A stretch of DNA of 64,000 nt, taken from Candidatus Poribacteria bacterium. GTDB lineage: Bacteria > Poribacteria > WGA-4E > WGA-3G. Under the pieces are notes generated by a model. That model worked only from the letters and a program-made list of their open reading frames with translations. It had not been told where the DNA came from and ran no database searches. A program made the position numbers and the translations under genes. Location of the stretch: positions 794,640-858,639 of the forward strand of contig OZ241845.1 of the NCBI GenBank assembly GCA_965202725.1. Direction: 5' to 3'. The first letter of the stretch is position 1. The number at the start of each line of letters is the position of its first letter. Below, one piece after another: positions 1-64,000 of this stretch.

Positions 1-404
1 TCGGTGGTGTCGTTAGCATTTTCCTTACGGGTGGTGTACTGAGTATCCCATCAATGGTGGGTTTCATTCTGCTATTTGGAATCGCCGTGCGAAACGGTAT
101 CATCTTGGTAACCCATATCAATACCCTACGTTCAGAAGGAATTCCGCTCTACAATGCCACTCTAAAGGGCGCGGAGGAACGGATTAGCCCAGTCCTCATG
201 ACTGCCCTGACAACAGGGCTAGGCATGCTACCATTGGCACTTGCACACGGTTCAGGTGCCGAACTCCAAAAACCGCTGGCAATTGTCATCAGTGGCGGTA
301 TGATAACTGCAACACTTTTGACACTCCTTGTGTTACCCGTCTTATATTATTTGGTCGAACTAAGTTGGTTGACAAGTTCTCAACGGCAAAGCGAGAAAAT
401 ATAG
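1..404 (+). CDS. RND-family (HME/CzcA-CusA-like) efflux transporter, C-terminal fragment; the 5' part lies upstream of the window
   Basis: The reading frame is open to the window edge. The translation ...GMLPLALAHGSGAELQKPLAIVISGGMITATLLTLLVLPVLYYL matches the conserved last TM helices of RND inner-membrane pumps. Confidence 0.6.
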   Translation, partial: GGVVSIFLTGGVLSIPSMVGFILLFGIAVRNGIILVTHINTLRSEGIPLYNATLKGAEERISPVLMTALTTGLGMLPLALAHGSGAELQKPLAIVISGGMITATLLTLLVLPVLYYLVELSWLTSSQRQSEKI

Positions 405-490
405 GAAATTGTAAACTTTTTTGAAACTTTTTTCGTTGAAAGGTGTCTAAGGGTAAGAAAGCAGAACTTAAATGAAGAGAGGGAATTAAG

Positions 491-1228
491 ATGAAACGCA
501 TGCATTTCTATTGTCTAACTTTAGTGGTAGTCCTTCTATTTGTTGGCATTAGTATGGTAAGCATGGCTGAAGTGGCTGTCTTACAAGTAGAGATTTCGGA
601 TGTTGTCAGCAACAGAGACGCGCACCAGATTCGACGGTTGTTAGCGCCGTGGGCTGATGCCGAAGACATCACCTTCGAGATGCCTGTTGATAAGAACGGA
701 AGAAAACGGATTTTCAGTACCCTTGTGAAGATTAAGCCCCGACAGGGGGTCTCTAAATACAGTGAAACACATACGTTTGATGTCTATGACATCATGCGTC
801 AACTCAACGACTCGCGTTTTCGAGGTAGACATGGGATCGGATTTTCTCGCGTCCTTAAAAGCGAGGTGACCATTCGGGGGGATCTCTTCGCACATCCCGG
901 TTTTGCTCGGAGTTACCTCCGAAACGTGCCGTCGTGGCGACGCTGGCGCCCGGACACCTCGAATATCCATCATGCAATGACAGCCGGTTATGATGAACAA
1001 AAGTTCGTCTTCAGTGCGAATCCTGAATTCGATCAACTACGGCTTGACGCAGCGGATAACGATAAACCTGTGAAGGTACAGGGGGTCATCACCGGGTTCG
1101 ATGGGCCTTACCCAATTGTGTCGGTACGTAAGTATAAGGTAGGTTATCACTTGAGAACAGGAGCATCGGAAGCATCTGGAACGCAGACAACGGGGAAGCC
1201 AACGTATGACTATCTTGAGGAACGTTAG
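491..1228 (+). CDS. hypothetical secreted protein (N-terminal signal peptide), directly downstream of the RND gene
   Basis: 245-aa ORF with a hydrophobic N-terminus (MKRMHFYCLTLVVVLLFVGISMVSMA) and a GGGAAT RBS-like sequence upstream. I recognise no family. Confidence 0.4.
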   Translation: MKRMHFYCLTLVVVLLFVGISMVSMAEVAVLQVEISDVVSNRDAHQIRRLLAPWADAEDITFEMPVDKNGRKRIFSTLVKIKPRQGVSKYSETHTFDVYDIMRQLNDSRFRGRHGIGFSRVLKSEVTIRGDLFAHPGFARSYLRNVPSWRRWRPDTSNIHHAMTAGYDEQKFVFSANPEFDQLRLDAADNDKPVKVQGVITGFDGPYPIVSVRKYKVGYHLRTGASEASGTQTTGKPTYDYLEER

Positions 1229-1241
1229 TGAACGCGAATAA

Positions 1242-2414
1242 CTACTGATACCCACCCGTGTTGAATAGGACAACGCGCTCGGAAGGTTCAACCATTCCTT
1301 TTGAGACGAGTTGTTCGAGTGCCGCGACTGTCGATGCACCTTCAGGACACGTCAGGATACCTTCGGTTGTTGGGAGTAAGTGCATTGCGTCGCGGATGGC
1401 TTCGTCCGTGACAGCGATTGCGGCCCCGTTGCTTTTACGAATCGCCTCTAAAATCAGAAAATCCCCGATCGCTTGTGGTACACGCAAACCGCTCGCAATC
1501 GTCTGTGCATTATACCAGGGCGTTGCTTCCGTTGCCCCTGCTTCCCACGCCTTGACAATCGGCGCACATCCTGTCGATTGCACCGAAATGAACCGAGGTC
1601 TTTTCTCGCCAATCCAACCGATCGCTTCCAATTCTGCAAAACCTTTCCACATCCCGACGATCCCAGTGCCGCCACCGGTAGGATAGATAATGACATCTGG
1701 CAGTTCCCAATTGCACTGCTCCGCAAGTTCGAACCCCATCGTCTTTTTACCTTCCACGCGGTACGGCTCTTTCAGGGTTGATACGTCGAACCAACCTTCC
1801 TGTTCCTTTCGCTCCGCCACAATTCTGCCAGCATCCGTAATTAAACCGTCAATCAACGTAACGTTTGCCCCAGCAAGTTGACACGTCCGCTTATTGAAGA
1901 CAGGTGTATCTTGTGGCATGAAGATATGTGCGGTCATCCCTGCAGCGGCAGCATAAACCGCAAGCGCTGTTGCTGCGTTGCCAGCGGAGGGGATTGCTAA
2001 TGCGCTCAGTCCGAGCGATTTGGCCTTGGATACCGCCATCGCCAAGCCGCGTGCCTTGAAGCTGCCCGTGGGTAAGCGCGATTCATCTTTCACCCAAACT
2101 TCGGTAAGCCCAAATCTTGCACCTAACCTTTGGGTGTGGACGAGCGGAGTCATCGTTTCACCAAGCGATACGATATCCACTGAGGTTGATATAGGCAGAA
2201 GCTCATTATAACGCCAAAGCGAAGACGGTCGAGATGCTAACGTATCGCGTGTCCACGTCTCTGACAACTGTTCAAGGTCATAACGGGTAAGCAGAGGCTT
2301 TCCACAAGCGTTACAGACGTTCTGTGGCACTGTGTGCGAATAGATCTCGCTACACTTACTACATTCAAGATGTTTTATAGTTTCACTGGGAGAGAAAGAG
2401 AAATGGTGATCCAA
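1242..2414 (-). CDS. thrC: threonine synthase (PLP-dependent, with N-terminal Cys4 zinc-ribbon)
   Basis: GSFKARG lysine motif, a glycine-rich PLP loop (GNAATALAVYAAAAG) and CSKCS...CNAC at the N-terminus. Length is 390 aa. Confidence 0.75.
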   Translation of the reverse strand: MDHHFSFSPSETIKHLECSKCSEIYSHTVPQNVCNACGKPLLTRYDLEQLSETWTRDTLASRPSSLWRYNELLPISTSVDIVSLGETMTPLVHTQRLGARFGLTEVWVKDESRLPTGSFKARGLAMAVSKAKSLGLSALAIPSAGNAATALAVYAAAAGMTAHIFMPQDTPVFNKRTCQLAGANVTLIDGLITDAGRIVAERKEQEGWFDVSTLKEPYRVEGKKTMGFELAEQCNWELPDVIIYPTGGGTGIVGMWKGFAELEAIGWIGEKRPRFISVQSTGCAPIVKAWEAGATEATPWYNAQTIASGLRVPQAIGDFLILEAIRKSNGAAIAVTDEAIRDAMHLLPTTEGILTCPEGASTVAALEQLVSKGMVEPSERVVLFNTGGYQ

Positions 2415-2449
2415 GAAAATTCCTTATATTCCTCAAAATGTGGCGGTGA

Positions 2450-3388
2450 TTAAGATTGCGCGAGCAGTTTGAGAATGATCGCTTTCATGCTGTGGAGGCG
2501 GTTTTCGGACTGGTTAAAGATGATTGAGCGCTCGTCGTTGACGAGTTCGCCTGAAATCTCATATCCGTGGTGTGCAGGAAGACAGTGCATAACCCGGCAC
2601 TCGTGTCCTTTTAACAGTTCGGCGTTCAATTGATACGGCATCATCTTCTCCAATCGGCGCGTGCGTTCTTTAGCGAAAGCCGAGTCCGTAAAGAATTCCA
2701 TGTCCACCCACGTATCCGTGTAGACAATATCGCTTTCAGCGATGACCTGTTCTAGTGAACTTTCAACACCTGAAGTATTGGTATCAATCGGCTTATAGAG
2801 TCCTTTCCGCGCAGCCTCCTCCCAGAGTGCTTTATCAACAGCAGCGGGATTCACCTCTGGTGCAACGACTGTGACCTCAACACCGACCTTCATGCCAGCA
2901 GCGATCAGTGAATTACAGACGTTGTTATGCACACCGATAAAACACAATTTGACCCCTTCGAGTCTGCCGAGGTGCTCTTGTATTGTCATCAGGTCCCCGA
3001 GGGCTTGCGTCGGGTGGTATCTGTCACAGCACGCGTTAATTACAGGCACGGTTGCAGCAGCAGCGGCTTCAACGAGTTCAGTATGTTTCAAGAAACGGGC
3101 TAAGATAATATCAACGTACGCTGAGAGTACGCGCATTTCGTCGCCGAGATCGGCTAACGCAAAGTTGGTCGTCCGCCAATCGAGGTAGTGCGCATGCCCA
3201 CCGAGTTGCGTGATGCCAACCTCACCCGCACATCGCGTCCGTGTGGAGGTCTTTTGGAAAAGCAGGCAGAGACTTTTCCCACCGACAGCGTGTCTATATT
3301 TTTCAGGATGGTTTTTTATTTTCAGGCTGTTTTCAACTGTTTCAAGAAGAGTTGTTTCTGACCAAGGTTTTAGTGTAATTAGGTGCAT
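2450..3388 (-). CDS. carbamoyltransferase of the OTCase/ATCase family (ornithine carbamoyltransferase-like, divergent substrate loop)
   Basis: STRTR carbamoyl-phosphate motif, HPTQ motif, HCLPAHHG motif. DTWVDME stands where OTCases have DxWxSMG. Confidence 0.65.
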   Translation of the reverse strand: MHLITLKPWSETTLLETVENSLKIKNHPEKYRHAVGGKSLCLLFQKTSTRTRCAGEVGITQLGGHAHYLDWRTTNFALADLGDEMRVLSAYVDIILARFLKHTELVEAAAAATVPVINACCDRYHPTQALGDLMTIQEHLGRLEGVKLCFIGVHNNVCNSLIAAGMKVGVEVTVVAPEVNPAAVDKALWEEAARKGLYKPIDTNTSGVESSLEQVIAESDIVYTDTWVDMEFFTDSAFAKERTRRLEKMMPYQLNAELLKGHECRVMHCLPAHHGYEISGELVNDERSIIFNQSENRLHSMKAIILKLLAQS

Positions 3389-3581
3389 AATTACCTCCGC
3401 AGTCGATCTTTAAAAATAAGAAACCTTAATTATACACAACTTTCCAACAGAAGTCAAATGTTTTCTGGTGGATCTTAGAATTAATTGAGGGCGGTTCATT
3501 ATGCTCAGCACACAAACGACCTACTGCCAGGGCACTTTCAAGTCGCAACACGCCACCGTAGGGGTGAGGTTTCCGCGCCAG

Positions 3582-3606
3582 AGGGGTTGGGTCTCCCAAC
3601 CCCTAC
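3582..3606. repeat. REP-like palindromic element GAGGGGTTGGG-tct-CCCAACCCCTAC
   Basis: Near-perfect inverted repeat. Related copies lie at 7628, 44841, 62978 and a degenerate one near 37025. Confidence 0.7.
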
Positions 3607-3630
3607 AAACAATATTTGTGAACCAGCCTT

Positions 3631-3695
3631 CACAGCCTAACAGGAAACCATGCTACAATAGGATGCCCCCTGCTTGCGGGGGCGGGAGGGTAAGG
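3631..3695. repeat. composite dispersed repeat: A motif (reverse, CACAGCCTAACAGGAAACCATGCTACAA) followed by B motif (CCCCCTGCTTGCGGGGGCGGGAGGGTAAGG)
   Basis: Matches copies at 7877-7955, 50661-50814, 53283-53408, 57943-57969, 20806-20836 and 44771-44800. Confidence 0.7.
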
Positions 3696-3707
3696 TAGGT
3701 GGCGGAT

Positions 3708-4103
3708 TCATGGGCGGACGATTTGTTTTCGTTTGAGGGTTTCGATGTCCTGCGTGAGGGTTTGAATCTGCTTTTCGAGGGATGCGTCCCTTCTGCTACG
3801 CAACGCTATGAGGATTTGTGGAATGCCGACGGCTAAGACGATAAGGGCAATGAGGGCGACGATAAGCGTTGTGATGAGCGAAAGTCTTTTATCTATACTC
3901 TCTATCTGCGTATCTATACCCTTAGCTATACTCTCTATCTGCGTATCTATACCCTTTATCTGTGTGTTGATATATTCTTTGGTTCTAGCTTCTGACTCTT
4001 TAATCTTGGCATCAATTCTCTCTATGTCCTGGACAGTCAACTCACCGAGAGCCGGCAGCGCGATCGCAGCACAGAATATCGAGATTGCGAGGATCCTTTT
4101 CAT
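3708..4103 (-). CDS. small signal-peptide/coiled-coil protein with C-terminal TM helix; contains a tandem 33-bp coding repeat
   Basis: MKRILAISIFCAAIALPALG signal, repeated KGIDTQIESI(A/D)K units encoded by direct DNA repeats at 3893-3975, and a hydrophobic LITTLIVALIALIVLAVGI segment. Same strand as the adjacent restriction-modification gene, immediately downstream of it. Confidence 0.45.
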   Translation of the reverse strand: MKRILAISIFCAAIALPALGELTVQDIERIDAKIKESEARTKEYINTQIKGIDTQIESIAKGIDTQIESIDKRLSLITTLIVALIALIVLAVGIPQILIALRSRRDASLEKQIQTLTQDIETLKRKQIVRP

Positions 4104-4247
4104 GGGGTGTTCCCGTGCCAATTTGATTTATCCCCCTGCAAAGGTGCGAGGGTGGCAGATATGCCTTGTGGCAAGCTTAGCAGTGCCACCCACAACTGGT
4201 CAGAATAGTATAGTAGAAGGACAAGAATGATGCAAGTTGTTTTTCGA

Positions 4248-7200
4248 CTACCTCAATGCTGGTAAGCCGCTAACGATGTCCACCGTCTCCAAACTCACCG
4301 TAATCACCTGCCCAATCAGACGAAGAATATACTCCGGGTCCTCAGCACGATTCGGATCGTTCACAATTCCGCTTCGCTTGTCTACTTTCACACGGTATTG
4401 ATCCACAACCCACTCTAACGCAGACCGATTCCCTAACCGATATTCAAGGGCTTCCCCAGGAATACCCTCTAACGTCAGAAAATCGTTGTATCTGAGCCGC
4501 GTCTTATCTTTGGGGAATTTCATTCGCACTACAGACAAGTCCACCTGCATCCCGGGCGTTTCGATGGCATTAAATTTAGCGTATTCGGGTTGGGCTTCGT
4601 AGTTAAGGTGGAGGTCTGCTAATCGTGATCCGGCGTTGGCAAAATGCCAGAAGTCTTCGGCGAAGGGGATATGGGGTAAATCGCGCTTGAGGTTTTCTTG
4701 ATACCGCTCGCGGTAATGGGGATGATGCAAGAGTCCGTAGGTATAGTGGAAGATGTCCCACTTGGCGATAGTGTCGTCTCGGTAGTGGGTTCGGAAGTGT
4801 GCCAACGCCCAATCGGTGATGTTTTCACGTCGGTTTGAACCGTCCTCGTCATAGGTATAGAAGGGGAAACATTGATTCGCTTCAAATGCTAAATCTAAAC
4901 TGCATATCCGATTTGAAACAAGACAACCAAAGCCTTTTCTATTACCGACACCAGCGACACAAATTATCTTATTTTCCCTTTCTGTTTCGGGTGTAGGAAA
5001 AATAGACGGAAACACATAGACACATTCGTTCATCATCCTACTAAAGTAAAGGTGTGATTTTGTGAATGGGCGGTAAAGAGCCCTGCGAACGTTTTCAGCG
5101 GAAAACTCAGCCAATTGACTCTGTTTTAATTTTGACTTTAGGCTTCGGGTCCACTTGAGTTGAGTATCGTCAATTTCTATAAAATCGTTAACGTTGATGT
5201 TTCTGTTGTTTCGTCGTTCCCATTTAGATACCTTTCCATTGTAGTGTTCTATCATTCGTTGAACATTTTCAGTGAGGGCGGCATCATTGAAGTTATAAAC
5301 CCAAGCATCCCGATTTGTCACTACACCGAGGCTGTAGGTTTTGAAAAGCGTTCCCGCCACATCACCCGCACTCGCCTTTGCTGCTTTAGTGCCCATCGGA
5401 AGAAAGGTATCAAAAGCAACATGCAGCCCTCCTGTGAGCCACGTATGCCGTTTATCAGGTATGAGCTCCTGCCACGCGACATTGCCGACATGCTGCTTTT
5501 CTTCTAAAAACGCGAACGTTCGCTCTTTAGGCAGATCTGCTGTTGCATCAGTGTAGAGAATTCGCGCAAGCGAATGCCTAACCTCCCGCTTTGATTTCAC
5601 GAGGATATTGATACTCACACCCACCTGAATACCGAACACGTTGGAATCCCCGGGCTGCCCCTTGCGAACATTGCCACCCAAATCCAGAATGTAGAGCAGA
5701 TCAAAGTTATTGACGAGATGTTGGCGCACGCCATCAAACATCTGAGCATCCATAAAACTGTTGTTCGTTATGAATGCTACAATACCCTCATCGTCCAATG
5801 TATCCGTTGCCCATCGAATCGCCTTCACATACGGATCGTAAAGTTTGTTTTTCAGCTGCGCCCTGGAAGCAGCGGCATACGTGGCTCGGACCCGTGCGTC
5901 AACGCCTGCATGGGGACGGTTTCTGTTGTTATCGTTCTCATTGTTCTGACTCGCATTGTAAGGCGGATTCCCAATCACCACAAACATCGGAAGCTCTCGC
6001 TGCTCCTCAACTCGCAGGGTATTCTCAGGCGTGAAGTAGGAAAACTGCCCTGTTTCATGGGGCGCATCCATCAGCTGGAACGTATCAAACGTATCTACAA
6101 AACAGATATGCGGAAAAGGTTCGTAACTGCCGGTTCTCTCAAAATAGGCGTGTTCTATGTTGAGACTAGCGATGTAGTAAGGGAGTAGCATCACCTCGTT
6201 GCAGTGGAGTTCCTCGCGGTATTTTTGCGGGAGCCGCCTGCCTTGAATCTCTTGCATGAGACGGACGATAAAATTGCCGGTGCCTACGAATGGATCGATG
6301 ATGTGAACCCCCCTATCCGAAAGTGAGCGTCCGAACTCCGTCTTGAGAACGTGTTCAACGCTTTTCACCATGAAGTCAACGATCGGCTGCGGTGTGTAGA
6401 CAATCCCGTGTGTATCCGCAACATCCACGGAGAACCCTTGAAAGAACTGCTCGTAGATGGTATTAAGGAATGACTGCTTCTGTGAGAAATCGGTGATAGT
6501 CGCAGCAGTTTTCTCAATCGCGGTATAGAACGGATCCAAAGGGCGCAGGAACTCGGAACGGCTGAGCGAGCGGCGCGTCAGGATATGGATAACCTTTTCA
6601 ATCTCTTGAGCGATGATATTCCTATGCGTGAAATCGGGGTTGTCAAAGACGGTGCGGAAAATTCGCTCAGTGAGGAGGTGTTGAATGAGCATTTCTTCAA
6701 CCTGTGCCTCAGCGAGGTTCGGATCAATAGATGCCCGGCATTGCTGATGGAAGTTCGCAAACGCTTGTCGGAAAGACGGATTGTCCCGCATCTCGGTCGC
6801 AATCCGTTTCGCGACACCGCGCCCTAAGACAGGCACCTTTGCTTTGAACTCCTCAACCGCAGCATACCAATCGACGATGTTTGCTTCTTGATACGCAAAG
6901 AAAGTAGTGAGCACATTGATAAGGCTCTGTGGATCCGTGAGGTCTACATCCAGGCGGAGGAGTCCGTTCTGATAGAGAAGGGCATGGGTCGGAGATTGAA
7001 AGATGATATTTTTGAAGGGGTATCCCGCCGCTGACTTTTTTCGGGCTTCTGTCAGGAGGTCGTCCTGTGTATCTTTAGCTTCCCAGTGTCCGTGTGGTAA
7101 GCCATAACCGTCAACAACTTCCCCATCTATGCGGATCCTTTTGTAACCGCCGGTAGCGAGGGGGAGGGTGCGTGTCTTTTCACAGACGAGGGTGAGCCCT

Positions 7201-7346
7201 GCCCGTCGGCAGTAGTTCTGGAGGAGGTTTTGAAAAGCAGTTCGGACTGTGCCTTCGTGTTCAGCACCAAGTTCTGCGTATGCTTTGAGTTCGCTGTAGT
7301 AGTTTCTGATGGGTTTATGTGTGGGTTTGATATTGAGGTCAGGCAT
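4248..7346 (-). CDS. single-polypeptide Type IIG/IIL restriction-modification enzyme (MmeI-like: N-terminal PD-ExK nuclease, gamma-class N6-adenine MTase, C-terminal TRD)
   Basis: 1032 aa. N-terminal D-x9-EAK (IDGEVVDGYGLPHGHWEAKD) resembles the MmeI nuclease motif. Motif I is IIDPFVGTGNF and motif IV is GNPPYNAS. A long C-terminal region follows with no helicase motifs. Confidence 0.6.
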   Translation of the reverse strand: MPDLNIKPTHKPIRNYYSELKAYAELGAEHEGTVRTAFQNLLQNYCRRAGLTLVCEKTRTLPLATGGYKRIRIDGEVVDGYGLPHGHWEAKDTQDDLLTEARKKSAAGYPFKNIIFQSPTHALLYQNGLLRLDVDLTDPQSLINVLTTFFAYQEANIVDWYAAVEEFKAKVPVLGRGVAKRIATEMRDNPSFRQAFANFHQQCRASIDPNLAEAQVEEMLIQHLLTERIFRTVFDNPDFTHRNIIAQEIEKVIHILTRRSLSRSEFLRPLDPFYTAIEKTAATITDFSQKQSFLNTIYEQFFQGFSVDVADTHGIVYTPQPIVDFMVKSVEHVLKTEFGRSLSDRGVHIIDPFVGTGNFIVRLMQEIQGRRLPQKYREELHCNEVMLLPYYIASLNIEHAYFERTGSYEPFPHICFVDTFDTFQLMDAPHETGQFSYFTPENTLRVEEQRELPMFVVIGNPPYNASQNNENDNNRNRPHAGVDARVRATYAAASRAQLKNKLYDPYVKAIRWATDTLDDEGIVAFITNNSFMDAQMFDGVRQHLVNNFDLLYILDLGGNVRKGQPGDSNVFGIQVGVSINILVKSKREVRHSLARILYTDATADLPKERTFAFLEEKQHVGNVAWQELIPDKRHTWLTGGLHVAFDTFLPMGTKAAKASAGDVAGTLFKTYSLGVVTNRDAWVYNFNDAALTENVQRMIEHYNGKVSKWERRNNRNINVNDFIEIDDTQLKWTRSLKSKLKQSQLAEFSAENVRRALYRPFTKSHLYFSRMMNECVYVFPSIFPTPETERENKIICVAGVGNRKGFGCLVSNRICSLDLAFEANQCFPFYTYDEDGSNRRENITDWALAHFRTHYRDDTIAKWDIFHYTYGLLHHPHYRERYQENLKRDLPHIPFAEDFWHFANAGSRLADLHLNYEAQPEYAKFNAIETPGMQVDLSVVRMKFPKDKTRLRYNDFLTLEGIPGEALEYRLGNRSALEWVVDQYRVKVDKRSGIVNDPNRAEDPEYILRLIGQVITVSLETVDIVSGLPALR

Positions 7347-7579
7347 AAGGTTGCTCCGTGTATCGTTAAAATTGGGTTGTGGACAATCTCAATTATACAC
7401 GGATATAGGCGGCGGTTGCAAGTGGAAATTTGAGCGGCTATCCCCCGGAAGGTCAACGCCTAATGCGTCAGCAAGTTTCAATCTGACTCCGCCGCGTCAA
7501 AAGACTAAGTTTTAAAACGCAAATTTTGCGCAGCACTTGACTTTGTGCGTTGTGCTATGGTATTATAATAATTATAGAG

Positions 7580-7706
7580 GGTTTTCGGTGAAATCATGTT
7601 TTCGCCCAATTTTTGAGACACGCAGAAGGGTTGGGAAACCCAACCCCTACGATTGCCTAAGTTCTCAACCCCACGATGGCATCATTTCATCACTTAAACG
7701 GAAACT
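7580..7706. repeat. MITE-like ~130-bp dispersed intergenic element (copy 1), embedding a REP-like hairpin
   Basis: Aligns with 36966-37094 (GGGTTTTCG...ATGTTTTCGCC.AATTTTTGAGA.ACGC...ACGATTGCCTAAGTTCTCAA...GGCATCATTTCAT.ACTTA). Confidence 0.6.
7628..7650. repeat. REP-like palindrome GGGTTGGG-aaa-CCCAACCCCTAC
   Basis: Perfect 8-bp stem, same family as 3582-3606. Confidence 0.7.
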
Positions 7707-7876
7707 CTCTAATTACAATGCCAGCTTAAAAATAAATCTGTAGGGTGGGTAAAGCGATAAATACCCCCAAAACACCGGCAAACCTAAGGGACACATACCC
7801 GTTTTTCAAGGCATACCTTGTGTGAGTAGGTGTAGCGAAACCCAACACGTCACTTTAGGACTTACGCAGCATACTC

Positions 7877-7955
7877 TTTTGTAGCATCCCCCTTGCTTGC
7901 GGGGGCGGGGGGGTAATGTCAAACCTGCAGAGCCTAATAGGAAACCATGCTACAA
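7877..7955. repeat. composite repeat: A-fragment + B motif (CCCCCTTGCTTGCGGGGGCGGGGGGGTAATG) + A motif (reverse)
   Basis: B then A order, mirroring the A then B copy at 3631-3695 on the other side of the restriction-modification gene. Confidence 0.7.
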
Positions 7956-8022
7956 ATGCGGGGAGCAGAATGCATGTGTTTTTTCACATATCTCCGCCTC
8001 TTTTAGCACAGGGAGCAGATCA

Positions 8023-10467
8023 ATGATTTTGTCCAATAACGTCCTACGATGCTTCTGTCTAATGTTGATACTGTCATTCGGTGCCTTTACCGCCGCCGAT
8101 GGTGAAAAGGATACCCTCAATTTTTCTAAAAATGGCGCGCTATTTTTAGAACGGTACTGTTTCAGTTGTCACGCTGGTGACCAACCCGCTGCTGAACTCT
8201 CCTTGGATTCCTATACAGATAGCCATTCCTTAATTAAGGATCGTGAGGTTTGGGATCGGGTGCTGGACATGGTAGAAACAACACAAATGCCGCCAGCAGA
8301 TAATGAACAACCATCAATAGAAGCATTGGAATCGTTTATTGCGCATATTGAAGCAATCTTTGAACACGCGGACCGCACGGCGAAGCCCGACCCTGGACGC
8401 GTTACAGTCCGCCGCCTCAATAGGGTGGAATACAGAAATACTGTCCGCGACCTCCTCGGTGTCGATTTCAACCCTACCGAAAAGTTTCCTGCAGATGATG
8501 TCGGACACGGGTTTGATAACATTGGTGATGTCCTTTCTATGTCCCCACTGCTAATGGAACGTTACCTTGAAGCCGCGGAGGCAATTGTCTCGCGTGTTAT
8601 CGTATTGGATCCACTGCCTCCCTCCAGATCCTACCGAAACGGGAAAACTCTTGAGCCACTCCACGATGATGTTCCTGATGAACGTTACCGCCTGCTCGAT
8701 CCCACGGCTACAGAGCCGTGGAAATCGGGACCATTTACAACGGGCGCAGACAATTTCAATATAGCACCCGACGTAGAAATTATCTACCACGCGACGCTCT
8801 ATGCAGAGACGGAGCGTGATACCCCTGTAGAGGCCGTCTTATTCATTCAAGGTGACGAATTAGCGCACCTAACCCCACCGGAGAAACTTTCACGCTTAGT
8901 GGGTGTAGATCCGTCAGTGGATAATAACATCAAGGTTTTAAAGGCTTTTAAGATTACCGCTCGCAGCCCTGAAAAAAACCAGACGATTAAAGTCCATATT
9001 ACCGGTATTCCGAACATTGAAAACGTCGGCATCGCAATGCTTAAACCAAAGGAAGGTGAACCAGACGCTAAACTTCAGATTCGTGTGCTCTGGTCAAAAG
9101 GTCCGTTAGAAACCAGACCTAAATCTCATTTCGAGATTCTGGCATGCACACCGGGAATCTCCCAAGCCGAACAGACCCGTGAGGTACTCACGCGCCTGCT
9201 ACGCCGCGGCTATCGCCGTCCACCGACCGAAAACGAAATAGAACACCTCGCGCAGTTTGCTGAATCTGTTCAAGCGGACGGAGCGTCGTGGGAAGCAAGT
9301 GTCCAAGCAGCGATCAAAGTTATTCTCTGTTCACCCAAATTCCTGTTTCGATGGGAGCTCGATGCCCGACCACAAACGCCGGAACCGCATCCGATTGATG
9401 AATTCCAACTCGCTGCGCGGCTCGCCTATTTCATTTGGAGCAGCATGCCAGATGACGAACTCCTTGAACTCGCTGAGACCAAGCAACTCACGGCTAACCT
9501 GGAAGCTCAAGTTAAACGTATGTTAGCTGACGCAAAGGCATCTGAATTAGGGAGCAATTTCGGGGCCCAATGGCTTCAGATTCAACGGTTAACGACAGTC
9601 GCGCCGGATCTCGAAAAATTTCCATATTTCACTGGCAGCTTGCGCTTGGCTATGCAAAAGGAGACAGAACTTTTCGTTGAATCGATCTTTCGCGAAGACA
9701 GGAGTCTGCTTGATCTGATTGATGCCGACTATACCTTCCTTAATCAACCTATCGCGAGCCACTATGGTATCGTTGATACACAAGGAAATTGGCGGAAACA
9801 TAAGAACCCAGTCCCGGGCGGTGAACGGATTCGCGGTAAATCGTTCCGGCGCGTTAAGATACAAGGCACCTCACGCGGTGGAATACTCAGCCACGCCAGT
9901 GTGCTGACGGTGACCTCTAACCCAACGCGCACCTCGCCCGTCAAAAGGGGACGCTGGGTACTCGAACAGATACTCGGTACGCCGCCACCACCGCCACCAC
10001 CAGATGTCCCAGAATTAGAAGAAGAGGCGGCGGTGGTTCATGGAACTACGTTGCGAGAACGCCTTGAGCAACACCGGGCGGATCCAGCATGTGCTAACTG
10101 CCACGCGAAAATGGATCCTATCGGATTTGCTCTCGAAAACTATAATGCAATCGGCGCGTTTCGCTGGAAAGACGGCGAATTGGATATCGACACAACAGCC
10201 GTATTACCGGACGGAACAGTGCTACAACACGGCATCGTAGACTTGAGACGCGTCATCTTGGATCGAAAACAGCAGTTCCTACGTTGCTTGACAGAAAAAT
10301 TGTTAACCTACGCTTTGGGTAGAGGATTAGAATATTACGACCGACCCACTGTTGAACATATCGTGGCACAACTCGAAACCAAGGACTACAGAAGTTCGGT
10401 ACTGATTACAGAAATCGTCAAAAGCGATCCATTCCGGTTACGACGTGGCACAGCAATCAAGCGATGA
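8023..10467 (+). CDS. DUF1592/DUF1588/DUF1585-type (PSD1-like) secreted protein with cytochrome-c-like CxxCH heme-binding motif
   Basis: Signal peptide [32 protein letters not shown] is a CxxCH motif. Large conserved C-terminal region with [26 protein letters not shown] lies 8 nt upstream of the ATG at 8023. The listed ORF start 7897 is a TTG inside the repeat. Confidence 0.7.
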
Positions 10468-11492
10468 TACGTATGACAACTCATGTAATCCTTTTTCTTA
10501 TCGTAATTCTCCACTCCGGGTGTTATACCCTTCCTTATGAAACACCAAATCAAAGCCCAACTTTACAGCTGGAGGAAAAGTACTCTGTTTATTTAGATTC
10601 TACATGGACGGCAGAACAAGCAGACGCGCTTTTAAAGGTTTTTGAATCCATACCCGCAGTGCTGAACCTACGTTTTTCTCAATGGCGCATAAGTGACAAG
10701 GATTTGGAAAACGGTATTAAGATTGAATTTAAAGATAAGTTAAAATTTGTTACAATTAGTAGATACATCTTTCCCATTGAAGGGAATCGAGAGTCGTTGT
10801 CACCCGGAAAGGAGCTATATTTTGCTGTCGTTCAATTCCTAACAGAGCGTGGGACAAACAGAGCCATAATAGAATTAATACTGCAAAAGAGGTATGGTGT
10901 ATACGTACCCTCTTATGATTCCTTAACCGAGGAGACTCCAAGCCAAACATCAAAACGCTATTCAAATTTTGAGAATGAAGACCTGATGCTCATTATATCC
11001 GTATTTGAAGAATTCCCGCAGACACTCCATAAAATACCGAGGCTAGAATATATAGTTCGTAGAATTGATAGGGGTGAAGATGAAGATGAAAGAGGTATGA
11101 GTTATGCTCGGATAGGTCAGGGGCACATAGAGTTTGCTGAATCCATTTTTCACCGCCGTAACGCTAATACGACTCGGCGCGTAATTGCCCACGAAAAGGC
11201 ACATTTTATATGGGCTTTCGTTTTTAATAGTGCACTGAGAGCGGATTGGGCAAAACTTGGGGGATGGCATCGAGATGCAAGCGAATCGGGCTGGTCAACA
11301 ACCAAAGATCGATCAGCTTTTGTATCTGATTATGCTTCTGAAAAAAATCCAAATGAGGATATGGCGGAAAGTATCGCACATTATCTTATATCGCCCCATA
11401 AACTCCGTTCCTGTTGTCCTGAGAAGTATGCGTTTATTCATAAGCGCATGCTTATGTATGCTGAAAGATACGAACCCGCCAATGTTATGTGA
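10464..11492 (+). CDS. hypothetical lipoprotein-like protein with HExxH zinc-metallopeptidase motif; visibly AT-richer than neighbours
   Basis: ATGA start overlaps the stop of the upstream gene. N-terminus is [20 protein letters not shown], and VIAHEKAHFIW is an HExxH motif. Confidence 0.45.
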   Translation: MIRMTTHVILFLIVILHSGCYTLPYETPNQSPTLQLEEKYSVYLDSTWTAEQADALLKVFESIPAVLNLRFSQWRISDKDLENGIKIEFKDKLKFVTISRYIFPIEGNRESLSPGKELYFAVVQFLTERGTNRAIIELILQKRYGVYVPSYDSLTEETPSQTSKRYSNFENEDLMLIISVFEEFPQTLHKIPRLEYIVRRIDRGEDEDERGMSYARIGQGHIEFAESIFHRRNANTTRRVIAHEKAHFIWAFVFNSALRADWAKLGGWHRDASESGWSTTKDRSAFVSDYASEKNPNEDMAESIAHYLISPHKLRSCCPEKYAFIHKRMLMYAERYEPANVM

Positions 11493-11621
11493 TAGCACCT
11501 GTTTAGTTTGATTAACCTATATTCCAGGAAATCACGTTAAATAATGATACATACACACCTCTCGGACTAACCTCAAAAAATCTATCTATGGTAAACTGAG
11601 TGACAGGGATCGGAGATACTT

Positions 11622-12671
11622 ATGAGCACATTAAAACAATTTTCACGTCGATCATTTTTAAGTGGTTTAGCGGTCGGCGCTGCTCTACCGTGGTTGGAAA
11701 CAATAGGTTCCCTTGCATCTTGGGCAGACACGTTCCCGGACGGGAAAACGATTACCCGTTACCCTGATCCATCTGTTGAAGTGATAGCCCCACGTTTTGG
11801 AAAGTATAAAATCGGCAACGCTGTTGTGGAACGGTTATGGACCGGGGCGCGCTGGTCAGAGGGACCTGTCTGGTTTGGGGACGGAGGATTCCTTCTCTGG
11901 AGTGACATTCCCAATAACCGTATCCTGAAATGGCAGGAATCCACTGGCGCAGTAAGCGTCTATCGTAAACCGGCTAACTTCACCAACGGACACACACGCG
12001 ACCGACAGGGTAGACTTATTAGTTGTGAACACGGCACCCGACGCGTTACGCGCACTGAGTATGATGGAACAATTACCGTCCTCATAGACAACTTCGAGGG
12101 CAAACGTTTCAACGCACCCAACGATGCTGTTGTCCATCCCGATGGACATATCTGGTTTACGGACCCCGGATACGGTATCCTTTCGCATTATGAAGGACAT
12201 AAAGCAGAATTTGAATTACCAACCGCCGTTTATCGCCTGAATCCTGACACTGGCGAATCAGTCGTTGTGACGGAAGAAATCGAAAGACCGAACGGTATCT
12301 GTTTTTCACCCAATTATGATAAACTTTACGTTGCTGATACAGGTACACCGAAAAACATCGTTGTTTATGAGGTTGTAAGCGGTGAACGTTTGGCTAACAA
12401 ATTGGTGTTCGCAGATATGACACCCGGGGCCGCCGATGGGCTTCGGTGCGATATTGACGGTAATTTATGGGCAGGTACAGGTTGGGTCGGCAAAGGTTAC
12501 GACGGGGTCCATATCTTCGCACCAGACGGAACGCTTATCGGTAAAATTCATCTGCCAGAGATTTGTGCAAATATCTGTTTCGGGGGCGTAAAACGAAACA
12601 GACTCTTTATGGCAGGCAGTCAATCTCTCTACTCAGTTTATGTCAATGCGCAAGGCGTGCCCTACTTTTAG
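11622..12671 (+). CDS. SMP-30/gluconolactonase/LRE-like beta-propeller protein with twin-arginine signal peptide
   Basis: SRRSFLSGLAVGAALPW TAT signal, GGAGAT RBS, 349 aa. N-terminal 35 aa closely resemble those of the DUF1552 protein downstream. Confidence 0.6.
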   Translation: MSTLKQFSRRSFLSGLAVGAALPWLETIGSLASWADTFPDGKTITRYPDPSVEVIAPRFGKYKIGNAVVERLWTGARWSEGPVWFGDGGFLLWSDIPNNRILKWQESTGAVSVYRKPANFTNGHTRDRQGRLISCEHGTRRVTRTEYDGTITVLIDNFEGKRFNAPNDAVVHPDGHIWFTDPGYGILSHYEGHKAEFELPTAVYRLNPDTGESVVVTEEIERPNGICFSPNYDKLYVADTGTPKNIVVYEVVSGERLANKLVFADMTPGAADGLRCDIDGNLWAGTGWVGKGYDGVHIFAPDGTLIGKIHLPEICANICFGGVKRNRLFMAGSQSLYSVYVNAQGVPYF

Positions 12672-12848
12672 TCTGAGGATTACCTAAAAACATCTCACCC
12701 TTTTAGCTATGAAAGAGAGTTCCCGCTAAACATTTGACACGACTATAAGGCTATAGTTATAATAGCTAACATAAGCAGTTGTGGAGAGCGATGGTTACCA
12801 TCCTCTATGAACGAAAACGCCATACAAAAAGTTTAGGAAGGAATCGTT

Positions 12849-14189
12849 ATGAACACTTCGAAACAACTTTCACGTCGTACATTCTTACGTGGTCTGGGTG
12901 TCAGTATCGCCCTACCGTGGCTGGAAGCCATGGGGCCTGTCACATCATGGGCGAACGCGCCTACAAGTGCACAGACAGCTCCGAACCGGATGGCTTTCCT
13001 TTACGTACCTAACGGGAAGATCATGGAGGATTGGACTCCAAAGCAGGTGGGAGCTGACTACGAACTCACGGCTATCTTGAAACCGTTGGAAAGTGTAAAA
13101 GACAAAATGCTGGTCCTCAGTGGACTGACCGCTGACAAAGCACGTGCAAACGGTGATGGCGGTGGGGATCATGCTCGAGCCATGGCAGCCTTCCTGACAG
13201 GTGCCCAGCCTCGTAAAACTGACGGTGCTGACATTCACGCCGGTGTTTCTGTTGACCAAGTTGCAGCATCGCACGTCGGCAATCGGACCCGGATGCCCTC
13301 CCTCGAGCTCGGTATCGATCCCGGAAGAAGAGCAGGTAATTGCGACTCCGGCTATAGCTGTGTCTATTCATCAACTCTCTCATGGCGTTCTGCGACTCAG
13401 CCGCTGCCCAAAGAGGTAAATCCAAAACTCGCTTTCGAGCGTCTCTTCTCAACCCTCCCCGATACAGAACGGGTGGAACGCGACCAGAAGCGAAAGAGCG
13501 TCCTCGATTTCGTGATTCAAGACTCAAAAGACTTGCGCCGACACGTCACGGGGCACGATGTCCGCAAACTCGATGAGTACTTCTCCGCTATCCGAGACGT
13601 TGAACTGAGAATCGAAGCATCCGAAAAGTTCCCGCCTATCGAAAGCCCCGATTATACCGGACCGGAGGAGATTCCAGAAGATTATCAAGAACATCTGCGC
13701 CTTATGATGGACCTGATGGTCCTCGCATTTCAGGCGGATGTAACCCGTGTTACGACCTTCGTCCTCGCAAATGAGGGAAGTAACAGACCCTACCCGTTTG
13801 TTGATGTCTCAGAGGGACACCACTACTTGTCGCATCACAGTGGCGATCAAGAAAAAATAGAAAAAATCAAAAGGATTGATATTTTCCATTCCGAGCAGTT
13901 GGCATACTTCTTGGAAAAACTCGCCGCAACGTCTGAAGGCGACGGATCACTCTTGGATCACTCGATGATTCTGTACGGTAGCGGAAACGCAGACGGCAAC
14001 CGACACAGCCATCACGATCTCCCTATCATACTTGCAGGCGGCGGTTGCGGCACGCTCAAGACAGGGCGTCATATCCGGTATCCAAAAGAGACTCCACTCA
14101 ACAACTTATGGCTGTCAATGCTCAATCGTATGGATGTTGCGGTCGCGCAAATAGGCGATAGTACAGGCAGTTTATCAGCCCTCTCTTAA
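12849..14189 (+). CDS. DUF1552 family protein (TAT signal), the usual partner of DUF1592/PSD1-type proteins
   Basis: MNTSKQLSRRTFLRGLGVSIALPWLEAMG N-terminus typical of DUF1552. AGGAAGG RBS. Confidence 0.7.
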   Translation: MNTSKQLSRRTFLRGLGVSIALPWLEAMGPVTSWANAPTSAQTAPNRMAFLYVPNGKIMEDWTPKQVGADYELTAILKPLESVKDKMLVLSGLTADKARANGDGGGDHARAMAAFLTGAQPRKTDGADIHAGVSVDQVAASHVGNRTRMPSLELGIDPGRRAGNCDSGYSCVYSSTLSWRSATQPLPKEVNPKLAFERLFSTLPDTERVERDQKRKSVLDFVIQDSKDLRRHVTGHDVRKLDEYFSAIRDVELRIEASEKFPPIESPDYTGPEEIPEDYQEHLRLMMDLMVLAFQADVTRVTTFVLANEGSNRPYPFVDVSEGHHYLSHHSGDQEKIEKIKRIDIFHSEQLAYFLEKLAATSEGDGSLLDHSMILYGSGNADGNRHSHHDLPIILAGGGCGTLKTGRHIRYPKETPLNNLWLSMLNRMDVAVAQIGDSTGSLSALS

Positions 14190-14198
14190 ATCATGGAT

Positions 14199-14231
14199 GC
14201 GGCGCGCTCGTGAGCGCGCCTGCTTCTTCAT
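14199..14231. terminator. rho-independent terminator hairpin between convergent genes
   Basis: GGCGCGC-tcgtga-GCGCGCC stem-loop followed by TGCTTCTTCAT. Lies 10 nt after the stop of the DUF1552 gene and downstream of the minus-strand membrane gene. Confidence 0.45.
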
Positions 14232-14325
14232 ACCCCACTTAAATTTAAAATACATAGGCACTAACTTATATGAGGAGGATTCATTTTAAACCTACCTGAA
14301 TCGCTACGTATTCGGTGAAAATGGA

Positions 14326-16236
14326 TTACCAGTCCTTAAAGGGAAATATCCGGGTCTCTGTCACCATTCCATAAAAACTCCATAGACTCCCCGCCACAAA
14401 CTCGCCGAGGATTAAACCGAGGAAAAAAGGGGCTGCCTTCCGATGCAATTGCAACCCGCCCTGTTTAATAATCAACCATTTGGCAATAGTGCTAATCACA
14501 AGCGAAATCCAGAGCCAGTTCATACACCAATCTGCTGCACCGGAAACAGCATACCCTACAGCATGGAAGGGCCACCAAAAGAAACGCATCCGTAAAAACA
14601 TCAAGAGGAACGTAAATCCCATACCGATGCCCATAGCAGACACTTCAGGAATGTTCGGCCCCATCGGAAAATTGAGTTGTTTTTGGAGTCTCTCGAAAGG
14701 ATGTCGGGCAAACCCCCCTGTTGCCCCAAAGTGATAGACATCGTGCAAATATGCCCAGAAAGAGCCAATTGAACCCACAAGTGCTGCTAAGAGCATTACC
14801 CATACCAAGGGTTTCGGATTAAACCGAGCCCGTGAGGCGAGCTGGAAACCTTCTAATTGGTGTGGCATAGGATGGCTACGGTGCGCTCGGTTAAAGAAAA
14901 ACAGAAAGGAAAGTGCTGTAAGATTGGCCCCCCCCATCCCTCGCGATCCGAGAATCGTCGGTAAAGCGTAGTCCGGTCCCATAAAATGGAGGTCGTGCGC
15001 TGGAGCCCCCGATTCGACTCGCATCCGTGTGATTCCTGTTGACAACGCGAAATACATCGCGAAAAAGGCGATACCCAGCGAAATGCTGATACCTATCTTC
15101 ACAGAAAACGCTATCAGATAGACACATCCCAAGACGATACCTATGATCGCAGTACGGTATTGCATCGGTTCAACGGATTCATCAAGGCTCGAACGCCCTG
15201 TAAATATTTGTTTGAAAACCTCTGCAAGGTACTTCCGGCTTGCCCATATCGCGAAAACTGCCAAACCGAGATACGCCCCCAGGGACTGCTGCCGATCATA
15301 CGGAAAACCGGGTAATCCGCGAACGCCAATGATTGCCCCGACAATCCGTTGCATCTTTCGAAACAGGTAGAAAAACCAACACGAAAACGACAAATCCAGA
15401 GGCATAAAGAATCCGAGTCCAATAACAAACGGATAGATGGAAAAAGGGGTCCAACCGATAGAACTCCACGGCTTGTCAGTGAAAAAATGGCTGATATTCC
15501 GAAACCGGACACCGATAATCGGGATTGTCGGAAAAAGATAGCTGAACCCGTTCACAATATTAAGGAGCGAGACAAGGATAAAGGCTGTCCAAAATACTCT
15601 GCCTCGATAGAACTTTGCCCCACTGTCGCGCGTCATTTCTAACGGCAATTGAATAATTGGATAGGCAAGTTTTTCACGCTCCGTCCATTGCTTCCGCAGC
15701 ACAACGTTAATACAGAGCATAACGAACACAAGCACTACAATGAAACTCGTCCACCACAGCGCCGGCCCCAACCATGCTTGTAGTACCTCTGCGCGATAAA
15801 GTGTTGTTTGTCCTTCGTAAAAGCCTTCTAATATCCTCTTATCTTGGACAGTGCCCCACGTTGGCATGTAGCGGTGGAGAAGTTCCCGCCATTCGTTTTC
15901 AGGTGTATCGTACCAGAAAACGTGTCCAATCATCGGAATCAAAACTTGTGTATGATCGTGTGAGGCGATAGCACTCGCCATACAAAGCATCACGTAGATG
16001 ACAAGCAGCTCACCGTGTGTCATTGCCCACTGGCGCTTTATCCGGCGGACGATCAGGTTCAGGAGCGTAATCACAAACACAAAGAAGATAGCATTGAAGA
16101 ACAGAGACATCGTTGTCGGAAAAAGACCCCACCAGACCATCTCCGTATACATAACCCAGTAGCAGTTGATCGGGATAAGGATAAGAGATAATATAACTGA
16201 TTTTAAAGTGACACCACGGGTTAAAGCGTCAGGCAT
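14326..16236 (-). CDS. large polytopic integral membrane protein, function unknown
   Basis: 636 aa with more than 12 hydrophobic helices, rich in W/F/Y. No catalytic motif recognised. Confidence 0.5.
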   Translation of the reverse strand: MPDALTRGVTLKSVILSLILIPINCYWVMYTEMVWWGLFPTTMSLFFNAIFFVFVITLLNLIVRRIKRQWAMTHGELLVIYVMLCMASAIASHDHTQVLIPMIGHVFWYDTPENEWRELLHRYMPTWGTVQDKRILEGFYEGQTTLYRAEVLQAWLGPALWWTSFIVVLVFVMLCINVVLRKQWTEREKLAYPIIQLPLEMTRDSGAKFYRGRVFWTAFILVSLLNIVNGFSYLFPTIPIIGVRFRNISHFFTDKPWSSIGWTPFSIYPFVIGLGFFMPLDLSFSCWFFYLFRKMQRIVGAIIGVRGLPGFPYDRQQSLGAYLGLAVFAIWASRKYLAEVFKQIFTGRSSLDESVEPMQYRTAIIGIVLGCVYLIAFSVKIGISISLGIAFFAMYFALSTGITRMRVESGAPAHDLHFMGPDYALPTILGSRGMGGANLTALSFLFFFNRAHRSHPMPHQLEGFQLASRARFNPKPLVWVMLLAALVGSIGSFWAYLHDVYHFGATGGFARHPFERLQKQLNFPMGPNIPEVSAMGIGMGFTFLLMFLRMRFFWWPFHAVGYAVSGAADWCMNWLWISLVISTIAKWLIIKQGGLQLHRKAAPFFLGLILGEFVAGSLWSFYGMVTETRIFPFKDW

Positions 16237-16964
16237 TTCGTTCTCCTAATGGTAATCGTCTGAACTGTGATTTTTGTGATTCTGTGATCTCTGTGATAAG
16301 AGGTACTTCTTGCGTGAAAATTCCACGTTATAAAATTACCGATTTGAATGATTTTTAAATCAATCCGTATGATCTTATTCTGTTGCCGATCGAGTACATC
16401 TTTTATACTCGCAGCTGTATTTATGCTACGAACCGTTGCAATGTCGTTTGTCCACATGGATTTGAAGAATGCCCGTTAGAGCCCGCAATCCCCGCGTCAT
16501 ACAACCGTGCTGCTTCGGGCTTGTAGAGAGGTGCGGCAATTGTGAGTAAGGTATGAAACAATATGAGGGACACAAGGATGGATTTGAAGGGCATCATGGG
16601 ATTAAGGAAACGGTTGGGCGGGACGGAGTTTTCACCCCGTCCACTGTTGTGATAAGTGGCGTAGTTACCGCGACTTAATATTTGCCCACGTTGTCGTTAG
16701 AGGGTACTGGGGAGTGACAGGTGTCAAACCGAGCACAGAGCCGGGGCAGTCGTTCATTATATTTTAGAGATCGGCTTGTTCGATCGACACATTGAAAATC
16801 CCAATTTCGTCCATTAGTCCTATTTACAATTCTCCTGTGGAGGATTTGAGTGGATTACCTGTACATGTCCCTTCCGTTAGTGCCTGCGCTGGACAGGCAA
16901 AGCTAATTTAGCATAAGGCGTATGCAACGTCAAGCAGAACTTCCAGCTTATTCATCGGAGTCGG

Positions 16965-17750
16965 CTAATAGGCTTTCATCGCGCCCCAAATCGTTGCGAG
17001 TTTCCCTGAAGGTTCAATGTCGGCGGCTACTTTTAGTCCTTTTGTCATGAGGGTGTCGATATCATCCTCGTCGAGTGCCACATTGAAGATGACAACATCG
17101 TCAACAACGCCACCGAAAAACTCACCCCACTGACCGTGTTGTCCAGTTGCTAAATAGATACCTATTAAAAAAGGTTTGTCGGTTAATGGATTCCTGCCTA
17201 AGTCGGGCGTAGTGATACCGGAAGCGATCGAAACAGCGTCCAGATATACGCCAAATTCATCACCATCCCAGGTAACCGCAACATGATGCCAATCGGTATC
17301 TGGGCTCCAAGGCGCGTCTATAAAGTGAAGCGTGCCCCCTGGATCATGCGTGTGGTGCCGGATTGTACCCCCATCCCACCAAAATCCAGGGGCCCAATCG
17401 TCTTTGGTCATAACCCCCATGCCGCTAGCGGGAGGCGCGTCTAATTTAAACCAAAGCGCGATCGTGTGTTCAGCACCAACCATTAAAGTATCATCGTGCG
17501 GAATTTCTACATAATCGTCTGAGCCGTCAAGGCTTAAAGCCTTGTTAAACTTGCCATCTACCCATTTTGCGTCGCCCTCAATCGTGGCATGATTGCCCTT
17601 CCCGGAAGAATCTTCGGCTTCACCACCACGCCCCTCATCAAAGAGCCACATCCCGACGCAAGCTTGAAAATCAATTTCAGCAGTGCTGCCCCCTACAAAC
17701 ATCAGGAGAGCAGCTATTAAACTGATACATAATAGTTTTAAGGTTGTCAT
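16965..17750 (-). CDS. secreted LamG-like (concanavalin A-like jelly-roll) domain protein with the conserved C-terminal GKLATIWG tail
   Basis: Signal peptide MTTLKLLCISLIAALLMFVGG. WHHVAVTWDGDEFGVYLDAV is a LamG signature. C-terminus is ...SGKLATIWGAMKAY. Confidence 0.6.
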   Translation of the reverse strand: MTTLKLLCISLIAALLMFVGGSTAEIDFQACVGMWLFDEGRGGEAEDSSGKGNHATIEGDAKWVDGKFNKALSLDGSDDYVEIPHDDTLMVGAEHTIALWFKLDAPPASGMGVMTKDDWAPGFWWDGGTIRHHTHDPGGTLHFIDAPWSPDTDWHHVAVTWDGDEFGVYLDAVSIASGITTPDLGRNPLTDKPFLIGIYLATGQHGQWGEFFGGVVDDVVIFNVALDEDDIDTLMTKGLKVAADIEPSGKLATIWGAMKAY

Positions 17751-18153
17751 CTGTATCCCTTCCTTCGTTATTCTTAGTGCGAAAGTTAGCGAATTATCGG
17801 CCGGTGATTACTTAAAAATGAGTCTCACCGGAATTACTTTATCACGGGACACCATCATATCATTTAGATGTTTGCTCGTCAAGTTGCCCTTTCTCTTTTA
17901 GGCAGGATTTATTCGGTTTCCTGAGGGCAGAATTTCCTTTGCCTTTTTGAAAAGGGGTGTCTCCGCACGAACATCATACGCTCAAAAATTCGTCCAACAA
18001 TTGTCAAAAATGTGGTTTATTCCTAACCTCAGCTGAATTGAATAGGACTTACGCAATGTGTGTTTTGAGCACAGGCGGTTTGAGTTGAATTAAATGACAA
18101 CAAGCCGAAAGCGCTGATAGCCACATCAACGTAGAATGTAAATTTTAGGTGGG

Positions 18154-19212
18154 TCATTCCTTCGGGAGTTTGTGTTTTTCTCTCCAACGAGGGTACGCAT
18201 CTGTGAGTAACTTAGTGGCCCAGCTACCGTAGTAGGCGTAGCCGGTGCGGCGTTCCTGTCCGATCTCGGAGAACGAGTAGCGTACCACCGAGTCGCGGTC
18301 GAGAAAGATGGGCCGGTTGCTGCCGATCTCGTAGAAGCGCGCCCAGAGCGGGCCAGCTTTGGGATCCGCCACGACTCGCCTATCGTCCTTCCCTGTTGCG
18401 TCAGTAAACTTCTCCAAGCGGATACCGTGGATTGTGACACGCCTGAACCATTCAACAGCCCCCTCGACAGCGGCGATGATTGCTGGCGTGGGTTCTTCAA
18501 CTGACATCAGAAAGCGCACGACATCGACGCTTTCAGCACCTGAGAGTGATGGTGGCTCATAGGAACGCGCCCACGCAGGCTCAAGTGTTTTTTCATCATG
18601 CTGCGCACACCAAGCAGTAAGTTTATGATCTTGTTTGATCTGTGTGCGTAAGATGCAGTCAATACCCTTGGTTACAGCGGCTTTCGCCTTCGTGCGGTAC
18701 GCCATTTCCAAGAACCCATAGTCTGACGATTCGGAGATGTCTCGGAGAAGTTCGAGAATTCGCGTCATAGCACCGTCATTGAAAGTGATGTGGCGACGAT
18801 AGCCTTTACCTGGCGGATAAAACTGAGGCCACCCGCCCGTCGGGTATTGCGCTGCAAGGATATGGGAAAGACCTTTGAGAAATGCTTCTCGGTAGCGCGG
18901 CTCGTTTGCCGCACGAAACGCACGGGCGATGAACCGGAGTTCGCCAGTGGTGGCTTTGTTGTCAAACGTTCCGTGTAGGGCATCACCTTTGCCATCAAAC
19001 GGCTCAGATGCCGTGTCTCTATTCTTGGGCCAACTGCCGTACGGTGTCTGCCATGTGAGGACATTGTCAGCAATGCGGCGGCCTGCCTTGCTTTGAAACC
19101 ATTCGGTGGATTGTTTCGCGTATTTGGAAGGAACGGTCGCATCGGAAACTGACAAAAACAAAAGGCACAAGACACAGACAACAGTGAGTTGTAATTTCAT
19201 ACCGAACTTCAT
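18154..19212 (-). CDS. secreted polysaccharide-lyase-like protein (resembles PelA/PL10 pectate-lyase family); assignment tentative
   Basis: Signal peptide MKFGMKLQLTVVCVLCLLFLSVSDA, GGWPQFYP motif, 352 aa. The family call is from memory of PL10 motifs only. Confidence 0.35.
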   Translation of the reverse strand: MKFGMKLQLTVVCVLCLLFLSVSDATVPSKYAKQSTEWFQSKAGRRIADNVLTWQTPYGSWPKNRDTASEPFDGKGDALHGTFDNKATTGELRFIARAFRAANEPRYREAFLKGLSHILAAQYPTGGWPQFYPPGKGYRRHITFNDGAMTRILELLRDISESSDYGFLEMAYRTKAKAAVTKGIDCILRTQIKQDHKLTAWCAQHDEKTLEPAWARSYEPPSLSGAESVDVVRFLMSVEEPTPAIIAAVEGAVEWFRRVTIHGIRLEKFTDATGKDDRRVVADPKAGPLWARFYEIGSNRPIFLDRDSVVRYSFSEIGQERRTGYAYYGSWATKLLTDAYPRWREKHKLPKE

Positions 19213-19469
19213 GAAAGGACTCCTTTGACAGGATGCTGGTTGATTTATGACACGCTTAAGTTGAACTCGCGTTCATTTATCCCGTTTCTATAAGAAGAGT
19301 TTAACCATACTATTTTTATCAATTGATGTCAAATTCAAATGGGTTGTCACGCAGCGGCATTCAATTGACATCTATTTCCGAGTGTGATAGGCTAGTGTCA
19401 GTTCGGAACCATTACGCCGAAACCGGAAAGAAATCAGACGTGAAAATCCTTTATAGGAGGAGAAACATT

Positions 19470-19790
19470 ATGTTTGTTATCATCGCACCGATTCAGATTA
19501 AAGAAGGTCACAGAGAAGCGTTCATCGAATCCATGATAGCCGACGCGAAAGGCTCCGTTGAGAACGAACCGGGTTGTTTGAGATTCGATGTGATTCAAGA
19601 CGGTGCCGATTCGAATCGGATCTGGCTTTATGAGGTATATGTAGACGAAGCAGCATTCCAAGAGCATCTGAAAGCCCCACATTTCATCAAGTGGCGGGAT
19701 ACCGTCAAAGACTGGTTTGACGAGAGCGATTTTAAAGGGGCAGGCAGCGGAAGTTCCATAATTTATCCTCCAGAAGTCGACTGGAAATAG
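19470..19790 (+). CDS. antibiotic-biosynthesis-monooxygenase (ABM) domain protein
   Basis: About 106 aa. MFVIIAPIQIKEGHREAFIE...FQEHLKAPHF matches the ABM ferredoxin-like fold pattern. AGGAGGAG RBS upstream. The upstream extension of the listed ORF is probably non-coding. Confidence 0.55.
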   Translation: MFVIIAPIQIKEGHREAFIESMIADAKGSVENEPGCLRFDVIQDGADSNRIWLYEVYVDEAAFQEHLKAPHFIKWRDTVKDWFDESDFKGAGSGSSIIYPPEVDWK

Positions 19791-19851
19791 TCGATTTTGA
19801 TGGTTGATGCGCTGTCCATAGTTGCACCTTCTGTTAGGAGAGTTCACCAAC

Positions 19852-20460
19852 ATGATGCATTTCACGGATACACTTGTTAAAACGTACGAAAAGTACGCCC
19901 ATGAAAGAGCATCGCGCTCTCCTGACGAATTTAAGGGGAAAGAGCGATCAGAGTTTCTCAAATTATTGAAGGCTGAAGATCGGGAGACGCTACTTGAAAT
20001 TGGGTGTGGCCACGGTCGGGATGCCGAGTTTTTTCAATCGCAAGGGTTCAGAGTTTTGGCAGTGGACAATGCGCCAACGATGGCGAAACTCACTGCGGAA
20101 AAGGGAGTCCCTGCGCGAGTCTTGAATTGCTACGATCTTGACGAAATAAACGAGCGTTTTGACGCAGTCTATACCATGAATTGTCTCTTACACATACCGA
20201 AGCGGAATTTTGATCGGGTTTTGGGTTTAATTTCAGGGAGACTTAACGAAAACGGTTTAATGTATCTCGGTATTTGGGGGGACGAAGACTTTGAAGGTAT
20301 CTGGAAGCACGATATATATGAGCCGAAGCGGTTTTTCTCTTTCTGGAAAACAGAAGCACTGCTTGAAATCCTGCAACGATTGTTTAGATTAGAATATTAC
20401 CGGCGATTAGAGCCGTATGAAGGCAGGATTTTCAATTCCTTTATTGTTCGTAAACGATAA
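19852..20460 (+). CDS. class I SAM-dependent methyltransferase
   Basis: LEIGCGHGRDAEFF motif I and an acidic motif II (VLAVDNA). Confidence 0.55.
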   Translation: MMHFTDTLVKTYEKYAHERASRSPDEFKGKERSEFLKLLKAEDRETLLEIGCGHGRDAEFFQSQGFRVLAVDNAPTMAKLTAEKGVPARVLNCYDLDEINERFDAVYTMNCLLHIPKRNFDRVLGLISGRLNENGLMYLGIWGDEDFEGIWKHDIYEPKRFFSFWKTEALLEILQRLFRLEYYRRLEPYEGRIFNSFIVRKR

Positions 20461-20624
20461 CTTGATTGCTAAACACGAATGGAGGTGGAAATGATTTGAA
20501 GGTATCTTCAGACGGCATATCATCGTAAAGAGTTGGTATGCAATGTTAGATGGTGAATGGGCTGCTACTAAGAGGAACATGCAGATGTGTCTGTATTAGA
20601 ATCCAGACCGGCGGTTGTCCTTAA

Positions 20625-20805
20625 CGACACTCCATAGTGGTAGATGTTAAAACAATTCTGATATGATTTACGCATGTTACTCTAGCGACACTCCATAGTG
20701 GTAGATGTTAAAACAATTCTGATATGATTTACGCATGTTACTCTAGCGACACTCCATAGTGGTAGATGTTAAAACAATTCTGATATGCTTTACGCATGTT
20801 ACTCT
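20625..20805. repeat. tandem repeat, 61-bp unit x3 (CGACACTCCATAGTGGTAGATGTTAAAACAATTCTGATATGATTTACGCATGTTACTCTAG)
   Basis: Three head-to-tail copies with 1-2 mismatches, immediately followed by an A-motif-like sequence at 20806-20836. Confidence 0.85.
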
Positions 20806-20874
20806 TTTGTAGCATAACCTGTTAGGTTGTGCTACCCATATTTAACGGAAAAAACAATACGTCTTAGGTAATGT

Positions 20875-20965
20875 GAGCCTATTCTAGGTCTCATTTTACA
20901 GTGGACGGAAAGGTATGAAGCCTACATACTGCGGAAATGTCAGCCTATTCTAGGTCTCATTTTAC
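20875..20965. repeat. 25-bp direct repeat pair (xAGCCTATTCTAGGTCTCATTTTAC) 41 bp apart, overlapping the ggt stop codon
   Basis: Copies at 20875-20899 and 20941-20965. Confidence 0.7.
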
Positions 20966-22578
20966 CCCAATCCCGCCGCGTGCCTCCCTGTAGCTGGATC
21001 GCCAGCAGCATAGAACGTCTCGTTACCCTTATCTATATAGAGCATGACGGGTACTGCAATAGCACCGCTGTGCGCCCTGAGTTGATGTCCGCGATTGGTG
21101 AGTTCGTGCCGTACACTTTCGCTCACACTGTCATTAATCATCAACGAACCTGCTTGTCCAAATGTCTGCGGACGGTTAGGGTTGGGGTCAAACGAATCTT
21201 CATGATGCGAGGTGGCAAAGCGTGGGGCTGTGACTGCAGCTGCCGGTAGCATGTCAAACTCAATAAAGTCAAGTAGTACATTCATCGTCGCTTGGTCCTG
21301 GAGATCACCCCCCGCAACACTGATTGCCAAGATCGGGGATCCACCTTTAAGTACCAGCGTAGGTGTAAGCGTAATTCTCGGGCGCTTTCCGGGCTGGATA
21401 CAGTTCGGGTGCCCTGGCGTTGTATTGAGACTCCTTAAGCGGTTACCATAGCTGACACCTGTCGGACCGACCATGCCTCCAGCATGATAGACGTTGGCAC
21501 TCGGCGTAGCAGCGACGACGTTTCCCCATCGGTCAGCAACCACGCAGGTCGTTGTTCCCCCTACACCGGGTCTGAACAGGCCCTCCGCTTTTAGCGGTTT
21601 CATGTTCGCTACATCTCCCGGTCTCGCTTCGTGCGATGCTGTGTCCATATCAATTAAAGGTCGACGGATGTCAGTATAGGCATCCGACAGAAGACCAGAC
21701 AATGGGACATCCACGAATTCTGGGTCACCGTAGTAGGCATCACGATCAGCCATCGCCAGCTTAAGTGCTTCTGTAACCACGTGCACATAGTCTGCTGAGC
21801 AGTGTCCCATCGCTTTGAGGTCGAAGCCTTCCAATAACCGTAGTGCCTGACAGAGATAGGGGCCTTGGGTCCACGGACCGCACTTGTACACCGTATACCC
21901 TTGATATTCTACTGATACGGGCTCTTCAACGAGCGTAACGTGCGCAGCGAGGTCTCTTTTACGAAGGAAGCCTCCCTTTTCAATGTAAAAACCTTCCAAA
22001 GCATCGGCAATGTCGGTATTAACGCCGTTCCGTCCATAGAACCGATTGCTTGCTGCTTGCACCTTTTCCTCGCGACTCCCAGGGGTTTTTCGTTCTTCTT
22101 CGACCATCCGACGGAGGGTAACCCCCAATTTGGCGTGCCAATCCGCGCCACCCGCATCCAGAAGCGCCAGTGTAGGCCCCACGATGTCCTCAAATGTTTT
22201 TGTCCCATATAATTTGAGTGTTGTCGTGCAGAGGTCCACAACCGACGGCACAGGTGCCATTTTGATGTCGCCGTTCGGAATTCCGTTTTCCATGTACCAA
22301 TTGACAGCATCTTGTGAAAGGGGTGCACGTCCTTGGCCAGAGAGCGATTTTACTTCTTGTTTTTCTGCGTCATAGATAAGGAAAGGCACCTCACCGCCAA
22401 TAGAGCATTCCCCGTGATCTGTAACGTTAAGTGCAAGAATTATTCCCGCTGCTGCATCCGCCGCGTTGCCACCTGCCTCCAGAATCTTAAGCCCGGCGTC
22501 GACAGCCTCGGCACCACCAGCTGCAACGACTCCTGTTTTACTAACTGCGTTCCAACCAATTTCTTGCGTATGTGACAT
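20962..22578 (-). CDS. ggt: gamma-glutamyltranspeptidase family protein (Ntn hydrolase), no signal peptide
   Basis: Catalytic GGTTTCVV threonine motif and the GGGDLQDQA region. 538 aa. Confidence 0.7.
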   Translation of the reverse strand: MSHTQEIGWNAVSKTGVVAAGGAEAVDAGLKILEAGGNAADAAAGIILALNVTDHGECSIGGEVPFLIYDAEKQEVKSLSGQGRAPLSQDAVNWYMENGIPNGDIKMAPVPSVVDLCTTTLKLYGTKTFEDIVGPTLALLDAGGADWHAKLGVTLRRMVEEERKTPGSREEKVQAASNRFYGRNGVNTDIADALEGFYIEKGGFLRKRDLAAHVTLVEEPVSVEYQGYTVYKCGPWTQGPYLCQALRLLEGFDLKAMGHCSADYVHVVTEALKLAMADRDAYYGDPEFVDVPLSGLLSDAYTDIRRPLIDMDTASHEARPGDVANMKPLKAEGLFRPGVGGTTTCVVADRWGNVVAATPSANVYHAGGMVGPTGVSYGNRLRSLNTTPGHPNCIQPGKRPRITLTPTLVLKGGSPILAISVAGGDLQDQATMNVLLDFIEFDMLPAAAVTAPRFATSHHEDSFDPNPNRPQTFGQAGSLMINDSVSESVRHELTNRGHQLRAHSGAIAVPVMLYIDKGNETFYAAGDPATGRHAAGLG

Positions 22579-23081
22579 CGGTTTCCCTCGCCTCCATCAT
22601 CAGAAGTTGTTCTCATTTTTAATTTCGTTCTCCGCCTTAGAGCATAGCACAATATTTTATCTCATGCAACATTTAAAACAGTGCAAAATTTTTGACACGA
22701 AACTTCGTAAGTGCTAATCTATAGACAATACACTCATAGGACTTGACACGCACCGACGATCCGGTTTAAACTTTAACAGAAATTTAGAAGGCTTGCTGTG
22801 TGCGGATTGAAATGTTTAATGAAGTGCCGAGAATCACTAGGATGCTGTTTGCTTCTGTTGTGTTAGCAAATGAAATCCAGAACACATCACAAGGGTTGTT
22901 AACCCCTTTCCAGAGTGAACGGGCAAGAGAAGGCTCTGAGTTATTGTGGTAAATCAAGGCGTAGCCAAGGAACGATATAGACACTATCTGACTCTGGGCG
23001 CATATAGGCTCGCTGAAGCCTCATACGCTTACACCTCAGATTTTCTTTCTTTTGCGTTTCAAGACCCAAATTCTAAAAAAG

Positions 23082-23111
23082 TTGACATTCAGCAACACAT
23101 CGGGGTATAAT
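23082..23111 (+). promoter_or_regulatory. sigma70-like promoter (TTGACA, 18 bp, TATAAT) 7 bp upstream of the Rpn start; duplicated at 24288-24317
   Basis: Consensus -35 and -10 hexamers seen directly in the sequence. Confidence 0.5.
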
Positions 23112-23117
23112 CTGAAT

Positions 23118-24071
23118 ATGGAAGATAGCTTAAACCAACGTTCTGACGAATTACCACACAACCGATACGATATCGTCAGCAAACATATCTTTGGAACGTT
23201 CACCGAAGAATTATTGCGGGCCCTGACCAAAATCCCAGGGCTGAAGTTCCTTGAGCAGCTTGAGACTGAACTTCCCACCGTTGAGATACGCCGTATGGAC
23301 GTTTTGGCGAAGACGCTTGTTGAGGCACAAGAGGTTTTAGTGCATGTTGAATTCCAAGTCAGCAGGGAGGCGCGGGCGGAGATACTCCAACGCAAGGTTG
23401 GCTATTTCGGGCGATGCTTTGAAAGATATGGCTTGCCGATTTTGTCTTACACTATCTATCTGAGCCCGGATGCGGGTCAGAATGACCCCGGCGGGTATAG
23501 TCAAATGTTTCCCGGACACAAGGTTGAGATAGAGTATCAAGTGATCCGGCTCAGTGAACTTGAAGACCAGTCTATTTTTGAGACGGGGCAGACTTCCTTG
23601 ATGGCATTTGCGCCCTTGATGCGTCCGCGAACGGGGGTATCCGCGGTTGAATGGGTTGAGGAATGTCATCAAATCACGGGTGCACTGTCGTTGGAACCAG
23701 AGCTTCGGAAAGATTTATTACTATGGCAATGGGTTTTGAGCGGTTTAATCGTTGACCCTGCCGACATCCAGCATCTGATGGAGGGACCCATGTTAGAATC
23801 ATCCACTTACCGATATATCCTACAACAAGGCATAGAACAAGGCATAGAACAAGGCATAGAACAAGGCATAGAACAAGGCAAAAAACAGTACGCAGTTGAA
23901 GCAATTCTCACGGTGTTAGAGATACGATTCCAAACAGATGTTGCAGAAAAGCTAAAACCTTTTCTCGGTGCTATTGACGATCTACAACGTCTGGATCAGC
24001 TACACCGAGTCGCCGCACAAGCATCAAGCATTGATGCCTTTACACATGCCCTCTTGAACCTTGAAAATTGA
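23118..24071 (+). CDS. Rpn-family (YhgA-like) PD-(D/E)xK recombination-promoting nuclease / putative transposase, with C-terminal (QGIE)4 repeat
   Basis: DIVSKHIF...RRMDVL...VHVEFQ...PILSYTIYL matches the Rpn nuclease core. Four tandem 12-bp units GGCATAGAACAA. Confidence 0.6.
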   Translation: MEDSLNQRSDELPHNRYDIVSKHIFGTFTEELLRALTKIPGLKFLEQLETELPTVEIRRMDVLAKTLVEAQEVLVHVEFQVSREARAEILQRKVGYFGRCFERYGLPILSYTIYLSPDAGQNDPGGYSQMFPGHKVEIEYQVIRLSELEDQSIFETGQTSLMAFAPLMRPRTGVSAVEWVEECHQITGALSLEPELRKDLLLWQWVLSGLIVDPADIQHLMEGPMLESSTYRYILQQGIEQGIEQGIEQGIEQGKKQYAVEAILTVLEIRFQTDVAEKLKPFLGAIDDLQRLDQLHRVAAQASSIDAFTHALLNLEN

Positions 24072-24323
24072 AAAGTTCGAAGACGAATATATCTCACACC
24101 TGACAGAGAGATACCCTAAATTGTGCGATGAAAATTCCGAGCATCCTTTTCAGAGCCCCTTGGAATAGACAGAAGAAGAGTGGAAACAATTTGTCGATCG
24201 GCTTAGCGTATAGGCTCGCTGAAGCCTCATACGCTTACACCTCAGATTTTCTTTCTTTTGCGTTTCAAGACCCAAATTCTAAAAAAGTTGACATTCAGCA
24301 ACACATCGGGGTATAATCTGAAT

Positions 24324-25313
24324 ATGGAAGATAGCTTAAACTAACGTTCTGACGAATTACCACACAACCGATACGATATCGTCAGCAAACATATCTTTGG
24401 AACGTTCACCGAAGAATTATTGCGGGCCCTGACCAAAATCCCAGGGCTGAAGTTCCTTGAGCAGCTTGAGACTGAACTTCCCACCGTTGAGATACGCCGT
24501 ATGGACGTTTTGGCGAAGACGCTTGTTGAGGCACAAGAGGTTTTAGTGCATGTTGAATTCCAAGTCAGCAGGGAGGCGCGGGCGGAGATACTCCAACGCA
24601 AGGTTGGCTATTTCGGGCGATGCTTTGAAAGATATGGCTTGCCGATTTTGTCTTACACTATCTATCTGAGCCCGGATGCGGGTCAGAATGACCCCGGCGG
24701 GTATAGTCAAATGTTTCCCGGACACAAGGTTGAGATAGAGTATCAAGTGATCCGGCTCAGTGAACTTGAAGACCAGTCTATTTTTGAGACGGGGCAGACT
24801 TCCTTGATGGCATTTGCGCCCTTGATGCGTCCGCGAACGGGGGTATCCGCGGTTGAATGGGTTGAGGAATGTCATCAAATCACGGGTGCACTGTCGTTGG
24901 AACCAGAGCTTCGGAAAGATTTATTACTATGGCAATGGGTTTTGAGCGGTTTAATCGTTGACCCTGCCGACATCCAGCATCTGATGGAGGGACCCATGTT
25001 AGAATCATCCACTTACCGATATATCCTACAACAAGGCATAGAACAAGGCATAGAACAAGGCATAGAACAAGGCATAGAACAAGGCATAGAACAAGGCATA
25101 GAACAAGGCATAGAACAAGGCAAAAAACAGTACGCAGTTGAAGCAATTCTCACGGTGTTAGAGATACGATTCCAAATAGATGTTGCAGAAAAGCTAAAGC
25201 CTTTTCTCGGTGCCATTGATGATCTCCAACGTCTGGATCAGCTACACCGAGTCGCCACACAAGCATCAAGCATTGATGCCTTTACACACGCCCTCTTGAA
25301 CCTTGAAAACTGA
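24324..25313 (+). pseudogene. second Rpn-family copy, disrupted by a nonsense codon at codon 7 (MEDSLN*), (QGIE)7 repeat
   Basis: Same promoter and ATG as copy 1. TAA at 24342-24344. The listed ORF restarts at an internal TTG at 24420. Confidence 0.55.
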
Positions 25314-25369
25314 AAAATTGGAAGACCAATATATCCCACACCTGACAGAGAGATACCCTAAATTGTGCG

Positions 25370-25960
25370 ATGAAAATTCCGAGCATCCATATCATCGGCA
25401 ATCCGCCGCAGGCGGGAACGTATCTTTTGTGGATTCGTCTCAAAGAAGATGCGGTAGTACAATTCGGGCGGTTCAAGAATGGGAAACGTATTTCGCTACC
25501 TGCTGGTAATTATAGCTATGTAGGTTCTGCGCTTTCGGAAAAAGGGGCAACCTCACTCGCTCGACGGCTTATCAGACACACAACTCGGAGTGGTAATAAA
25601 CCGCCACACGCTATCCGGGAAGAAATGATCACTCGGTTCGCAGAATGTGGTTTGGGCCCCCCGGATCTACTACCGAAACACGGTAAAACTTTGCACTGGA
25701 ACGTCGATTTTCTGTTGGATCTACAATCGGCGGAGATCGTAAATATCCTTGCTATCCGTTCTCCTGAGCGTTTAGAAAATAGAATTGCCAAGCGGCTTGA
25801 ACAGGATCCGCGGACAGAAATTATCGAATCAGGGTTAGGAGCCAATGATGCCCCCGGTAGCACACATCTGTTACGCCTCCGATCACATAAAATATCGTGG
25901 GCATCTGTAGTGATGATTATCAGAGAAAAAGTCCTAAATCAAATTATGTACTACGAATAG
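25370..25960 (+). CDS. DUF123 / Uri-superfamily (GIY-YIG-like) putative endonuclease
   Basis: GTYLLWIRL...YSYVGSA...HWNVDFLL resembles the DUF123 pattern. The start codon lies inside the 3' tail of the duplicated unit. Confidence 0.4.
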   Translation: MKIPSIHIIGNPPQAGTYLLWIRLKEDAVVQFGRFKNGKRISLPAGNYSYVGSALSEKGATSLARRLIRHTTRSGNKPPHAIREEMITRFAECGLGPPDLLPKHGKTLHWNVDFLLDLQSAEIVNILAIRSPERLENRIAKRLEQDPRTEIIESGLGANDAPGSTHLLRLRSHKISWASVVMIIREKVLNQIMYYE

Positions 25961-25968
25961 AGGCAGCT

Positions 25969-27081
25969 ATGCACGATCCACGACTTGATAAACTCGCAAA
26001 CGTTCTCACAACCCACTCCACCAAGATCCAACCCGACGAATTTGTACTCATCGAAGGCCTTGACATTCCACAGGAAATGGTCATTGCCCTCATCCGTGCT
26101 GTGCGAAAAGCTGGGGGGATTCCGCTTGTCGAACTCAAACAGAATCGTATCCAACGTGAAATCATTCTCGGCGGAGATGATGCTGGCATCCAATTGATGG
26201 GTGAATGCGAAATATATCGTATAGAAAACGTACAAGCGTATATCGGCATACGCGGCAGCCATAACATCTCAGAAATGGCTGACGTGCCAATGGAAGCACT
26301 GCAACGCTATCAAAGGTATTGGCTGAAACCTCTCAATGATATCCGCGTGCCGAAGACGAAGTGGGTTGTCCTGAGATGGCCCTATCCAGCGATGGCACAG
26401 CAGGCGCAGATGAGTACTGAGGCGTTCGAGGATTACTATTTCAACGTCTGCACACTTGACTACAGCCGGATGGAGCAAGCGATAGTTCCGCTCAAGTCCT
26501 TAATGGAAGAAACGGATGAGGTCCGCATCGTCGGTGAGAGAACCGATCTGCGGTTCAGCATCAAGGACATTCCGATTATCCCTTGTGCTGGCGAGAAGAA
26601 TATCCCCGATGGTGAATGCTTCACGGCTCCCGTTCGAGATTCAGTCAACGGCACGATCCATTTCAACACCCCTACAATCTATCAAGGGACAACCTTTACT
26701 GACATCCAACTCCGCTTCAAGAACGGCAAAATCGTCGAAGCATCCGCGAATAACACTGAAAGACTCAAGGCCATTCTTGATACCGATGAAGGCGCACGCT
26801 ATATCGGGGAGTTTGCTATTGCGTTTAACCCTTACATCACAAATCCGATGCTCGACATTCTCTTTGATGAAAAGATCACTGGATCTTTCCATTTCACTCC
26901 CGGGCAGGCTTACGAGGAAGCGGATAACGGTGTCCGTTCTGCTGTCCATTGGGATATGGTGATGATCCAAACTCCGGAATATGGGGGGGGCGAAATGTCC
27001 TTTGATGGAAACTTGATTCGCAAGGATGGCAGGTTTGTCCACCCCGCATTGGAAGCATTGAATCCGGAGAATTTGATATGA
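25969..27081 (+). CDS. M29-family aminopeptidase (AmpS/PepS-like)
   Basis: About 370 aa. GEFAIAFNPYI...GSFHFTPGQAY...VHWDMV matches the thermophilic aminopeptidase family. Start placed at MHDPRLDKL. The listed ORF extends further upstream. Confidence 0.65.
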   Translation: MHDPRLDKLANVLTTHSTKIQPDEFVLIEGLDIPQEMVIALIRAVRKAGGIPLVELKQNRIQREIILGGDDAGIQLMGECEIYRIENVQAYIGIRGSHNISEMADVPMEALQRYQRYWLKPLNDIRVPKTKWVVLRWPYPAMAQQAQMSTEAFEDYYFNVCTLDYSRMEQAIVPLKSLMEETDEVRIVGERTDLRFSIKDIPIIPCAGEKNIPDGECFTAPVRDSVNGTIHFNTPTIYQGTTFTDIQLRFKNGKIVEASANNTERLKAILDTDEGARYIGEFAIAFNPYITNPMLDILFDEKITGSFHFTPGQAYEEADNGVRSAVHWDMVMIQTPEYGGGEMSFDGNLIRKDGRFVHPALEALNPENLI

Positions 27082-27563
27082 GTAGAAAACAACACCCCGT
27101 ATATGGCGACCCACAACGATTTGAAGTCGTCGCAGAGTTTATCGCCTCACGCTACGGCAATACGGTTCAGTCCGTTGCTGATGTTGCAGGGGGAAAAGGC
27201 GTATTGACGCGACTCCTGAAAAAAAAGAAGAACTTTGAATGTGAACTCATTGATCCTCGCCGCACCGTACTCAAAGGTATTGAGCATCGACCTGAACAAT
27301 TTGATCCTGATATGGCGGATTATTATGACCTGTTAGTCGGACTCCATCCCGATGGTGCGTTGCGGCAATTGGGCGAGGCAGCACTCATTCGTCCCGCTGT
27401 CATAATTCCGTGCTGCAACTTCTGGGATGAACACCGGCGCGGGCAATATGAATTGCTAACGGCAATTGAGGTCTTCTATCGCCGACACTCCGTCCGGTTT
27501 GAACGGATTGGACTTGGCTTCAAGGGACCGAAGAACATCGCTATCGTATCTGAACCCGCTTGA
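27078..27563 (+). CDS. small hypothetical protein with Rossmann/SAM-MTase-like glycine motif
   Basis: Translationally coupled (ATGA overlap) to the aminopeptidase gene. VADVAGGKGVLTRLL then ELIDPR. Confidence 0.3.
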   Translation: MSRKQHPVYGDPQRFEVVAEFIASRYGNTVQSVADVAGGKGVLTRLLKKKKNFECELIDPRRTVLKGIEHRPEQFDPDMADYYDLLVGLHPDGALRQLGEAALIRPAVIIPCCNFWDEHRRGQYELLTAIEVFYRRHSVRFERIGLGFKGPKNIAIVSEPA

Positions 27564-27940
27564 ATCCTAAGGCAGTTACCGTCTCCCATGTACTTGTAAC
27601 CACAATACAGTTTATGAGAAAATGGATTTTCACAGCAATCGGAATGAGTCTCTCGTTCACATTGGGTTACCTCTTTCTTGGAGGCAGCCGTTATAGCCAA
27701 TTGATCGGTTTCTTCGGGTATCTGAGCGTTGCCTGTACGATACTCCCGTTGCCCACACCACCGTATGTCATCGCGCTCGGAAAGGTCGTTGATCCGATCA
27801 TCGTGGCTCTCGCGGGAGCAGTAGGGAATTGCATTGCCGCCTTTGTAGAATATCGCTTACTGCTTTGGTTTTTTTCAAAAACTGAACTTCAGCATCGCTT
27901 TGAAACCAGTCGCGTCTTCCAACAGTTTTCCTACCATTAA
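27560..27940 (+). CDS. small integral membrane protein (3-4 TM helices)
   Basis: TTGA overlap with the upstream gene. An alternative ATG lies at 27614 (MRKWIFTAIGMSL). Hydrophobic throughout. Confidence 0.35.
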   Translation: MNPKAVTVSHVLVTTIQFMRKWIFTAIGMSLSFTLGYLFLGGSRYSQLIGFFGYLSVACTILPLPTPPYVIALGKVVDPIIVALAGAVGNCIAAFVEYRLLLWFFSKTELQHRFETSRVFQQFSYH

Positions 27941-28125
27941 TAAGGATGGGGGGGCAAGCACACAACAGAGATCTGAAAACTGAGTGCCTTTGTTGATTTC
28001 CCTATTGCTGTTTTCTTGCTCATCGACTATACTGACAAGCGTTTGGACAATTTTAATGTGTAGCATAGGAGACTGTTAACCTACGCCTCCATCTCTATAG
28101 GACTAAATACCCGAAAAGGAGTAAT

Positions 28126-29562
28126 ATGGCACGACAACCCAATATCCTCTTTCTCCTCACCGATCAACAACGTTATGATTCCCTCGGTTGCAATGGTGCA
28201 CCAGTTTGCCGAACACCTGCCGTTGACGAAATCGCTGCGACAGGTATACGATTTACAAACGCCTATACTCCAATCGCGCTCTGTTCACCCGCACGCGGGT
28301 CGCTCCTCACAGGACTTTATCCACACAACCACGGGCAGCTATCGAATATGGGGAACTTCAACGGTGTGTTTGCAAACCAAATTCTCGACAAACCGGCATA
28401 CCCGAAACTTTTGGCAGCCGTAGGCTATTGGGTGAGTTGTATCGGTAAGTGGCATCTCGCCAAAGAAGGCGACACGGCATTCTGGGGTTACGACAAGTGG
28501 CATCCGTATCGCGAGTGGCATCAATGGCTTCGGGATGATGGCATCGACTTCCGAATTGATAGAGATGCTGTTCAACCCTTTGAATGGGGAGACCGGGCAC
28601 CTTTCTATGGCAGACACCCACTTCCCGCAGAACGGACAATGGAGGCGTGGACGGCAGATAAAACGATCGAATTAATCGACGGTTATGCGGATGCTGAGCA
28701 ACCCTTTATGATTACCGCAAATTTCTTCGGACCGCATTTCCCGTATGTGGTGCCTGCACCTTACGACACAATGTACGATCCCGATAGCGTTGAACGATGG
28801 GGCAACTTTGATGAGCAGTTTATCAATAAACCGCTCATTCAGCAGAAAGAGATGCTTCGTTGGAATGCCAGTCACCTAACATGGTCTGATTGGCAGAAAG
28901 TCATCGCTGCTTATTGGGGCTACTGTACTTTCATTGATGATCAGATCCGACGAATCCTCGACCACCTCGAGGCAAGCAATTTGGCGAAAAATACGATTAT
29001 TATCTTTTCAACCGACCACGGCGATATGCTCGGCAGCCATCGGCTTTTCAACAAAGGTTTCCACATGTATGAGGAGACACACCACATTCCGCTCGTTATT
29101 CGCTGGCACGACGCAACATCGCCCGGGACGACGTGTGATCAATTTGTGAACCTCGTAGATCTCATGCCAACCTTTTTGGAACTCGGTGGCGCAGTAGGTC
29201 CTGATAACCTCGACGGTAGATCCATTGTGCCTTTGTTAAGCGGGGAGACTGTTGAAAACTGGCCCGATGATGTGTTCGCCGAATTTCACGGTTACGAGCC
29301 GACCCTCGCTACCGTCAGAATGGTGCGGACGGATTCTTGGAAGTACGTCTACAACCCTTATAGCGAAGACGAACTCTACGACATGAAAAGTGACCCGCAC
29401 GAACTCTATAACTTAGCGAATCACCTCGGTTACAAGCATGTCCTCCGTCGCATGAAGGCACGTATGGTCAATCGCCTGCGTGAAACGAGAGATAATATCG
29501 TTATGCAAGGCGGGTGGCAAAGCAATTCGTTTGACTTGATCGTTTCAGATCGGGAACGGTAG
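28126..29562 (+). CDS. formylglycine-dependent sulfatase (arylsulfatase family), no signal peptide
   Basis: LLTDQQRYD metal site. CSPARGSLLTG is the C-x-P-x-R formylglycine motif. GKWH motif. 478 aa. Confidence 0.8.
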   Translation: MARQPNILFLLTDQQRYDSLGCNGAPVCRTPAVDEIAATGIRFTNAYTPIALCSPARGSLLTGLYPHNHGQLSNMGNFNGVFANQILDKPAYPKLLAAVGYWVSCIGKWHLAKEGDTAFWGYDKWHPYREWHQWLRDDGIDFRIDRDAVQPFEWGDRAPFYGRHPLPAERTMEAWTADKTIELIDGYADAEQPFMITANFFGPHFPYVVPAPYDTMYDPDSVERWGNFDEQFINKPLIQQKEMLRWNASHLTWSDWQKVIAAYWGYCTFIDDQIRRILDHLEASNLAKNTIIIFSTDHGDMLGSHRLFNKGFHMYEETHHIPLVIRWHDATSPGTTCDQFVNLVDLMPTFLELGGAVGPDNLDGRSIVPLLSGETVENWPDDVFAEFHGYEPTLATVRMVRTDSWKYVYNPYSEDELYDMKSDPHELYNLANHLGYKHVLRRMKARMVNRLRETRDNIVMQGGWQSNSFDLIVSDRER

Positions 29563-29741
29563 GGCTTACAGAATACTATTTCTGTCTTATGTGTTCCCAC
29601 GGCGTTCTTGGCAAATTCGGTTGTGGGAGCACAGGCAAGGCATAAGTGGGATCGAACCATCCACCTAAATGGTGTTCCATGCCCATATGCGTCAGTTACC
29701 TCGGTTCACCACCCTCTATCCCAATTTTGAAGATTTGTAAA

Positions 29742-30143
29742 TTAATTTCCTGCACATCGCCCGCTTGAATGTAAAGGTGATCGTCTCCTCGTGGTGCCCA
29801 GGCAAGACTCACAACTTTCGGACCCGTCAGGAACAATTTGTTGGAGTCCTGTGCCATCTCGGTTCAGCGTATGGACAGTCTCCGTTTTTATGAAATCCTT
29901 CAGTAGCATCTTATAAAACCAAGGAAAGGCAAGTTTCTTTCCCGAGGGAGACAAGGCAACACCCCCGTCCATCCAAGAAGGTCTTACCGGTTTGGGGAAG
30001 AGCCCTTCCTGATTACGCGCGCTGACGTTAAGAATACTAATTTGCACACGTTCGGGAATTCCAGTGAGAAAAGCGAGATCTTTGCCATCTGGTGACCCGC
30101 CGGGGCGGCTTAGATTTCCATCACCTGCATTAATTACACACAT
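29742..30143 (-). pseudogene. TolB-like PD40 beta-propeller remnant (short fragment)
   Basis: Contains only two PD40-like repeats (SPDGKDLAF, SPSGKKLAF). 134 aa, with no signal peptide or N-terminal domain. The longer listed ORF collides with the start of the next gene. Confidence 0.3.
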
Positions 30144-30188
30144 TGCGGAAAATATCAACTTATCCCTCTCTTTTTTTTCAAAAAAAAA

Positions 30189-30217
30189 TTGAAGATGTGA
30201 TAAAATGTTTATAAAAT
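30189..30217 (+). promoter_or_regulatory. sigma70-like promoter (TTGAAG, 17 bp, TAAAAT) with T9-A9 palindrome upstream and AAGGAGGG RBS downstream
   Basis: Seen directly in the sequence, 29 bp upstream of the ATG at 30246. Confidence 0.4.
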
Positions 30218-30245
30218 CCCAGCTAATTGTACAAGGAGGGCGTTG

Positions 30246-32432
30246 ATGATTATCAAAGTTGATGAAAGTTATCGCCATAAAAGGGACCAGACGGAACACG
30301 AACTCTTCGCAGCCGTTGATCAGAATACACCCGATGCTAGCAAAACACCCCTTTTCCCCCAAGATGAACCCCAAACATTTACGTTCCATCTCGATAAGGC
30401 GCTCATTCAGCGTTTGAACCTCTGGGAGTGGTTTCGCAACTACGCCAAAGAAGCACAAGTTTCGACTGCAGGTATCCGCGGACCGCAAAATATTTTATAC
30501 CCGTGGGACACCCGCTTCCCCATTAATCAAATCGGAATTATCTTGGCGACACTCGGCAAAAGTCTTGTCGCTAACGAAACCTCAGATGGAAAACAAGTTG
30601 AGAAAATTGCAGGGTGCGAAGTCCGTTACAACTCGCAAAAATATGTTGAGTTCATCGCCCGCATCCAAGCCGCACAAGGCATTCGTACCTACGTACCGAA
30701 AGCGTTTGGAACGCTGCCTATCTGGATGGCATCTTTTTTAATTTTCATGTTGGATCTCGACGGGGGCGAGCATGTTACATCAAGCCACTCCGTCAGCACT
30801 AAAAACGCGACGAAAGACCTCAACAATCAGGGAAGTCAATACCTACCCGAAGAGTCCATGCGGTTTGTTAAAAAGATTGAAGATATTCTCAAAACCGCTG
30901 AAGTAGACGGCTATCCTATTCAGTTCAGTGCTGTTACCGACCCTCACATCGATTTTGAACGATTAGATGAACTCCACGACGGCGTGCCGCTTTATGTCGG
31001 TTATCTCAAAAATGGGGTCGCTACAGATGCCAACATTAGCCTCATCCGCGAAGTTAAACCGTCGATTGTTATCGATTGTGTTGGGGGATGTATGTATCGT
31101 CCGATGCGTGCTATCTTTGAGCGGTTAGGCATTGCGGATTCTGTTAACTGGCTACACGTCGAAGCAGACCCACTTTATCACAACATCGGGAAACTCAATC
31201 GGAATCCGAAGACCAACGAGGCTGAATTTTATGATCTCGGCTGCGATTTTAGTATCCTTGATGTCGTCACGTCCACGGATTATGCAACGAAACTCAAAGC
31301 ACAACCGGTTGGGACAATTATTGAAGCGACCGATCCAGATGGCGATAGACTTGTCGTCTGTGAGATAGAAGATGCATCGCGGGCGGAAATATTAGAGCAT
31401 CTCGGGGTTGATTTTCTTGATCTCGGCGATAATAGGCTGTTAACGATTTACACGCCGAATCAGGCGTTTCTCATGTTGATGGACTTCCATGCGAAGCAAC
31501 TCAAAACTGCTGGGCTCTGGGAAAACCATCCGCGGTTCATGATTAAGACAACGCCTTCTGCACTCGCTTGGGACCAATGGGGTGTTGCGAACGATGTTAA
31601 AGTCATTAACGTACCGGTCGGTTTCAAGGAAATTGCCGCCATTATGAAAAAAATTGAACGGCAGATCGCTGATGCCCCAGACACCCCGGTCGTTATCCAA
31701 GATGTCTACGGCGAAACGATTTCACTCGCTGTACACCCTCGGCTTATCTTTGCGGGTGAAGAGAGCGGCGGAATGATTACCGGGCCCGAAGAACTCATTC
31801 GGAGCCAAGGCGGACGCACTGCTATTGCGATGCGTGAGAAGTCGGCAGGCGAATCCATGGTGCTTCTCACGGCACTCGCTGCGCATTGTAAACAGGAAAA
31901 TATACCCTTGTCTGATTACCTTGCCGCTGTTTTTGCCGAAAGTCAAATCACTGCAACGTGTGATGTCAGGGAGGACATTACATATTACAATGAATCTGAA
32001 CCGAACCCGGAAAAACTGCGCGCAGCAAAGCTGAAAGGTGAAGCAAAACGCGACAAAAACGATCTGTTTTTCCTGGGTATAGCCATTGCGCGCCGCGATG
32101 GAAAAATAAACATGGATCAGGCACGGGCAATCCTTTCAGATGCCCTGCCGGATCTCGATTTTGATGACCTTGAGGATGTTCGGTTTGTGGGAGATGGAAG
32201 TTATCTCAGATTTCGTGATAAGTGTGTTGAGGTCCGAAAATCCGGCACGGATGCAAAAACCAAAGCCTACGCTTCTGGCAGTGATAAGGAAGAGTGCCGG
32301 AAATTTGCCAAAGTCTTCGGTGAGGCAAGCGGTGAATTAACCGAACTTTATACCGAACAAATAGGTCAGAATTACTTAGACAGTGTTGAAAATAGAGCAC
32401 GGCAGATTTATGAGGCTTTTCAGTTAGGTTAA
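30246..32432 (+). CDS. large (728 aa) divergent alpha-D-phosphohexomutase-superfamily-like protein
   Basis: TSSHSV at the position of the catalytic TASHNP serine loop. DPDGDR matches the DxDxDR Mg site. GEESGG matches the GEESxG sugar loop. Roughly 200 aa longer than canonical PGM/PMM enzymes. Confidence 0.45.
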   Translation: MIIKVDESYRHKRDQTEHELFAAVDQNTPDASKTPLFPQDEPQTFTFHLDKALIQRLNLWEWFRNYAKEAQVSTAGIRGPQNILYPWDTRFPINQIGIILATLGKSLVANETSDGKQVEKIAGCEVRYNSQKYVEFIARIQAAQGIRTYVPKAFGTLPIWMASFLIFMLDLDGGEHVTSSHSVSTKNATKDLNNQGSQYLPEESMRFVKKIEDILKTAEVDGYPIQFSAVTDPHIDFERLDELHDGVPLYVGYLKNGVATDANISLIREVKPSIVIDCVGGCMYRPMRAIFERLGIADSVNWLHVEADPLYHNIGKLNRNPKTNEAEFYDLGCDFSILDVVTSTDYATKLKAQPVGTIIEATDPDGDRLVVCEIEDASRAEILEHLGVDFLDLGDNRLLTIYTPNQAFLMLMDFHAKQLKTAGLWENHPRFMIKTTPSALAWDQWGVANDVKVINVPVGFKEIAAIMKKIERQIADAPDTPVVIQDVYGETISLAVHPRLIFAGEESGGMITGPEELIRSQGGRTAIAMREKSAGESMVLLTALAAHCKQENIPLSDYLAAVFAESQITATCDVREDITYYNESEPNPEKLRAAKLKGEAKRDKNDLFFLGIAIARRDGKINMDQARAILSDALPDLDFDDLEDVRFVGDGSYLRFRDKCVEVRKSGTDAKTKAYASGSDKEECRKFAKVFGEASGELTELYTEQIGQNYLDSVENRARQIYEAFQLG

Positions 32433-32538
32433 TAGCAGCCAGCAGCCAGTGGTCAGAAAGAGGATGTAACTTTGCCAGAAACCTCTTGCTTGTCGGTTGA
32501 AAGCCGACGGCTGATGGCTAATTAAGAAGGAGATTATT

Positions 32539-33600
32539 ATGTTCAGAACGATTATCACCTTATTCGGCGTAGTGTTCCTTTTTCCTTTTGCAACAGTCAC
32601 TCATGCAGAATGGATTGTCCTCCGCGAAGACGATATCCTCCGCAGCGACGGCATTGAAGGGATGTTACACGATGTCTATTTCACGGATAACCAGAATGGG
32701 TTGGTCGTTGGGGATAACGGTTTAATATTAGGGACAACCGACGGCGGTACGACCTGGGAGAGAATGGAAGTTGATATGCGGCCGCCGGGGACAGGACAAA
32801 GACGAGGGGGGCCTCCAGCCGGTATGTTCGGCGGTGGCGGGGCTTCACCGCTCTATCATATCTATTTTATGGATGAAAACGCAGGATACATAATCGGCGG
32901 CAGAGGCACTATCTTAAAAACCGAAGACGGCGGTAAAACTTGGGCGCGGAAAATGGCACGCAGCGATAACCCCGGACGTGGGGGCAGAGGCGGAGGCATG
33001 CGCGCAAATTTGATGGGCATCCAGATGATTAGTGAAACTACGGGGTTCATCGCCGGATCAGAGAATACAATCCTCAAAACAACCGATGGCGGCGAAACCT
33101 GGATCGGTAGCTCCGAACGGGCACGCGTCGGCGAAACCCGGAACAATCTTGAAGGTCTTTGGTTCGTTTCTCCCACAACGGGATGGGTTATCGGTTCATT
33201 TGGAACACTCATGCATACCACCGATGGCGGCGAAACTTGGGAGAAACGCAATCCAGGTTTTGATAATAACCTCTTCGGTATTCACTTCCTTGATGAAAAC
33301 ACCGGCTGGATTTGTGGACAGGAGGGTTTAATACTGCATACCATTGATGGCGGTGCGACGTGGAACCAGCAAAAAACCGAGTCATACGACGATCTCCACG
33401 ATATTACCTTTGTCGACGCAAAGGTCGGTTGGGCAGTCGGCGGGTTCAACGTTGTTCTGCAAACCACCGACGGCGGTCAGACATGGGCGACATCGAATAT
33501 ACCCGGAGCCGCAAATCTCAAGGGCGTTCATGCCACCGATCAGAACCACTGTTGGACGGTTAACGATTGGGGGGTCATCGCAGGATACAAGGCGCCGTAG
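32539..33600 (+). CDS. secreted BNR/Asp-box beta-propeller protein (Ycf48-like), with Gly/Arg-rich low-complexity inserts
   Basis: Signal peptide. Six repeats of T(T/E)DGG.TW. Inserts GGPPAGMFGGGGAS and GRGGRGGGMR. Confidence 0.6.
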   Translation: MFRTIITLFGVVFLFPFATVTHAEWIVLREDDILRSDGIEGMLHDVYFTDNQNGLVVGDNGLILGTTDGGTTWERMEVDMRPPGTGQRRGGPPAGMFGGGGASPLYHIYFMDENAGYIIGGRGTILKTEDGGKTWARKMARSDNPGRGGRGGGMRANLMGIQMISETTGFIAGSENTILKTTDGGETWIGSSERARVGETRNNLEGLWFVSPTTGWVIGSFGTLMHTTDGGETWEKRNPGFDNNLFGIHFLDENTGWICGQEGLILHTIDGGATWNQQKTESYDDLHDITFVDAKVGWAVGGFNVVLQTTDGGQTWATSNIPGAANLKGVHATDQNHCWTVNDWGVIAGYKAP

Positions 33601-33764
33601 CTATTCGTCATCAGTTGTCAGGTGTTGGTTCATCGTTGATAGGTTTTTGGTAATAATTTACTTCTCCATAGCGTACAGCGTACACCAAGCACGGATAAAT
33701 TGTTACCAATCGCCTCTTAACCACCCCCCGCCCCTGATAACTGGCAACCATTCAAGGAGAAGCA

Positions 33765-34976
33765 ATGTCAGAACTGAAGAACCATAAAGTTACAATGCTC
33801 GGCACGGGACTCATCGGAATGTTTTATACGATGACCCTCCACAACCAACGTGGGACGGACCGAGTTCAAAGTGTCTATTCTCGACGCGAAGAACGCGCAA
33901 CGGCGTTTGCTAAAGAGTGGAACATCCCTCACGCAACAACCGATTTAGCAGCGGCTATAAACCACCCTGTGACGGACACTGTTGTCATCGGGCTACCCAA
34001 CAACTTACACCTGAGAGCCGTCGAACTGGCTGCGGCAGCTAGGAAAAGCATTCTCTGCACAAAACCGCTTGGACGTACTGCGGAAGAAGCGAAAGCGATG
34101 TTGGACATCGTTGAAAGCACAGGGGTGTTTGCGGGGTATCTTGAAGACCTCGTCTATCCTCCCAAAACCCTCAAAGCGTTGGAGTCTGTACAAAACGGGG
34201 CACTCGGTAAGATTTTGTGGGTGCGTTCCCGAGAGACGCATCCGGGGCCCCACAGCGACTGGTTCTGGGATCTCGAACAAGCGGGTGGCGGTGCCATCGT
34301 TGATATGGGATGCCACTGCATCGAGATCATCCGAAACTTTGTTGGGAAAAACAACAGGCCGGTTGAGGTGATGTGCTGGGCGGATACACTCGTGCATCCG
34401 ATTGATGCGGAAGATCACGGCATCGCACTCATCCGATTTGAGAGCGGAGCGATGGGCCAATTCGAGGTCGGCTGGGCGTTCCGCGGCGGCATGGATTTAC
34501 GCGATGAGGTCTCTGGTAGCGAGGGAACTATCTGGCTCAATCACTGGCTCCGCACAGGCTTTGAGATATTCACGGCTGTGGGACAAGGGGGCTATGTCGC
34601 TGAGAAAGCAGAAAGTGATACAGGGTGGCTCTTCCCCGTCGGTGATGAGATCGCAGAACTCGGCTATCGGGATATGTTCCTTGATATGTTCAACGCCATC
34701 GACGAAGGACGGGAGCCTATGGAAACCTTCTACGACGGTTATGTGGTCAACGCTATCATAGATGCCTGCTATAAATCGGCGAATTCCAAACAGTGGGAAT
34801 CGGTTGAAATTCAGGATTGGCGAGGCACGACAGAAGCCACCGGTACACAAGTCAGTGAATCGGAGGCTGATGAACGCTATGCCCACCTCAAAGACGAGCG
34901 CATGCCTGACGGCAGAATGAAGCGGATCTTCAGGGATCGAGACACCGGACAGATTATTGAACGCGTGGAAGATTAA
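33765..34976 (+). CDS. Gfo/Idh/MocA-family NAD(P)-dependent oxidoreductase
   Basis: N-terminal [13 protein letters not shown] Rossmann motif, and the EKP-like region (CTKPLG). 403 aa. Confidence 0.7.
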
Positions 34977-35175
34977 GAGAAGTAGGCGATTGCGGTGGGG
35001 TGGTCTTATAGAAACGCCACAAGCGTTGGACATCTTCGGTGTATCCCACCGCGACTGGTTAATTCTACAACAAAAGACAATTTTTGGCAACACCTTTTTT
35101 TGACGTTCGCACGAGCGTTACGGGGATGGACCCAAAGCCTAAAGGAAACCTGGGAGTGTGAGAGAAGTCCTTTCA

Positions 35176-35847
35176 TCATTCATATCCTGATGGCGGCGTA
35201 TAGCCTGCTGCGTGAAGCTCTTCCAAGAGTATCTGCCAGTAGGATAACGCCTGTTCTCTGCTGTCAAATGCAGGTGTACCTTCCCAAGGCGTTTTGGCGT
35301 TAATAAACTCGCTTTTCATTTTTTCTAACAGGATCGCCTGTTTTTCTACAGGCAGTGTCTTGAGCTGATTCGCAAGCACTAGATAGGCTTCTTTCTGGAG
35401 TCTCGCACCCTCTTCTCGGGCGATGCGTGCCGCTTCTATGAGTTCCTTTGCGGAATCGCTTTCTGCGGGTTCATGCGAAGGCTTTGGCTCGGATTCCTCT
35501 TGTTGATAATGTGTTGGCGGGTCGGTGTCCGACACCTCTTGTTCACTGGGCTCAAGCGTGTCTGTGATTCGTGTGTCCGTTGTTTCGGCAGGTGTTTCTA
35601 TTTCCACATCTTCCTTTTCTGGCGGGGATTGCCTATCAGCCGCGTTTCCATGTTTGACAGTGACGTGCCCCTCGACACTCCCGATGTCCGGTGGGCTATT
35701 GGGGCTGATCGGAGTTATCTGATAGATCGTCTTAGGTGTCGCGTTGATTCTTTTCTCAGCCGGACGCTGAACCCCGAAATACCATAGGGCGATCGCACCG
35801 ATTAAGGATACAAACAGTATGAGCGTGAAAGACGTTTTCATTTTCAA
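35176..35847 (-). CDS. hypothetical membrane-anchored/secreted protein with acidic Pro/Glu/Thr-rich low-complexity region
   Basis: N-terminal TM MKMKTSFTLILFVSLIGAIALWYF. Acidic PEKEDVEIETPAETTDT region. Confidence 0.4.
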   Translation of the reverse strand: MKMKTSFTLILFVSLIGAIALWYFGVQRPAEKRINATPKTIYQITPISPNSPPDIGSVEGHVTVKHGNAADRQSPPEKEDVEIETPAETTDTRITDTLEPSEQEVSDTDPPTHYQQEESEPKPSHEPAESDSAKELIEAARIAREEGARLQKEAYLVLANQLKTLPVEKQAILLEKMKSEFINAKTPWEGTPAFDSREQALSYWQILLEELHAAGYTPPSGYE

Positions 35848-36522
35848 TCTCCTTCGTAAAAGTTAAAACGTTAGCGGTCAGAGAGGGTATTCGTTTGGGG
35901 TGGCGGAACACGGAGATCTGTACGTGCCCCGCGATCTACCTTTGATCTTTCAATTGCAAGGTCCCGAAAGAAAACAAGGAAGGCACCAAAACAGACCGAA
36001 ATAACAAGTAAAATTATGACTATCTTGCGCCAGAAGTCCTTTTGCTGACGCTCACGGATTTTCCGTTCAAGGGTTTTCATAGATAATTTTTCCTGAGGGT
36101 AAACCCCGTCCATAAAAAAACGGGCGGGGTTCTCTTTCGGATAGCATCTACCTTAGCTACAGCTGCCGTTGTTATCATGAGGCTGACACTTTCAAAAATA
36201 TTGTCCCAAAAACACAAAAATGTGTCCAGAGAAAAAATCACACCCGCATACGCCCGCAAAACTGCGTTTTTGAAGGTTTCCGCCCAGTGTTCAGCGGCCT
36301 TTCGACTCAGCACCCCGTTTCTGACGGATATATAGGCTTTTGATTTTCGTTGTGCTGCTTTTTGCGGGTCCGTTGGGTATCCGTAGCCACCGCAAATCGT
36401 GTCAACCGACCCCAATCATCACGTCCATGGGGCGACTTTGGTTGTTTCCGGATAAAAACACCCGCAAGGTGTCCCCAGGGCGTTACAACGCATGACTCAC
36501 CGGCAACTTCGGTGCTTCTCTG

Positions 36523-36536
36523 TATATATATATATA
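36523..36536. repeat. (TA)7 dinucleotide microsatellite in a ~1-kb intergenic region
   Basis: tgTATATATATATATAca. Confidence 0.8.
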
Positions 36537-36965
36537 CACATTGAAAAAAAGTTTAGGGTGGTTTTCGTTTTTTTTTGCAAACGGGTGTCCGTCTTCGGCG
36601 AACCACTTTAAGCCAACCAAAATTTTCAAGGATTGCCGGAGGAAGGCAAACAGAAAGGTTCAGGTGATTTGCTTTCATGGCAATCCTTCTATATTCTGAT
36701 ATAAGGTGCTAACTTAAAAAGTTGAAAAATCTTGTGTTTTCGTTACAATTTAGGTGAGCTCAGTCATCCCGGTTCTGTGACTGAGCAGTGTCGATGGGTG
36801 CTCTTATCATCCTCGGCGCACCTCAAAAAATTTTAGAGGCAGCGATGTCCAAAAACGATTTTACCCGATATGGTAAAAATCACCAACAAAAAATATCGGA
36901 GGGGGTTATCGGACGCCGAAGAGCCGGATCACCCAATTGCCTTTCAATGAACTGTTAGTTTTTAA

Positions 36966-37094
36966 GGGTTTTCGAAAAAATAATGTTTTCGCCAAATTTT
37001 TGAGATACGCGTATGTGGTGCGCTATCTAACCCATACGATTCGCCTAAGTTCTCAATTATACAGCGGCATCATTTCATTACTTATAGCGAAAAC
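36966..37094. repeat. MITE-like ~130-bp dispersed element (copy 2)
   Basis: Aligns with 7580-7706. The internal REP hairpin is degenerate here. Confidence 0.6.
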
Positions 37095-37098
37095 CCTC

Positions 37099-37232
37099 AA
37101 AATAGGTGATCCTCTAAGTCGGGAGGTATTCCAAATGCGTAGAATGCTAACAGTCATCGCTTTCTTACTCTATCTGGGCGTAAGCTGTTTCGTTGCGTTT
37201 AAAACAGAGGGCCTCCATTAGCAAAATTGGAG
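37099..37232 (+). repeat. 'empty cassette' copy of the LamG locus: 5' 100 bp (RBS + signal peptide) fused directly to the 3' 33 bp (KTEGLH-stop + trailer)
   Basis: 37099-37198 equals 37371-37470 (2 mismatches). 37199-37231 equals 38144-38176 (1 mismatch). It encodes the 28-aa MRRMLTVIAFLLYLGVSCFVAFKTEGLH. Confidence 0.7.
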
Positions 37233-37406
37233 CTGGCTGACGCTTGCCTTGCTCAGTACAAGGGTTTTCCTGTACTCATATAAAAGAAACATAGTTGCCG
37301 AAAAAAGTTAGTGGCAAAATCTCACTTTATTTGATATAGTAGAAGAAAATCTTTTAAATTCGATACAAATAAAATAGGTGATCCTCTAAGTCGGGAGGTA
37401 TTCCAA

Positions 37407-38165
37407 ATGCGTAGAATGCTAACAGTCATCGCTTTCTTACTCTATCTGGGTGTAAGCTGTTTCGCTGCGTTCGAAGAGGAGACAGTATTATTATATCTCT
37501 TTGATGAAGAGACAGGCGATGAAGCGACAGACCTGTCCGAATTTGAGAATCATGGTGAAATCATTGATGCTGAATGGACAGAGGATGGGAAAAAAGGGGG
37601 CGCGCTCGTCTTTGATGGTACGAGCACTCTCATTGAAGTTCCACATCACGAGAGCCTCCTTCCCGGCGGCGATGAACTGACAATCGAAGCCTGGTTCAAG
37701 CCGAATTCGTTTCCGGCTGGCCATCCACCGATTGCAAGGAAAGGCTCTGTTGCTGAAAGTGGATGGGGTTTTGATACACCCGGGGGCCAAATTCGCGGAT
37801 TCGTCTACACCGCACCCGGGGCCGCCGCCGTTGCCCAAGGGACAACACAGCTGAAATTGGATACATGGCACCACGTCGCTATGGTGTACGACGGCACAGA
37901 GCTTCGCATCTATCTTGATGGTGAACAAGATGGACAAGCTGATCGAAAAGGAGACATCAACGAGAATCAAGCCTCGGTCTGGATTGGTAAGAAAGCAAAC
38001 GAAAGTGTCTGGCTTGATGGTACGCTTGATGAACTCCGTATTCTCAACATCGCACTTACCGAAGAACAGATTCAGGAAGATATGGAAGGCATCTCGTTTG
38101 CTGTCGAAGTTCCTGGAAAACTCACAACCACGTGGGGACGGATTAAAACGGAGGGCCTCCATTAG
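37407..38165 (+). CDS. secreted LamG-like jelly-roll domain protein with conserved C-terminal GKLTTTWG tail
   Basis: Signal peptide. WFKPN...WHHVAMVYDGTELRIYLDG is a LamG signature. C-terminus is PGKLTTTWGRIKTEGLH. Confidence 0.6.
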   Translation: MRRMLTVIAFLLYLGVSCFAAFEEETVLLYLFDEETGDEATDLSEFENHGEIIDAEWTEDGKKGGALVFDGTSTLIEVPHHESLLPGGDELTIEAWFKPNSFPAGHPPIARKGSVAESGWGFDTPGGQIRGFVYTAPGAAAVAQGTTQLKLDTWHHVAMVYDGTELRIYLDGEQDGQADRKGDINENQASVWIGKKANESVWLDGTLDELRILNIALTEEQIQEDMEGISFAVEVPGKLTTTWGRIKTEGLH

Positions 38166-38185
38166 CAAAATTGGAGAGGATAACA

Positions 38186-39037
38186 ATGGACACAAGTTGG
38201 CTTGAATACTGCGCGACTGACCGGCAACTCAAAGCGTTCAACGATACCGGTTACCTCGTCGTTGAGGACGCTATAAGTCATGACATGACAGATGCCTTGG
38301 AGGCAGTCGCAGATCGGCTTGATGCAGAAGAACGCGCGAAGACGGGACTGGCACCCCATGCCTTGATGTCAAAGTTCCGTACTGTCATCGAGGATGATAT
38401 CCTGCTGGATCTGCTCGATAATAAAAAGGTTTTCCCACTGCTTTGGGACATTCTCGGTTGGAACATCCAACTTTACATCTCACACCTTATCATGTATCCA
38501 CCCGAACCTCCCGATACTCCTCGCGTTGCGAAAGCCGCACATTGGCATCAGGACGGGGGAAGACCTGTGTCAGAGATGGAGCGACCCCATCCGCGCCTTT
38601 CATTGAAGGTGAGTTACTGGTTAAGTGATGTGACTGACCGAGATAACGGCGCAATGCGTCTGATTCCCGGGAGCCATAAACTCGACACCCGACCGCGCAA
38701 TACGGACGACAACCCGGATGGGGATCCAGAAGGTGCGATAGATCTGCTCGTCAAGCGGGGCACAGCTGTTCTTTTCGATAGACGGATGTGGCACTCACGC
38801 GGTTGGAATTTCTCCGATGTAACTCGGAAAGTCTTATTTATGGGGTATAGTTATCGTTGGCTACGGGGTTTAGATTATAATCTTATGCCACCGGAGCTTC
38901 TTGAGAAATGCGACCCGATTCGGCGGCAGCTCCTGGGGGATGGTGTAAACATTAAAGGCTGGTGGCAACCGACGGACGCTGATGTGCCTTTGAAAGCATG
39001 GATCGCAACACATCGCGGTGAGGCGTATTTACGGTAA
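38186..39037 (+). CDS. phytanoyl-CoA dioxygenase (PhyH)-family Fe(II)/2-oxoglutarate oxygenase
   Basis: HWHQDGG (H-x-D facial triad), WHSR, about 283 aa. GGAGAGG RBS. Confidence 0.65.
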   Translation: MDTSWLEYCATDRQLKAFNDTGYLVVEDAISHDMTDALEAVADRLDAEERAKTGLAPHALMSKFRTVIEDDILLDLLDNKKVFPLLWDILGWNIQLYISHLIMYPPEPPDTPRVAKAAHWHQDGGRPVSEMERPHPRLSLKVSYWLSDVTDRDNGAMRLIPGSHKLDTRPRNTDDNPDGDPEGAIDLLVKRGTAVLFDRRMWHSRGWNFSDVTRKVLFMGYSYRWLRGLDYNLMPPELLEKCDPIRRQLLGDGVNIKGWWQPTDADVPLKAWIATHRGEAYLR

Positions 39038-39116
39038 GGGCCGGTGGACTGCAAGCGGCAAAATGCCCTATTTCTTGGTAGGCGAGGTTAGGGAACCTCG
39101 CCTACCCAACAGAGCA

Positions 39117-40184
39117 TCACACCAGCGAGTCTTCCCCATCCGTCAACCACGCCAAATCAAACTTCGCAAATGACACCGTTTCATAAGCCTCGCTTTCACC
39201 GCATTCATAGAGGCAACATATCTCCATATCCGAAGCGATACAGAGGTCGGAATACGCCGCAGGCCCTGTATGTAAAACCTTACCACTGTTCCAACTTTGA
39301 CACTCATCATAACTAATGCGAATCGTCATCCGTTCACGATTCATGCTGGCAGGATTAGAGAACAAGACGCGGTTTTTGTCGTATCGGTTTTCATCCGTAT
39401 ACCGCACCGTGCTTGCCTGACAAATCGGCTCAACGAGGGCCTCGGCGTAACCGAATTCCGTGAATGTATCTCCGCCATCGCTACTTCGTGCATAAGCACG
39501 CCGTTTCGGTGCGACATAGTTCCGACAGTTAAAATAGAGGCCGCCATCCACCGTTTCAACGACCGCCGATTCATTCGTCCCGGGTTGCGCCTTACCCCCG
39601 ATCTTCCAAGTTTCGCCGCCGTCGTCGCTAACAATCAGGTGTGAGTAGCCGTATTGCGCGTAGTCTCGGTTGTTCCCAAGCACGTGATCACACGGAATCA
39701 CCAATCTGCCGTTTGCAAGTTGAATCCCGTGGCAGGGCCCCGTCGCGTACCACGTCCACGCTTCATCTTTCGTGGTCCCTGTGATTTCTCGCGGTTCCTC
39801 CCAAGTTTCGCCATCGTCATTGCTGGAGGTGACCCAGACGGTGCGCGGTGCTTCTCTCGCGACAATCTTTCCTTCCGCCCCGTTAGCGAGATTCTTACAA
39901 AAAAGGAGCCAGATTGTACCTGTGTCCCTCTCAACAACCGGTGCTGGGTTGCCGTCCGTATCGCTTCCAGTGGAGACAGCGATTTGCATCGGCTGCCAAC
40001 TCTCACCATTATCGAAACTCCGTTTCAAAACAATATCAATATCTCCTGAATCTCCGCCGCCTGTACGTCTGCCCTCGCAGAACGCCAACAGCGTTCCATC
40101 GTTAGATCGGACAAGCGCGGGAATCCGGAAGGTATGGTATCCTTCCGTTCCGGCTGTGAAAAGTGGACGTTCTGTTTTGTGCAT
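39117..40184 (-). CDS. exo-alpha-sialidase-like (GH33) BNR-repeat protein, no signal peptide
   Basis: N-terminal FRIP motif (YHTFRIPAL). Four Asp-boxes: SFDNGESW, SSNDDGETW, SDDGGETW, SSDGGDTF. Confidence 0.6.
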   Translation of the reverse strand: MHKTERPLFTAGTEGYHTFRIPALVRSNDGTLLAFCEGRRTGGGDSGDIDIVLKRSFDNGESWQPMQIAVSTGSDTDGNPAPVVERDTGTIWLLFCKNLANGAEGKIVAREAPRTVWVTSSNDDGETWEEPREITGTTKDEAWTWYATGPCHGIQLANGRLVIPCDHVLGNNRDYAQYGYSHLIVSDDGGETWKIGGKAQPGTNESAVVETVDGGLYFNCRNYVAPKRRAYARSSDGGDTFTEFGYAEALVEPICQASTVRYTDENRYDKNRVLFSNPASMNRERMTIRISYDECQSWNSGKVLHTGPAAYSDLCIASDMEICCLYECGESEAYETVSFAKFDLAWLTDGEDSLV

Positions 40185-40186
40185 GC

Positions 40187-40953
40187 TTACAAGCCCTCTC
40201 TAACCCGTGCCCACGTTGTTGCAAGTTTTCCGATGGGTTGGACATCTGCCGGATCGCCCATTACAAACGCATCAGGTTCTTTCTGATGATCGGAAAGTCG
40301 CAATCCATCAACGACACAATTCGTTGGAAATATTGGGTCAGGTGGGGAAGCGTTGTTAATCTCAAAGGTTTCCGCGAACACGGTGGGGCCTTTTTTGAAA
40401 TCGGCTTCCCCCGCAAGTTTGCCATCTAAATAGAGTTTTAATCCGTCGGGGCCCCACGTCCCCGCCATGTGGTGGTGTTCTCCGATTTTCCAGTCGAGGG
40501 GGGCACTGTTGGCATTATGCCACGACCCGCGCTTTTAATGCGCATCTGTGCGATTCCACCTGTATTAAACTGGAGAAATACGGCATCAGTTCCGCGTTTA
40601 TAGGTCATGAACATAAAGAGTTCACCCGCAACATCACTGGTATCTAATCCCATCGTTACCCACAACTCGACTGTCCCTTCGTCAAGGTTGATGAAGCGAT
40701 CCTCCACGGGGAAGTGAATAACATCCCCAACTGCTTTGCTGACAAAACCGTTGCCGTATTTACCGGGTTCAAAACTTCCGCCATCCACAGTGGCTCCCTC
40801 TTTTTCGACTTCCGCTTGGCTCTCCAACGCAGAAAAGAAGGTCTCCTCTGCTGTAGCAATAGAGACACATAACAGCGCGATTGTCAAAAGACACAACGTT
40901 TTCATGAAATATCCTCCGGTTTCGGTTAACTTACCTTGAATATAAAGATGCAT
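40187..40953 (-). pseudogene. LamG-like secreted protein with conserved C-terminal GKLATTW tail, split by a 1-nt frameshift near a C6/G6 homopolymer (40498-40503)
   Basis: Two ORFs (40438-40953 and 40187-40468) in frames differing by 1 nt. Together they give signal peptide + LamG body (..EHHHMAGTWGPDGLKLYLDG..) + tail IGKLATTWARVREGL. Confidence 0.5.
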
Positions 40954-40960
40954 AAGTTCG

Positions 40961-41809
40961 TTACGGATGTTCTACATCACCTACAGGTTTACTGACGGCT
41001 GATGGATGACTACCATTCGGCTTTTTGCATAGGGCATATACATAGGGTGAGGTCAACTGTTGATTCGGCACATGCATCGCCGCCAATAGATTTCCAATAA
41101 CAATATCTGTCAGGTTAATACATTTGCAAAGGATTTCGTGTCCCCATCTGCCAATGACAGCTCGCCAGGGTGAATAATCCACAACGCTTAACTTTAGAGC
41201 CCCGCCCGTGTATCCGTACTCCGTCACTTGAAAGCCAGTGTCCTGTAAGGCCGATGCGAGGCACTCCGGTGGAATTACGCTGTGGGTCGCCAGGAGCTTC
41301 GGACTCGCGACGCGGGCTATCGGTGTATACATACCTCGCAAATTCGGTGTTATTGTAAGCAATGTGCCTCCCGGTTTCAAGAGGTGGTACATCTCTTCCA
41401 AAATTGCTTGTGGTGTACTGAAATGTTCAATTAATCCCATTGAGTAGACGAAATCAAACGCAGCAGCCTGCTTTTTGACATACGTAAATAGGTCTTCGCA
41501 GATGATTGTGCCTTGCACGCCTGCAAGCGCAAGATTGCGTTCGGCGAGTTGACACCCCAATGCTGAAAAGTCAACGCCGTAGCAATTGCTTTCATAGTTG
41601 CGAGCGAGATACGGAAGCCACAACGAATCGGCACAGCCCACCTCAATCAGGGTTGGTTCTTTAAACCCGGCAAGTGCGAGATGAAACAGCTTGGCAAGTT
41701 GCCGGTTTGCCACGTAAGCCCACCGTAGATGTCGCACCTTATGCTGTTGCCCATCCCAGAGCGTCGTCCAGTAGGATTCATCCGTCAAAGGTGTCAGTTG
41801 TGCATCCAT
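40961..41809 (-). CDS. class I SAM-dependent methyltransferase
   Basis: LIEVGCADSLW motif I, acidic motif II (CYGVDFS). Start placed at MDAQLTPL, abutting the upstream gene's stop. Confidence 0.5.
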   Translation of the reverse strand: MDAQLTPLTDESYWTTLWDGQQHKVRHLRWAYVANRQLAKLFHLALAGFKEPTLIEVGCADSLWLPYLARNYESNCYGVDFSALGCQLAERNLALAGVQGTIICEDLFTYVKKQAAAFDFVYSMGLIEHFSTPQAILEEMYHLLKPGGTLLTITPNLRGMYTPIARVASPKLLATHSVIPPECLASALQDTGFQVTEYGYTGGALKLSVVDYSPWRAVIGRWGHEILCKCINLTDIVIGNLLAAMHVPNQQLTSPYVYALCKKPNGSHPSAVSKPVGDVEHP

Positions 41810-41810
41810 A

Positions 41811-43280
41811 CTAAGATTCCTCTGGCAGAACGGCATCATGTTCTAAGATAGGACAAAGATCGCAGAGTCGATCAGCGCAGTAATTTTTATAAAGTCGGAT
41901 AATACCTTGCTCAATTTTGGCTGTCGGTCTTAACTGCTGCATGCGTTGTGCGTCAGTGAAAACCTGTTTATTAATTTCGCTGATAATTTTATTTCCGGTT
42001 GACTTCGGAGAGGCACTGTAGAGTCTTAATATCGCTGCTTGGAGTTTCTGACTTTCTGCTTCAACTGCCCAAATATAAATAACCGGTAGTATCTTGTTGA
42101 CAATAATATCTGCCGCTCTCGTATTTCCAATCAGGGCTTCTTTCCGAGGGGTATTTATTCCGAAGCTAAAATGCGTTTCCCAGTAGCCTGTAGGTTTAAC
42201 TGTTAGTAGTTCACGGAGTTCTTTCCCAATAATTTGCAAGGACTTGCGCGTATCCGCAGCTGCAGCCTTTTCACACGTCGGTAGAAAGTACATCATTAGG
42301 CTGCCGTGTTGGCATCGATGGATTAACTGACCCATCGCGGCGATACGTCGGACAGGGTGATTAACAGGCCTGCTTGTAAAACTCCAACGCGCCTCTGTCA
42401 TACAGGGCGGCAGTTGAGCATACTCTGAAACACGCCACAATTCCTCTAATGCCCGGATATTTGGATCGTTTGTTAGCTCAGCTGGCGGCGGTTTCTCACG
42501 CTGTGATGGCAAAAGTCCTGCGACTCCAAAGAGAATCGCCTGAATCTCTAACTCGGATTTTTGATCGAAATCCGCGAATGGAACGTGTTGAGCCAACTCG
42601 CGCATCGCTTTGCTGTTGCGTGCATATCCGAGTGCCTCCATGATACCTTCATAGAGGAGTTGCTCGAAGTCGAGCCGCGTTCTCAACAGACGCATTGATT
42701 CGGCTTTTTCTAAGAAACGTTCACGTCCTAACGATTCAAAAACGCCTTTCAGGATAGCCATGTTGAGCGGCTTACCTGTAACCCGACAGATACCTTCTGC
42801 TGTTGCTGTATCTGCGGTGCCGTCATACAAATCACCGGTATCCACGGCAATCCATTTTAGGAGCTCTAAAGTTGAGATACGTTTGCCGTTCTGAAGTCGC
42901 GTCCGTAGATTGAAGTCGTCATTAAAAAACACGGCGTGCAGAATAACACGGTTGTATCTCGAATTGAGATGATGTTTATGCGCATACCACTCCGAAGATC
43001 GGACGTGGATTTCGACATCACCAATTTGGAGTTTACCATCAATCTCAATCTCGGCGTGCATGAAATCAGGACCTTCGTTATGGTTCCAGATACCCGGTTT
43101 TAGCACACGAATCGTCCGTCTATCAATTGCCTCCATATTGGTATCAAAGAACCGCTGCTCATGCCACAATTTCTGAACAAATGCCTCTTCCATTTTGTCC
43201 AGATCTGGTGTGTAAGCCTCATTAAGTTCCGTGAACTGTTTAAAGGTATCTTCAACTTTTGCTACATCATTCATGGACAT
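41811..43280 (-). CDS. DUF2851-family protein (function unknown)
   Basis: N-terminal EAFVQKLWHEQRFFD resembles the DUF2851 pattern L.Y.W....F. 489 aa. Confidence 0.45.
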   Translation of the reverse strand: MSMNDVAKVEDTFKQFTELNEAYTPDLDKMEEAFVQKLWHEQRFFDTNMEAIDRRTIRVLKPGIWNHNEGPDFMHAEIEIDGKLQIGDVEIHVRSSEWYAHKHHLNSRYNRVILHAVFFNDDFNLRTRLQNGKRISTLELLKWIAVDTGDLYDGTADTATAEGICRVTGKPLNMAILKGVFESLGRERFLEKAESMRLLRTRLDFEQLLYEGIMEALGYARNSKAMRELAQHVPFADFDQKSELEIQAILFGVAGLLPSQREKPPPAELTNDPNIRALEELWRVSEYAQLPPCMTEARWSFTSRPVNHPVRRIAAMGQLIHRCQHGSLMMYFLPTCEKAAAADTRKSLQIIGKELRELLTVKPTGYWETHFSFGINTPRKEALIGNTRAADIIVNKILPVIYIWAVEAESQKLQAAILRLYSASPKSTGNKIISEINKQVFTDAQRMQQLRPTAKIEQGIIRLYKNYCADRLCDLCPILEHDAVLPEES

Positions 43281-43926
43281 TTCCGTAGGTTCCGAGGTAT
43301 TTTGCTTTCTGAATTTCGTTCAGTAGGGATTGTGTTGCAACATCCGGTTCAGGATGGGAGCAAACAGCGGAGATCACAGCAATACCGTGTGCCCCGGCCC
43401 GAATGACATCACCTGCAGTCTCGACCCCAATGCCCCCGATAGCGATAACTGGGCACGCCGCGATGTCGCACATCCGGCGGAGGCGTTCTAATCCCATCGC
43501 CGGTTCCGCATCCGGTTTTGAAGTTGTGCCGTAGATCGGCCCGAACCCAATGTAATCAGCGCCTTCAGTAATCGCTTCAAGTATTTTTTCCGCAGTTCGT
43601 GCAGATGCCCCGATGGTGGCTTCCGTAGGTAAAATCCGTCGCCCAATAGAGACTCGCATATCGTCTTGTCCGAAATGTGCGCCTGTCGCCCCGACAGCCA
43701 GCGCGATATCTGCTCTATCATTTACAATCAATGGGACCTTGTGTGCCCTGCATACCTTCTGCATTGCTTGTGCTGTTGCTACTAATTCACGGGTCGTTCC
43801 CTGTTTTTGCCGAAATTGCACCGTGTCGGCACCACCCTGAATCACCAATTCCGCCAGTTCAACGTGTGTGAACCGCGATTGCAGCGTCGTATCCGTGATG
43901 ACGTGAAGAACGCCGATGTTTTTCAT
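43267..43926 (-). CDS. thiE: thiamine-phosphate synthase
   Basis: VLHVITD...VQFRQK...IVNDRADIALAVGATGAHFGQDD...IGFGPIYGTTSKPD...IAIGGI are ThiE motifs. Start placed at MKNIGV (ATG 43926). Confidence 0.7.
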   Translation of the reverse strand: MKNIGVLHVITDTTLQSRFTHVELAELVIQGGADTVQFRQKQGTTRELVATAQAMQKVCRAHKVPLIVNDRADIALAVGATGAHFGQDDMRVSIGRRILPTEATIGASARTAEKILEAITEGADYIGFGPIYGTTSKPDAEPAMGLERLRRMCDIAACPVIAIGGIGVETAGDVIRAGAHGIAVISAVCSHPEPDVATQSLLNEIQKAKYLGTYGNVHE

Positions 43927-44022
43927 TTGGCATGCCACCCAAAATGTGATAGATTGTAGTTGCCGGTCAGAAGGCAGACGCTTTCTGATAACTAATAAGT
44001 ATAGCACATAAGGAGAAATTTT

Positions 44023-44658
44023 GTGAACAATTTGTTATTTCGATCTGAAGATAAAGTGCTTTTTATTGGAGATAGTATTACAGATTGTGGGCGGCGGGAC
44101 GCACACGCACCGTTGGGACACGGCTACGTCCGTAAAATAACGGAGCTCATTACCGCAAAATACCCCGAACGGGACATCACTTATATCAACAAAGGCATTA
44201 GTGGTGACATCGTTGAAGGCTTAGAGAGTCGGTGGGATGTTGATGTGATTGCTGAAGAGCCCGATTGGCTTTCGGTGAAAATCGGTATCAACAACGCCAG
44301 CCGACAGCACGGAGAGGGTATTTCTACGGCAGAATATCTGCCTATTTGGGAAGCGTGCTATCGACGGATTCTCACACGCGCAAAAAACGAATTAGATGCC
44401 TCGATCTTTCTATTTGAAATTTTCTATATTGAAGAAGATGTTGACATACCCCGGCCGTTGGCTGTAGATGCTTACAACAAGAGCATTCACAAGCTTGCTG
44501 AAGAATTTGGGGCGCGGTTGATACTGACAAATACTGCTTTTAATCTCGCTGTTGCTGCCCGTCCCGGGGCGCTCTGGACAACCCAAGACGGGGTTCATCC
44601 CAATGCCGAGGGGCATACCTTGATGGCATTGGAATTCCTCAAACGGGCGGGGTGGTAA
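44023..44658 (+). CDS. SGNH/GDSL-family hydrolase
   Basis: VLFIGDSITDCG block I, GINNA block III, and the DGVHPN catalytic D..H pair at the C-terminus. Confidence 0.65.
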   Translation: MNNLLFRSEDKVLFIGDSITDCGRRDAHAPLGHGYVRKITELITAKYPERDITYINKGISGDIVEGLESRWDVDVIAEEPDWLSVKIGINNASRQHGEGISTAEYLPIWEACYRRILTRAKNELDASIFLFEIFYIEEDVDIPRPLAVDAYNKSIHKLAEEFGARLILTNTAFNLAVAARPGALWTTQDGVHPNAEGHTLMALEFLKRAGW

Positions 44659-44770
44659 GTTTCTGCTACAGATACGTTTTGATGGGGTTTTGGAGAAAAA
44701 AACGAGGTTATTGTTACGGCAAAACACCCGCAACCTTCTGTGAAAAAACACGGGCATTCTGGTGGCACAA

Positions 44771-44865
44771 TCTAACATGTTATGCTACAAAAGGGGGGCC
44801 GCTGCCCGCGGTTCGCATTGGGCGATTTGTGGTTCTCCCATAGGTTTAGGAAACCTAACCCCTAC
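44771..44865. repeat. A-motif-like sequence (CTAACATGTTATGCTACAAAAGGGGGG) plus REP-like palindrome (TAGGTTTAGG-aaa-CCTAACCCCTAC)
   Basis: Same families as 3582-3695, degenerate. Confidence 0.5.
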
Positions 44866-44901
44866 TATGCGCTTTGCATCTTCTCGTGCGGCTTAAACAG
44901 T

Positions 44902-44940
44902 AAGGGCGGTGTATGCATCATACACCGCCCTTATTTGTAG
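44902..44940. terminator. bidirectional rho-independent terminator between convergent genes
   Basis: 14-bp perfect stem AAGGGCGGTGTATG-cat-CATACACCGCCCTT followed by ATTTGTAG. Confidence 0.55.
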
Positions 44941-45016
44941 TTGGTAAGTTAATTCAAATAGGGTGTATCCCTGAATGAACCTGTTCATGTAGCGACACTT
45001 GCGTGCCGCTACACCC

Positions 45017-48000
45017 TTAGTCTTGCGTTTTCAGATCGCCCCAGGTCGTCGTGAGCTTGCCCGCAGCGTTGACGTTGCCCCGAAGATGCGTGGTGCGCAA
45101 AGTGGTGCGCGTGCCATCCAAGGAGACGTCTTCTATCTGGTAATAGTAGACGAGGTTGGGTTTCGCAGAGGCATCCGTCCAGCTATAGACGTGCTTTTCA
45201 GCCGTTGTGCCGTGTCCGGGGATAATGCCTTTGCTGTTGACGACTGTGAACGTTCCGGTCTTTGTTTCACTGCGCAGTATATTGAAACCTGCGTTGTTGA
45301 GTTCGGACTCGGTGCTCCAGCGGATGACGACTTCGCCAGTGGCGGTGTCTCGTGCGGGTCGGAAGCTTGCCAGGGAGACGGGCAGGGGTCCCCCGCCGTG
45401 ATGCCCTGGTGTGCCGACATCGTTTCTATCGCCGTAATAGGTTGTTTCGCTATAGCCTTCTGCGGAGCGCCCCGTATTCTGTGCGGAGATCCACCCGCTC
45501 TGCATCATGCCATCAGCAGCCATGTCATCCTCGTATCTACGTATGATAGACGCGCGATGCCCATCGCTGTTGATACCCATCGGCAGGGCCCACTCGGGTG
45601 CATCGTTTGTGCGGCGATTCCCGTCGGTGTTGCCGACTTCGTCAACCACCTTTTTGTCCTTATCTGTGAGTTTCAGATAGAAACCCGTAGCACTCAGGAC
45701 TGTATCGGTGCGCGCTTCCATGTCCAGCTCGCTGCGATGTGATGTCCAGAGGTCTATCGTGCGAGTATCCGGGAAATGGTCTCTGCCTGAGTTAGAACCA
45801 CTGGTGGAAACAATCAATATCGTCTGATTCGGTGCGATGGTGACGGCACCGAGCGTGATCGTGGCGTTCTGACGGGCATCTAAGTTCTCATCCCGTGCGT
45901 TCTGAATTTCAAGTTGCCAGCCGTTCAGGTTCACACCCTGCGTCAGTGAAGAATTGTAAAGTTCTATCCACTGTGGGAGCGAACGTCTACCGGAGCCCGC
46001 ACTAAACATGATCTCAGAGATAGCGACCTCTGCATCAGAGAGATCCGCAACTTTCTCTTTGAGGGCATCGTTAGCATAGCCGGGGGTGCCTCCGTTTTCA
46101 TCGGTGTTGGCAGCCGTGCGGTCATAGCCGATCCCCGTGAAACCCACTTTCGCCCAGTGCTTCTCACCTATACCCGTGTTCTTACCATTCCGTTTATAGA
46201 CGAGACCCGCACGGAAGTCCTCATCGGCACCATCAATCACGTTGCCGTGCCCCGCAGCCCATAACCGAAGGGGCCACACCTCTGTGTCAAAACTACCATC
46301 CTTTTTCTCAGCGAAATAGGTGCCACCATGATCAACAATGTGCGTTGACTTGCCCTCTTTGTCATTCGCACTGCGAAGGATCAGGTTATATTTGCCACTA
46401 TTGGGTAAAACCAGGTTGCTATCTATGTAATACATGGATTGCACACCGCGTTTGACCCGGTCCGCCGCTGCCTTGTTAATCGCAACGCCCGCAGCCAGAT
46501 CATTCCCCGAAGCCGTCGGATCCGAGTTGGAAATCAACAAGATACCCCCCGCAGCGAGTTTCACGTTATCGTTATCCGGGAACGAGACCAACTGCGTCTC
46601 TTTCGCAGCACCATCCACCGACATCACGATATTCAGCTCCCACTTCCTGAGGTTCATCTCACCCGTCGTGGTGTTCCTGAGTTCAACCCAATCGTTAGCA
46701 TCGCTGCTGCTATTGCCTATCTCATTGATCAGCACCTCTTGCGATAGCACCGGCGGGTCTGGTCGAGCTGCCACAGGATACGTACCAGGTGTCCCAAGAC
46801 GATTCCCCGACAGATTCCGGCTCGGTCTCCCAGAAGCAACCCAAGTACCCGAACGCTCCGGATCCCCATCATCTTTCGCATGATCCGCATGCCCGGTATT
46901 ATCTTCATCGAACTGCTTCAGCTTCCGATACATAGACACAAGATCCACCGCATTAGCAGCAGTCGTCGCTTCAGAGCGACCCCCCTTGCTCGGGATAGCC
47001 CAGAAACCCGGATTACCCATATTACTCACAAGATCCACACGACCCGCTACTGACGAAGAAACCCCAGCTGGCTCCGGAACACCCCCTTGCGTAAAGTCAA
47101 GCATCCAACGCGACCCGTCAAAGATAATGGCCGAACCCGTCTTGTTGTAGACTTCAATCCACTGGCTATACTTAGAACGACCCCCTAAAGTAGCATCCTT
47201 GGCAGCCATGATCTCCGTGATCTTCAAATCACCCACCGCCGCACCCGCAGGCCCTTTAACGATAATCGTGCCACCATTCAGGAAGAAATCCTGGAGATCC
47301 ACCATATTCGAAACGGAGATGGTCTTTACGCCACTGGCAATACCCGTGTCGCTTGCCATCGCACCCGGATGCACAAGAACCCCAAAACCTTTGCTTGGAA
47401 TCACATTATCTATATCGGTTACAGTGAGAGTGAACATCAGCTGGGCATTACCCCCGCTGTTGGTCGCAGTGTAGGTATACGTAGTTGCTGCCATTGCAGA
47501 TCCTGTGGGAGTGCCACTCAGCAGCCGAGTCCCTGCAGTAAATGCGAGACCCGCAGGTAAGGCAGGGGTTAGGCTGTACGTGATACCCGTGCCAGTTGCC
47601 ATCGGAAGTTCTATAGCCCGCATTGCCACACCTACAGTCAATATCTGATTGGCAATCACCGTACCAGCAGCAAACGTAGGTGCCACAGGGGCGACAGGGG
47701 CTACAGTGATAGTGAACGTCTTGGTGTCACTCCCAGCACTGTTGGTCGCAGTGTAGGTAAAAGTAGTCGCCGACATCGCAGCAGCGGGAGTCCCACTCAG
47801 CAGCCGAGTCGTCGCATTAAACGCAAGACCATTCCAAGCGGCCGGTGCCAGCGAGTAAGTCACGCCAGTCCCCGTTGCCATCGGCAATGTTTCACTCACT
47901 GCCATACCCACAGTGTAGGTCTTAGCTGGAACAACTGCTAACACAGGAACACTTGTTACGGGATTGACAGTGAGAGTGAACGTCAGCTGGGCATTACCCC

Positions 48001-49870
48001 CGCTGTTTGTGGCAGTGTAGGTATACGTAGTTGCTGCCATTGCAGTTGTGGGGGTGCCACTCAGCATCCGGGTCGCTGTAGTAAACATGAGACCCGCAGG
48101 TAAGGCAGGGGTTAGACCGTAGGTGATACCCGTGCCAGTTGCCATCGGAAGTGTCAGAGCCGGCATTGCTACACCTACAGTCAACATCTGATTGGCAATG
48201 CTCGCATCAGTAGCAAACGTAGGTGCCACAGGGGCGACAGCGGCTACAGTGAGAGTGAAAGTCAGCTGGGCATTACCCCCGCTGTTTGTGGCAGTGTAGG
48301 TATACGTAGTTGCTGTCATTGCTGTTGTAGGGGTGCCACTCAGCAGCCGGGTCGCTGGCGTAAACGTCAGTCCCGCAGGTAAGGCAGGGGTTAGGCTGTA
48401 CGTGATACCCGTGCCAGTTGCCATCGGAAGTTCTATAGCCGGCATTGCTACACCTACAGTCAACATCTGATTGGCAATCACCGTACCAGCAGAAAACGTA
48501 GGTGCCACAGGGACAGGGGCTACAGTGATAGTGAACGTCAGCTGGGCACTGCCTCCGCTGTTGGTCGCAGTGTAGGTATAAGTAGTTGCTGTCGTCATTG
48601 CAGTTGTGGGGGTGCCACTCAGCACCCGGGTCGCTGGCGTAAACGCAAGACCCGCAGGTAAGGCAGGGGTTAGGCTGTAGGTGATACCCGCACCGCTCGC
48701 CACCGGAAGTGTCAGAGCCGGCATTGCCCTCCCTACAGTCAACATCTGATTGGCAATACTCGCATCACCAAACGTAGGCTGCGTCCGCCCCGGCATCGGC
48801 GTCCCAGACACAGCCGCAGAGGGCGTGCCTGCAGGCGTAGTGCCTGCGGCTGCTACACGGATACGCACGGTGATCGGAGTGCCAGCAGCGCCACGGATGA
48901 CCAACGGATAGACCGATACAGCCACCCAATTCACGCCGCCATCGGTGCTATACTCATACCCAGTCGCCGAACCGCCCGTCCAAGACACCGTTATCTTCCC
49001 TGGCCCAGGTTCCACAACAACGCCCGTCGGCATATCGCCGCTAGTGTCGCCACCAGTGTCGCCATTGCCATCGCCGTCATCGCCGCCGTTGCCATCGCCG
49101 TTAGTGTCGCCGTCCATGTCATCGTCAACAGTTGGAATTGGTGTAGGTGTCTGTGTGGGTGTCTGTAACGGCGGGCTCGAACCGTCCGCGTTGTTTATCC
49201 TTAGATAAAAAAAACGCATTACATCACCCTCGTACTCATAACTGCCGCCATCAACCGCGGTATAAGTAAAGTAAAAGTGGCCTGCTTCAGTAGGGGTGCC
49301 AGCAAGGGTCCGAGTCGATGCTGTGAATGTTAAGCCGGCGGGAAGGGCCCGAGTAGGGCTGCCGATGGCATTGTAAAGACTTACCGTCAGTGTATACGTC
49401 GTCGTATCGCCGTCCTCTTGCGTTGCCTCTGGCAAAACAAGACTGTACGCCTGCCCTACCCTCGCTGGACTGGGTGCCGGGATTCTACTCTCACTAAACA
49501 TAGGATCGGAATGTACAGTGAGATTAAACGTCAACGTAATATCGGTCTCACCCGGTGCTGAGGCAGTTACCGTATATGCTGTGGTTGGATAGCCTGCCCG
49601 GAAATGCCCCTGGATTCTAGGGTAATTCTGAACATTTGCAAGCCTCAAAGGAGCAGGTAAGGCGGGCGCTATCGAGAAAGTTATCCCGGCGGCACCCTCA
49701 GCGCGTGACAACGGATGGTCCGTGTTATCACCTTTAGCGAAGTCTAAATCAGGTTGTGTAGTAGGATTCCATGTAAGTGCAGCCTCCACGGCAGTTGGCA
49801 CCAGGAGCAAGGCAAATACTAACAGGACTACTAAACTTGCGAAAGAAAATGTTATTTTATTTGATAACAT
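45017..49870 (-). CDS. giant (1617 aa) secreted adhesin-like protein
   Basis: Signal peptide MLSNKITFSFASLVVLLVFALLLVPTAVEA. Acidic DG-rich tract. Five or more ~95-aa Ig-like 'putative Ig / dystroglycan-type' repeats (YSLTPALPAGLTFTPATRLLSGTPT). Three lamin-tail (LTD) domains (ITEIM..WIEVYN, INEIG..WVELRN, ISEIM..WIELYN). C-terminal beta-domain ends in AGKLTTTWGDLKTQD. The Ig repeats are also near-identical DNA repeats (~47.4-48.8 kb). Confidence 0.7.
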   Translation of the reverse strand: MLSNKITFSFASLVVLLVFALLLVPTAVEAALTWNPTTQPDLDFAKGDNTDHPLSRAEGAAGITFSIAPALPAPLRLANVQNYPRIQGHFRAGYPTTAYTVTASAPGETDITLTFNLTVHSDPMFSESRIPAPSPARVGQAYSLVLPEATQEDGDTTTYTLTVSLYNAIGSPTRALPAGLTFTASTRTLAGTPTEAGHFYFTYTAVDGGSYEYEGDVMRFFYLRINNADGSSPPLQTPTQTPTPIPTVDDDMDGDTNGDGNGGDDGDGNGDTGGDTSGDMPTGVVVEPGPGKITVSWTGGSATGYEYSTDGGVNWVAVSVYPLVIRGAAGTPITVRIRVAAAGTTPAGTPSAAVSGTPMPGRTQPTFGDASIANQMLTVGRAMPALTLPVASGAGITYSLTPALPAGLAFTPATRVLSGTPTTAMTTATTYTYTATNSGGSAQLTFTITVAPVPVAPTFSAGTVIANQMLTVGVAMPAIELPMATGTGITYSLTPALPAGLTFTPATRLLSGTPTTAMTATTYTYTATNSGGNAQLTFTLTVAAVAPVAPTFATDASIANQMLTVGVAMPALTLPMATGTGITYGLTPALPAGLMFTTATRMLSGTPTTAMAATTYTYTATNSGGNAQLTFTLTVNPVTSVPVLAVVPAKTYTVGMAVSETLPMATGTGVTYSLAPAAWNGLAFNATTRLLSGTPAAAMSATTFTYTATNSAGSDTKTFTITVAPVAPVAPTFAAGTVIANQILTVGVAMRAIELPMATGTGITYSLTPALPAGLAFTAGTRLLSGTPTGSAMAATTYTYTATNSGGNAQLMFTLTVTDIDNVIPSKGFGVLVHPGAMASDTGIASGVKTISVSNMVDLQDFFLNGGTIIVKGPAGAAVGDLKITEIMAAKDATLGGRSKYSQWIEVYNKTGSAIIFDGSRWMLDFTQGGVPEPAGVSSSVAGRVDLVSNMGNPGFWAIPSKGGRSEATTAANAVDLVSMYRKLKQFDEDNTGHADHAKDDGDPERSGTWVASGRPSRNLSGNRLGTPGTYPVAARPDPPVLSQEVLINEIGNSSSDANDWVELRNTTTGEMNLRKWELNIVMSVDGAAKETQLVSFPDNDNVKLAAGGILLISNSDPTASGNDLAAGVAINKAAADRVKRGVQSMYYIDSNLVLPNSGKYNLILRSANDKEGKSTHIVDHGGTYFAEKKDGSFDTEVWPLRLWAAGHGNVIDGADEDFRAGLVYKRNGKNTGIGEKHWAKVGFTGIGYDRTAANTDENGGTPGYANDALKEKVADLSDAEVAISEIMFSAGSGRRSLPQWIELYNSSLTQGVNLNGWQLEIQNARDENLDARQNATITLGAVTIAPNQTILIVSTSGSNSGRDHFPDTRTIDLWTSHRSELDMEARTDTVLSATGFYLKLTDKDKKVVDEVGNTDGNRRTNDAPEWALPMGINSDGHRASIIRRYEDDMAADGMMQSGWISAQNTGRSAEGYSETTYYGDRNDVGTPGHHGGGPLPVSLASFRPARDTATGEVVIRWSTESELNNAGFNILRSETKTGTFTVVNSKGIIPGHGTTAEKHVYSWTDASAKPNLVYYYQIEDVSLDGTRTTLRTTHLRGNVNAAGKLTTTWGDLKTQD

Positions 49871-50344
49871 GAATTAGATTCCTCCTAAAAGAAACTATTG
49901 TTTGGACAATGTAAATTCTTCTCTGCTGGCGGGGTTTTGTGGCGGATTCACCTACATGCGATGTGAATTCCCAACCCCGCTTAACCACGCCAGCGGCGAC
50001 TTCAGTGTTGGGTTTCGCTATCTGTATTACCCAGGAAACCGCCTTGAAAAATGGACGATGTGTGCATTCTGAAGATGGTTCTGGGCTTTCCCGCTCAACC
50101 CAACCTATTTTTAGTTTTGCTTTTACTGCGAGGTTCGGAAACCTTGCCAGCGACAACTGCGGACGCAAAGCGAACAGAACGGCAAGATAGAAACACACAG
50201 GTAGTGAAAAGCAAACCCCGAGCAAAAGTCGCTGATACGTTGTATTCGCGTATGTTTGCTTGGAAATAACGGGAGTAGACTTCCTTGGAGAGGGCGCGGA
50301 ATCAGAAAACAGCGGTTGTGTAAAGTTAACTGAGAGTTGAATCT

Positions 50345-50355
50345 GGGGGGGGGGG
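50345..50355. repeat. G11 homopolymer in the non-coding region upstream of the adhesin gene
   Basis: ctGGGGGGGGGGGtaac. Confidence 0.8.
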
Positions 50356-50516
50356 GTAACAACTGATAAGTTAATATCGCTGTTAGCGAAAGACACATAG
50401 AAGCGAAACCGCCACAAGGTATACGGGCAGACTCGCATCGCTCCACTTCTCTCTTCTTTTACTCCTACATTAACAAGCCAGTTAGCCATCGCTGTTCGCT
50501 GTCCTCAACGCGTTTC

Positions 50517-50566
50517 CCCTTGCTTGTGGGGGGGGGGCGGGGAGGTATTCCCCTAGGTAATGTCAA
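50517..50566. repeat. B-motif copy with expanded G-run (CCCCTTGCTTGTGGGGGGGGGGCGGGGAGG...GGTAATGTCAA)
   Basis: Matches 7888-7925 including the GTAATGTCAA tail. The G-run is G10 here versus G5/G7 elsewhere. Confidence 0.65.
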
Positions 50567-50660
50567 TTATACACCATCTGAACCATAAATGTCAAATTAT
50601 TTCTTCACGTTCACAGACATAAAATACCTTAAACACACCTAACGCGTCAAGTCTTTTTTC

Positions 50661-50814
50661 CATGCTATTCTAAAATAGGTAGGCTGTGCCGTTGTAGCAT
50701 GGTTTCGTGTTAGGCTGTGCCTTACCCTTACCCCCCTACCCCCCGCAAGCAGGCGGGATGCTATTCTTGTAGCATGGTTTCGTGTTAGGCTGTGCCTTAA
50801 GTTGTAGCAAGGTT
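50661..50814. repeat. A-motif cluster: degenerate A, A, B (reverse), A, partial A
   Basis: TTGTAGCATGGTTTCGTGTTAGGCTGTGCC at 50692-50721 and 50767-50796. Between them lies the reverse complement of the B motif. The cluster is immediately 3' of mod1. Confidence 0.75.
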
Positions 50815-50834
50815 CTTGACTGCATAGTTCGGCA

Positions 50835-52511
50835 TCACTCTGTAACAACCGTCTCCTCACCGAGCATATCAATAATCTTCACAGCAACCCGAGCATCAGG
50901 ACGCGGCAGCGATACCGTGTATTCTCCCTCAACAAAGTCAGCCTTTTTCTGTGGAACATCGCTTTCAACGATGTCGAAACGCTCGCCCGTATAATCGGTA
51001 TCGATTAGCACACAATCAACTTGTGCACGGAAGTCCTCAATGTGTTCGCCGAAGAGGGTGCGGTCTATGTCCAAACGCCCCAAGATAGTTGGACTCATAT
51101 AATCTTCAATAGTGATCGTAACGCTCTCTCCGTTTCTTTCAAAGCTAACATCTGCTTCGGCAGCCGCATAAGTAGTCACACCATCACGTTGAATATCGCG
51201 CACGATGAATTTGTTTATCCCGCGTCGCTGGTTTTCTTTAACAAGTTCTTCCTGAATTCCGATCTCGCTCCCATTGCATAGCAGCGTGATGTTGCGTGCC
51301 TCATCTGGGCGATTTTGGAGTTCGTCTTTAATAAGTTGAACATCCAATCGATTGAACGGTCTTGTAAGGTCAATAATTTTGACGAGTGTCCCGTCCAGTG
51401 TGCCGTCAAAAAACGCTTCTCGCCTGTCCGTTTGCACGCCATATTTTTTGATAACAATATTCCTTCGTTCTAAATGTGTGCTGGCATCGTAGTTATTGAC
51501 ACGATAGTGGGCAATGCCGCGCCGCATCTCTGGTAACTTCTGTAGTCTTTTGAGTGTCGTCTGGATGGCCCCTTTGTTGATATCCGCAGCAATCCAGCGC
51601 CTACCGAGTTCCTCCGCTATGACTGCAGTGGTTCCGCTACCAATAAAACAATCAAGAACGATAGAATCCTTGTTGCTCGAGGCTTTAAGAATAGGTTCTA
51701 TTAAATTTTTAGGTTTTTGAGTAGGAAAGTCGGAACGTTCCCGATCCATAGTGTTAAGCGAAGGTTGAATAATCACATCATCAGGAGTTTTACCTGTTGG
51801 CATATCCTTTCCTGCTTGTCCTCCCCTGTTGTATCGCCACTCGGTCATTCCGCTTTCAAAAGGCACTAGAATTTCATCTCGATTGAAAATGTATTTGTCC
51901 GGCGATTTGGTATACCAAAAAATAGTCTCATGTGCATGGGCTAATCTCTTTTTTCCACGAGAGGCATTTTTGTAGTACCAAATAATTTCATTCTGGAAGA
52001 GGTCTTTGTCAAATATTTCGTCCATGAGTACTTTCAGATAGTGACTTTTTTCATGGTTGCAATGCAGGTAAATTGAACCTTTATCTGATAACAATTCATA
52101 CATCAAAATGAGTCGTTCATACATAAACTGCAAATAGTTGTCATTTGCCCAAATATCAGTGTATTGTGTTTGCTCGACAAAAGAGGGACCTTCGCCTGCT
52201 AATTCTTTCTCTTCACCGCGCAGTTTTACCTTTCGCACATAGTCTGCTCCACTGTCAAACGGTGGATCGATATAAATGAGGTCTATTTTACCACGAAACC
52301 CTTGCACAAGCAATGTGGAGAGAATCTCTTTGTTGTCTCCGTGAAAAAGGAGATTGGGCCCCTCCTTGAATCTGTCGTAAGTCGGTTCCTTTTCTGGGTT
52401 TTCTATGTTGTAGGTTTCGACTAATTGTGCAGGATAGTTGCTGATTGTGTCAATCGGGCGTTTGCCGACCCAATGCAACATCGGTCTGCCTTTAACGGGT
52501 TTGATTTTCAT
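50835..52511 (-). CDS. Type III restriction-modification methyltransferase Mod, paralogue 1 (beta-class N6A/N4C MTase) with ~230-aa conserved C-terminal extension
   Basis: Motif IV IDLIYIDPPF near the N-terminus, a variable middle target-recognition region, motif X PTQKP, motif I VLDCFIGSGTTAV, then a long C-terminal domain shared by all copies. Start placed at MKIKPVKG (ATG 52511). The listed ORF starts 15 nt upstream. Confidence 0.6.
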   Translation of the reverse strand: MKIKPVKGRPMLHWVGKRPIDTISNYPAQLVETYNIENPEKEPTYDRFKEGPNLLFHGDNKEILSTLLVQGFRGKIDLIYIDPPFDSGADYVRKVKLRGEEKELAGEGPSFVEQTQYTDIWANDNYLQFMYERLILMYELLSDKGSIYLHCNHEKSHYLKVLMDEIFDKDLFQNEIIWYYKNASRGKKRLAHAHETIFWYTKSPDKYIFNRDEILVPFESGMTEWRYNRGGQAGKDMPTGKTPDDVIIQPSLNTMDRERSDFPTQKPKNLIEPILKASSNKDSIVLDCFIGSGTTAVIAEELGRRWIAADINKGAIQTTLKRLQKLPEMRRGIAHYRVNNYDASTHLERRNIVIKKYGVQTDRREAFFDGTLDGTLVKIIDLTRPFNRLDVQLIKDELQNRPDEARNITLLCNGSEIGIQEELVKENQRRGINKFIVRDIQRDGVTTYAAAEADVSFERNGESVTITIEDYMSPTILGRLDIDRTLFGEHIEDFRAQVDCVLIDTDYTGERFDIVESDVPQKKADFVEGEYTVSLPRPDARVAVKIIDMLGEETVVTE

Positions 52512-52956
52512 TGTGTTCCGTCCCATGCCTCAAAATGTGTATAAATTTTTCTGGGGGCACGATCTGTATTTGCTCATAACTACCTAAATCCAATAGGTCC
52601 CGGTCTCGACTTACGATATAATCGGCTGATACTGCCACAGCGCAGGAGATAATCATGTCGTCTTTAGGGTCGCGTTCTATGACACGAATTTCTGGCAATT
52701 GTGCAACTATAATGCTAATATCTTTCAGGTAATCGATAAAAATTTCTGCTTTTTCTGAGGGATATGTATAACGATTCCGTATGTGTGGTTTCTCTAAAAG
52801 TACATGGCGAATTTCCTGTAAAATTTCTGCCGACGTGTAAAGATTGACATTTTCCTGACACTGAGACACCAAGGCTGCTGTCAATCCCTGGGTAAGAAAA
52901 GCACTTACGGCGACAACGCTATCAAGGACAACGCGTAGTTTTCTTCTGTTTGTCAT
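52492..52956 (-). CDS. PIN-domain toxin (VapC-like)
   Basis: RVVLDSVVAVSA (N-terminal Asp) ... CAVAVSADYIVSRDRD acidic residues typical of PIN. Start placed at MTNRRK (ATG 52956). Its 3' end overlaps the mod1 start by ~20 nt. Confidence 0.5.
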   Translation of the reverse strand: MTNRRKLRVVLDSVVAVSAFLTQGLTAALVSQCQENVNLYTSAEILQEIRHVLLEKPHIRNRYTYPSEKAEIFIDYLKDISIIVAQLPEIRVIERDPKDDMIISCAVAVSADYIVSRDRDLLDLGSYEQIQIVPPEKFIHILRHGTEHNENQTR

Positions 52957-53224
52957 ATTCTTCCTGTCGACACTCAGCAACAGCGCGCTCAACATCTTGA
53001 TAGACTTCTTCTTCACTGATCCCTCTATTTTGTTCATGGACGCTTTTCATTAATTGCAAAAGTTTCGCCCAATTTTCAGGGGTCGTTGATTTCTTAGGCA
53101 TGATCACTACACAATCACCCTCAATCCGTGCATCCACGATATCGCCCTTCTTGAGCCCTAAACTTTCTCGGATCTGTTTCGGAATAGTTATCTGTCCATG
53201 TTCGAGAATCTTGGCAATTGCCAC
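52922..53224 (-). CDS. AbrB/MazE/SpoVT-family antitoxin
   Basis: MAIAKILEHGQITIPKQIRESLGLKKGDIVDARIEGDCVVIMPK is a swapped-hairpin AbrB signature. GTG start. Overlaps the PIN gene by ~35 nt. Confidence 0.5.
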   Translation of the reverse strand: MAIAKILEHGQITIPKQIRESLGLKKGDIVDARIEGDCVVIMPKKSTTPENWAKLLQLMKSVHEQNRGISEEEVYQDVERAVAECRQEEYDKQKKTTRCP

Positions 53225-53282
53225 ATTTTTTCTCCTTTTTGTGTAGTTGTCCTAATATGCATTGTGCCTTTCGCAACGTTAA

Positions 53283-53408
53283 GTTGTAGCATGGTTTCCT
53301 GTTAGGCTGTGTCTCTTCCGTAGCATGGTTTCCTTTAGGCTGTGCCTCCTTCATAGCATAGCCTCCGCGCTTGCGGGGGCGTAGCATAGTTTCCGATTAG
53401 GCTGTGCC
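53283..53408. repeat. A-motif cluster (3 copies) with B-like fragment CCTCCGCGCTTGCGGGGGCG
   Basis: GTTGTAGCATGGTTTCCTGTTAGGCTGTG, GTAGCATGGTTTCCTTTAGGCTGTGCC, GTAGCATAGTTTCCGATTAGGCTGTGCC. Lies between the toxin-antitoxin pair and mod2. Confidence 0.75.
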
Positions 53409-53526
53409 GTTCCGTTCCCCGTAATAAACAAGCGGACATCCGCGCTTAATTCCGCACGTACCTTTCAGTGTGTCTTCTCGTAACAGAGAAACCACCTCAT
53501 CAGGTTCTTGACTGAAGAGTTCGGCA

Positions 53527-55266
53527 TCACTCGGTAACAACCGTCTCCTCACCAAGCATATCAATAATCTTCACAGCAACGCCAGCATCAGAACGCGGCA
53601 GTGATACCGTGTATTTTCCCTCAACAAAGTCAGTCTTTTTCTGTGGAACATCGCTTTCAACGATATTGAAATGCTCACCCGTATAATCGGTATCGATTAG
53701 CACACAATCAACCTGGGCTCGGAAGTCCTCAATGTGTTCGCCGAAGAGGGTGCGGTCAATATCCATGCGTGCCAAGATAGTTGGACTCATATAATCTGCT
53801 ATAGTGATCGTAACGCTCTCTCCGTTTCTTTCAAAGCTAACATCTGCTTCGGCAGCCGCATAAGTAGTCACACCATCACGTTGAATATCGCGCACGATGA
53901 ATTTGTTTATCCCGCGTCGCTGGTTTTCTTTAATAAGTTCTTCCTGAATTTCGCCCTCACTTCCATTGCATAACACCGTGATGTTGCGTGCCTCATCTGG
54001 GCGATTTTGGAGTTCGTCCTTAATGACTTGAATATCCAGTCGGGTGAACGGTCTCGTCAAGTCAGCGATTTTGACGAGGGTTCCGTCTAAGTGTCCATCA
54101 AAGAAAGCAGCTTTCCGGTCAGTTTCCACACCGTATTTAGAAACGATAATCTCTTTAAGTTTGTGCTCAGTTTGGAAGTCGTAGTTATTGACGCGGTAGT
54201 GGGCAATCCCACGTGGTTCGTCAATACTGGACTGTATCCTTTTCATTGTAGTCTGTATCGCGCCTCTGTTGAGGTCTGCAGCGATCCAACGTCTACCAAG
54301 TTTTTCCGCTACAGCAGCAGTGGTGCCACTCCCCACAAAGCAATCTAAAACGATATCTCCCTCATTAGAAGATGCTGTGATAATACGTTCTAATAGAGCT
54401 TCAGGTTTTTGGGTTGGATATCCTATACGTTCATCATCGTCACCTTGTATAGTAAGCTCCTTTTCTATCCATAGATTTCCAATAGCGACTCCAGGATTAG
54501 TATCAAGGTAGACTCTCTTAACAGTGCCTTGCAGATATTTGCGACCCCGTGGTATTGCATAACGTCGACCATTTTCGTCAGTGTGTCTATATTCAGATTT
54601 GATAGTTTGTTCTGATAATGGACGGAATATAGCATTGAAAGTATATTTATCGGTGAGCGAATAAAACAGTAAAGTGTCGTTCTCAGTTGTAAATTTTAGT
54701 TTCGCTGTATTTTTATGTCCCCCATATTTTCTCCACACGATCTCATTTCTAAAGTTAATTTCTCCAAAAATTTCGTCCAATACTAACCTCAAATAACTGT
54801 TCATCCGCCAGTCACAATGCACAAAGATAGCCCCATTATCTGATAACAATTCCCGCATCAGAGTCAACCGTTCGTACATAAACTGAAGATAAGTATCATT
54901 TGCCCAAATATCACTGTATTGTATCTGTTCAGCAATAGTGTGTCCTTCTGCCTCCAGTTTCTCCCTTCTACCGCGCAATGCCACTTCCCGTACATAATCC
55001 GCACCGCTTGCAAAGGGTGGATCGATGTAGATAAGGTCTATCTTCCCGCGGAATCCCTGCACGAGAAGTGTAGAGAGGATTTCCTTGTTATCGCCGTGAA
55101 AAAGGAGGTTAGGACCGTCCTTAAATCTGTCGTAAGTTGGTTCTTTTTCTGGGTTTTCGGTGTTGTAGGTTTCGACTAGTTGTGCAGGATAGTTGCTGAT
55201 TGTGTCAATCGGGCGTTTGCCGACCCAGTGGAGCATGGGTCTGCCTTTAACGGGGGTGATTTTCAT
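53527..55266 (-). CDS. Type III restriction-modification methyltransferase Mod, paralogue 2 (different target-recognition region)
   Basis: About 200 N-terminal and ~230 C-terminal residues are near-identical to mod1. The central ~150 aa are unrelated. DPPF and FVGSGTTA motifs are intact. Confidence 0.6.
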   Translation of the reverse strand: MKITPVKGRPMLHWVGKRPIDTISNYPAQLVETYNTENPEKEPTYDRFKDGPNLLFHGDNKEILSTLLVQGFRGKIDLIYIDPPFASGADYVREVALRGRREKLEAEGHTIAEQIQYSDIWANDTYLQFMYERLTLMRELLSDNGAIFVHCDWRMNSYLRLVLDEIFGEINFRNEIVWRKYGGHKNTAKLKFTTENDTLLFYSLTDKYTFNAIFRPLSEQTIKSEYRHTDENGRRYAIPRGRKYLQGTVKRVYLDTNPGVAIGNLWIEKELTIQGDDDERIGYPTQKPEALLERIITASSNEGDIVLDCFVGSGTTAAVAEKLGRRWIAADLNRGAIQTTMKRIQSSIDEPRGIAHYRVNNYDFQTEHKLKEIIVSKYGVETDRKAAFFDGHLDGTLVKIADLTRPFTRLDIQVIKDELQNRPDEARNITVLCNGSEGEIQEELIKENQRRGINKFIVRDIQRDGVTTYAAAEADVSFERNGESVTITIADYMSPTILARMDIDRTLFGEHIEDFRAQVDCVLIDTDYTGEHFNIVESDVPQKKTDFVEGKYTVSLPRSDAGVAVKIIDMLGEETVVTE

Positions 55267-55425
55267 TGTATGTTCTTCCTATGTTATAGAATCTTGATCG
55301 ACAATACTATATAACGTAAGTTTGATAAATACTTGTACGAAATCAATGTGTGCGTTTTCGGTATCGCGGGGGATCTCAAGGTTACCTTCAAGATAGGTAC
55401 TATGATACTCCTCAATCCTACTTAA

Positions 55426-56019
55426 TCAACAAGCTTTCTTGAAAAACAAAGCAACCAGAATGAAGAATAACAATGTTGGAACTGCAACCACAAACATACG
55501 AGACCAGTCATTCCAAATTTGGTTGAAATGCATGAATAATTCTCCGAAGTTAGAAACTGGAATGAGTCTAGGGGCTGATTTCTTGAATAATTGTTTTTCA
55601 GTCATTTTTCGCCTTTCACCACCAAAATTGACTGTAACCTCTGCATCGCTGGGACAGAAAGTGTTTTTAGGGTATTTAGAAAGATGGTGCAAAATACATT
55701 CTGCTTTTTTAAGGTAAAAGTTTCTTCGCCATGCGTCATTTGCCATTGCTACAGCAACTCCAATTTGCCACATAACGTAAATAATGTGTATACCTAGCGC
55801 AAATAAGGCTAGTCCAATACTTTGCCATCGTTCAATAGACAGTGATGTTGCTTTTATAATTTGGTAAAAAGCTAAAATGAGTAGCGTCATATACGAGATA
55901 AAAATCCTAAATTCAACGGTTCTCCTGTCATCATGCCGCTTTGCTCCAAATTCAGCAATGTCCAGCATACCCTGCAAGTTCTCTCTATCCTTGTCGAAGT
56001 TATCTTTATTGTTCATCAC
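55426..56019 (-). CDS. hypothetical 4-TM membrane protein, markedly AT-rich, embedded in the restriction-modification locus
   Basis: 197 aa, hydrophobic helices (FRIFISYMTLLILAFYQII, LALFALGIHIIYVMWQIGVAV, VVAVPTLLFFILVALFF). No recognisable family. Confidence 0.4.
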   Translation of the reverse strand: MMNNKDNFDKDRENLQGMLDIAEFGAKRHDDRRTVEFRIFISYMTLLILAFYQIIKATSLSIERWQSIGLALFALGIHIIYVMWQIGVAVAMANDAWRRNFYLKKAECILHHLSKYPKNTFCPSDAEVTVNFGGERRKMTEKQLFKKSAPRLIPVSNFGELFMHFNQIWNDWSRMFVVAVPTLLFFILVALFFKKAC

Positions 56020-56088
56020 TTACCTCTCAGTGTGTCTTCTCGTAACAGAGAAACCACCTCATCAGGTTCTTGACTGAAGAGTTCGGCA

Positions 56089-57790
56089 TCACTCGGTAAC
56101 AACCGTCTCCTCACCAAGCATATCAATAATCTTCACAGCAACGCCAGCATCAGAACGCGGCAGTGATACCGTGTATTTTCCCTCAACAAAGTCAGTCTTT
56201 TTCTGTGGAACATCGCTTTCAACGATATTGAAATGCTCACCCGTATAATCGGTATCGATTAGCACACAATCAACCTGGGCTCGGAAGTCCTCAATGTGTT
56301 CGCCGAAGAGGGTGCGGTCTATGTCCAAACGCCCTAAGATAGTGGGACTCATATAATCTGCTATAGTGATCGTAACGCTCTCTCCGTTTCTTTCAAAGCT
56401 AACATCTGCTTCAGCAGCCGCATAAGTGGTCACACCATCACGTTGAATATCGCGCACGATGAATTTGTTTATCCCGCGTCGCTAGTTTTCTTTAACAAGT
56501 TCTTCCTGAATTCCGATCTCGCTCCCATTGCATAACACCGTGATGTTGCGTGCCTCATCTGGGCGATTTTGGAGTTCGTCTTTAATAAGTTGAACATCCA
56601 ATCGGGTGAACGGTCTTGTAAGGTCAATGATTTTGACGAGTGTCCCGTCCAGTGTGCCGTCAAAAAACGCCTCGCGCCTATTCGTTTGCACGCCATATTT
56701 TTTGATAACAATATCCCTTCGTTCTAAGTGCGTACTGGCATCGTAGTTATTGACACGATAGTGGGCAATGCCGCGCCGCATCTCTGGTAACTTCTGTAGT
56801 CTTTTGAGTGTCGTCTGGATGGCCCCTTTGTTGATATCCGCAGCAATCCAGCGCCTACCGAGTTCCTCCGCTATGACTGCAGTGGTTCCGCTACCAATAA
56901 AACAATCAAGGACAATAGAATTTTTATCGCTTGATGCTTTGATGATACGTTCTACAAGCTTTTCAGGTTTCTGGGTAGGAAATTGTTGCCGCTCTTTCGC
57001 ACTTCTACTGATAATGCCGATTTCAAATAGGTCTGATGGCAATTGCCCCTTTGGGTGTGCGTACCACTTTTTACCTGAAGAATCTAATGTGTAATAACCC
57101 TCTCCGTCCTGTTTGTAACCTTTTAGTTGTTCTGCTTTATAAGGTTCCCGCATTTCATCTAAGTGAAAAATCCAATCTTCGGCACTTTTAGCGTACCAAA
57201 AGATCGTATCATGTTTCTGAGAGAACTTCTTTCTTACTGTACTTGCCCAATTATACTTCCAGACGATTTCGTTGACGAAATTACCCTCTCCGAATACTTC
57301 GTCTAATAGTAAACGTAGATGATGATTTTTGTGTGAATCGCAATGAAGATAGAGACTTCCCCTATCACTTGAGTTCGCGCATCAAAATGAGCCGTTCAAA
57401 CATGAATTGAAGGTAGTTATCATTTGCCCAGATGTCGGTATATTGCGTCTGCTCAATAAGGGAATGGCCTTCCGCCTCTAAGTTTTTCTGTCCTCCACGT
57501 AATGCTACCTTTCGCACATAGTCTGCTCCACTGTCAAACGGTGGATCGATATAAATGAGGTCTATTTTACCACGAAACCCTTGCACAAGCAATGTGGAGA
57601 GAATCTCTTTGTTGTCTCCGTGAAAAAGGAGATTGGGCCCCTCCTTGAATCTGTCGTAAGTCGGTTCCTTTTCTGGGTTTTCTATGTTGTAGGTTTCGAC
57701 TAATTGTGCAGGATAGTTGCTGATTGTGTCAATCGGGCGTTTGCCGACCCAATGCAACATCGGTCTGCCTTTAACTGGCTTGATTTTCAT
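56089..57790 (-). pseudogene. Type III Mod paralogue 3, decayed
   Basis: N-terminal fragment 57365-57790, target-recognition region + motif I fragment 56482-57153, C-terminal fragment 56089-57457. Broken by a frameshift near 57360 and a CAG to TAG nonsense at 56483-56485 (gtcgcTAGtttt versus gtcgcTGGtttt in the intact copies). Carries a third distinct target-recognition region. Confidence 0.55.
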
Positions 57791-57942
57791 TGTGTGTTCT
57801 TCCTATGCTATTTATGATAGATCTTAGCATGAATTGGACAAGCTGTGAATCAACGTTAGCATGCGCGTGTCGCATTCTGCGGGTGTGGTTAGAAACCGTA
57901 CCCACCGTGCTTGGGCGAAACTCTATGCTACAGGTGATACTT

Positions 57943-57969
57943 GCACAGGCTAACGGTTTCCTATGCTAC
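57943..57969. repeat. A-motif copy (reverse: CACAGGCTAACGGTTTCCTATGCTACA) plus partial copy, between res and the mod array
   Basis: Overlaps the res stop codon region. Confidence 0.6.
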
Positions 57970-60620
57970 AGGGCCTCCCCTTTAATATCGGTCCCATAAA
58001 TCCATTCGCGGATAGTTCGCGTTTCATCGTCTAAATTCTCTTGGAGAAAAGCGTCGCGTGTATAAATGACCTTATATTCAAAGTGAACATCTGGCTGTAA
58101 ATTTTTCAGACGTTCCACTGCCTTCTCTTTTGCTACGACGGTAGGGTCCCCGCGTTCACTTTCAGACTTAATCTCAACAATGTAGAATTCTCCAGTGTTC
58201 TTGACGATAACAAAATCAGGAAAATAGCGGTGATAATTGTTATCAGCCCCCTTGTATTCAAAGTGAAAATCGGTTTTCTTGGTATTCGTTAAACTTCCAG
58301 TAAACAGCAACATTTTGATATCTGCAACGGATTGATTCAACGTTGCCAACACCTTCTTAAAGAAGTTCTGTTCGGGGCTACTATCAAAATTGTAAGGCGT
58401 ATAGTGATAACTCACATCGTGGTTGTCATCTAAGTCACATTCACTGAGCAACAGGTCAATTTTGCTCTTGCGCACACGTACCTTGTGAACATAACAGTTC
58501 TCAACCGCATCCTTTTCAAAAAGAGGATTGCCATCGTCATCGTGGGTACGGATAAGGGCAAGGTGTTTCGTAATCGTTTCCTCAATCACTTCGTAATTTT
58601 GCTGCTGTTCTTCCACCTGTTTACATAGCGAATAGTAGTGTTTGGCTGGAACCTGCCCCTCTGGATAGAGGCTTTTGAGACTTTTAAGTGTTTCCATCGC
58701 AGAGAGGTGATAGTTTGTAGCAAGTCGTCTCGCCAGCGTGTAACAATCGGTTGTTTGATTAGCAATTTCAACCTCGTCCTGCGTTCCTAACGTTGTTAGC
58801 GGTGAAGCACCGCGATGCGTAAAATCAGGGGTTAGAATGCTGCGAAAAGCAGGCGGAGTCTTCTCAACGTCTGCTGTAGGGAGATGGAGCTGAATCTTTT
58901 TAGGTGCTGTTTCCAATGGCACAACCCGGCGCACCCATTGCATAATTTTTAATTTTGGCAAATCAGGCTTGCGAATGCGCAGTGCGATATCTTGTGTTTC
59001 TGCGTCTTGTGCGCGGAGCTCACCGAGCGTAGTCCCAAAGTTTGCCTGTAGCTCTCTATCCAAAATCGCACTGTTTTTCCTATCCAAAAATATTTTTGCA
59101 GTGTGGGTGTTGCCTTTCACTTGACGGAGACATCGGGTTGAGGCTTGCAAAATAAAGTTGCTACTGGTTGTTTGTTCCTTAATAAGGGCGCAAGCGAATA
59201 GGCTTGGACAATTCCATCCTTCTGTCCCTTTACCAATAAGTAGAATGACACGTTTCTGACTGTCAGGATTGTTGAGGTGATTGAATTCATCAATTTCCTG
59301 CGGACTTGATTTTTGGGTATTGACAAGTATCTGAGTGGTACTCTCTCTCCTTTGGGTAAGTGCGTTTTGAATATGCTGATGGGAGGTATCCAAATGTTCT
59401 TGTGTCTTGAAGTAAAAGGCGATTTTCGCTTTCGCACCATTCGGTAAGGATACGTTGCCGTAGTTGTCAAAAAAATCGTTGATAACGTTACGCATCACGT
59501 CTGCATCAGGAATCGTTCCGATAGGGTATTGAACAATGCCGTTGTGAAGACTTTTGAGAATGTTGTCCTTAATTCCTTCCCCGAGACTGTACCATGCCAC
59601 AACCTCTCTGAGCATCTGCCGTTTGGCGTAAGGCGTGCCAGTGGTATTGATTACAGCTACGAGAGACGTTTTCTCATGTATGTAGTTAACCGTCTCGCGC
59701 ACCCGTTTAAGCTCTGCGTCTATCTTGTTGCCGTAGGTATGATGTGCCTCATCTGAGAAGACCCCTAACCGGGGCAGGCTTGTAATTTTTTGGAGGCGGA
59801 GATTGGCTTCTAATTCCGCTTGTTCCTTCTTCTCTGCGAATTCTAATTCTGTCTGATTACGCCGTTTTCTCACATGTGCTCGAAGCGCGATTTTCTCAGT
59901 GTTTGTGACAACGACGTTGTAACTACTATTGGTTTGAACTTGAATGTCTTTCGCACCTGCTTGTGGATAGGTAATCTTGAGGTTGGCCAAAAAATCGCGG
60001 TGTAGACTGGCAGGTAGAACCTGATCAAATGGTATATCGCTAATCTCGCGTAGACTTTCGATAATGGTTGTACCGGGGGCGAAGACGAGGGCGTTCTTCA
60101 TGAAGTCGCCCTCAGGATAACGGAGCGCCATCGCGAATTCGGTTGCGATAATGGTGCCGATAAGCACAGTCTTGCCGGTGCCCATTGCCAGGGCGAAGAT
60201 ATAACTCGGATACGGGAGTGTGACAGCCTCGTAGACAGGGTCAATTCGCTTCTGTTTAACGAATTCCGGGGTGTTTTCTACCAAGTTAAGGATCGCGTCA
60301 ACATCTCTAATCAAGATCAGTTCTTGGGGAGAGATGGGGATACCGAAGGCTTCGCAGAAATCACGTATATCGTCAGTGTCGTAGTAATGCCTATAGAGTT
60401 TGACAATATGCGGGGTTTTTAGCACTAATCGCAGGTACCAATAGAGTTCCAGTGATTGGAATTGCGGGTGGCGGAGGTATTTGAGGGAGATTTCCTCCGG
60501 TGGCTCGCCTTCACATTGATAGCGCAGAATCTCACCGATAAGGGGATACTCTGGACAGGGGTATCCTGTATTGCGCCAGTTGAGTGTGTCGTCGCGCAGT
60601 TTTTCAAAAAGGTGTTGCAT
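57966..60620 (-). CDS. Type III restriction enzyme Res subunit (SF2 helicase-like ATPase + C-terminal PD-ExK nuclease)
   Basis: Walker A ALAMGTGKTVLIG. DEAH box VFSDEAHHTYG. C-terminal D-x-EIK (DFVIVKNTGEFYIVEIKSE). 884 aa. Confidence 0.65.
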   Translation of the reverse strand: MQHLFEKLRDDTLNWRNTGYPCPEYPLIGEILRYQCEGEPPEEISLKYLRHPQFQSLELYWYLRLVLKTPHIVKLYRHYYDTDDIRDFCEAFGIPISPQELILIRDVDAILNLVENTPEFVKQKRIDPVYEAVTLPYPSYIFALAMGTGKTVLIGTIIATEFAMALRYPEGDFMKNALVFAPGTTIIESLREISDIPFDQVLPASLHRDFLANLKITYPQAGAKDIQVQTNSSYNVVVTNTEKIALRAHVRKRRNQTELEFAEKKEQAELEANLRLQKITSLPRLGVFSDEAHHTYGNKIDAELKRVRETVNYIHEKTSLVAVINTTGTPYAKRQMLREVVAWYSLGEGIKDNILKSLHNGIVQYPIGTIPDADVMRNVINDFFDNYGNVSLPNGAKAKIAFYFKTQEHLDTSHQHIQNALTQRRESTTQILVNTQKSSPQEIDEFNHLNNPDSQKRVILLIGKGTEGWNCPSLFACALIKEQTTSSNFILQASTRCLRQVKGNTHTAKIFLDRKNSAILDRELQANFGTTLGELRAQDAETQDIALRIRKPDLPKLKIMQWVRRVVPLETAPKKIQLHLPTADVEKTPPAFRSILTPDFTHRGASPLTTLGTQDEVEIANQTTDCYTLARRLATNYHLSAMETLKSLKSLYPEGQVPAKHYYSLCKQVEEQQQNYEVIEETITKHLALIRTHDDDGNPLFEKDAVENCYVHKVRVRKSKIDLLLSECDLDDNHDVSYHYTPYNFDSSPEQNFFKKVLATLNQSVADIKMLLFTGSLTNTKKTDFHFEYKGADNNYHRYFPDFVIVKNTGEFYIVEIKSESERGDPTVVAKEKAVERLKNLQPDVHFEYKVIYTRDAFLQENLDDETRTIREWIYGTDIKGEAL

Positions 60621-60659
60621 TAAGCATTTTTCCTGATTGGGTGTACAACTTCAGTGGCT

Positions 60660-60755
60660 ATTACGATTATACCATGCTTGCGTAAAATGACGGAGTTTGA
60701 GTCGGCTATTGATGATAGTAATCCGATTACGATTATACCATGCTTGCGTAAAATG
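60660..60755. promoter_or_regulatory. two 30-bp direct repeats (ATTACGATTATACCATGCTTGCGTAAAATG) in the res upstream region, candidate operator/promoter elements
   Basis: Copies at 60660-60689 and 60726-60755, 40-135 bp upstream of the res start codon. Confidence 0.3.
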
Positions 60756-60841
60756 GGCAAACCGAATCAATAGGTGACCCCAACTTCAAACGATTAGCCG
60801 CTCATATTTTCACGTTGTTTTGTGGGGTTCTCCGAAAAGCT

Positions 60842-61432
60842 TTAATCGGGAAATGTGACACGCGCGTATATTTCCTGCAAAGGCAATTCGCACGGGGTAG
60901 AAGAGAGGTGCAGGATTTCGTCAAGTCTTTGGAAATCAGTGAGAACCCACTGTTTTTCTTCACGACGGTAATGCTCAACACAAATCTTGTCTTGGGCAAC
61001 AAGGATGTATTCCTGTAATGATGTGAGTTGGCGATAGTGAGCAAATTTTTCGCCTCTGTCGTACGCTTCTGTTGATGGAGAAAGCACCTCTACAACGACA
61101 ATCGGGTTCAGGAGCATGTCAAAAATATCGCCTTCAAAGCGCGGTTCTTCACAGACAACACCGACATCGGGATAAAAATAGGATCGTGCTGTGGGTATGC
61201 TGATACGCATATCGTTGGCGAAAACGACACAATCAGTGCCTTGCAAGCTGGTATGCAATCTCACAGAAATGTTCATTGTTATCAGGTTGTGTGCGAAACT
61301 TGCTCCGGGCATAGGAATAACTTCTCCATTCATATACTCGTGTCTAACTATTTCTGAATCGGGAATAAATTTGCGTTCAAAAGCAATATATTCTTCGGGT
61401 GTGAGGTGGGTTTGTGCTGCAGGGGTTGCCAT
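60842..61432 (-). CDS. Uma2-family (DUF820) PD-(D/E)xK putative endonuclease
   Basis: EEYIAFERK...EYMNGEV N-terminus and ...PDVGVV...IVVVEVLSPSTEAYDRGEK...EY match the Uma2 pattern. Confidence 0.6.
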   Translation of the reverse strand: MATPAAQTHLTPEEYIAFERKFIPDSEIVRHEYMNGEVIPMPGASFAHNLITMNISVRLHTSLQGTDCVVFANDMRISIPTARSYFYPDVGVVCEEPRFEGDIFDMLLNPIVVVEVLSPSTEAYDRGEKFAHYRQLTSLQEYILVAQDKICVEHYRREEKQWVLTDFQRLDEILHLSSTPCELPLQEIYARVTFPD

Positions 61433-61606
61433 GATTCTCCTCCAGAAATTCTTAGTGATTCTATTATAGCACAGTTGTTCACAATTTTTCTTGCAAAAAT
61501 TGTGAACGCCAGTTATAATACCGCAATAAAGTACCGAATCACATATCAGATTTTAATATAGGTGCTAATAACAACTTGCATGATTTCTATATGGAGGAGA
61601 AAAAAC

Positions 61607-62932
61607 ATGAAAAAGGTTCGCATAAGTCTGGGCTTAGTGTTGATATTTGCACTTGCGTTCGTGAGTATCTCGAAAGCGGATAACCATCAATCGCAATCCT
61701 TAACCATTGTCTGGGCAGAATGGGATCCCGCTAATTATCTGCAGGAACTCTCGAAAGACTTTACCGCTGAAACGGGTATTGCTGTTGATGTTGTCCAGAT
61801 TCCGTGGGCGAATTTCCAAGATAAAGTTTTCACGGCTTTTGTCGGGAAAAGCGATCTTTATGACATCGTTATTGGAGACAGTCAATGGCTCGGTCGGAAC
61901 TCCCAAGGCGGAAACTATATCAATCTCACCGATTGGATTAACGAAAATATTGACGTGGATTCTATCTATGGCCCCGCGATGACAGCGTTTGCCGAATATC
62001 CAAAAGGTAGCGGCACGTACTGGGCACTACCTGCCGAAGTCGATGCCGCTGGCTACGTCTATCGCAAAGACCTATTTGAAGATCCAAAAGAAATGGTGGC
62101 GTTCCAAGAGAAGTATGGCTATGCACTTGCCCCCCCGACAACATACGACCAACTTCGCGATATTGCCGAATTCTTTACGCGTCCGGATCAAGACCTCTAC
62201 GGTATCGCAACTTGGTATAGCAAGGAATACGACGGTATTACCATGGGATTCCAACAGGTGATGTGGAGTTTTGGTGGTACCTACGGCAATGCTGAAAATT
62301 ATAAGGTTGATGGATATATTAACACGGAAGATACTGCGAAAGCACTTGAATTCTACACCGACCTGCTCCAGTTTGCACCCCCTGATGCACCGAATTACTA
62401 TTGGTCAGAGACGCTTTCTGCTTACACCGCAGGAAAAGTCGCTATGGCAATGAATTATTTCGCTTTCTTCCCGGGGGTCATAAATGCTGATGTGAATCCC
62501 GTTTCCCACGACAAGAGCGGTTTCTTTTTAGCACCCGCGGGCCCGAAGGGACACTATATCAGCATCGGTGGGCAAGGGATGTCCATCTCTGCCTATTCCA
62601 AAAACAAGGCCCTTGCCAAGCAGTACATGAAATGGTTTATGCAGAAACCTGTCCAGGAGAAGTGGGCAGTACTCGGCGGTTTCACCCCACACAAAGAGGT
62701 GTTGCAGTCCGATACATTTAAAACAGCAACCCCCTTTAACGAAGCTTTCGCTGCGAGTTTCCCCTACCTTCGCGATTTCTGGGCGGTGCCGGAATATGCA
62801 GAACTTTTGGCAGTCTGCCAGACGAACTGGAGCGCAGCTATCTCCAAAATCAAGTCCGCGAAAGAGGCACTTGACACCATCGCAAGGAAGCATGAGGAAA
62901 TCTTTGAGGACGCAGGGTATTACGACGAGTAA
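61607..62932 (+). CDS. ABC transporter substrate-binding protein (family-1 sugar/solute-binding protein)
   Basis: Signal peptide MKKVRISLGLVLIFALAFVSISKA, ~440 aa, family-1 extracellular solute-binding pattern. GGAGGAG RBS. Confidence 0.7.
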   Translation: MKKVRISLGLVLIFALAFVSISKADNHQSQSLTIVWAEWDPANYLQELSKDFTAETGIAVDVVQIPWANFQDKVFTAFVGKSDLYDIVIGDSQWLGRNSQGGNYINLTDWINENIDVDSIYGPAMTAFAEYPKGSGTYWALPAEVDAAGYVYRKDLFEDPKEMVAFQEKYGYALAPPTTYDQLRDIAEFFTRPDQDLYGIATWYSKEYDGITMGFQQVMWSFGGTYGNAENYKVDGYINTEDTAKALEFYTDLLQFAPPDAPNYYWSETLSAYTAGKVAMAMNYFAFFPGVINADVNPVSHDKSGFFLAPAGPKGHYISIGGQGMSISAYSKNKALAKQYMKWFMQKPVQEKWAVLGGFTPHKEVLQSDTFKTATPFNEAFAASFPYLRDFWAVPEYAELLAVCQTNWSAAISKIKSAKEALDTIARKHEEIFEDAGYYDE

Positions 62933-62977
62933 CGGGGTTGTTAACGTGAGTTTGAAAAAAGCGCTTTTGTGCGTATC

Positions 62978-63004
62978 GTAGGGGTTAGGAGACCTAACCC
63001 CTAC
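62978..63004. repeat. REP-like perfect palindrome GTAGGGGTTAGG-aga-CCTAACCCCTAC
   Basis: 12-bp stem, preceded by the AAAAGCGCTTTT palindrome. Possible terminator for the binding-protein gene. Confidence 0.7.
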
Positions 63005-63098
63005 GATAATGTTCAAACTTGTGTTTGTTACTCTTGCGTTATCGGTTTTAGGAGAACGGGTCTTTAGGTGTTGGTTATAACTTATAACCACAGAAAAT

Positions 63099-64000
63099 AT
63101 GCAAGTCAAATTTCCACACACAGCGTCCCGTGGGATGAGCGATTACCAATTGAAAATGGCATTTATCATGCCTACCATGGTTTTGCTCATCTTGATGAAC
63201 ATCTTTCCACTCTTGTGGTCGTTGTACTTGAGTTTCCACCGTTACAAAGCGTCTATGCCCGCTGCCCCGAGATTTATTGGTGTTCGTAATTATTCACGTC
63301 TCCTTGCCGACCCAGAGATTTGGGGCTACTTTCAAACGACGGCCTACTTTGTGATTCTTGCAGTCGCCGCACAATTCTGTATCGGATTCGGGTTGGCACT
63401 GCTCCTGAATCGGGACTTCCGGTATAAAGGCTTCGTTACAACGTTGCTCCTCCTTCCGATGATGCTCTCCCCGGTGGTGGTTGGGCTCTTTTGGCGGTTT
63501 ATCCTCTCTTCAGATAACGCCGGGCTGTTGAACTTCTTTCTCAGTCCTTTCCTAAAATCACCTATCGGTTGGACGACGAATCCGAAGGTGGCGATGTTAG
63601 CCGTTGTGATTGTGGACACATGGATGTGGTCTCCATTTATGATGCTGATCGCCTTAGCCGGATTGAGTGCTGTTCCGAAATACCTCTATGAAGCCGCCGA
63701 TGTCGATAGAGCCTCTGCCTGGTTCAAGTTTCGATGGATCACACTGCCGTTGGTCTCCCCGTTGCTGCTGATTGCGCTTCTCTTTAGAACCATGGATGCG
63801 TTTAAGATGTTCGACATCGTCTATGTCCTGACGCGTGAAGGCGGCCCCGGCACCGCTACGGAGACGGTATCCATGAACCTCTATAAACTTGCCTTTCGGA
63901 ACTATAATACAGGTAAAGCGTGCGCGATGGCATATATCTTACTCATTATTATTGTGGCACTGAGCAATATTTACGTAAAATACCTGAATCGCGTCAAGGG
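63099..64000 (+). CDS. ABC transporter permease (MalF/UgpA-like), 3' end beyond the window
   Basis: Reading frame open to the window edge. Translation contains the membrane-spanning segments and the EAA-loop sequence EAADVDRASAWFKF..ITLP. Confidence 0.6.
   Translation, partial: MQVKFPHTASRGMSDYQLKMAFIMPTMVLLILMNIFPLLWSLYLSFHRYKASMPAAPRFIGVRNYSRLLADPEIWGYFQTTAYFVILAVAAQFCIGFGLALLLNRDFRYKGFVTTLLLLPMMLSPVVVGLFWRFILSSDNAGLLNFFLSPFLKSPIGWTTNPKVAMLAVVIVDTWMWSPFMMLIALAGLSAVPKYLYEAADVDRASAWFKFRWITLPLVSPLLLIALLFRTMDAFKMFDIVYVLTREGGPGTATETVSMNLYKLAFRNYNTGKACAMAYILLIIIVALSNIYVKYLNRVK

Follow-up and report, generated by a model that had tools for sequence, protein, structure and literature searches.

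REP/BIME-type repeats with a RAYT partner probably settled around a resident DrdV-like restriction-modification gene in Candidatus Poribacteria

Overview

A predicted DrdV-like restriction-modification (R-M) gene of a Candidatus Poribacteria bacterium is flanked on both sides by copies of three short repeats, A, B and REP1. All three are GTAG-tagged REPs of this genome, with A and B arranged in BIME-like A-B-A composites, and they belong to a mobile-element system that consists of a RAYT and its REPs. It is probable that these REP/BIME repeats colonised the spacers on either side of a long-resident R-M gene and are not the ends of a mobile island. The window, meaning the whole stretch of 64,000 nucleotides that was analysed (GCA_965202725.1 OZ241845.1:794640-858639), lies on a 3.28-Mb contig. 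Positions are counted from its first nucleotide, and the loci compared with it carry L numbers. The features of the R-M region and two repeat clusters elsewhere in the window are as follows.

3579-3606, - strand: REP1, a GTAG-headed perfect palindrome of a second REP type, GTAGGGGTTGGG-aga-CCCAACCCC on the - strand
3627-3658, - strand (GTAG head): left A unit, a REP of 32 nt with the head TTGTAGCATGGTTTCCTGTTAGGCTGTG
3659-3696, + strand: left B unit, a REP with the degenerate head TAGGATG and the GC hairpin GCCCCC-tgcttgc-GGGGGC
3708-4121, - strand: 137-aa protein gene, whose product has a signal peptide, a coiled coil and a TM segment
4248-7346, - strand: predicted DrdV-like Type IIL/IIG single-chain R-M gene, 1032 aa
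7347-7485, - strand: R-M promoter, 5' region and Ldh_2 remnant, aligning with L033 7861-7992 and L027 748-881
7574-7710, no strand: long imperfect hairpin element with a REP1 copy (7623-7650) at its tip, earlier called 'MITE-like'
7724-7856, no strand: dispersed repeat, 69-76% identical to L017 4563-4693 and 7444-7501
7878-7919, + strand: right B unit with a complete TTGTAGCAT head and a CCCCC/GGGGG hairpin
7924-7955, GTAG head on the - strand: right A unit, 32 nt
50691-50799, - strand: intact A-B-A composite that represents the basic BIME module and lies downstream of Type III mod1
53284-53410, - strand: four-unit REP array (A, A, GC-hairpin variant, A) between a PIN/antitoxin pair and mod2

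Repeat units flanking the R-M gene

The direct A/B repeats and the palindrome that the first-pass annotation reported on either side of the R-M gene are real and, by shuffling, far above chance. In the 64-kb window, the A core has 6 matches against 0.20 expected, the B core 3 against 0.01 and the REP1 palindrome 7 against 0.00, and for each motif the observed value was reached by 0 shuffles. The order REP-A-B on the left and B-A on the right, all on the + strand, is also as described. A palindrome and a 'MITE-like' element had been placed after the right B-A, but both lie inside, to the left of it. As a hairpin, the 'MITE-like' element (approximately 7574-7710) holds up, with a folding energy of -20.2 kcal/mol that beats all 200 shuffles (z = -3.2); the window and the compared loci contain no further complete copy of it. 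The neighbouring dispersed repeat at 7724-7856 has two copies in L017, both of which adjoin an A array.

Identity between the two sides is 91% over 32 nt for the A copies (3627-3658 and 7924-7955), 87% over 38 nt for the B copies (3659-3696 and 7882-7919) and 86% over 28 nt for the REP1 copies (3579-3606 and 7623-7650). Further REP1 copies are found at 44841-44865 and 62978-63004, and as DNA the palindrome forms a 10-bp stem with an energy of -11.3 kcal/mol. The left A unit contains a 26-nt core that is shared without change by the copy at 53286 and by the consensus of approximately 14 Poribacteria genomes. The left A-B junction matches L031 4885-4953 (86%) and the right B-linker-A junction matches L031 7780-7848 (89%). 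The A/B copies of the window are 85-89% identical to copies located 0.7 Mb away, compared with 87-91% to each other. Splitting one A-B-A-B-A array would produce just this A-B ... B-A geometry, so that a single disrupted BIME is a possible, if less likely, origin.

A and B had been described as two unrelated motifs. They have the head TTGTAGCAT in common and carry it on opposite strands, and the composite therefore consists of alternately oriented REPs. The GTAG head is present in A, B and REP1 and is degenerate in the B copy at 3659. The units are imperfect palindromes of 20-40 nt with compensatory stem changes, as REP hairpins are. Covariation was evaluated in an alignment of 24 short-type units, 18 of them distinct, aligned on the GTAG strand. 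G1, T2, A3 and G4 are invariant, and an 8-bp stem is paired in 95% of cells. Compensatory changes occur at two pairs (AU/GC and CG/AU/GC/UA), with 15 cells changed on both sides; the covariation score was reached by 0 of 500 shuffles, and pairing drops to 17-44% when the register is slid. The A-type unit alone folds weakly (-0.5 kcal/mol) and, at one orthologous spacer, differs from the short type solely by a GGTTT/AG indel. A strict hairpin filter for REP units was dropped, as it missed real units.

The basic module of a BIME is formed by two direct REPs with an inverted REP between them (PMC2817692). Such an A-B-A composite occurs in the window at 50691-50799 and again at L031 4880-4990, and an A-B-A-B-A-B-A run at L031 7780-8035 has a period of approximately 78 nt with conserved linkers. 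A-B composites recur as units of 64-70 nt. The repeats thus show the regular spacing, alternating REPs and A-B-A module of BIMEs, with same-orientation arrays also present, which is atypical. The right B-A, taken as a candidate REPIN, has a 10-bp outer stem, and its fold is not better than that of shuffled sequences (z = -0.79). Two readings of the A motif made by eye were rejected: the spacing does not fit a sigma-54 promoter, and the GGA of a CsrA-binding site is missing in most variants. A scan of the whole window with Rfam matched no family, so A/B is not a known RNA.

Occurrence in the window and in other genomes

More than 100 copies per genome belong to the definition of a REP; the units counted here are approximately 13-16 in the 64-kb window and 27 in the 10.7 kb of L031. 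The same family was said to occur in the Type III R-M locus, where A copies indeed lie at 50694, 50769, 53286, 53320 and 53381. Variant units of the family at 20809, approximately 28060, 44765 and 57925/57943 adjoin unrelated genes. Proximity to defence genes hints at a non-random association, which is treated here as secondary.

The exact A core is found at 24 loci in approximately 14 Poribacteria species genomes, with 1-8 exact cores per GTDB representative genome. Copies are extragenic, the sole exception being the partly duplicated 5' end of a RAYT gene in L003. Units point either way and lie on both the upstream and the downstream side of genes with many unrelated functions. The A core has 0 matches in viral contigs and therefore no link to phages.

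The associated RAYT gene

L031, which lies approximately 0.7 Mb from the window on its contig, contains a 246-aa RAYT open reading frame at L031 5001-5741. An A-B-A composite ends 10 nt ahead of its start codon, and at least 13 inverted units begin within its last codons. The same layout of RAYT and REPs is present in L003, so that in both loci the gene is flanked by two inverted REPs or REP clusters, and L014 contains a RAYT homologue that adjoins units. The suspected link of the repeats to mobile elements is thereby confirmed, as the family pairs with a RAYT flanked by REPs.

The open reading frame matches the NCBIfam model REP_Tyr_transpos (E = 1.7e-15), and a profile of 25 RAYT homologues searched against PDB has E. 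coli TnpAREP (4er8) as its sole significant match (E = 4.9e-5). An N-H-V-H motif and the tyrosine of YVLNN are invariant in the 25 homologues. In the sequence alignment, which displays the HUH/Y1 motifs, the HUH histidines align to H59/H61 and the tyrosine to Y115 of TnpAREP. The protein scores below the curated cut-offs (57.1 against 80 bits for NCBIfam NF047646; 21.5 against 23 for Pfam PF01797), yet some homologues that are 60-65% identical carry a precomputed PF01797 match or the JGI name 'RayT', which points to a divergent subfamily.

The R-M enzyme and its neighbouring genes

From its sequence, the R-M gene is predicted to be an intact DrdV-like Type IIL gene. The encoded protein has an N-terminal PD-(D/E)xK nuclease, an ISP coupler, a gamma-class N6-adenine MTase (NPPY) and a Type_ISP_C TRD, and it aligns with DrdV (PDB 7LO5) over residues 21-1030 against 17-1026 (E = 4.5e-206). 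The D...ExK of the nuclease (IDG...WEAKD) is aligned with that of DrdV, and the MTase motif is GNPPYNA. PADLOC REase_MTase_IIG (PDLC03621) matches the full length of the enzyme (positions 6-1014 of 1024). This collinear arrangement of nuclease, connector, NPPY MTase and TRD is that of the Type IIL/IIG DrdV family, and the annotation as a single-chain Type IIL/IIG R-M enzyme is sustained by it and by the PADLOC match. The label 'MmeI-like' is not: a Pfam scan found Type_ISP_C, ISP_coupler, N6_Mtase and Eco57I only, with no MmeI-specific domain, and the full-length relative is DrdV. With the MmeI family the enzyme shares the single-chain nuclease-MTase-TRD logic and the REBASE class, but its MTase-TRD half belongs to the Type ISP (LlaGI/LlaBIII) lineage.

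The helical coupler, NPPY N6-adenine MTase and ISP-type TRD are the same as in DrdV (7LO5/7LVV). DrdV methylates one strand, and its cleavage, at a fixed distance, requires that several target-bound molecules first oligomerise (bioRxiv 10.1101/2021.01.06.425610); by analogy the window enzyme is expected to behave like it. A difference from DrdV is that in relatives the window-type gene usually has a large NACHT/STAND NTPase as its partner; the window lacks this NTPase. Its conserved promoter, TTGCAA-18-TATAAT, is at 7421-7392.

The 137-aa gene holds 33-nt tandem repeats (3889-3975), and its product has no family match. Homologues are found only at other loci (L020, 44%; L025, 34%), and the position of the gene is occupied in relatives by the NACHT/STAND gene; it is not part of the ancestral locus.

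History of the site

Orthologues of the R-M gene (77% aa identity in L027/L028, 81% in L033) lie between Ldh_2 and NACHT, upstream of OTCase. L027/L028 have the orthologue at the same site without A/B, and L033 has it with only three single short REP units, which are placed differently. At the nucleotide level, the R-M gene is 76% identical, against 77-83% for the flanking housekeeping genes. In the window, approximately 50 nt of the 3' end of Ldh_2 are left at about 7440-7485. This remnant is visible in the DNA alignment; tblastn searches with the relatives' full-length Ldh_2, NACHT, a TnpB fragment and small open reading frames found no protein-level remnant in the window. Homology and synteny break at approximately 3476 and 7485, away from the A/B repeats, and REP1 and other sequence separate each breakpoint from each repeat.

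The PSCyt-OTCase interval is variable, its cargo being nothing, Ldh_2 with a TnpB fragment, Ldh_2-DrdV-(BrnT)-NACHT or DrdV with a small gene, and one relative (L030) has an empty site in which PSCyt and OTCase are adjacent, without A/B. The R-M gene is absent in L026 (91%) and L030 (85%); these gene-less relatives belong to other species. L024, the nearest relative (OTCase 92% aa), is represented by a 2-kb contig. A DrdV-NACHT pair is found at a second site in L032/L034/L036. From the patchy presence and this second site it follows that the gene module has moved or been lost several times. This patchiness among relatives weighs against a long residence of the R-M gene at the site. The idea that the REP downstream of NACHT belongs to a mobile DrdV-NACHT module common to both sites was rejected, because the flanks of the two sites are not homologous.

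Like defence islands and hotspots between core genes, the PSCyt-OTCase interval holds different cargo in each relative, but it is without an integrase, a tRNA or att-like repeats. A tRNA scan of positions 1-14000 found none, a family scan found no integrase, transposase or recombinase at the locus, and the composition profile gives no island signal, with a GC of 0.43-0.52 inside, like the flanks. The locus therefore does not present the features of a repeat-bounded island (ends at the repeats, a recombinase or tRNA, a composition shift, a single-copy empty site). The differences among relatives resemble losses and replacements on either side of a long-resident gene and not the insertion of one cassette.

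Model for the locus

The RAYT located approximately 0.7 Mb away would maintain the REP family and, by analogy with E. coli TnpAREP, would disseminate the units by cleaving single-stranded DNA next to the GTAG-hairpin. The R-M gene would be an old resident between the PSCyt/PSD gene and the OTCase gene. Both of its neighbours, Ldh_2 and NACHT/STAND, appear to have been lost in the window lineage, with some 50 nt of Ldh_2 left behind, and the resulting non-coding spacers, in the order of events that we infer, are now built largely of REP1, A/B and other small repeats. The OTCase side would have also come to hold the small membrane-protein gene, which elsewhere is found at other loci. The flanking 'direct repeats' would then be two independent BIME fragments in adjacent spacers.

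Alternative explanations

The first-pass annotation took the region for a 4.3-kb island that had been inserted into an A-B-A element or was mobilised by recombination between the repeats. Insertion into A-B-A (or A-B-A-B-A), or mobilisation or excision by A/B recombination, would agree with the direct orientation of the left A-B and right B-A, with the existence of intact A-B-A composites at 50691-50799 and L031 4880-4990 and with the adjacency of PSCyt and OTCase in L030, where nothing lies between them. Synteny, the Ldh_2 remnant and the breakpoints contradict it, and we regard it as highly improbable. The empty site of L030 carries no A/B at all. The annotation itself had named relatives with the island gene and without the repeats as the observation that would speak against it, and L027/L028 provide this case, while the three single short units of L033 lie elsewhere. 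The Ldh_2 remnant falls inside the supposed island, and the breaks at approximately 3476 and 7485 are not at repeats. The copies, at 87-91% identity, resemble each other as any two copies of the family do, and the locus has no recombinase gene, tRNA or GC shift. A target duplication as long as 38 nt would be unusual.

It is unlikely, to a lesser degree, that REP/BIME clusters serve as recombination substrates or targets that remodel Poribacteria defence loci, with REPs enriched at module borders, and that the loss of Ldh_2 and NACHT and the triplication and shuffling of Type III mod came about by REP-REP recombination or RAYT-induced breaks. Both replaced flanks do consist of REP-type repeats, REP arrays directly follow the duplicated mod1 and mod2 segments, and a REP unit is present in the NACHT-OTCase spacer of L024, L008 and L033 and downstream of the second-site NACHT in L034. 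Of the 24 foreign loci, 7 have a DrdV-like, mod, res or NACHT homologue no more than 8 kb from an A copy, an uncalibrated enrichment. By a post hoc count, units occupy approximately 5 of 10 R-M-adjacent window spacers against approximately 4 of 32 others, and 5 of the approximately 9 REP-bearing spacers flank R-M genes. Against this stand the lack of any junction with a REP-REP recombination scar, the small left-flank gene, which a deletion leaves unexplained, and the inverted orientation of the REPs flanking NACHT in L033, so that recombination would invert and not delete. The REPs that follow NACHT at the two sites have non-homologous flanks and hence were inserted independently, the neighbours of A copies are mostly housekeeping genes (defence-related adjacent open reading frames, 3 of 46), and long dispensable spacers in variable regions would gather REPs passively. 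That the RAYT-REP/BIME system preferentially marks and remodels the borders of defence modules (DrdV-NACHT pairs, Type III mod/res) is quite unlikely as well. A cis-regulatory role of A/B in R-M expression, as terminators, mRNA stabilisers or operator arrays, is extremely improbable. The left B unit and its hairpin start 12 nt past the stop codon of the 137-aa gene, the right B-A precedes the PSCyt start codon by approximately 70 nt and lies downstream of a sigma70-like promoter (7537-7566), and effects of REPs on termination and mRNA stability have been reported in E. coli (PMC3733652). Yet a terminator scan called nothing at A or B, which have no T tract, the window has no Rfam match, a lone A-type unit barely folds, and units do not keep to one orientation, gene side or gene function.

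Comparison with known REP systems and implications

The Poribacteria units resemble the E. coli Y/Z REPs with TnpAREP/YafM and the REPs/REPINs of Stenotrophomonas and Pseudomonas in being short extragenic palindromes with an unpaired 5' GTAG. As in known REP/BIME systems, two REP types alternate in composites and the stems show compensatory changes, and as in known RAYT systems the HUH/Tyr gene is bracketed by inverted REPs, with a BIME on one side. In contrast to known REPs, the head is longer (TTGTAGCAT), with its 3' part pairing into the stem, and the hairpin of the A-type unit is weakened. The long tandem arrays of units in one orientation, with a period of 32-34 nt (L031 5725-6140; window 53286-53410), differ from typical BIMEs, and the RAYT differs from known RAYTs in an insertion of approximately 100 aa and in its scores below the curated cut-offs. 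REP families are generally quick to turn over, whereas this unit is conserved across many species. In the part of the literature returned by a search for Poribacteria together with RAYT, no description was found and the matches appear to be author names; a REP/BIME-RAYT system in Candidatus Poribacteria, which are uncultured sponge symbionts, is apparently undescribed.

Where genes are lost and REPs then colonise the gap, as the history of the PSCyt-OTCase interval indicates, the result can look like an island with repeats at its ends. This is a warning for scans in which direct repeats on both sides of a gene count as evidence of mobility. A mobile R-M island bounded by repeats, if true, would have suggested a new way to move defence genes; the evidence favours a more ordinary reading. 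Remodelling, if true, would mean repeat-based swapping, duplication and deletion of immunity genes in sponge symbionts. The recurrent pair of a DrdV-like gene and a NACHT/STAND gene hints at a possible defence module of two genes, and the Poribacteria REP/BIME-RAYT system could serve population studies of REPINs and RAYTs as well as strain typing.

Genes and repeats around the restriction-modification gene

The repeat region at 3-8 kb of the window, itself part of a 3.28-Mb metagenome contig, was analyzed by direct reading and a repeat scan, together with pattern searches using shuffled controls. Its genes and repeat copies are:

2450-3388, (-), OTCase, flanking gene
3579-3606 and 7623-7650, palindrome (REP1), 28 nt, 86% identity
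3627-3658 and 7924-7955, A copies, direct, 32 nt, 91% identity
3659-3696 and 7882-7919, B copies, direct, 38 nt, 87% identity
3708-4121, (-), small gene, 137 aa; signal peptide, coiled coil, TM segment
4248-7346, (-), restriction-modification (R-M) gene, 1032 aa; Pfam ISP_coupler, N6_Mtase/Eco57I and Type_ISP_C
8024-10467, (+), PSCyt/PSD protein, flanking gene

The window contains six matches to the A core (0.20 expected from shuffled controls), three to the B core (0.01 expected) and seven to the palindrome (0.00 expected), and the flanking copies are therefore not due to chance. The repeat scan bears out the unit order described in the first-pass annotation (REP-A-B on the left, B-A on the right, all direct), as well as its report of A copies in the Type III locus (at 50694, 50769, 53286, 53320 and 53381). 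The right palindrome had been misplaced beyond B-A; together with its long hairpin (~7574-7710, fold z = -3.2) it sits inside B-A. The two A/B copies of the window are no closer to each other (87-91%) than either is to those of L031, a locus on the same contig (81-89%).

Between REP1 and B-A lies a dispersed repeat of ~130 nt (7724-7856) with a GTAG-like motif, GTAGGTGTAGCGAAACCCAAC; related copies are found beside the A array of another Poribacteria locus (L017 4563-4693 and 7444-7501). A good sigma70-like promoter at 7537-7566 (+) (TTGACT-18-TATTAT with a TG extension) faces the PSCyt gene 460 nt away, and its transcript would cross the REP1 hairpin, this repeat and B-A as a long repeat-built leader.

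The 1032-aa protein matches PDB 7LO5 over its full length (E = 4.5e-206), retains the D...ExK nuclease motif in the N-terminal alignment, contains NPPY and is called by PADLOC as a full-length Type IIG REase-MTase, whereas its match to LlaGI and LlaBIII is confined to the MTase-TRD half. The 7LO5 entry is the Type IIL enzyme DrdV, with an MTase and a TRD related to those of Type ISP enzymes (bioRxiv 10.1101/2021.01.06.425610). The Pfam scan reported no MmeI family for this ORF. These matches confirm the Type IIL class of the proposed MmeI-like enzyme and correct its family from MmeI to DrdV, so that the ORF is a predicted DrdV-like Type IIL R-M enzyme.

The 137-aa protein has no match in domain and family searches, and its gene holds 33-nt tandem repeats at 3889-3975. 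Homologues of this gene and its 5' region (3708-4247) are confined to other loci (L020 6328-6786 and L025 84-591), two of 24 that were chosen solely for the A unit. The L020 homologue begins 30 nt from an A unit, but the link between this gene family and A repeats may be coincidental. The composition profile gives the segment no distinctive GC content, and a tRNA scan at the locus detects no tRNA.

REP and BIME character of the repeats

In a scan of species-representative genomes, the exact A core is present at 24 loci in ~14 Candidatus Poribacteria MAGs; it is absent from the viral contigs scanned. Conservation of this 23-nt core across many species is unusual for REPs. Variants gathered from the flanks of A-core matches define a general unit, of which A is one form. 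One strand of the unit reads TTGTAGCAT-stem-loop-stem, and the stem occurs in compensating versions (AGCC/GGCT, AGGC/GCCT, AACC/GGTT, AATC/GATT and AAAC/GTTT). For the covariation test, an alignment of 24 units in GTAG-strand orientation was compared with 500 shuffles and with slid registers. Every aligned unit has GTAG, 95% of stem cells are paired and two stem pairs show both-sided changes; none of the 500 shuffles attains the observed covariation score, and pairing collapses on sliding the register. B has the head of A on the opposite strand and, after it, a GC hairpin, and the palindrome is a third unit type, GTAG with a perfect 10-bp stem. All three show the GTAG head and hairpin that define GTAG-tagged REPs (PMC3733652, PMC3479197). 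The A-B-A composite, intact at 50691-50799, has two direct units with an inverted one between them, as in the basic module of bacterial interspersed mosaic elements, or BIMEs (PMC2817692).

One orthologous NACHT-OTCase spacer carries the same REP in three genomes (L024 1040-1090, L008 2460-2500 and L033 16080-16115), as the A type (GTAGCATGGTTTCCTGTTAGGCTGTGC) in two and a short type (GTAGCATAGCCTGTTAGGCTGTGC) in the third, which indicates that the forms interconvert by a small indel.

A predicted RAYT

In another locus, L003, a 249-aa ORF is flanked by direct units to the left and inverted ones to the right. The ORF matches the NCBIfam model for REP-associated tyrosine transposase (RAYT) below cut-off (E = 1.7e-15) and Pfam Y1_Tnp just under threshold. 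An 80%-identical homologue (P0136) lies in L031, ~0.7 Mb from the window. There, an A-B-A composite stops 10 nt short of the RAYT start codon. At least 13 inverted units form an array that starts within the last codons of the gene, and three further A-B periods follow 2 kb onward; the unit scan counts 27 units in the 10.7 kb of this locus. The sole significant solved relative of a profile of 25 homologues is E. coli TnpAREP (4er8, E = 4.9e-5), and all the homologues keep the HUH histidines and the tyrosine that aligns with Y115 of that enzyme. The flanking units and the relationship to TnpAREP indicate that the A/B family is probably the REP/BIME population of this predicted RAYT. No description of a REP/BIME-RAYT system in Poribacteria was found in the literature searched.

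The L031 array 3' of the RAYT gene (5725-6140) is a tandem of at least 13 same-orientation units that repeat every ~32 nt, with loops alternating between CTATTAGG and CTGTCAGG, an arrangement not typical of BIMEs. At L003 1160-1300, the RAYT 5' end and upstream A unit are tandemly duplicated (~120 nt), which adds a second N-terminal MSQNEPKSFYRRNLPHIQ peptide copy fused in frame.

The PSCyt-OTCase interval in relatives

Loci of relatives were found via OTCase orthologues and their contexts compared:

L030, OTCase 85% to window: interval empty, PSCyt and OTCase 325 bp apart
L026, OTCase 91%: TnpB fragment, Ldh_2, small ORF
L027/L028, OTCase 88%: Ldh_2, DrdV-like gene (77% aa), small ORF or BrnT, 1550-1580-aa NACHT/STAND gene
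L033, gene order: PSCyt, Ldh_2, DrdV-like gene (81% aa), NACHT, OTCase

The interval is a variable hotspot. The first-pass annotation had proposed a 4.3-kb R-M island inserted into an A-B-A element or mobilised by its direct repeats, and had named relatives with the gene and without the repeats as evidence against this. Such relatives exist: L027 and L028 carry the orthologous gene, with no A/B anywhere in their 21 kb, and the proposal fails this test. The empty interval of L030 lacks A, B and REP1, and in L033 there are three short single units, in positions other than those of the window.

The R-M gene is 76% identical in nucleotides to that of L027, similar to adjacent housekeeping genes (77-83%). 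This homology extends 137 nt upstream of the start codon, a stretch with a conserved TTGCAA-18-TATAAT promoter. At ~7440-7485 the last ~50 nt of Ldh_2 remain (LADALGVDLPGD in the window, LADELNVEIPWDK* in L033), which indicates that Ldh_2 lay directly upstream of the R-M gene in the window's ancestor. Toward OTCase, homology with every relative ends at ~3476, past which the relatives have a REP unit and then the NACHT end, while the window has sequence unrelated to theirs (REP1, A, B and the small gene). These limits define a conserved unit of 4248-7485 with flanks (3476-4247 and 7485-7995) that are lineage-specific replacements; the repeats lie inside these flanks, not at the breakpoints. The best explanation is that REP/BIME elements of the RAYT would have colonised the spacers around an old R-M gene whose neighbours would have been lost.

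Defence genes near the repeats

Family units occur in ~9 spacers of the window, five flanking R-M genes and four flanking unrelated genes (a methyltransferase/GGT pair, a sulfatase, a GDSL lipase/Ig-repeat protein pair and a solute-binding protein). The 46 ORFs adjoining A copies at the 24 foreign loci are mostly metabolic, and the 25 most frequent families include a single defence-type match (ResIII/NOV_C). A wider search of all frames of these 8-kb loci yields DrdV-like genes (L004, L011), mod (L012, L023), res (L012) and NACHT (L008, L024). Defence homologues are thus present in 7 of the 24, a share that looks high for this sample. Long spacers in variable regions would be expected to gather REPs passively. 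REP insertions 3' of NACHT at two different genomic sites were independent, because their flanks are unrelated. That REPs help to remodel defence loci is a minority possibility beside colonisation of spacers around an old gene.

A NACHT/NPHP3_N STAND NTPase of 1500-1580 aa recurs 3' of the DrdV-like gene, in some cases separated from it by a BrnT toxin (L027 887-9348; L028; L033 8001-16053; L032 8001-15665; L034 8001-16267; L036 8001-13721). L036 has a shorter or split version of the NTPase, with ORFs of 642 aa and 175 aa (NCH2). The pair occupies two different chromosomal sites in different Poribacteria and is a candidate conserved defence module of two genes; its NTPase is lost in the window. 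Neither full-length NTPase submitted to PADLOC (L033, L027) has a match there.

The Type III locus has three mod copies (50835-57790), with res after them:

50835-52526, mod1
52492-53037 and 60842-61432, PIN-domain toxin gene and Uma2-family putative endonuclease gene, within/beside the locus
53527-55266, mod2
56089-57790, third mod, broken into three ORFs
57966-60620, res

The mod copies have conserved ends (80-94% nt) and divergent central parts, with REP arrays immediately 3' of mod1 and mod2, a layout expected from TRD shuffling or from past tandem duplication. The Uma2-family and PIN-domain genes strengthen the defence-island character of 50-61 kb. The repeats would represent a further case of the known REP/BIME-RAYT type, and the predicted enzyme a further DrdV-like Type IIL enzyme.

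Follow-up and report, generated by a model that had tools for sequence, protein, structure and literature searches.

The closest described counterpart of the locus presented here is the canonical DUF1592(PSCyt3/PSD)–DUF1552 gene pair of Planctomycetota and Verrucomicrobiota. He et al. (2017; PMC5615132) reported that PSCyt3 genes usually adjoin a family of unknown genes, and Kamneva et al. (2012; PMC3542564) described DUF1501/PSCyt modules with twin-arginine signals, variable extra genes and unknown function; the PSCyt2/PSD1–DUF1501 modules are parallel to the DUF1592–DUF1552 pair. The Poribacteria locus lies in a 64-kb window, by which is meant the whole stretch of DNA analysed (64,000 nt), and has the same cytochrome-like domain architecture and DUF1552 partner as the canonical pair, with 70% identity to Planctomycetota homologues. 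In the Poribacteria clade, however, the pair is split by genes for an HExxH lipoprotein and for a Tat-type SMP-30/gluconolactonase/LRE-like (SGL) protein, an arrangement that is conserved. The canonical genes overlap by start and stop codon, whereas here DUF1552 has its own consensus σ70 promoter-like site in about half of the loci.

Gene content and organization of the locus

The four genes of the cluster are all encoded on the plus strand. The DUF1592-type PSCyt/PSD gene (7897..10467), identified by its ORF and Pfam matches, opens at a TTG at 7897, but the ATG at 8023 is the probable true start, since the resulting 814 aa product, which has a Sec-like leader, fits the 813–826 aa of its orthologues. 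Its domains are arranged in the order PSCyt1–PSD3–PSD5–PSD4–PSCyt3–PSD2; PSD4 (DUF1592), PSCyt3, PSD3, PSD2 and PSD5 are above the Pfam threshold, PSCyt1 reaches 32.9 (cut-off 22), and the translation contains a CFSCH haem-c motif (CxxCH). The stop codon overlaps the start of the HExxH gene (10464..11492) in an ATGA at 10464–10467. The SGL gene (11622..12671) and the DUF1552 (HXXSHH) gene (12849..14189, 446 aa, identified by Pfam) follow, and the spacer between these two contains a perfect σ70-type consensus, TTGACA-18-TATAAT, at 12734..12763 (plus strand). In 20 of 39 loci, the 200 nt preceding DUF1552 contain a site that agrees with this consensus at 11 or more of 12 positions; all these sites are to be read as consensus matches only. 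Directly 3' of the DUF1552 stop is a GC-rich, terminator-like hairpin of 8 bp (7 GC) with a poor T-tail (14201..14220, plus strand). The four ORFs, the AT-richness of the HExxH gene and its ATGA coupling to the DUF1592 stop are all as and where the preliminary description had given them.

With 2381 nt and two genes between them, DUF1592 and DUF1552 in the window are not adjacent in the canonical sense. The claim that a normally contiguous pair has been split is borne out by the closest DUF1552 homologues outside the clade (70–77% identical), in which DUF1592 is followed directly by an overlapping DUF1552; the nearest outgroups (L090, L091/L092 and L093) have this canonical arrangement. The insertion is therefore real with respect to outgroups, but it is neither local nor recent: in a synteny comparison made on fetched Poribacteria loci, the DUF1592–SGL–DUF1552 cluster recurs in 36 loci, 30 of which also carry the HExxH gene. 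The cluster of DUF1592, HExxH lipoprotein, SGL and DUF1552 is old and conserved in the Poribacteria clade, although some lineages have since lost the HExxH gene or carry it in broken form.

The HExxH gene encodes a probable lipoprotein of 342 aa, assigned from the ORF call, the alignment of orthologues and weak profile matches, and has a GC content of about 0.39–0.42 against ~0.50 in its neighbours. HEKAH and NPNEDMAES motifs are conserved in 14 orthologues, and the protein is a candidate gluzincin-type zinc metallopeptidase (Peptidase_Mx/ATLF-like), a class in which HExxH is accompanied by an acidic third ligand farther downstream. The Pfam Peptidase_Mx score is 19.9 (cut-off 27) and a SprT match is also below threshold; all 14 scanned orthologues match Peptidase_Mx below threshold and 13 of 14 match Peptidase_Mx1, and PDB profile matches to ATLF-like and Zmp1 proteins are weak (E=0.13–0.3). 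Cys20 is invariant across the orthologues, with a lipobox that reads LHSGC (H at −3) in the window and is canonical (LIGC or LTGC) in some orthologues.

The DUF1552 protein and its leader

The DUF1552 protein of the window matches the HXXSHH family (PF07586) with 358.7 bits (cut-off 30). Sequence searches found no solved homologue for it, and its AF2 model, in which residues 1–42 are unstructured, is of low confidence, with weak matches to folds of the sulfatase/alkaline-phosphatase superfamily. The native twin-arginine leader, MNTSKQLSRRTFLRGLGVSIALPWLEAMGPVTSWA (12849..12953, plus strand), has the family-typical N-terminus LSRRT.LRGLG…ALPWLE.MGP…WA. Residues R9, R10, L13, G17, P23, W24, L25 and M28 are invariant in 56 homologues, down to 44% identity, and Planctomycetota DUF1552 proteins at 70% identity retain the same leader, which is thus conserved across phyla. 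An exhaustive search with a 38-position leader profile returned 3091 representatives, clustered at 50%, at E≤1e-3. Among the best 150 of these 3091, which were inspected, HXXSHH was matched by 44 of the 72 listed representatives of at least 95 aa, and the only recurrent carriers of the leader outside DUF1552 were Poribacteria SGL fragments. Further leader-carrying families may exist, since clustering at 50% may mask leader-bearing members behind leaderless representatives and the inspection covered the best 150 of 3091. Judged from these comparisons, the extended leader belongs to the DUF1552 family as an N-terminal hallmark across phyla, and is the donor type for the SGL leader.

The twin-arginine core reads SRRSFL in SGL and SRRTFL in DUF1552 and is kept in all listed orthologues; by inspection, it is followed by weakly hydrophobic h-regions GLAVGAALPWL and GLGVSIALPWL, respectively, and an AxA-type c-region ending in …SWA↓. 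The Pfam TAT_signal model (PF10518) gave 17.5 bits with the SGL leader, below its cut-off of 22.7, and no match at E≤0.01 with DUF1552, and NCBIfam reported no family, Tat signal models included, for either protein. Tat export of SGL and DUF1552 is predicted from the way their leaders are built and from the SRR[ST]FL motif.

The SGL protein and its leaderless paralogues

The SGL gene product (349 aa, six-bladed β-propeller) was characterized by Pfam and PDB matches, N-termini and a tree. It matches SGL/SMP-30 (PF08450) with 182 bits (cut-off 26.3) and PDB entries 3e5z (4e-55) and 3dr2, "exported gluconolactonase" (4e-51), and is a putative lactonase-like member of the SMP-30 β-propeller family. 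It fails the Pfam HXXSHH test despite its DUF1552-type N-terminus and so is not a member of the DUF1552 family. The same chromosomes encode, at other sites, SGL paralogues that lack the leader (323 aa, 75–80% identity; OZ244889.1, for example, carries both L025 and the leaderless L046). In the fetched loci these paralogues never adjoin DUF1592/DUF1552; homology of the window protein to them begins at about residue 43 (TITRYPDP). In a neighbor-joining tree, all 42 leader-bearing SGLs are monophyletic (bootstrap 66/100) and sister to the leaderless Poribacteria paralogues, in a joint clade at 99/100. The leader-bearing SGLs thus appear to have a single origin, for which the bootstrap support is moderate.

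Origin of the SGL leader

The SGL leader, MSTLKQFSRRSFLSGLAVGAALPWLETIGSLASWA (11622..11726, plus strand), was assigned by alignment and leader HMM as a captured DUF1552-type twin-arginine leader, with cleavage predicted after SWA. In the window it aligns to the DUF1552 leader without gaps at 22 of 35 residues (63%), in line with the ~60% first noted. At the nucleotide level, a comparison that the preliminary description had proposed, 70% of 105 nt are identical, as are 19 of 35 third codon positions. Rather than being confined to the RRxFL core, identity runs through the n-, h- and c-regions; it stops at the SWA cleavage site, and no similarity between the two genes is found upstream of their ATGs. 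These are also the only RR-type leaders in the 64-kb window. A control HMM built solely from DUF1552 leaders of lineages without the SGL insertion (outgroup) gave the window SGL leader 48.5 bits and SGL leaders overall 14.8–68 bits, as against −1.9 to 7.8 bits for 13 SGL homologues with ordinary RR leaders, and the similarity is therefore far greater than that of generic Tat signals, as originally proposed. SGL leaders are identical to an outgroup DUF1552 leader at up to 30 of 40 positions, and to the DUF1552 leader within L002 at 31 of 40. SGL lineages keep different parts of the DUF1552 leader, ALPWLE in the lineage of the window and AMGPLTSWA in L022–L027, and from the parts taken together a near-complete DUF1552 leader can be reconstructed for the SGL ancestor. 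The two leaders are truly homologous, with transfer from DUF1552 to SGL, and the suggestion of a 5'-end swap or duplication accordingly stands, with its direction now specified.

The best reading of these data, to which we give a probability of about 0.8, is a single ancient capture of a DUF1552 leader by a duplicated cytoplasmic lactonase, which was thereby re-targeted to the periplasm. In an ancestor of the clade, two recruited genes would have come to lie between DUF1592 and DUF1552, which otherwise overlap: one for the HExxH lipoprotein, and one duplicated from the gene of a cytoplasmic SMP-30/gluconolactonase-like enzyme. A DUF1552 gene, in all likelihood its new neighbour, would have supplied the lactonase copy with its initial ~36–38 codons, which cover the whole signal (the n-region with the twin arginines, the h-region including ALPWLE, and the c-region as far as the SWA cleavage site) and would have displaced the ~10-residue N-terminus of the paralogue. 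Partial duplication of the DUF1552 5' end together with illegitimate recombination may have been the molecular route. The lactonase would then be exported by Tat, with its leader cleaved, would act in the same compartment as the DUF1592/DUF1552 proteins, and may be functionally coupled to that pair. Since the capture, the SGL leader has drifted fast, like an ordinary signal peptide, and the donor leader on DUF1552 has remained under strong family-specific constraint. The capture is old, and the SGL and DUF1552 leaders have since diverged independently.

An alternative that was also raised in the preliminary description is a shared recognition motif, in which selection would preserve ALPWLE…SWA on both proteins because a common chaperone, DUF1592 as the partner or a joint step of assembly recognizes it. 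In its favour, the DUF1552 leader varies less than the mature domain of the same protein (mean pairwise identity 0.86 vs 0.83, a divergence 0.8× that of the mature domain), its conservation extends across phyla, and P23, W24, L25 and M28 are invariant in the 56 homologues. A leader conserved to this exceptional degree probably has a role beyond Tat targeting as such. The SGL leader of the sub-lineage of the window also still holds ALPWLE. In SGL as a whole, however, the leader diverges 3.4× faster than the mature domain (mean pairwise identity 0.61 vs 0.89), and PWLE has been lost in several separate lineages whose SGL stays in the cluster: it is replaced, for example, by PCIG in L022–L029 and by PLLG in L028, L030, L039 and L076, and a shortened PVLN/PMLN/PLLD form is found in L021 and L031–L040. 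The c-regions of the two leaders, moreover, show no consistent co-variation within genomes. The unusual constraint acts on the DUF1552 leader only; the claim of a motif kept in SGL is not upheld, and a shared recognition motif is an unlikely explanation of the similarity. A related and equally doubtful proposal is that the DUF1552 leader is a dual-purpose tag that docks the pre-protein to its DUF1592 partner or to a dedicated chaperone, which would explain why its conservation across phyla exceeds that of the enzyme body. The lactonase of the window sub-lineage, because it still carries an intact ALPWLE version, might use the same docking for co-export or co-assembly into a three-enzyme periplasmic complex. 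Were such docking true, it would provide a first functional handle on the DUF1592/DUF1552 module.

Concerted evolution, in which adjacent leaders are held similar by ongoing gene conversion instead of descending from one old event, is less probable still. Its best case is L002, where the first 39 nt of the two leaders are identical, 84% of 105 nt match, a lineage-specific MNKSKQ is common to both genes and the genome's own DUF1552 leader ranks first of 39; the own leader also ranks first in L030. Over codons 2–16, the SGL and DUF1552 genes also use identical codons more often, although ordinary constraints on the 5' end of an mRNA would likewise raise synonymous conservation close to the start codon. 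Against it, leader nucleotide identity between SGL and DUF1552 is equal within genomes (0.739) and between genomes (0.730; 39 genomes), in most genomes the DUF1552 leader most similar to that of SGL is not the neighbouring one (for the SGL leader of the window, 29 of the 38 other DUF1552 leaders are no more distant), and SGL leaders are on average nearer to an outgroup DUF1552 leader than to that of their own neighbour. Ongoing conversion between the leaders is seen in one lineage only, L002. The identical tract in L002 indicates that gene conversion does occur at times, and it might have refreshed the similarity of the leaders in other lineages too. Chance or generic Tat resemblance between two unrelated leaders, whose canonical SRRxFL core accounts for about six identities, is effectively refuted by identity that spans all three regions to the cleavage site, by the HMM bit scores (48.5 vs ≤7.8 for ordinary Tat leaders on homologous SGLs) and by the identity of orthologous SGL leaders to DUF1552 leaders at up to 31 of 40 positions, and carries next to no weight.

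Comparison with known systems

Subcellular relocalization of gene duplicates is documented mainly in eukaryotes (PMC3879971, PMC4202327). The likeness to the single capture favoured here is that one paralogue is leaderless and cytoplasmic while the other acquires a targeting peptide and, with it, a different location; in contrast to those cases, the SGL example would be bacterial, and its Tat leader copied from a DUF1552 gene, probably the adjacent one, instead of arising de novo. Exported gluconolactonases such as PDB 3dr2 and the Tat-leader SGLs of Terriglobia belong to the same SGL β-propeller family, but they carry ordinary, unrelated signal peptides (MHRRAFINAAAV…) that score at most 7.8 bits against the DUF1552-leader profile. 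In a sponge-symbiont phylum, a DUF1592/DUF1552 module has stably taken in a lactonase-like enzyme and an HExxH lipoprotein, and both enzymes are candidates for finding what the "Planctomycete-specific cytochrome" modules act on.

In the pairs TorD/TorA, DmsD/DmsA and NapD/NapA, a dedicated chaperone binds the Tat leader, and this is reflected in family-specific leader conservation that extends past the RR core. The hyper-conserved DUF1552 leader resembles this pattern, though none of the four genes of the cluster was identified as a chaperone gene; the copy of the leader on SGL is not under comparable constraint. The locus is in effect a natural transplant experiment, in which the same leader is nearly frozen on DUF1552 and free to drift on SGL, so that the extra constraint is tied to the DUF1552 passenger or its partners and not to the Tat machinery. 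For a family that is very abundant and of unknown function, this asymmetry is a clue that a chaperone or partner may interact specifically with the leader. Set beside these systems, the finding is a tidy example of protein re-addressing in bacteria and not a new kind of system: a natural case in which a protein appears to have been re-addressed by copying of the signal peptide of its neighbour, and in which the cytoplasmic "before" paralogue survives in the same genomes.

Organization of the four-gene cluster

The region from 7897 to 14189 contains four open reading frames, all on the forward strand. The first encodes a DUF1592 protein (7897-10467, +) with the complete complement of 'Planctomycete-specific' domains, PSCyt1, PSD3, PSD5, PSD4/DUF1592, PSCyt3 and PSD2, and a CFSCH motif. 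This ORF is listed from a TTG at 7897 as 856 aa; its orthologues are 813–826 aa in length, which makes the ATG at 8023, which opens a Sec-type signal peptide, probably the true start and the first 42 codons probably untranslated. The second gene (10464-11492, +) shares the tetranucleotide ATGA with DUF1592, its start codon overlapping the DUF1592 stop codon. Its product has a signal-peptide-like N terminus ending at an invariant Cys20, together with HEKAH and NPNEDMAES motifs; its Peptidase_Mx and Mx1 scores are sub-threshold and its PDB matches (ATLF/Zmp1-like) are weak. This HExxH protein evolves much faster than its neighbors, with 44–88% identity among orthologues, and across 30 loci (in the range L005-L076 of the fetched homologous loci) the gene has a mean GC content of 0.39 versus 0.49 for the three genes around it, some 10 points lower. 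The low GC content persists although the gene is an old and vertically conserved member of the cluster; in locus L025 a second copy lies in tandem.

The third gene encodes an SMP-30/gluconolactonase/LRE β-propeller, here SGL (11622-12671, +; Pfam 182 bits; PDB 3e5z and 3dr2, E about 1e-51 or better), and the fourth a DUF1552/HXXSHH protein (12849-14189, +; Pfam 359 bits). The cluster is flanked by a 1032-aa ORF (4248-7346, −) and by a 636-aa multi-pass membrane ORF (14326-16236, −). The gene that precedes the cluster in locus L001 matches Type_ISP_C, and the position of a DUF6785 membrane protein 3' of DUF1552 is retained in L001 and L002.

Distribution and ancestry

Homologues identify the organism as Candidatus Poribacteria. 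A distribution scan using one genome per species yielded 80 loci, and the order DUF1592 – (HExxH) – SGL – DUF1552 was found in 36 fetched loci. Of these 36, 30 contain the HExxH gene, among them the distant L005, L006 and L039, where identity of the encoded protein falls to 44–52%; the gene is missing from L002, L015–L017, L020 and L038, and is split in L001. The cluster of four therefore dates back to the ancestor of this Poribacteria clade and does not represent a local insertion. In the loci of the nearest outside DUF1552 homologues (L090, L091/L092 and L093; 70–77% identity), the canonical pair is found: the stop of DUF1592 overlaps the start of DUF1552, and neither an SGL nor an HExxH gene lies between the two. 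In comparison with this ancestral overlapping pair, DUF1592 and DUF1552 are indeed separated here by two genes that were recruited between them, as the preliminary description had proposed.

Mobile or toxin–antitoxin-like insertions occur now and then between the cluster genes, and both the HExxH–SGL spacer and the one between SGL and DUF1552 are hot-spots for insertion (L023 2426-5983, L032 3687-5980, L033 2180-5938, L039 2723-5920, L029 7047-10490, L036 7038-8977, L069 6936-8478 and L025 4905-5942). Among the inserts are a secreted repeat protein of 529–713 aa, a 1091-aa protein, fragments resembling transposases and small ORFs of addiction-module type.

The SGL leader is of the DUF1552 type

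The N-terminal leaders of the window SGL and DUF1552 proteins give a gap-free alignment that runs from Met1 up to the SWA cleavage-type site; 22/35 residues are identical, as are 70% of the 105 nt and 19/35 third codon positions. In both, the canonical SRRxFL motif is followed by a weakly hydrophobic h-region and by an AxA-type site. Both proteins are predicted to be Tat-exported; the leader scores below the TAT_signal threshold of Pfam, and neither protein was assigned to a family by NCBIfam. No other RR leaders occur in the 64-kb window, and a scan of ~1.1 Mb of fetched Poribacteria DNA found almost none outside these two protein families; ordinary Tat leaders on homologous SGLs served as the control set in place of an in-phylum Tat-leader background. 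An HMM trained solely on DUF1552 leaders from lineages without the SGL insertion scored 14.8–68 bits on 27 leader-bearing SGL clusters, with the window SGL at 48.5 bits, versus −1.9 to 7.8 bits on 13 SGL homologues with ordinary RR leaders. The earlier claim of ~60% residue identity, far exceeding a generic Tat resemblance, is confirmed. Comparison of the regions 5' of the two ATG codons found no similarity, so either the copied segment begins at or near the ATG or any upstream likeness has decayed.

When a profile spanning 38 positions of the shared leader was searched exhaustively against 1.84 billion cluster representatives, 3091 proteins scored at E≤1e-3. Nearly all of the matches listed run on into the DUF1552 mature start (APNRMAFLYVPNG…), and Pfam HXXSHH was matched by 44 of the 72 listed proteins of at least 95 aa; among the matches listed, Poribacteria SGL fragments were the only recurrent carriers outside DUF1552. 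Planctomycetota DUF1552 proteins at about 70% identity have the same N terminus (LSRRTVLRGLGVAVSLPWLEAMGPVTAWAD), and R9, R10, L13, G17, P23, W24, L25 and M28 of the leader do not vary among 56 aligned homologues. The profile matches and this conservation across phyla mark the leader as a hallmark of the DUF1552 family, and set the direction of transfer as DUF1552 to SGL. A leader-only search of a 5.8-billion-protein index returned 12 short frameshifted SGL or DUF1552 fragments, uninformative on other carrier families. Fusions of a DUF1552-type leader to sequence of MerR, σ70 region 4, Mo-co dimerisation or NHL-like β-propeller type occur in four singleton database proteins (P0160, P0197, P0139 and P0254); most of these are probably artefacts of contig chimerism or frameshifting. 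The leader of P0254, with its propeller-like sequence, could represent a second independent capture.

Origin and fate of the SGL leader

The nearest kin of the leader-bearing SGL are leaderless 323-aa proteins, 75–80% identical, encoded on the same Poribacteria chromosomes (e.g., OZ244889.1 carries both L025 and L046, a leader-bearing and a leaderless paralogue) but at other loci, never beside DUF1592 or DUF1552. Homology to these paralogues starts at …TITRYPDP, about residue 43 of the leader-bearing SGL; here the leader and a short linker have replaced about 10 N-terminal residues. In a neighbor-joining tree of mature SGL domains, all 42 of 42 leader-bearing sequences fall in one clade (66/100 bootstrap), which is sister to a leaderless Poribacteria clade with joint support of 99/100. 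This topology indicates a single SGL duplication within Poribacteria, and lends moderate support to a single leader capture.

The window SGL lineage retains ALPWLE, L022–L027 retain AMGPLTSWAD, and a shorter form, PVLN…LAD, is seen in L021 and L031–L040. Because the portion of the DUF1552 leader that survives varies among lineages, the ancestral SGL leader must have been an almost complete copy. On average, the DUF1552 leader of P0334, from an outgroup with the canonical pair, matches the SGL leaders slightly better (up to 30/40) than that of their own neighbor does, most clearly in the c-region (ETxGSLxAWAD), as predicted by an old capture followed by independent divergence. In L021 (6001-6110) the SGL leader (…ALPLLDPLTALADIP…) is shortened as in the L031-L040 sub-clade, and the mature domain groups with the window's sub-clade, which points to either 5'-end recombination between lineages or convergent deletion.

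The likeness of the two leaders might instead be maintained by gene conversion. In L002 the leaders (8001-8105 and 9111-9215) are 84% identical, sharing an identical tract over their first 39 nt and a lineage-specific MNKSKQ; the SGL and DUF1552 genes are there only about 60 nt apart, and the HExxH gene has also been lost. This tract is likely a local gene conversion, the sole clear case. General concerted evolution is ruled out, as SGL–DUF1552 leader nucleotide identity is essentially the same within genomes (0.739) as between them (0.730). The residual nucleotide identity is accounted for in part by 5' codon conservation: in alignments of 41 SGL and 38 DUF1552 orthologues, synonymous-site conservation is raised in both genes over codons 2–16 (window 11625-11669 and 12852-12896), where the identical-codon probability is 0.74 for SGL and 0.64 for DUF1552 versus 0.57 and 0.52 in the mature parts, above ≥99.6% of sliding windows. 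The same A/T-rich codons recur in both leaders (TCA AAA CAA … TCA CGT CGA … TTT TTA), a pattern compatible with ordinary 5' mRNA constraints.

The preliminary description had offered either a 5'-end swap or duplication, or a recognition motif (ALPWLE…SWA) shared by both proteins. The shared motif finds no support on the SGL side, where mean pairwise identity among orthologues is 0.61 for the leader versus 0.89 for the mature domain (3.4-fold faster divergence) and PWLE has been lost in several lineages with the gene still in place; SGL can therefore dispense with the extended motif. Fast divergence of this kind is normal for signal peptides. Among DUF1552 orthologues the values are 0.86 and 0.83 (0.8-fold), so that the constraint is specific to DUF1552, whose leader is unusually constrained. 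The first alternative is favored, in the form of an ancient leader capture from DUF1552.

Promoter-like site, structure and possible function

The SGL–DUF1552 spacer contains a 12/12 match to the σ70 consensus (TTGACA-18-TATAAT; 12734-12763, +) about 85 nt 5' of the DUF1552 start, and of 39 related loci 20 have a match of at least 11/12, mostly TTGACA-17-TATAAT, in the 200 nt that precede DUF1552. Loss of the overlap with DUF1592 may thus have been followed by the acquisition of a strong promoter dedicated to DUF1552.

AF2 modeled DUF1552 poorly (pLDDT 55, pTM 0.61), with residues 1–42 and 97–259 unconfident despite a 56-sequence alignment. Its best Foldseek PDB matches are all of the sulfatase/alkaline-phosphatase superfamily at TM about 0.35, a mere hint of such a fold, and a role for DUF1552 as a dehydrogenase making a lactone for SGL is unsupported by the model or these matches. 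The function of the DUF1592/DUF1552 module is still unassigned in the literature (PMC5615132; PMC3542564), and the unusual constraint on the DUF1552 leader merits experimental attention. Exported gluconolactonases are known (PDB 3dr2) and Terriglobia SGL homologues bear Tat leaders of their own, so that by analogy a periplasmic location for SGL is plausible. The cluster elaborates on two known phenomena, the relocalization of a gene duplicate that has acquired a targeting peptide and the enlargement of a PSCyt-type gene module.

Follow-up and report, generated by a model that had tools for sequence, protein, structure and literature searches.

In Escherichia coli, the rpn genes have been shown to encode a toxin, RpnL, along with an antitoxin, RpnS, that is produced from within the same gene (Zhong et al., 2023, PMC10400941). 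These genes show repeat-number specificity, with variable four-residue repeats that start 8-20 residues after the RpnS methionine, and they form tandem-duplication arrays in which stand-alone copies of the small gene (RpnSs) are found downstream (PMC10400941). A related principle, cited in the same paper, operates in HsdS of EcoR124I/EcoR124II, where TAEL repeats tune specificity.

The locus described here lies within a 64,000-nt stretch of DNA (hereinafter the window) and contains two direct copies of a gene that resembles rpn in its layout. The host belongs to Poribacteria and is a sponge symbiont. Unlike the E. coli genes, this locus is chromosomal and syntenic and lies outside any defence island. 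The main features of the two copies are as follows.

23082..23111, forward strand: promoter of copy 1, with TTGACA at 23082-23087, an 18-nt spacer and TATAAT at 23106-23111 (12/12 consensus match)
23118..24071, forward strand: long ORF of copy 1, 317 aa, RpnL-like, with an N-terminal PD-(D/E)xK nuclease domain
23780..23792, forward strand: internal start of copy 1, with GGAGG at 23780-23784, a 5-nt spacer and ATG at 23790 (codon M225)
23790..24071, forward strand: small RpnS-like ORF of 93 aa, nested in the same frame inside the long ORF of copy 1
23826..23873, forward strand: in-frame 12-bp repeat of copy 1, (CAAGGCATAGAA)x4, encoding QGIE x4
24288..24317, forward strand: copy 2 promoter, with no difference from the copy 1 promoter (12/12 consensus match)
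24324..25313, forward strand: long reading frame of copy 2, broken by TAA at codon 7 (24342-24344)
24986..24998, forward strand: internal start of copy 2, with GGAGG at 24986-24990, a 5-nt spacer and ATG at 24996, intact
24996..25313, forward strand: the corresponding nested small ORF of copy 2, which is intact and encodes 105 aa
25032..25115, forward strand: in-frame 12-bp repeat of copy 2, CAAGGCATAGAA x7, encoding QGIE x7

The relationship of the long ORF to the Rpn proteins (YhgA-like, PF04754/TIGR01784/COG5464; PMC10400941, PMC5350276) is missed by curated HMMs. The original prediction had proposed TIGR01784/PF04754 and DUF4351 searches as a check, and applied directly to the window protein these fail: the TIGR01784 score is 19.4 bits where the cut-off is 52.1, with the match confined to residues 233-260, i.e., the repeat, PF04754 gives no match even at E<=10, and DUF4351 (PF14261) gives none. 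Direct Pfam, NCBIfam and PADLOC scans likewise yielded no family match above cut-off, the PADLOC hit being a weak match to the repeat region only. Among 45 family members, 36 match TIGR01784 below threshold and one matches PF04754 (E=0.039), whereas PF14261 matches three, as well as the distant homologs P0291 (73.8) and P0279. A family profile search retrieved 6,780 representative clusters, and full-length matches to this profile at E~1e-30 pass the curated cut-offs, among them P0278 (TIGR01784 58.4, PF04754 26.6), P0279 (TIGR01784 67.0, DUF4351 58.2) and P0291 (DUF4351 73.8). The window protein is similar to the first two (BLASTP E=7e-19 over residues 16-312 for P0278 and E=1e-14 for P0279), so that membership in the Rpn family, as judged by these comparisons, holds via intermediates only.

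Comparison with E. coli RpnA/B/C/E using hhalign (E=3.6e-4, catalytic core only; insignificant with RpnA alone) pairs D61, E78, Q80 and R92 of the window protein with D63, E82, Q84 and R94 of RpnA; D18 matches D11. These five RpnA residues are essential by mutagenesis (Kingston et al., 2017, PMC5350276), and all five are kept in the nuclease domain of the copy 1 long ORF, which also has K22; D18, E78, Q80 and R92 are invariant and D61 is nearly so (at least 90%) across the 45 family members. Like RpnA-RpnE, the window protein has an N-terminal PD-(D/E)xK domain with the D...ExQ...R and PH..D...K motifs, and the PD-(D/E)xK core with the residues essential in RpnA is present in the sequence alignment. 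The nuclease domain is followed by a long repeat-bearing helix and a C-terminal helical domain. A model of the C-terminal fragment (residues 233-317, pLDDT 84) predicts one long and three short helices, where the RpnS/DUF4351 type of domain is a dimer of three-helix bundles. Foldseek against PDB retrieved neither the RpnAS crystal structure nor any other significant match with this fragment, only weak matches were obtained with the full-length model, and a profile search of PDB sequences gave no relevant match. Identity to the E. coli proteins is ~20% or less. We regard the locus as a new, divergent member of the known Rpn kind.

Expression of the two nested products is expected to start at different signals. 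A gap of 6 nt separates the -10 box from the ATG of the long ORF, which is not preceded by a Shine-Dalgarno (SD) sequence, so that the mRNA of the long ORF is probably leaderless; in this respect the window gene differs from E. coli rpn. The promoter arrangement is conserved in the orthologs L003, L004, L010-L014 and L022. The inner small ORF, in contrast, has a consensus SD. The codon located two positions before an ESSxY motif is a start codon in all 64 family genes (ATG in 45, GTG in 18, TTG in one); where it encodes valine, GTG is used in 18 of 18 cases, compared with 30% GTG among Val codons generally. An exact GGAGG is found 5 nt upstream of this codon in 61 of the 64 genes, as against 0.43% at other in-frame positions. 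E. coli rpnA/B/C/E and ypaA, too, have an in-frame SD-start in which the SD includes a Glu codon, three codons ahead of Met, and at the level of sequence signals the internal start of the family matches the intragenic RpnS antitoxin start. The signature varies even less in this family than it does in E. coli, so that the 'gene within a gene' arrangement looks both ancient and widespread.

The repeat can also be read as GGCATAGAACAA, which is present x4 in copy 1 (23829-23876) and x7 in copy 2 (25035-25118). It begins at residue 13 of the small ORF, inside a predicted helix (229-271), and like the repeats of E. coli Rpn (KGIE in RpnC), each four-residue unit combines one hydrophobic residue with charged residues or Gly. 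Every repeat unit in both copies carries a unique ATA Ile codon. The repeat count varies among close relatives, as in E. coli, with x1, x2, x6 and x7 in the orthologs, and adjacent paralogs at other loci differ mainly in this count (x6/x2 in L027, x0/x1/x2+ in L078, x3/x2 in L056, x1/x3 in L080). By analogy with the TAEL repeats, the number of four-residue helical repeats would set helix length and hence partner or target specificity; in EcoR124 it sets DNA-target spacing, whereas here it presumably sets protein-protein matching. To look for population variants, the left flank of the repeat was matched exactly to JGI metagenome contigs, with no match.

The boundaries of the duplication were defined by aligning the units to each other, both with blastn and globally.

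23000..24146, forward strand: repeat unit 1, 1147 bp, comprising a GNAT-gene remnant, the promoter, the intact long ORF, an intergenic stretch and 19 nt of the DUF123 gene start
24128..24146, forward strand: duplicated start of the DUF123 gene, 19 nt (ATGAAAATTCCGAGCATCC), forming the right end of unit 1
24147..24205, forward strand: unique 59-bp spacer between the units, the 3' part of which runs on into the GNAT-gene remnant of unit 2
24167..24244, forward strand: remnant of a GNAT/FR47-like acetyltransferase N-terminus, 26 aa, 61.5% identity (tblastn of L004:39-902 against the window, E=1e-4)
24206..25388, forward strand: repeat unit 2, 1183 bp
25370..25960, forward strand: DUF123 gene, 196 aa, the syntenic downstream neighbor (Pfam PF01986, E=2.4e-17); unit 2 extends 19 nt into this gene and has its right end there

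The units are in direct orientation. They are distinguished by 14 substitutions and a single 36-bp gap, which leaves 98.8% identity when only aligned bases are considered and 95.8% when the gap is counted. They are not cleanly joined head-to-tail because the unique spacer intervenes. Neither the rest of the window nor the compared loci contain a DNA match to this spacer, its only similarity being that of the GNAT remnant at the protein level, and the sequence to the left of copy 1 (22941-22999) is not convincingly homologous to it; simple unequal crossing-over leaves both the spacer and this unrelated flank unexplained. A shorter piece of the GNAT remnant is present in unit 1 (23000-23038), and folding predicts a hairpin at 24206-24234 within the remnant of unit 2. 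No Rfam or tRNA match was detected in 20300-25600.

The source genome is metagenome-derived and the contig of one assembly ends 240 bp upstream of copy 1, so that a faulty assembly, or a chimera formed from two strains, has to be considered. Two other ENA assemblies contain the same structure, in contigs ERZ26693861 (731 kb) and ERZ26051151 (6.5 kb) that are 100% identical to the window over about 7.2 and 6.6 kb. All three assemblies thus have the same sequence throughout 6.5-7.3 kb, with x4, x7 and TAA present in each, and the 2.4-kb two-copy structure, with its unique spacer and distinct flanks, sits inside contigs of 731 kb and at least 64 kb. The chance that the duplication is spurious is practically negligible, and in this regard the original prediction was sound: the two direct copies of an Rpn-kind PD-(D/E)xK nuclease gene, the TTGACA/TATAAT promoter, the in-frame 12-bp repeat with differing counts and the nonsense codon of copy 2 are all genuine.

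The same prediction had treated the protein as transposase-like and the repeat instability as possibly self-inflicted, a speculation already voiced in PMC10400941. If the protein were a transposase, both units would be insertions of a mobile element, in line with the historical 'putative transposase' annotation and with the presence of at least nine family copies in one chromosome. The unit ends, however, lack terminal inverted repeats and target-site duplications in the flanks and fall inside the remnants of neighboring genes (GNAT and DUF123), and orthologous chromosomes have the gene only once, in a syntenic position; published analysis likewise rejects this explanation for rpn genes (PMC10400941). 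An insertion sequence or autonomous transposon was rejected as a candidate on the same features, and we consider the mobile-element origin extremely unlikely. The neighborhood (GGT, DUF123, M29 peptidase, sulfatase) does not resemble a defence island.

The distribution of the substitutions bears directly on the age of the duplication, which had been described as very recent. Apart from one substitution at the 5' edge and the nonsense change, the 14 are all located 3' of the repeat, with these 12 confined to 23935-24094. Coding differences amount to 1/781 in the 5' part and 8/195 in the 3' part (Fisher p=1.7e-5), and for the whole units the corresponding counts are 1/826 and 12/270 (p=4e-7). 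The 195 coding bases of the 3' part are 4.1% different, with six synonymous and two nonsynonymous changes. The copies are mutual closest relatives in both segments, with the orthologs ~10% away in both. When outgroups are used for polarization, one copy has four derived states and the other five, and the two amino acid replacements, T273I and A300T (copy 1 long-ORF numbering), are both derived in copy 2. Because the differences crowd in the 3' part and derived states are found in both copies, the near-identity of the remainder indicates recent homogenization, apparently by gene conversion, of the 5' ~0.93 kb of an older duplication. The copies are indeed tandem and direct, but the only demonstrably very recent event is the nonsense change. 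Neither can the repeat be described as expanding, given that the counts in the orthologs provide no direction of change.

Alternatively, the duplication might be recent, with the diverged 3' end of one copy imported from a related strain by homologous recombination. The sharp jump from 0.1% to ~5% divergence near the repeat is compatible with such an event, and the C-terminal domain appears to be exchangeable in the family (for P0120, identity is ~45% over the whole protein and 83% in this domain). Against this, the 3' parts are nearest each other, with all available orthologs 20-27/195 away and no donor allele found; the derived states are split between the copies; and the copies have in common an intergenic deletion relative to L003/L004, the unique ATA codon and the duplicated DUF123 start. 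We regard import as distinctly improbable and proceed with gene conversion between older duplicates.

Codon 7 is CAA in copy 1 (23136-23138) and TAA in copy 2 (24342-24344). The next in-frame starts in copy 2 are TTG at codon 33 and ATG at codon 60, both without SD. Re-initiation yielding an active nuclease was rejected, given that even the first of these lies beyond the essential D18/K22. The stop is therefore predicted to remove only the long, toxin-type product and to leave the SD-led small ORF intact, with three more repeats than that of copy 1 and the two replacements T273I and A300T. The original explanation, silencing through dosage toxicity, overlooked this inner gene. Gene callers cut copy 2 into a 270-aa 'protein' and overlook the small ORFs, a mis-calling that calls for caution in annotation.

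There are several indications from other loci that the small ORF can persist on its own. Stand-alone small ORFs with the same start codon and GGAGG are found beside full-length paralogs in ~12 of 80 loci; the downstream small ORFs of rpnE-ypaA and rpnC-RpnCSs compare well with these, the ypaA layout in particular being alike. At the orthologous locus, the nuclease part has been lost through two different deletions, one in L093/L095 and the other in L094, all of which retain the promoter, the SD and an 85/81-aa ORF. Between L093 and L095, which have one deletion in common, the small ORF has accumulated six synonymous and no nonsynonymous changes, with repeats x2 versus x1 and flanks ~7% diverged, which points to purifying selection on the small ORF after the loss of the nuclease. 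Conversely, in L005-L008 and L022 an in-frame deletion eliminates the small-ORF region and fuses DUF123 to residues 1-197 of the nuclease, in which every catalytic residue is preserved, so that a nuclease domain without its supposed antitoxin is tolerated in that context at least.

These observations also bear on the simplest alternative, namely plain recent tandem duplication followed by ordinary pseudogenization, with copy 2 dead, its small ORF functionless and x7 a product of neutral slippage. Copy 2 may simply be decaying: its stop codon leaves no usable restart before the essential D18, both 3' nonsynonymous differences are derived in it, and under the E. coli rule its x7 small protein would mismatch the x4 nuclease. 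However, the excess of synonymous changes in the 3' part (6 to 2) and the derived states in both copies argue for a duplicate that is not recent and was under constraint during most of its existence, copy 2 has suffered no damage to its promoter, SD, start codon or 105-aa ORF, and the orthologous small ORF is under apparent purifying selection (6:0) after nuclease loss. We consider this scenario unlikely, albeit to be taken seriously.

We propose, as the probable explanation, that the locus consists of two tandem paralogs of a divergent Rpn-type 'gene within a gene'. The strong promoter would drive a leaderless mRNA for the 317-aa PD-(D/E)xK nuclease, the toxin-type long form, whereas the consensus SD and ATG at codon 225 would yield a helical, antitoxin-type short form of 93 aa (copy 1) or 105 aa (copy 2) with the QGIE repeats on its first helix. 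If E. coli Rpn is a guide, the short form would bind and block the long form via the repeat helix, and partners would match only when their repeat numbers are equal. Toxicity, neutralization, expression and a role in defence are all conjectural here, the toxin-antitoxin logic being carried over from E. coli proteins ~20% identical or less.

With regard to the history, the segment from the GNAT-gene remnant to nt 19 of DUF123 would have been duplicated in the lineage of the window; all orthologous loci are single copy. The copies would then have diverged by ~4-6%, after which gene conversion would have homogenized the 5' ~0.93 kb, stopping at or just beyond the repeat, and the repeat counts would have drifted apart (x4 and x7), such that the units would be non-cross-reacting. 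The latest step would be the CAA>TAA change at codon 7 that abolishes the long form of copy 2. Copy 2 can now be described as putatively toxin-null, with its promoter, internal ribosome-binding site and small ORF remaining. The small ORF would thus be its sole expressible product, as in rpnE-ypaA (RpnESs), rpnC-RpnCSs and the stand-alone DUF4351 genes, and copy 2 is likely an intermediate towards stand-alone small genes of the RpnSs/DUF4351 type that adjoin many relatives. Unlike in RpnESs/RpnCSs, however, its nuclease sequence is still present, killed by a single base change, and its small ORF is three repeats apart from that of its neighbor; should the E. coli rule on repeat number apply here, the x4 nuclease would escape neutralization by the x7 small protein.

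These results extend the 2023 findings on Rpn and do not overturn the current understanding. The curated models miss a large clade, with 6,780 clusters and at least nine paralogs in single sponge-symbiont chromosomes. The orthologous loci provide a series, from an intact single copy to the x4/x7 pair, the one-base toxin knockout, the deletion of the nuclease with the small ORF under selection, and the DUF123 fusion, that makes the proposed birth of stand-alone RpnS genes and the insulation of duplicates by repeat number directly testable. More tentatively, and at somewhat less than an even chance, we hypothesize that this Rpn-like clade of sponge symbionts (Poribacteria, Latescibacteria) hard-wires a leaderless toxin and an SD-led inner antitoxin in one frame, generates insulated units by tandem duplication followed by repeat-number change and orphan antitoxins by toxin loss, and that the x7 small protein is kept for a function of its own. 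If so, the window would capture the toxin-loss step one mutation after the event, and the x7 small protein of copy 2 might serve, e.g., in buffering other paralogs or incoming relatives.

The Rpn-like nuclease gene is present in the window in two near-identical direct units, delimited by reading of positions 22600-25800 and by alignment of both stretches:

23000-24146, direct, copy 1, 1147 bp
24206-25388, direct, copy 2, 1183 bp

The units differ by 14 substitutions and a single 36-bp gap, which corresponds to the difference in the number of in-frame 12-bp repeats, namely four of GGCATAGAACAA at 23829-23876 in copy 1 (QGIE x4) and seven at 25035-25118 in copy 2 (QGIE x7). Each unit contains a TTGACA-18 nt-TATAAT promoter (12/12 match to the consensus) and a long ORF starting at ATG 23118 or ATG 24324, respectively, in which codon 7 reads CAA (copy 1) or TAA (copy 2). 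All these elements of the original prediction were borne out by alignment and reading, and an assembly artefact is very unlikely because contigs of two other ENA assemblies are 100% identical over the region, with the x4 and x7 counts and the stop codon all reproduced. The interpretation attached to these observations turned out to be right only in part.

The copies are not joined head to tail and are separated by a unique 59-bp spacer (24147-24205). The right end of either unit lies 19 nt inside the downstream DUF123 gene (ATG 25370), and the left end lies within a short remnant of a GNAT/FR47-like acetyltransferase gene; the remnant is longer in copy 2 (24167-24244), extending into the spacer (26 aa, 61.5% identity to L004:39-902, a related locus from another genome, E=1e-4). 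A hairpin, GCGTATAGGCT-CGCTGA-AGCCTCATACGC, is located in this remnant at 24206-24234 (and 23000-23028), precisely where the high-identity tract begins on the left; its DNA dG in copy 2 is -9.5 kcal/mol (z -2.9), and an A/G difference at 23002 weakens it in copy 1. Examination of the unit ends yielded no terminal inverted repeats or target duplications supporting transposition, and simple unequal crossing-over does not account for the spacer and the left flank of copy 1.

Assignment to the Rpn family, as originally proposed, does not follow from direct HMM comparison: the 317-aa window protein scores 19.4 bits with TIGR01784 against a cut-off of 52.1, in the repeat region only, and has no match to PF04754 or DUF4351. 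Homology via intermediates is nevertheless secure. A profile built from 45 family members reaches 6,780 representative clusters, and among its full-length matches (~1e-30), the homologous protein P0278 passes TIGR01784 at 58.4 and PF04754 at 26.6, P0279 scores 67.0 with TIGR01784 and 58.2 with DUF4351, and P0291 scores 73.8 with DUF4351. The window protein itself matches P0278 over residues 16-312 (E=7e-19) and P0279 with E=1e-14. Within the family, residues D18, K22, H76, E78, Q80 and R92 show no variation, and D61 almost none; in hhalign comparisons with E. coli RpnA/B/C/E, D61/E78/Q80/R92 align with RpnA D63/E82/Q84/R94, and D18 in PH..D...K corresponds to RpnA D11 in PHD..FK. The predicted PD-(D/E)xK core is thus present, with counterparts of all five residues (D11, D63, E82, Q84, R94) that mutagenesis has shown to be essential in RpnA (PMC5350276). 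For the C-terminal domain, no tie to the RpnAS structure was found.

The full-length product of the E. coli rpn genes is a toxic nuclease, RpnL, and an internal start yields a small antitoxin, RpnS. The 4-aa repeats of RpnS (e.g., KGIE) start 8-20 residues from its beginning and differ in number among strains; RpnS blocks solely RpnL of equal repeat number, rpn arrays originate by tandem duplication, and stand-alone small copies (RpnSs, DUF4351) are found downstream of rpn genes (Zhong et al. 2023, PMC10400941). An equivalent putative internal start is present in both window copies:

23780-23792, internal start of copy 1, GGAGG-5 nt-ATG, codon Met225
24986-24998, internal start of copy 2, GGAGG-5 nt-ATG, identical to copy 1

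The resulting small ORF comprises 93 aa in copy 1 and 105 aa in copy 2, with repeats from residue 13, i.e., within the E. coli range. In the 64 family genes in which the motif can be recognised, the codon at the start position is ATG in 45, GTG in 18 and TTG in one; all 18 valines at this position are encoded by GTG, compared with 30% of Val codons generally, and an exact GGAGG at equal spacing is found in 61 of the 64 genes versus 0.43% at other in-frame positions. The conserved Glu is followed by any of G, D, A, E and V, yet the codon of this next residue invariably begins with G, which points to selection at the nucleotide level. The layout is like that of E. coli rpnA/B/C/E and ypaA, with the Glu within the SD three codons ahead of the Met. 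The long form has no SD, and 6 nt separate its -10 box from the ATG, an arrangement conserved in orthologues; we infer that the long form is probably leaderless and the short form SD-driven.

The duplication had been considered very recent, which is not what the placement of the substitutions indicates. Apart from one at the left edge (23002) and the nonsense change, the substitutions, twelve in number, are confined to 23935-24094, on the 3' side of the repeat. In the stretch that starts 70 nt ahead of the ATG and runs to the repeat, 1 of 781 sites differs between the copies, compared with 8 of 195 coding sites 3' of the repeat (six synonymous and two nonsynonymous; Fisher p=1.7e-5). Derived states, polarised with two outgroups, are shared out about evenly between the copies, and in the 5' and 3' segments alike the closest relative of each copy is the other one, with orthologues ~10% away. 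The simplest reading would be an older duplication, at ~40% of the distance to the nearest sampled species, with the 5' ~0.93 kb homogenised by a recent gene conversion that ended at or just past the repeat. The nonsense change would postdate the conversion because it is the sole difference within the converted tract. Orthologous chromosomes have a single copy of the gene, with DUF123, then an M29 peptidase, a 161-aa gene and a sulfatase downstream of it, and the duplication is therefore specific to the lineage of the window.

The "expanding" repeat also requires qualification: the x4 and x7 counts do differ, but orthologues with x1, x2, x6 and x7 give no direction. Within an array the units have common synonymous codons, and these differ between lineages (ATA in the window, ATC or ATT elsewhere), indicating repeated collapse and re-expansion. 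Adjacent paralogues elsewhere have nearly identical C-domains and unlike repeat numbers (L027, x6/x2; L078, x0/x1/x2+; L056, x3/x2; L080, x1/x3), a recurring pattern that the x4/x7 pair fits.

The stop at codon 7 eliminates the long form of copy 2; the next in-frame starts (TTG at codon 33, ATG at codon 60) have no SD and lie past D18/K22. The mutation spares the promoter, the internal SD with its start codon, and the 105-aa ORF. By analogy with E. coli, on which all functional statements on the window copies rest, the most fitting description of copy 2 is a toxin-null unit that is probably still able to make the small protein, plausibly an intermediate stage on the way to a stand-alone gene of the RpnSs type. 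Under the E. coli rule, its x7 protein would fail to neutralise the x4 nuclease.

The close homologues belong to MAGs of Candidatus Poribacteria, sponge symbionts. Outside the window, the orthologous locus, next to the DUF123 gene, has undergone repeated rearrangement. Nuclease-deleted versions stem from two independent events:

L093:2736-3258 and L095:2736-3246, common deletion with ATGG microhomology, nuclease part and DUF123 lost, promoter and 85- or 81-aa ORF retained
L094:2732-3258, separate internal deletion, nuclease part lost, promoter and small ORF retained

Six distinct 81- or 85-aa products of this locus, beginning MLESSTY..., are on record. Between L093 and L095 (x2 and x1 repeats), the small ORF shows six synonymous and no nonsynonymous changes with flanks ~7% diverged, a pattern of purifying selection on the small protein without the nuclease. 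Furthermore, in ~12 of 80 related loci, C-terminal-only ORFs adjoin a full-length paralogue and begin at exactly the equivalent codon with GGAGG, some with a stop a few codons upstream. Conversely, in several Poribacteria MAGs (L005-L008, L022), an in-frame deletion joins nuclease residues 1-197 to DUF123 residues 80-end (in the window, 23118-23710 to 25610 onwards); the 307-aa product (e.g., L005:5001-5924), annotated solely as "DUF123 domain-containing protein", keeps all catalytic residues. These fusions show that a catalytically intact N-domain is tolerated without the small-ORF region.

The window neighbourhood is not a defence island. In the 420 bp between GGT and copy 1 (22579-22999), neither an ORF nor an RNA family is convincing, and nor is any similarity to the orthologous loci, which have a ~700-aa gene instead; the upstream flank of copy 1 is rearranged in this lineage. 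The methyltransferase (19822-20460) and GGT (20962-22578) genes are convergent, and the 500 bp between them hold three tandem copies of a 61-nt unit (20622-20804, 97-100% identical) and a 33-nt direct repeat (20867-20899 and 20933-20965, 66 nt apart), all identical in the related locus L002 and with no Rfam match.

The family is strongly expanded in sponge-symbiont genomes, with at least nine paralogues in one "Latescibacteria" chromosome (OY282377.1; L064, L066, L069, L070, L073, L075, L076, L082, L084) and further loci in L059/L077 (OY282383.1) and L078. In the arrays, up to three full-length copies occur together with several small ORFs limited to the C-terminal part, and P0022 and L071 have more than 10 repeat units. 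The paralogue P0120/L086 is only ~45% identical overall, with a C-terminal domain 83% identical to window 23790-24071, which suggests that the small-ORF module may be exchanged between paralogues.

Since 2023, Rpn genes have been known to carry 4-aa repeats in variable number, to duplicate in tandem and to have orphan small copies. The new elements are an Rpn-like clade, divergent and for the most part unannotated, in which the internal start is strikingly uniform, and a single locus whose states form a natural series.

Follow-up and report, generated by a model that had tools for sequence, protein, structure and literature searches.

A short copy of a LamG gene in Poribacteria is probably a relic of duplication and deletion

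Directly upstream of an intact LamG gene in the stretch of DNA analysed here (64 kb in total, hereafter the window) lies a short copy, which possesses both ends of the gene without its interior, and the question is whether this copy is a frame for passenger domains, as the initial annotation proposed, a small gene in its own right, or the scar of a rearrangement. The intact gene (37407-38165, plus strand) encodes a 252-aa protein with a signal peptide, a jelly roll matching Laminin_G_3 (Pfam PF13385, E=1e-30) and an unstructured C-terminal tail, GKLTTTWGRIKTEGLH. In the AlphaFold2 model (mean pLDDT 86, pTM 0.80), residues ~25-226 are confidently predicted as the jelly roll, and residues 232-252 have a pLDDT of <50. 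The protein has 118 homologs, all named ones of which are from Candidatus Poribacteria, and its closest relative shares 90-91% protein identity.

The first part of the short copy (37099-37199, plus strand) is 98% identical to 37371-37471 over 101 nt, with two mismatches (C/T at 37179 and T/C at 37193), and corresponds to LamG -37 to +64, that is, a 37-nt leader with the ribosome-binding site GGGAGG, followed by 64 nt of coding sequence with the ATG and 21 signal-peptide codons. The elements originally ascribed to this 5' segment (ribosome-binding site, start codon and signal peptide) are all there; the promoter-like site at 37311-37340, however, is outside the copied DNA. The second part (37200-37232, plus strand), which has one mismatch to 38144-38176, carries the last six codons of LamG, its stop and 14 nt of the LamG-PhyH spacer, including a portion of the PhyH ribosome-binding region, and the alignment of 37199-37232 with 38143-38176 gives 97% identity (33/34 nt, the mismatch being A/G). 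Altogether, three substitutions in 134 nt separate the short copy from the LamG gene, one of them non-synonymous (A to V), and the two are thus not identical duplicates. Searched across the 64 kb, a 60-nt probe and a 26-nt probe found just these two places each (0 matches expected in shuffles), and the repeat is confirmed as real and far above chance expectation.

These identities confirm that the 'empty' copy is the LamG locus minus its interior, the missing part (37472-38143) being 672 nt, or 224 codons, and not 673 nt. At the junction (37199/37200), which reads gcg-ttt-aaaac base by base, the two parts overlap by a single T and are fused in frame, and the 28-aa peptide that had been noticed before is indeed encoded. 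Its 28-codon ORF (37136-37221, plus strand), which joins the signal peptide to KTEGLH and is translated as MRRMLTVIAFLLYLGVSCFVAFKTEGLH up to the stop, is read here as an accidental relic. As for the 3' segment, KTEGLH, the stop and the 14-nt trailer are present as described, but the 'tag' is lost, because the short ORF keeps just the variable tail, K-TEGLH, and the conserved GKLTTTWGRI falls inside the deleted part.

Each edge of the short copy borders different identifiable DNA, namely a MITE-like repeat, a relic of a sigma-factor gene and the native LamG upstream region. Further to the left, homology to the orthologous loci of other Poribacteria, such as L008 and L016, ends at 34996, inside the MocA terminator hairpin, which is complete in L008 and L016. 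In place of the second arm of this hairpin stands a lineage-specific island (34997-36959), which consists of AT-rich non-coding DNA and minus-strand ORFan ORFs (35176-35847, 35871-36113, and 36077-36415). Searches of the island by blastn and tblastx against 63 loci gave no similarity, and no Pfam or NCBIfam matches were found for its ORFs. The largest ORF of the island, with 222 aa (35176-35847, minus strand), which has a hydrophobic segment near its N-terminus and a middle part rich in proline and acidic residues, found only itself among 5.8 billion proteins and is either a true ORFan or no gene. A stretch at 36393-36513 weakly matches an IS edge in L006 (72% identity), with no transposase remnant behind the match. 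As well, 36726-36765 was considered as a third and older remnant of the LamG upstream region, but the match is not significant, as 20 of 300 shuffles score equally.

The island is followed by a 143-bp MITE-like dispersed repeat (36960-37102, plus strand) with 15-nt terminal inverted repeats, TTTTAAGGGTTTTCG and CGAAAACCCTCAAAA, the right end of which adjoins the start of the LamG 5' segment and overlaps it by AAAA. The element is possibly TA-flanked. A second copy at 7578-7709 (77% identity) holds a nested REP-like palindrome, GGGTTGGGAAACCCAACCCC. Among 63 loci of other Poribacteria, no copy of the MITE-like repeat turned up, and an exact DNA probe for it was unmatched in metagenome_contigs. 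On the other side of the short copy, a 38-nt relic of a sigma-70-family gene (37230-37267, minus strand) corresponds to the region-4 helix-turn-helix and is 87% identical to L008 3418-3455 and L016 3654-3691, its translation being KTLVLSKASVSQLQ versus ENLALSKARVSQLLKQ. The gene is intact on the minus strand of both relatives, and that of L008 (3358-4095) matches TIGR02937 (sigma70-ECF) and Pfam Sigma70_r4. Read on the plus strand, the relic holds a terminator-like hairpin (37247-37263).

Next to the relic begins the native LamG upstream region (37268-37406, plus strand), with the promoter-like site mentioned above (TG-extended -10), located by a promoter scan, and the ribosome-binding site. 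It is 85% identical to L008 5860-6000 and 81% identical to L011 5862-5960, and can be aligned, more weakly, to L006 and L007. Therefore four junctions between unrelated pieces lie within about 300 bp, at the MITE-like end (37098-37102), at 37199/37200, where the sigma-gene relic sets in (from 37233) and where the native upstream region sets in (from 37268), with an overlap of 0-3 nt each. Rfam gave no credible match in 34900-38300.

Other repeats are also present in the window. Within each of two direct repeats of ~1.2 kb (23000-24200 and 24206-25400, 96-99% identity) lies a tandem array with a 12-nt unit, AACAAGGCATAG, present in about 5 versus about 8 copies. At 20622-20804, a 61-nt unit is repeated three times head-to-tail with 97-100% identity and adjoins a REP-like inverted repeat, in which 20804-20836 pairs with 44761-44793. 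Three tandem repeats of ~2.6 kb (50690-58000, 75-99% identity) are separated by REP-like elements, TTGTAGCATGGTTTCGTGTTAGGCTGTG, which also occur inverted at 3631-3658 and 7928-7955.

The LamG gene itself belongs to a conserved neighbourhood, in which a MocA-type oxidoreductase, LamG, a PhyH dioxygenase, a BNR sialidase, a second LamG on the opposite strand and a methyltransferase follow one another. The left anchor is the GFO/IDH/MocA oxidoreductase gene (33765-34976, plus strand), assigned by Pfam on its orthologs, along which relatives are collinear with 84-89% nt identity to 34996, and the right anchor is the PhyH-family dioxygenase gene (38186-39037, plus strand), assigned by Pfam PF05721 and synteny. 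The second LamG gene (40187-40953, minus strand) is broken into two ORFs by a frameshift near 40527, where a G-run reads GGG versus GGGG in L001, for which a pseudogene, a slippage-prone site and a consensus error are three readings.

In each of 48 orthologous Poribacteria LamG loci, we searched for additional matches to the 5' and 3' ends of that locus's LamG gene, the window serving as positive control, and an empty or short LamG copy was found in none of them (0/48). The spacer between MocA and LamG varies in length, from about 110-166 bp in L002, L009, L010 and L032 to 2-2.7 kb in the window, L008, L011 and L016. This spacer occupies 34977-37406 in the window, 3281-6000 in L008, 3518-6000 in L016, 4018-6000 in L011 and 4300-6000 in L006. 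In L008 and L016 it contains a gene for a sigma-70/ECF-type factor and a gene of unknown function (276 aa), and in L006 an IS transposase (DDE_Tnp_1) is located directly upstream of LamG. Judging from these sequence comparisons, the MocA-LamG spacer is an insertion hot spot, hypervariable and repeatedly rearranged in relatives.

The LamG gene also duplicates at this site, since 9 of the 48 relatives (L018, L020, L026, L029, L030, L031, L033, L042, and L044) carry two full-length tandem LamG paralogs between MocA and PhyH, the additional gene lying about 75-160 bp before the LamG match. The two paralogs, A and B, share 70-75% nt identity over their whole length and 87-100% in the last ~50 nt, which suggests strong constraint or gene conversion at the tail-coding end. 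They are ordinary paralogs of one domain, and not different passengers in a common frame.

Probably, LamG was duplicated recently, in this lineage only, within the rearrangement-prone spacer, and deletions then left the short copy as a relic without function. Because the leader and the 14-nt spacer are included, the short copy is a DNA duplicate of this genome's own LamG beside PhyH, and because it is 98% identical to the neighbouring LamG versus 86% between 37099-37199 and the L008 LamG 5' end, the duplication is placed after the split from L008. The earlier suggestion of a duplication and a subsequent deletion is thereby supported, as the copy derives from a nearby intact parent including non-coding flanks (98% over 101 nt and 33/34 nt), is absent from the 48 orthologous loci and shows illegitimate junctions to unrelated DNA at all four breakpoints.

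The repeat, its uniqueness, the nature of every flanking piece, the spacer variation and the tandem LamG pairs of relatives are observed; the order of events, their mechanism and the lack of function are what we infer here. The ancestor would have been similar to L008, with MocA, its terminator, the sigma-factor gene and a gene X (both on the minus strand), the LamG upstream region, LamG and PhyH. A tandem duplication of the block that begins within the sigma-factor gene and ends 14 nt beyond the LamG stop would have created a junction between LamG+14 and the sigma-gene interior, which is today 37232|37233. Subsequently, deletions with 0-3 nt of microhomology may have cleared most of the duplicated material. 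One of them would have removed 224 codons of the upstream LamG copy at the 1-nt T overlap, with a one-in-three chance of staying in frame; another would have removed the sigma-factor gene and gene X between the copies, so that the 38-nt relic stayed (junction 37267|37268). A third would have taken all DNA that preceded -37 in the upstream copy, with its endpoint precisely at the MITE-like terminus, which would match the pattern expected of a transposon-associated adjacent deletion. Alternatively, one repair event with multiple template switches could equally well have given the same mosaic.

Several points speak against the relic. An in-frame deletion with an intact ribosome-binding site, start and stop is also the look of a selected small ORF, and the 5' breakpoint looks tidy, near the signal-peptide cleavage region. 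As well, the proposed history takes several events, and the closest relative available for comparison is just 90-91% identical in protein. Two other origins were rejected. Descent from an old LamG-A paralog disagrees with the 98% identity to the genome's own LamG, with the presence of its own leader and PhyH-side spacer, and with the missing residual homology past the breakpoints; a cDNA-like origin disagrees with a copy that begins ~20 nt after the likely start of transcription and stops inside the LamG-PhyH spacer. If the short copy is a relic, the 28-codon ORF is not to be annotated as a gene, and the scar otherwise matters little. The locus shows fast remodelling of the MocA-LamG spacer in sponge-associated Poribacteria, with the MITE-like repeat as the marker of one rearrangement breakpoint.

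The motif that the short copy has lost is found elsewhere in the window and in relatives. GKL(T/A)TTW(G/A)x(I/L/V)(K/R), followed by 2-6 polar, variable residues, ends signal-peptide proteins with different passengers, which are three LamG types and a 1617-aa He_PIG/LTD protein. In the window it is present at 38114-38165 (plus strand), 40187-40230 (minus strand), 45017-45060 (minus strand) and ~16691 (minus strand), of which the second site ends the frameshifted LamG. Most LamG genes in L001-L048 end in this tail (GKLTTTWGRIK in the orthologs), and the distant LamG homologs P0113 and P0117 also carry it. In the 1617-aa protein (45017-49870, minus strand), it comes after a different C-terminal domain. 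The ORF of this protein also contains internal repeats of ~279 nt at 47400-48770 (4-6 copies, 74-93% identity), which are its He_PIG Ig-like domains.

Since residues 232-252 have a pLDDT of <50 in the AlphaFold2 model, the tail is predicted to be appended and not a part of the fold, and since the same motif ends different passengers, a C-terminal tag, as first proposed, is a fair idea for the full-length proteins, though not for the empty copy, which is without the conserved motif. The tails matched nothing in Pfam or NCBIfam, where LamG matches Laminin_G_3 only and the 1617-aa protein matches He_PIG, LTD and I-set and no sorting-domain model, and a literature search on Poribacteria LamG or a C-terminal sorting motif found nothing relevant. 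The GKLTTTWGxIK tail may be an undescribed C-terminal sorting or anchoring signal of Poribacteria. A reading that combines such a signal with a site of LamG turnover, at which the short ORF is kept as a membrane peptide or export decoy, is doubtful as a whole. If true, the 'signal peptide plus tag frame' would be real only in a loose, protein-level sense. The conserved tail motif by itself could indicate that this uncultivated phylum has a sorting pathway not yet recognised.

It is unlikely that the short ORF has been co-opted for a function of its own, be it to encode a hydrophobic membrane peptide of 28 aa or to act as a leader ORF that affects LamG expression from upstream. Its ribosome-binding site, ATG, frame and stop are all intact, and the peptide is predicted to be a single hydrophobic helix, similar to the signal-peptide helix in the AlphaFold2 model. 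Nevertheless, its absence from 48/48 orthologous loci shows that it is not a conserved regulatory design, and one of the three substitutions changes an amino acid (A to V). The terminator-like hairpin at 37247-37263, which follows the ORF ahead of the LamG promoter-like site and counts in favour of a function, is itself a remnant of the sigma-factor gene. Moreover, the copy lacks the promoter-like site, the nearest upstream one being about 390 nt away, and the RNA of the region does not fold better than shuffled sequence (z = -0.2). A leader-peptide or uORF attenuator is recognized by a conserved short ORF with alternative RNA structures in relatives, and this pattern was not found here.

An assembly artefact, in which the short copy exists in no cell and results from reads or strain variants that were wrongly joined during metagenome assembly, is unlikely as well. 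The source is a metagenome-assembled 4.6-Mb contig, for which there is no independent assembly of the same species to confirm the arrangement, and the neighbouring LamG paralog is 1 nt short in its G-run, possibly through a consensus error. Against an artefact, three positions distinguish the copies, and unique single-copy DNA lies on both sides (the island and the MITE-like repeat to the left, the sigma-gene relic and the native upstream region to the right), where collapsed or duplicated reads would be expected to repeat the flanks too. The junctions also resemble biological deletion breakpoints, with intact counterpart genes in relatives.

The weakest candidate, now largely refuted and very improbable, is the one which the initial annotation had offered first for the locus, a conserved expression-and-targeting frame in which the ribosome-binding site, signal peptide and tag take different passengers by recombination and the empty copy is an acceptor or excision product. 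It has in its favour that Poribacteria proteins with different passengers, including the three LamG types and the 1617-aa protein, have a signal peptide and the C-terminal GKLTTTWGxIK tail in common, and that the tandem LamG paralogs resemble each other most over their last ~50 nt (87-100%). Further copies of the two segments, however, did not turn up. There is no third copy of either within the 64-kb window, and exact probes were unmatched in two public collections, namely a 27-nt 5' probe in genome_contigs (species-representative genomes) and a 26-nt 3' probe in JGI metagenome_contigs, both being weak negatives, as the source genome is evidently outside both collections. With the 94-aa ORF that contains the short ORF as query, no protein cluster representative with this signal peptide was found, and the conserved motif is missing from the empty copy. 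The junction overlap is 1 nt, a recombination site is absent, attC-like inverted repeats do not flank it, and no recombinase, integrase or reverse-transcriptase domain was found in the immediate neighbours scanned, which included MocA, PhyH, the BNR sialidase, the methyltransferase and the island ORFs 35176-35847 and 36077-36415. The paralogs of relatives, finally, are ordinary whole-length LamG duplicates.

Among known systems, the tail of the full-length proteins, to which alone the comparison applies since the motif is lost from the short copy, is similar to PEP-CTERM, LPXTG and the T9SS C-terminal domain, in which signal-peptide proteins with varied passengers likewise carry a short conserved motif at their very C-terminal end. 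As in these sorting signals, the GKLTTTWGxIK tail is predicted to be outside the folded domain; unlike them, it has no transmembrane segment and no beta-sandwich of ~80 aa.

The short copy itself bears a superficial likeness to Neisseria pilE/pilS, Borrelia vls, Rhs/CDI orphan toxin modules and integron gene cassettes, in which a partial copy lies beside an expressed gene and shares its ends. However, silent-cassette and integron systems have several partial copies with variable interiors, whereas there is one copy here with no interior, and exactly two copies in 64 kb, the second without interior, do not make a pilE/pilS-type locus. Those systems also rely on conserved recombination sequences (attC, VENN/PxxxxDPxGL junctions) and on dedicated or RecA-dependent exchange, while no recombination site is present here and no recombinase was found in the scanned neighbours. 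For an integron in particular, inverted repeats bounding the interior or the short copy are absent, and no recombinase or integrase domain was detected in the eight neighbouring ORFs scanned (35176-41839). Diversity-generating retroelements combine a reverse transcriptase with two repeats that lie at the 3' end of the target gene and differ by adenine-specific mismatches; here the three mismatches read C/T, T/C and A/G, only the 5' end and the last 33 nt are repeated, and the same eight ORFs contain no reverse-transcriptase domain.

The closest likeness is to relics left by tandem or segmental duplication and microhomology deletion, which show high identity to an adjacent parent including its non-coding flanks, breakpoints with 0-3 nt of overlap, absence from orthologous loci and a variable spacer with IS- or MITE-like DNA. 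Compared with the usual relics of this kind, the deletion here happens to keep the reading frame and joins signal peptide and tail neatly, and the junctions are denser, with at least four in about 300 bp, for which a single template-switching repair is possible. Duplication followed by illegitimate (microhomology) deletion is the ordinary route of pseudogene decay in bacteria.
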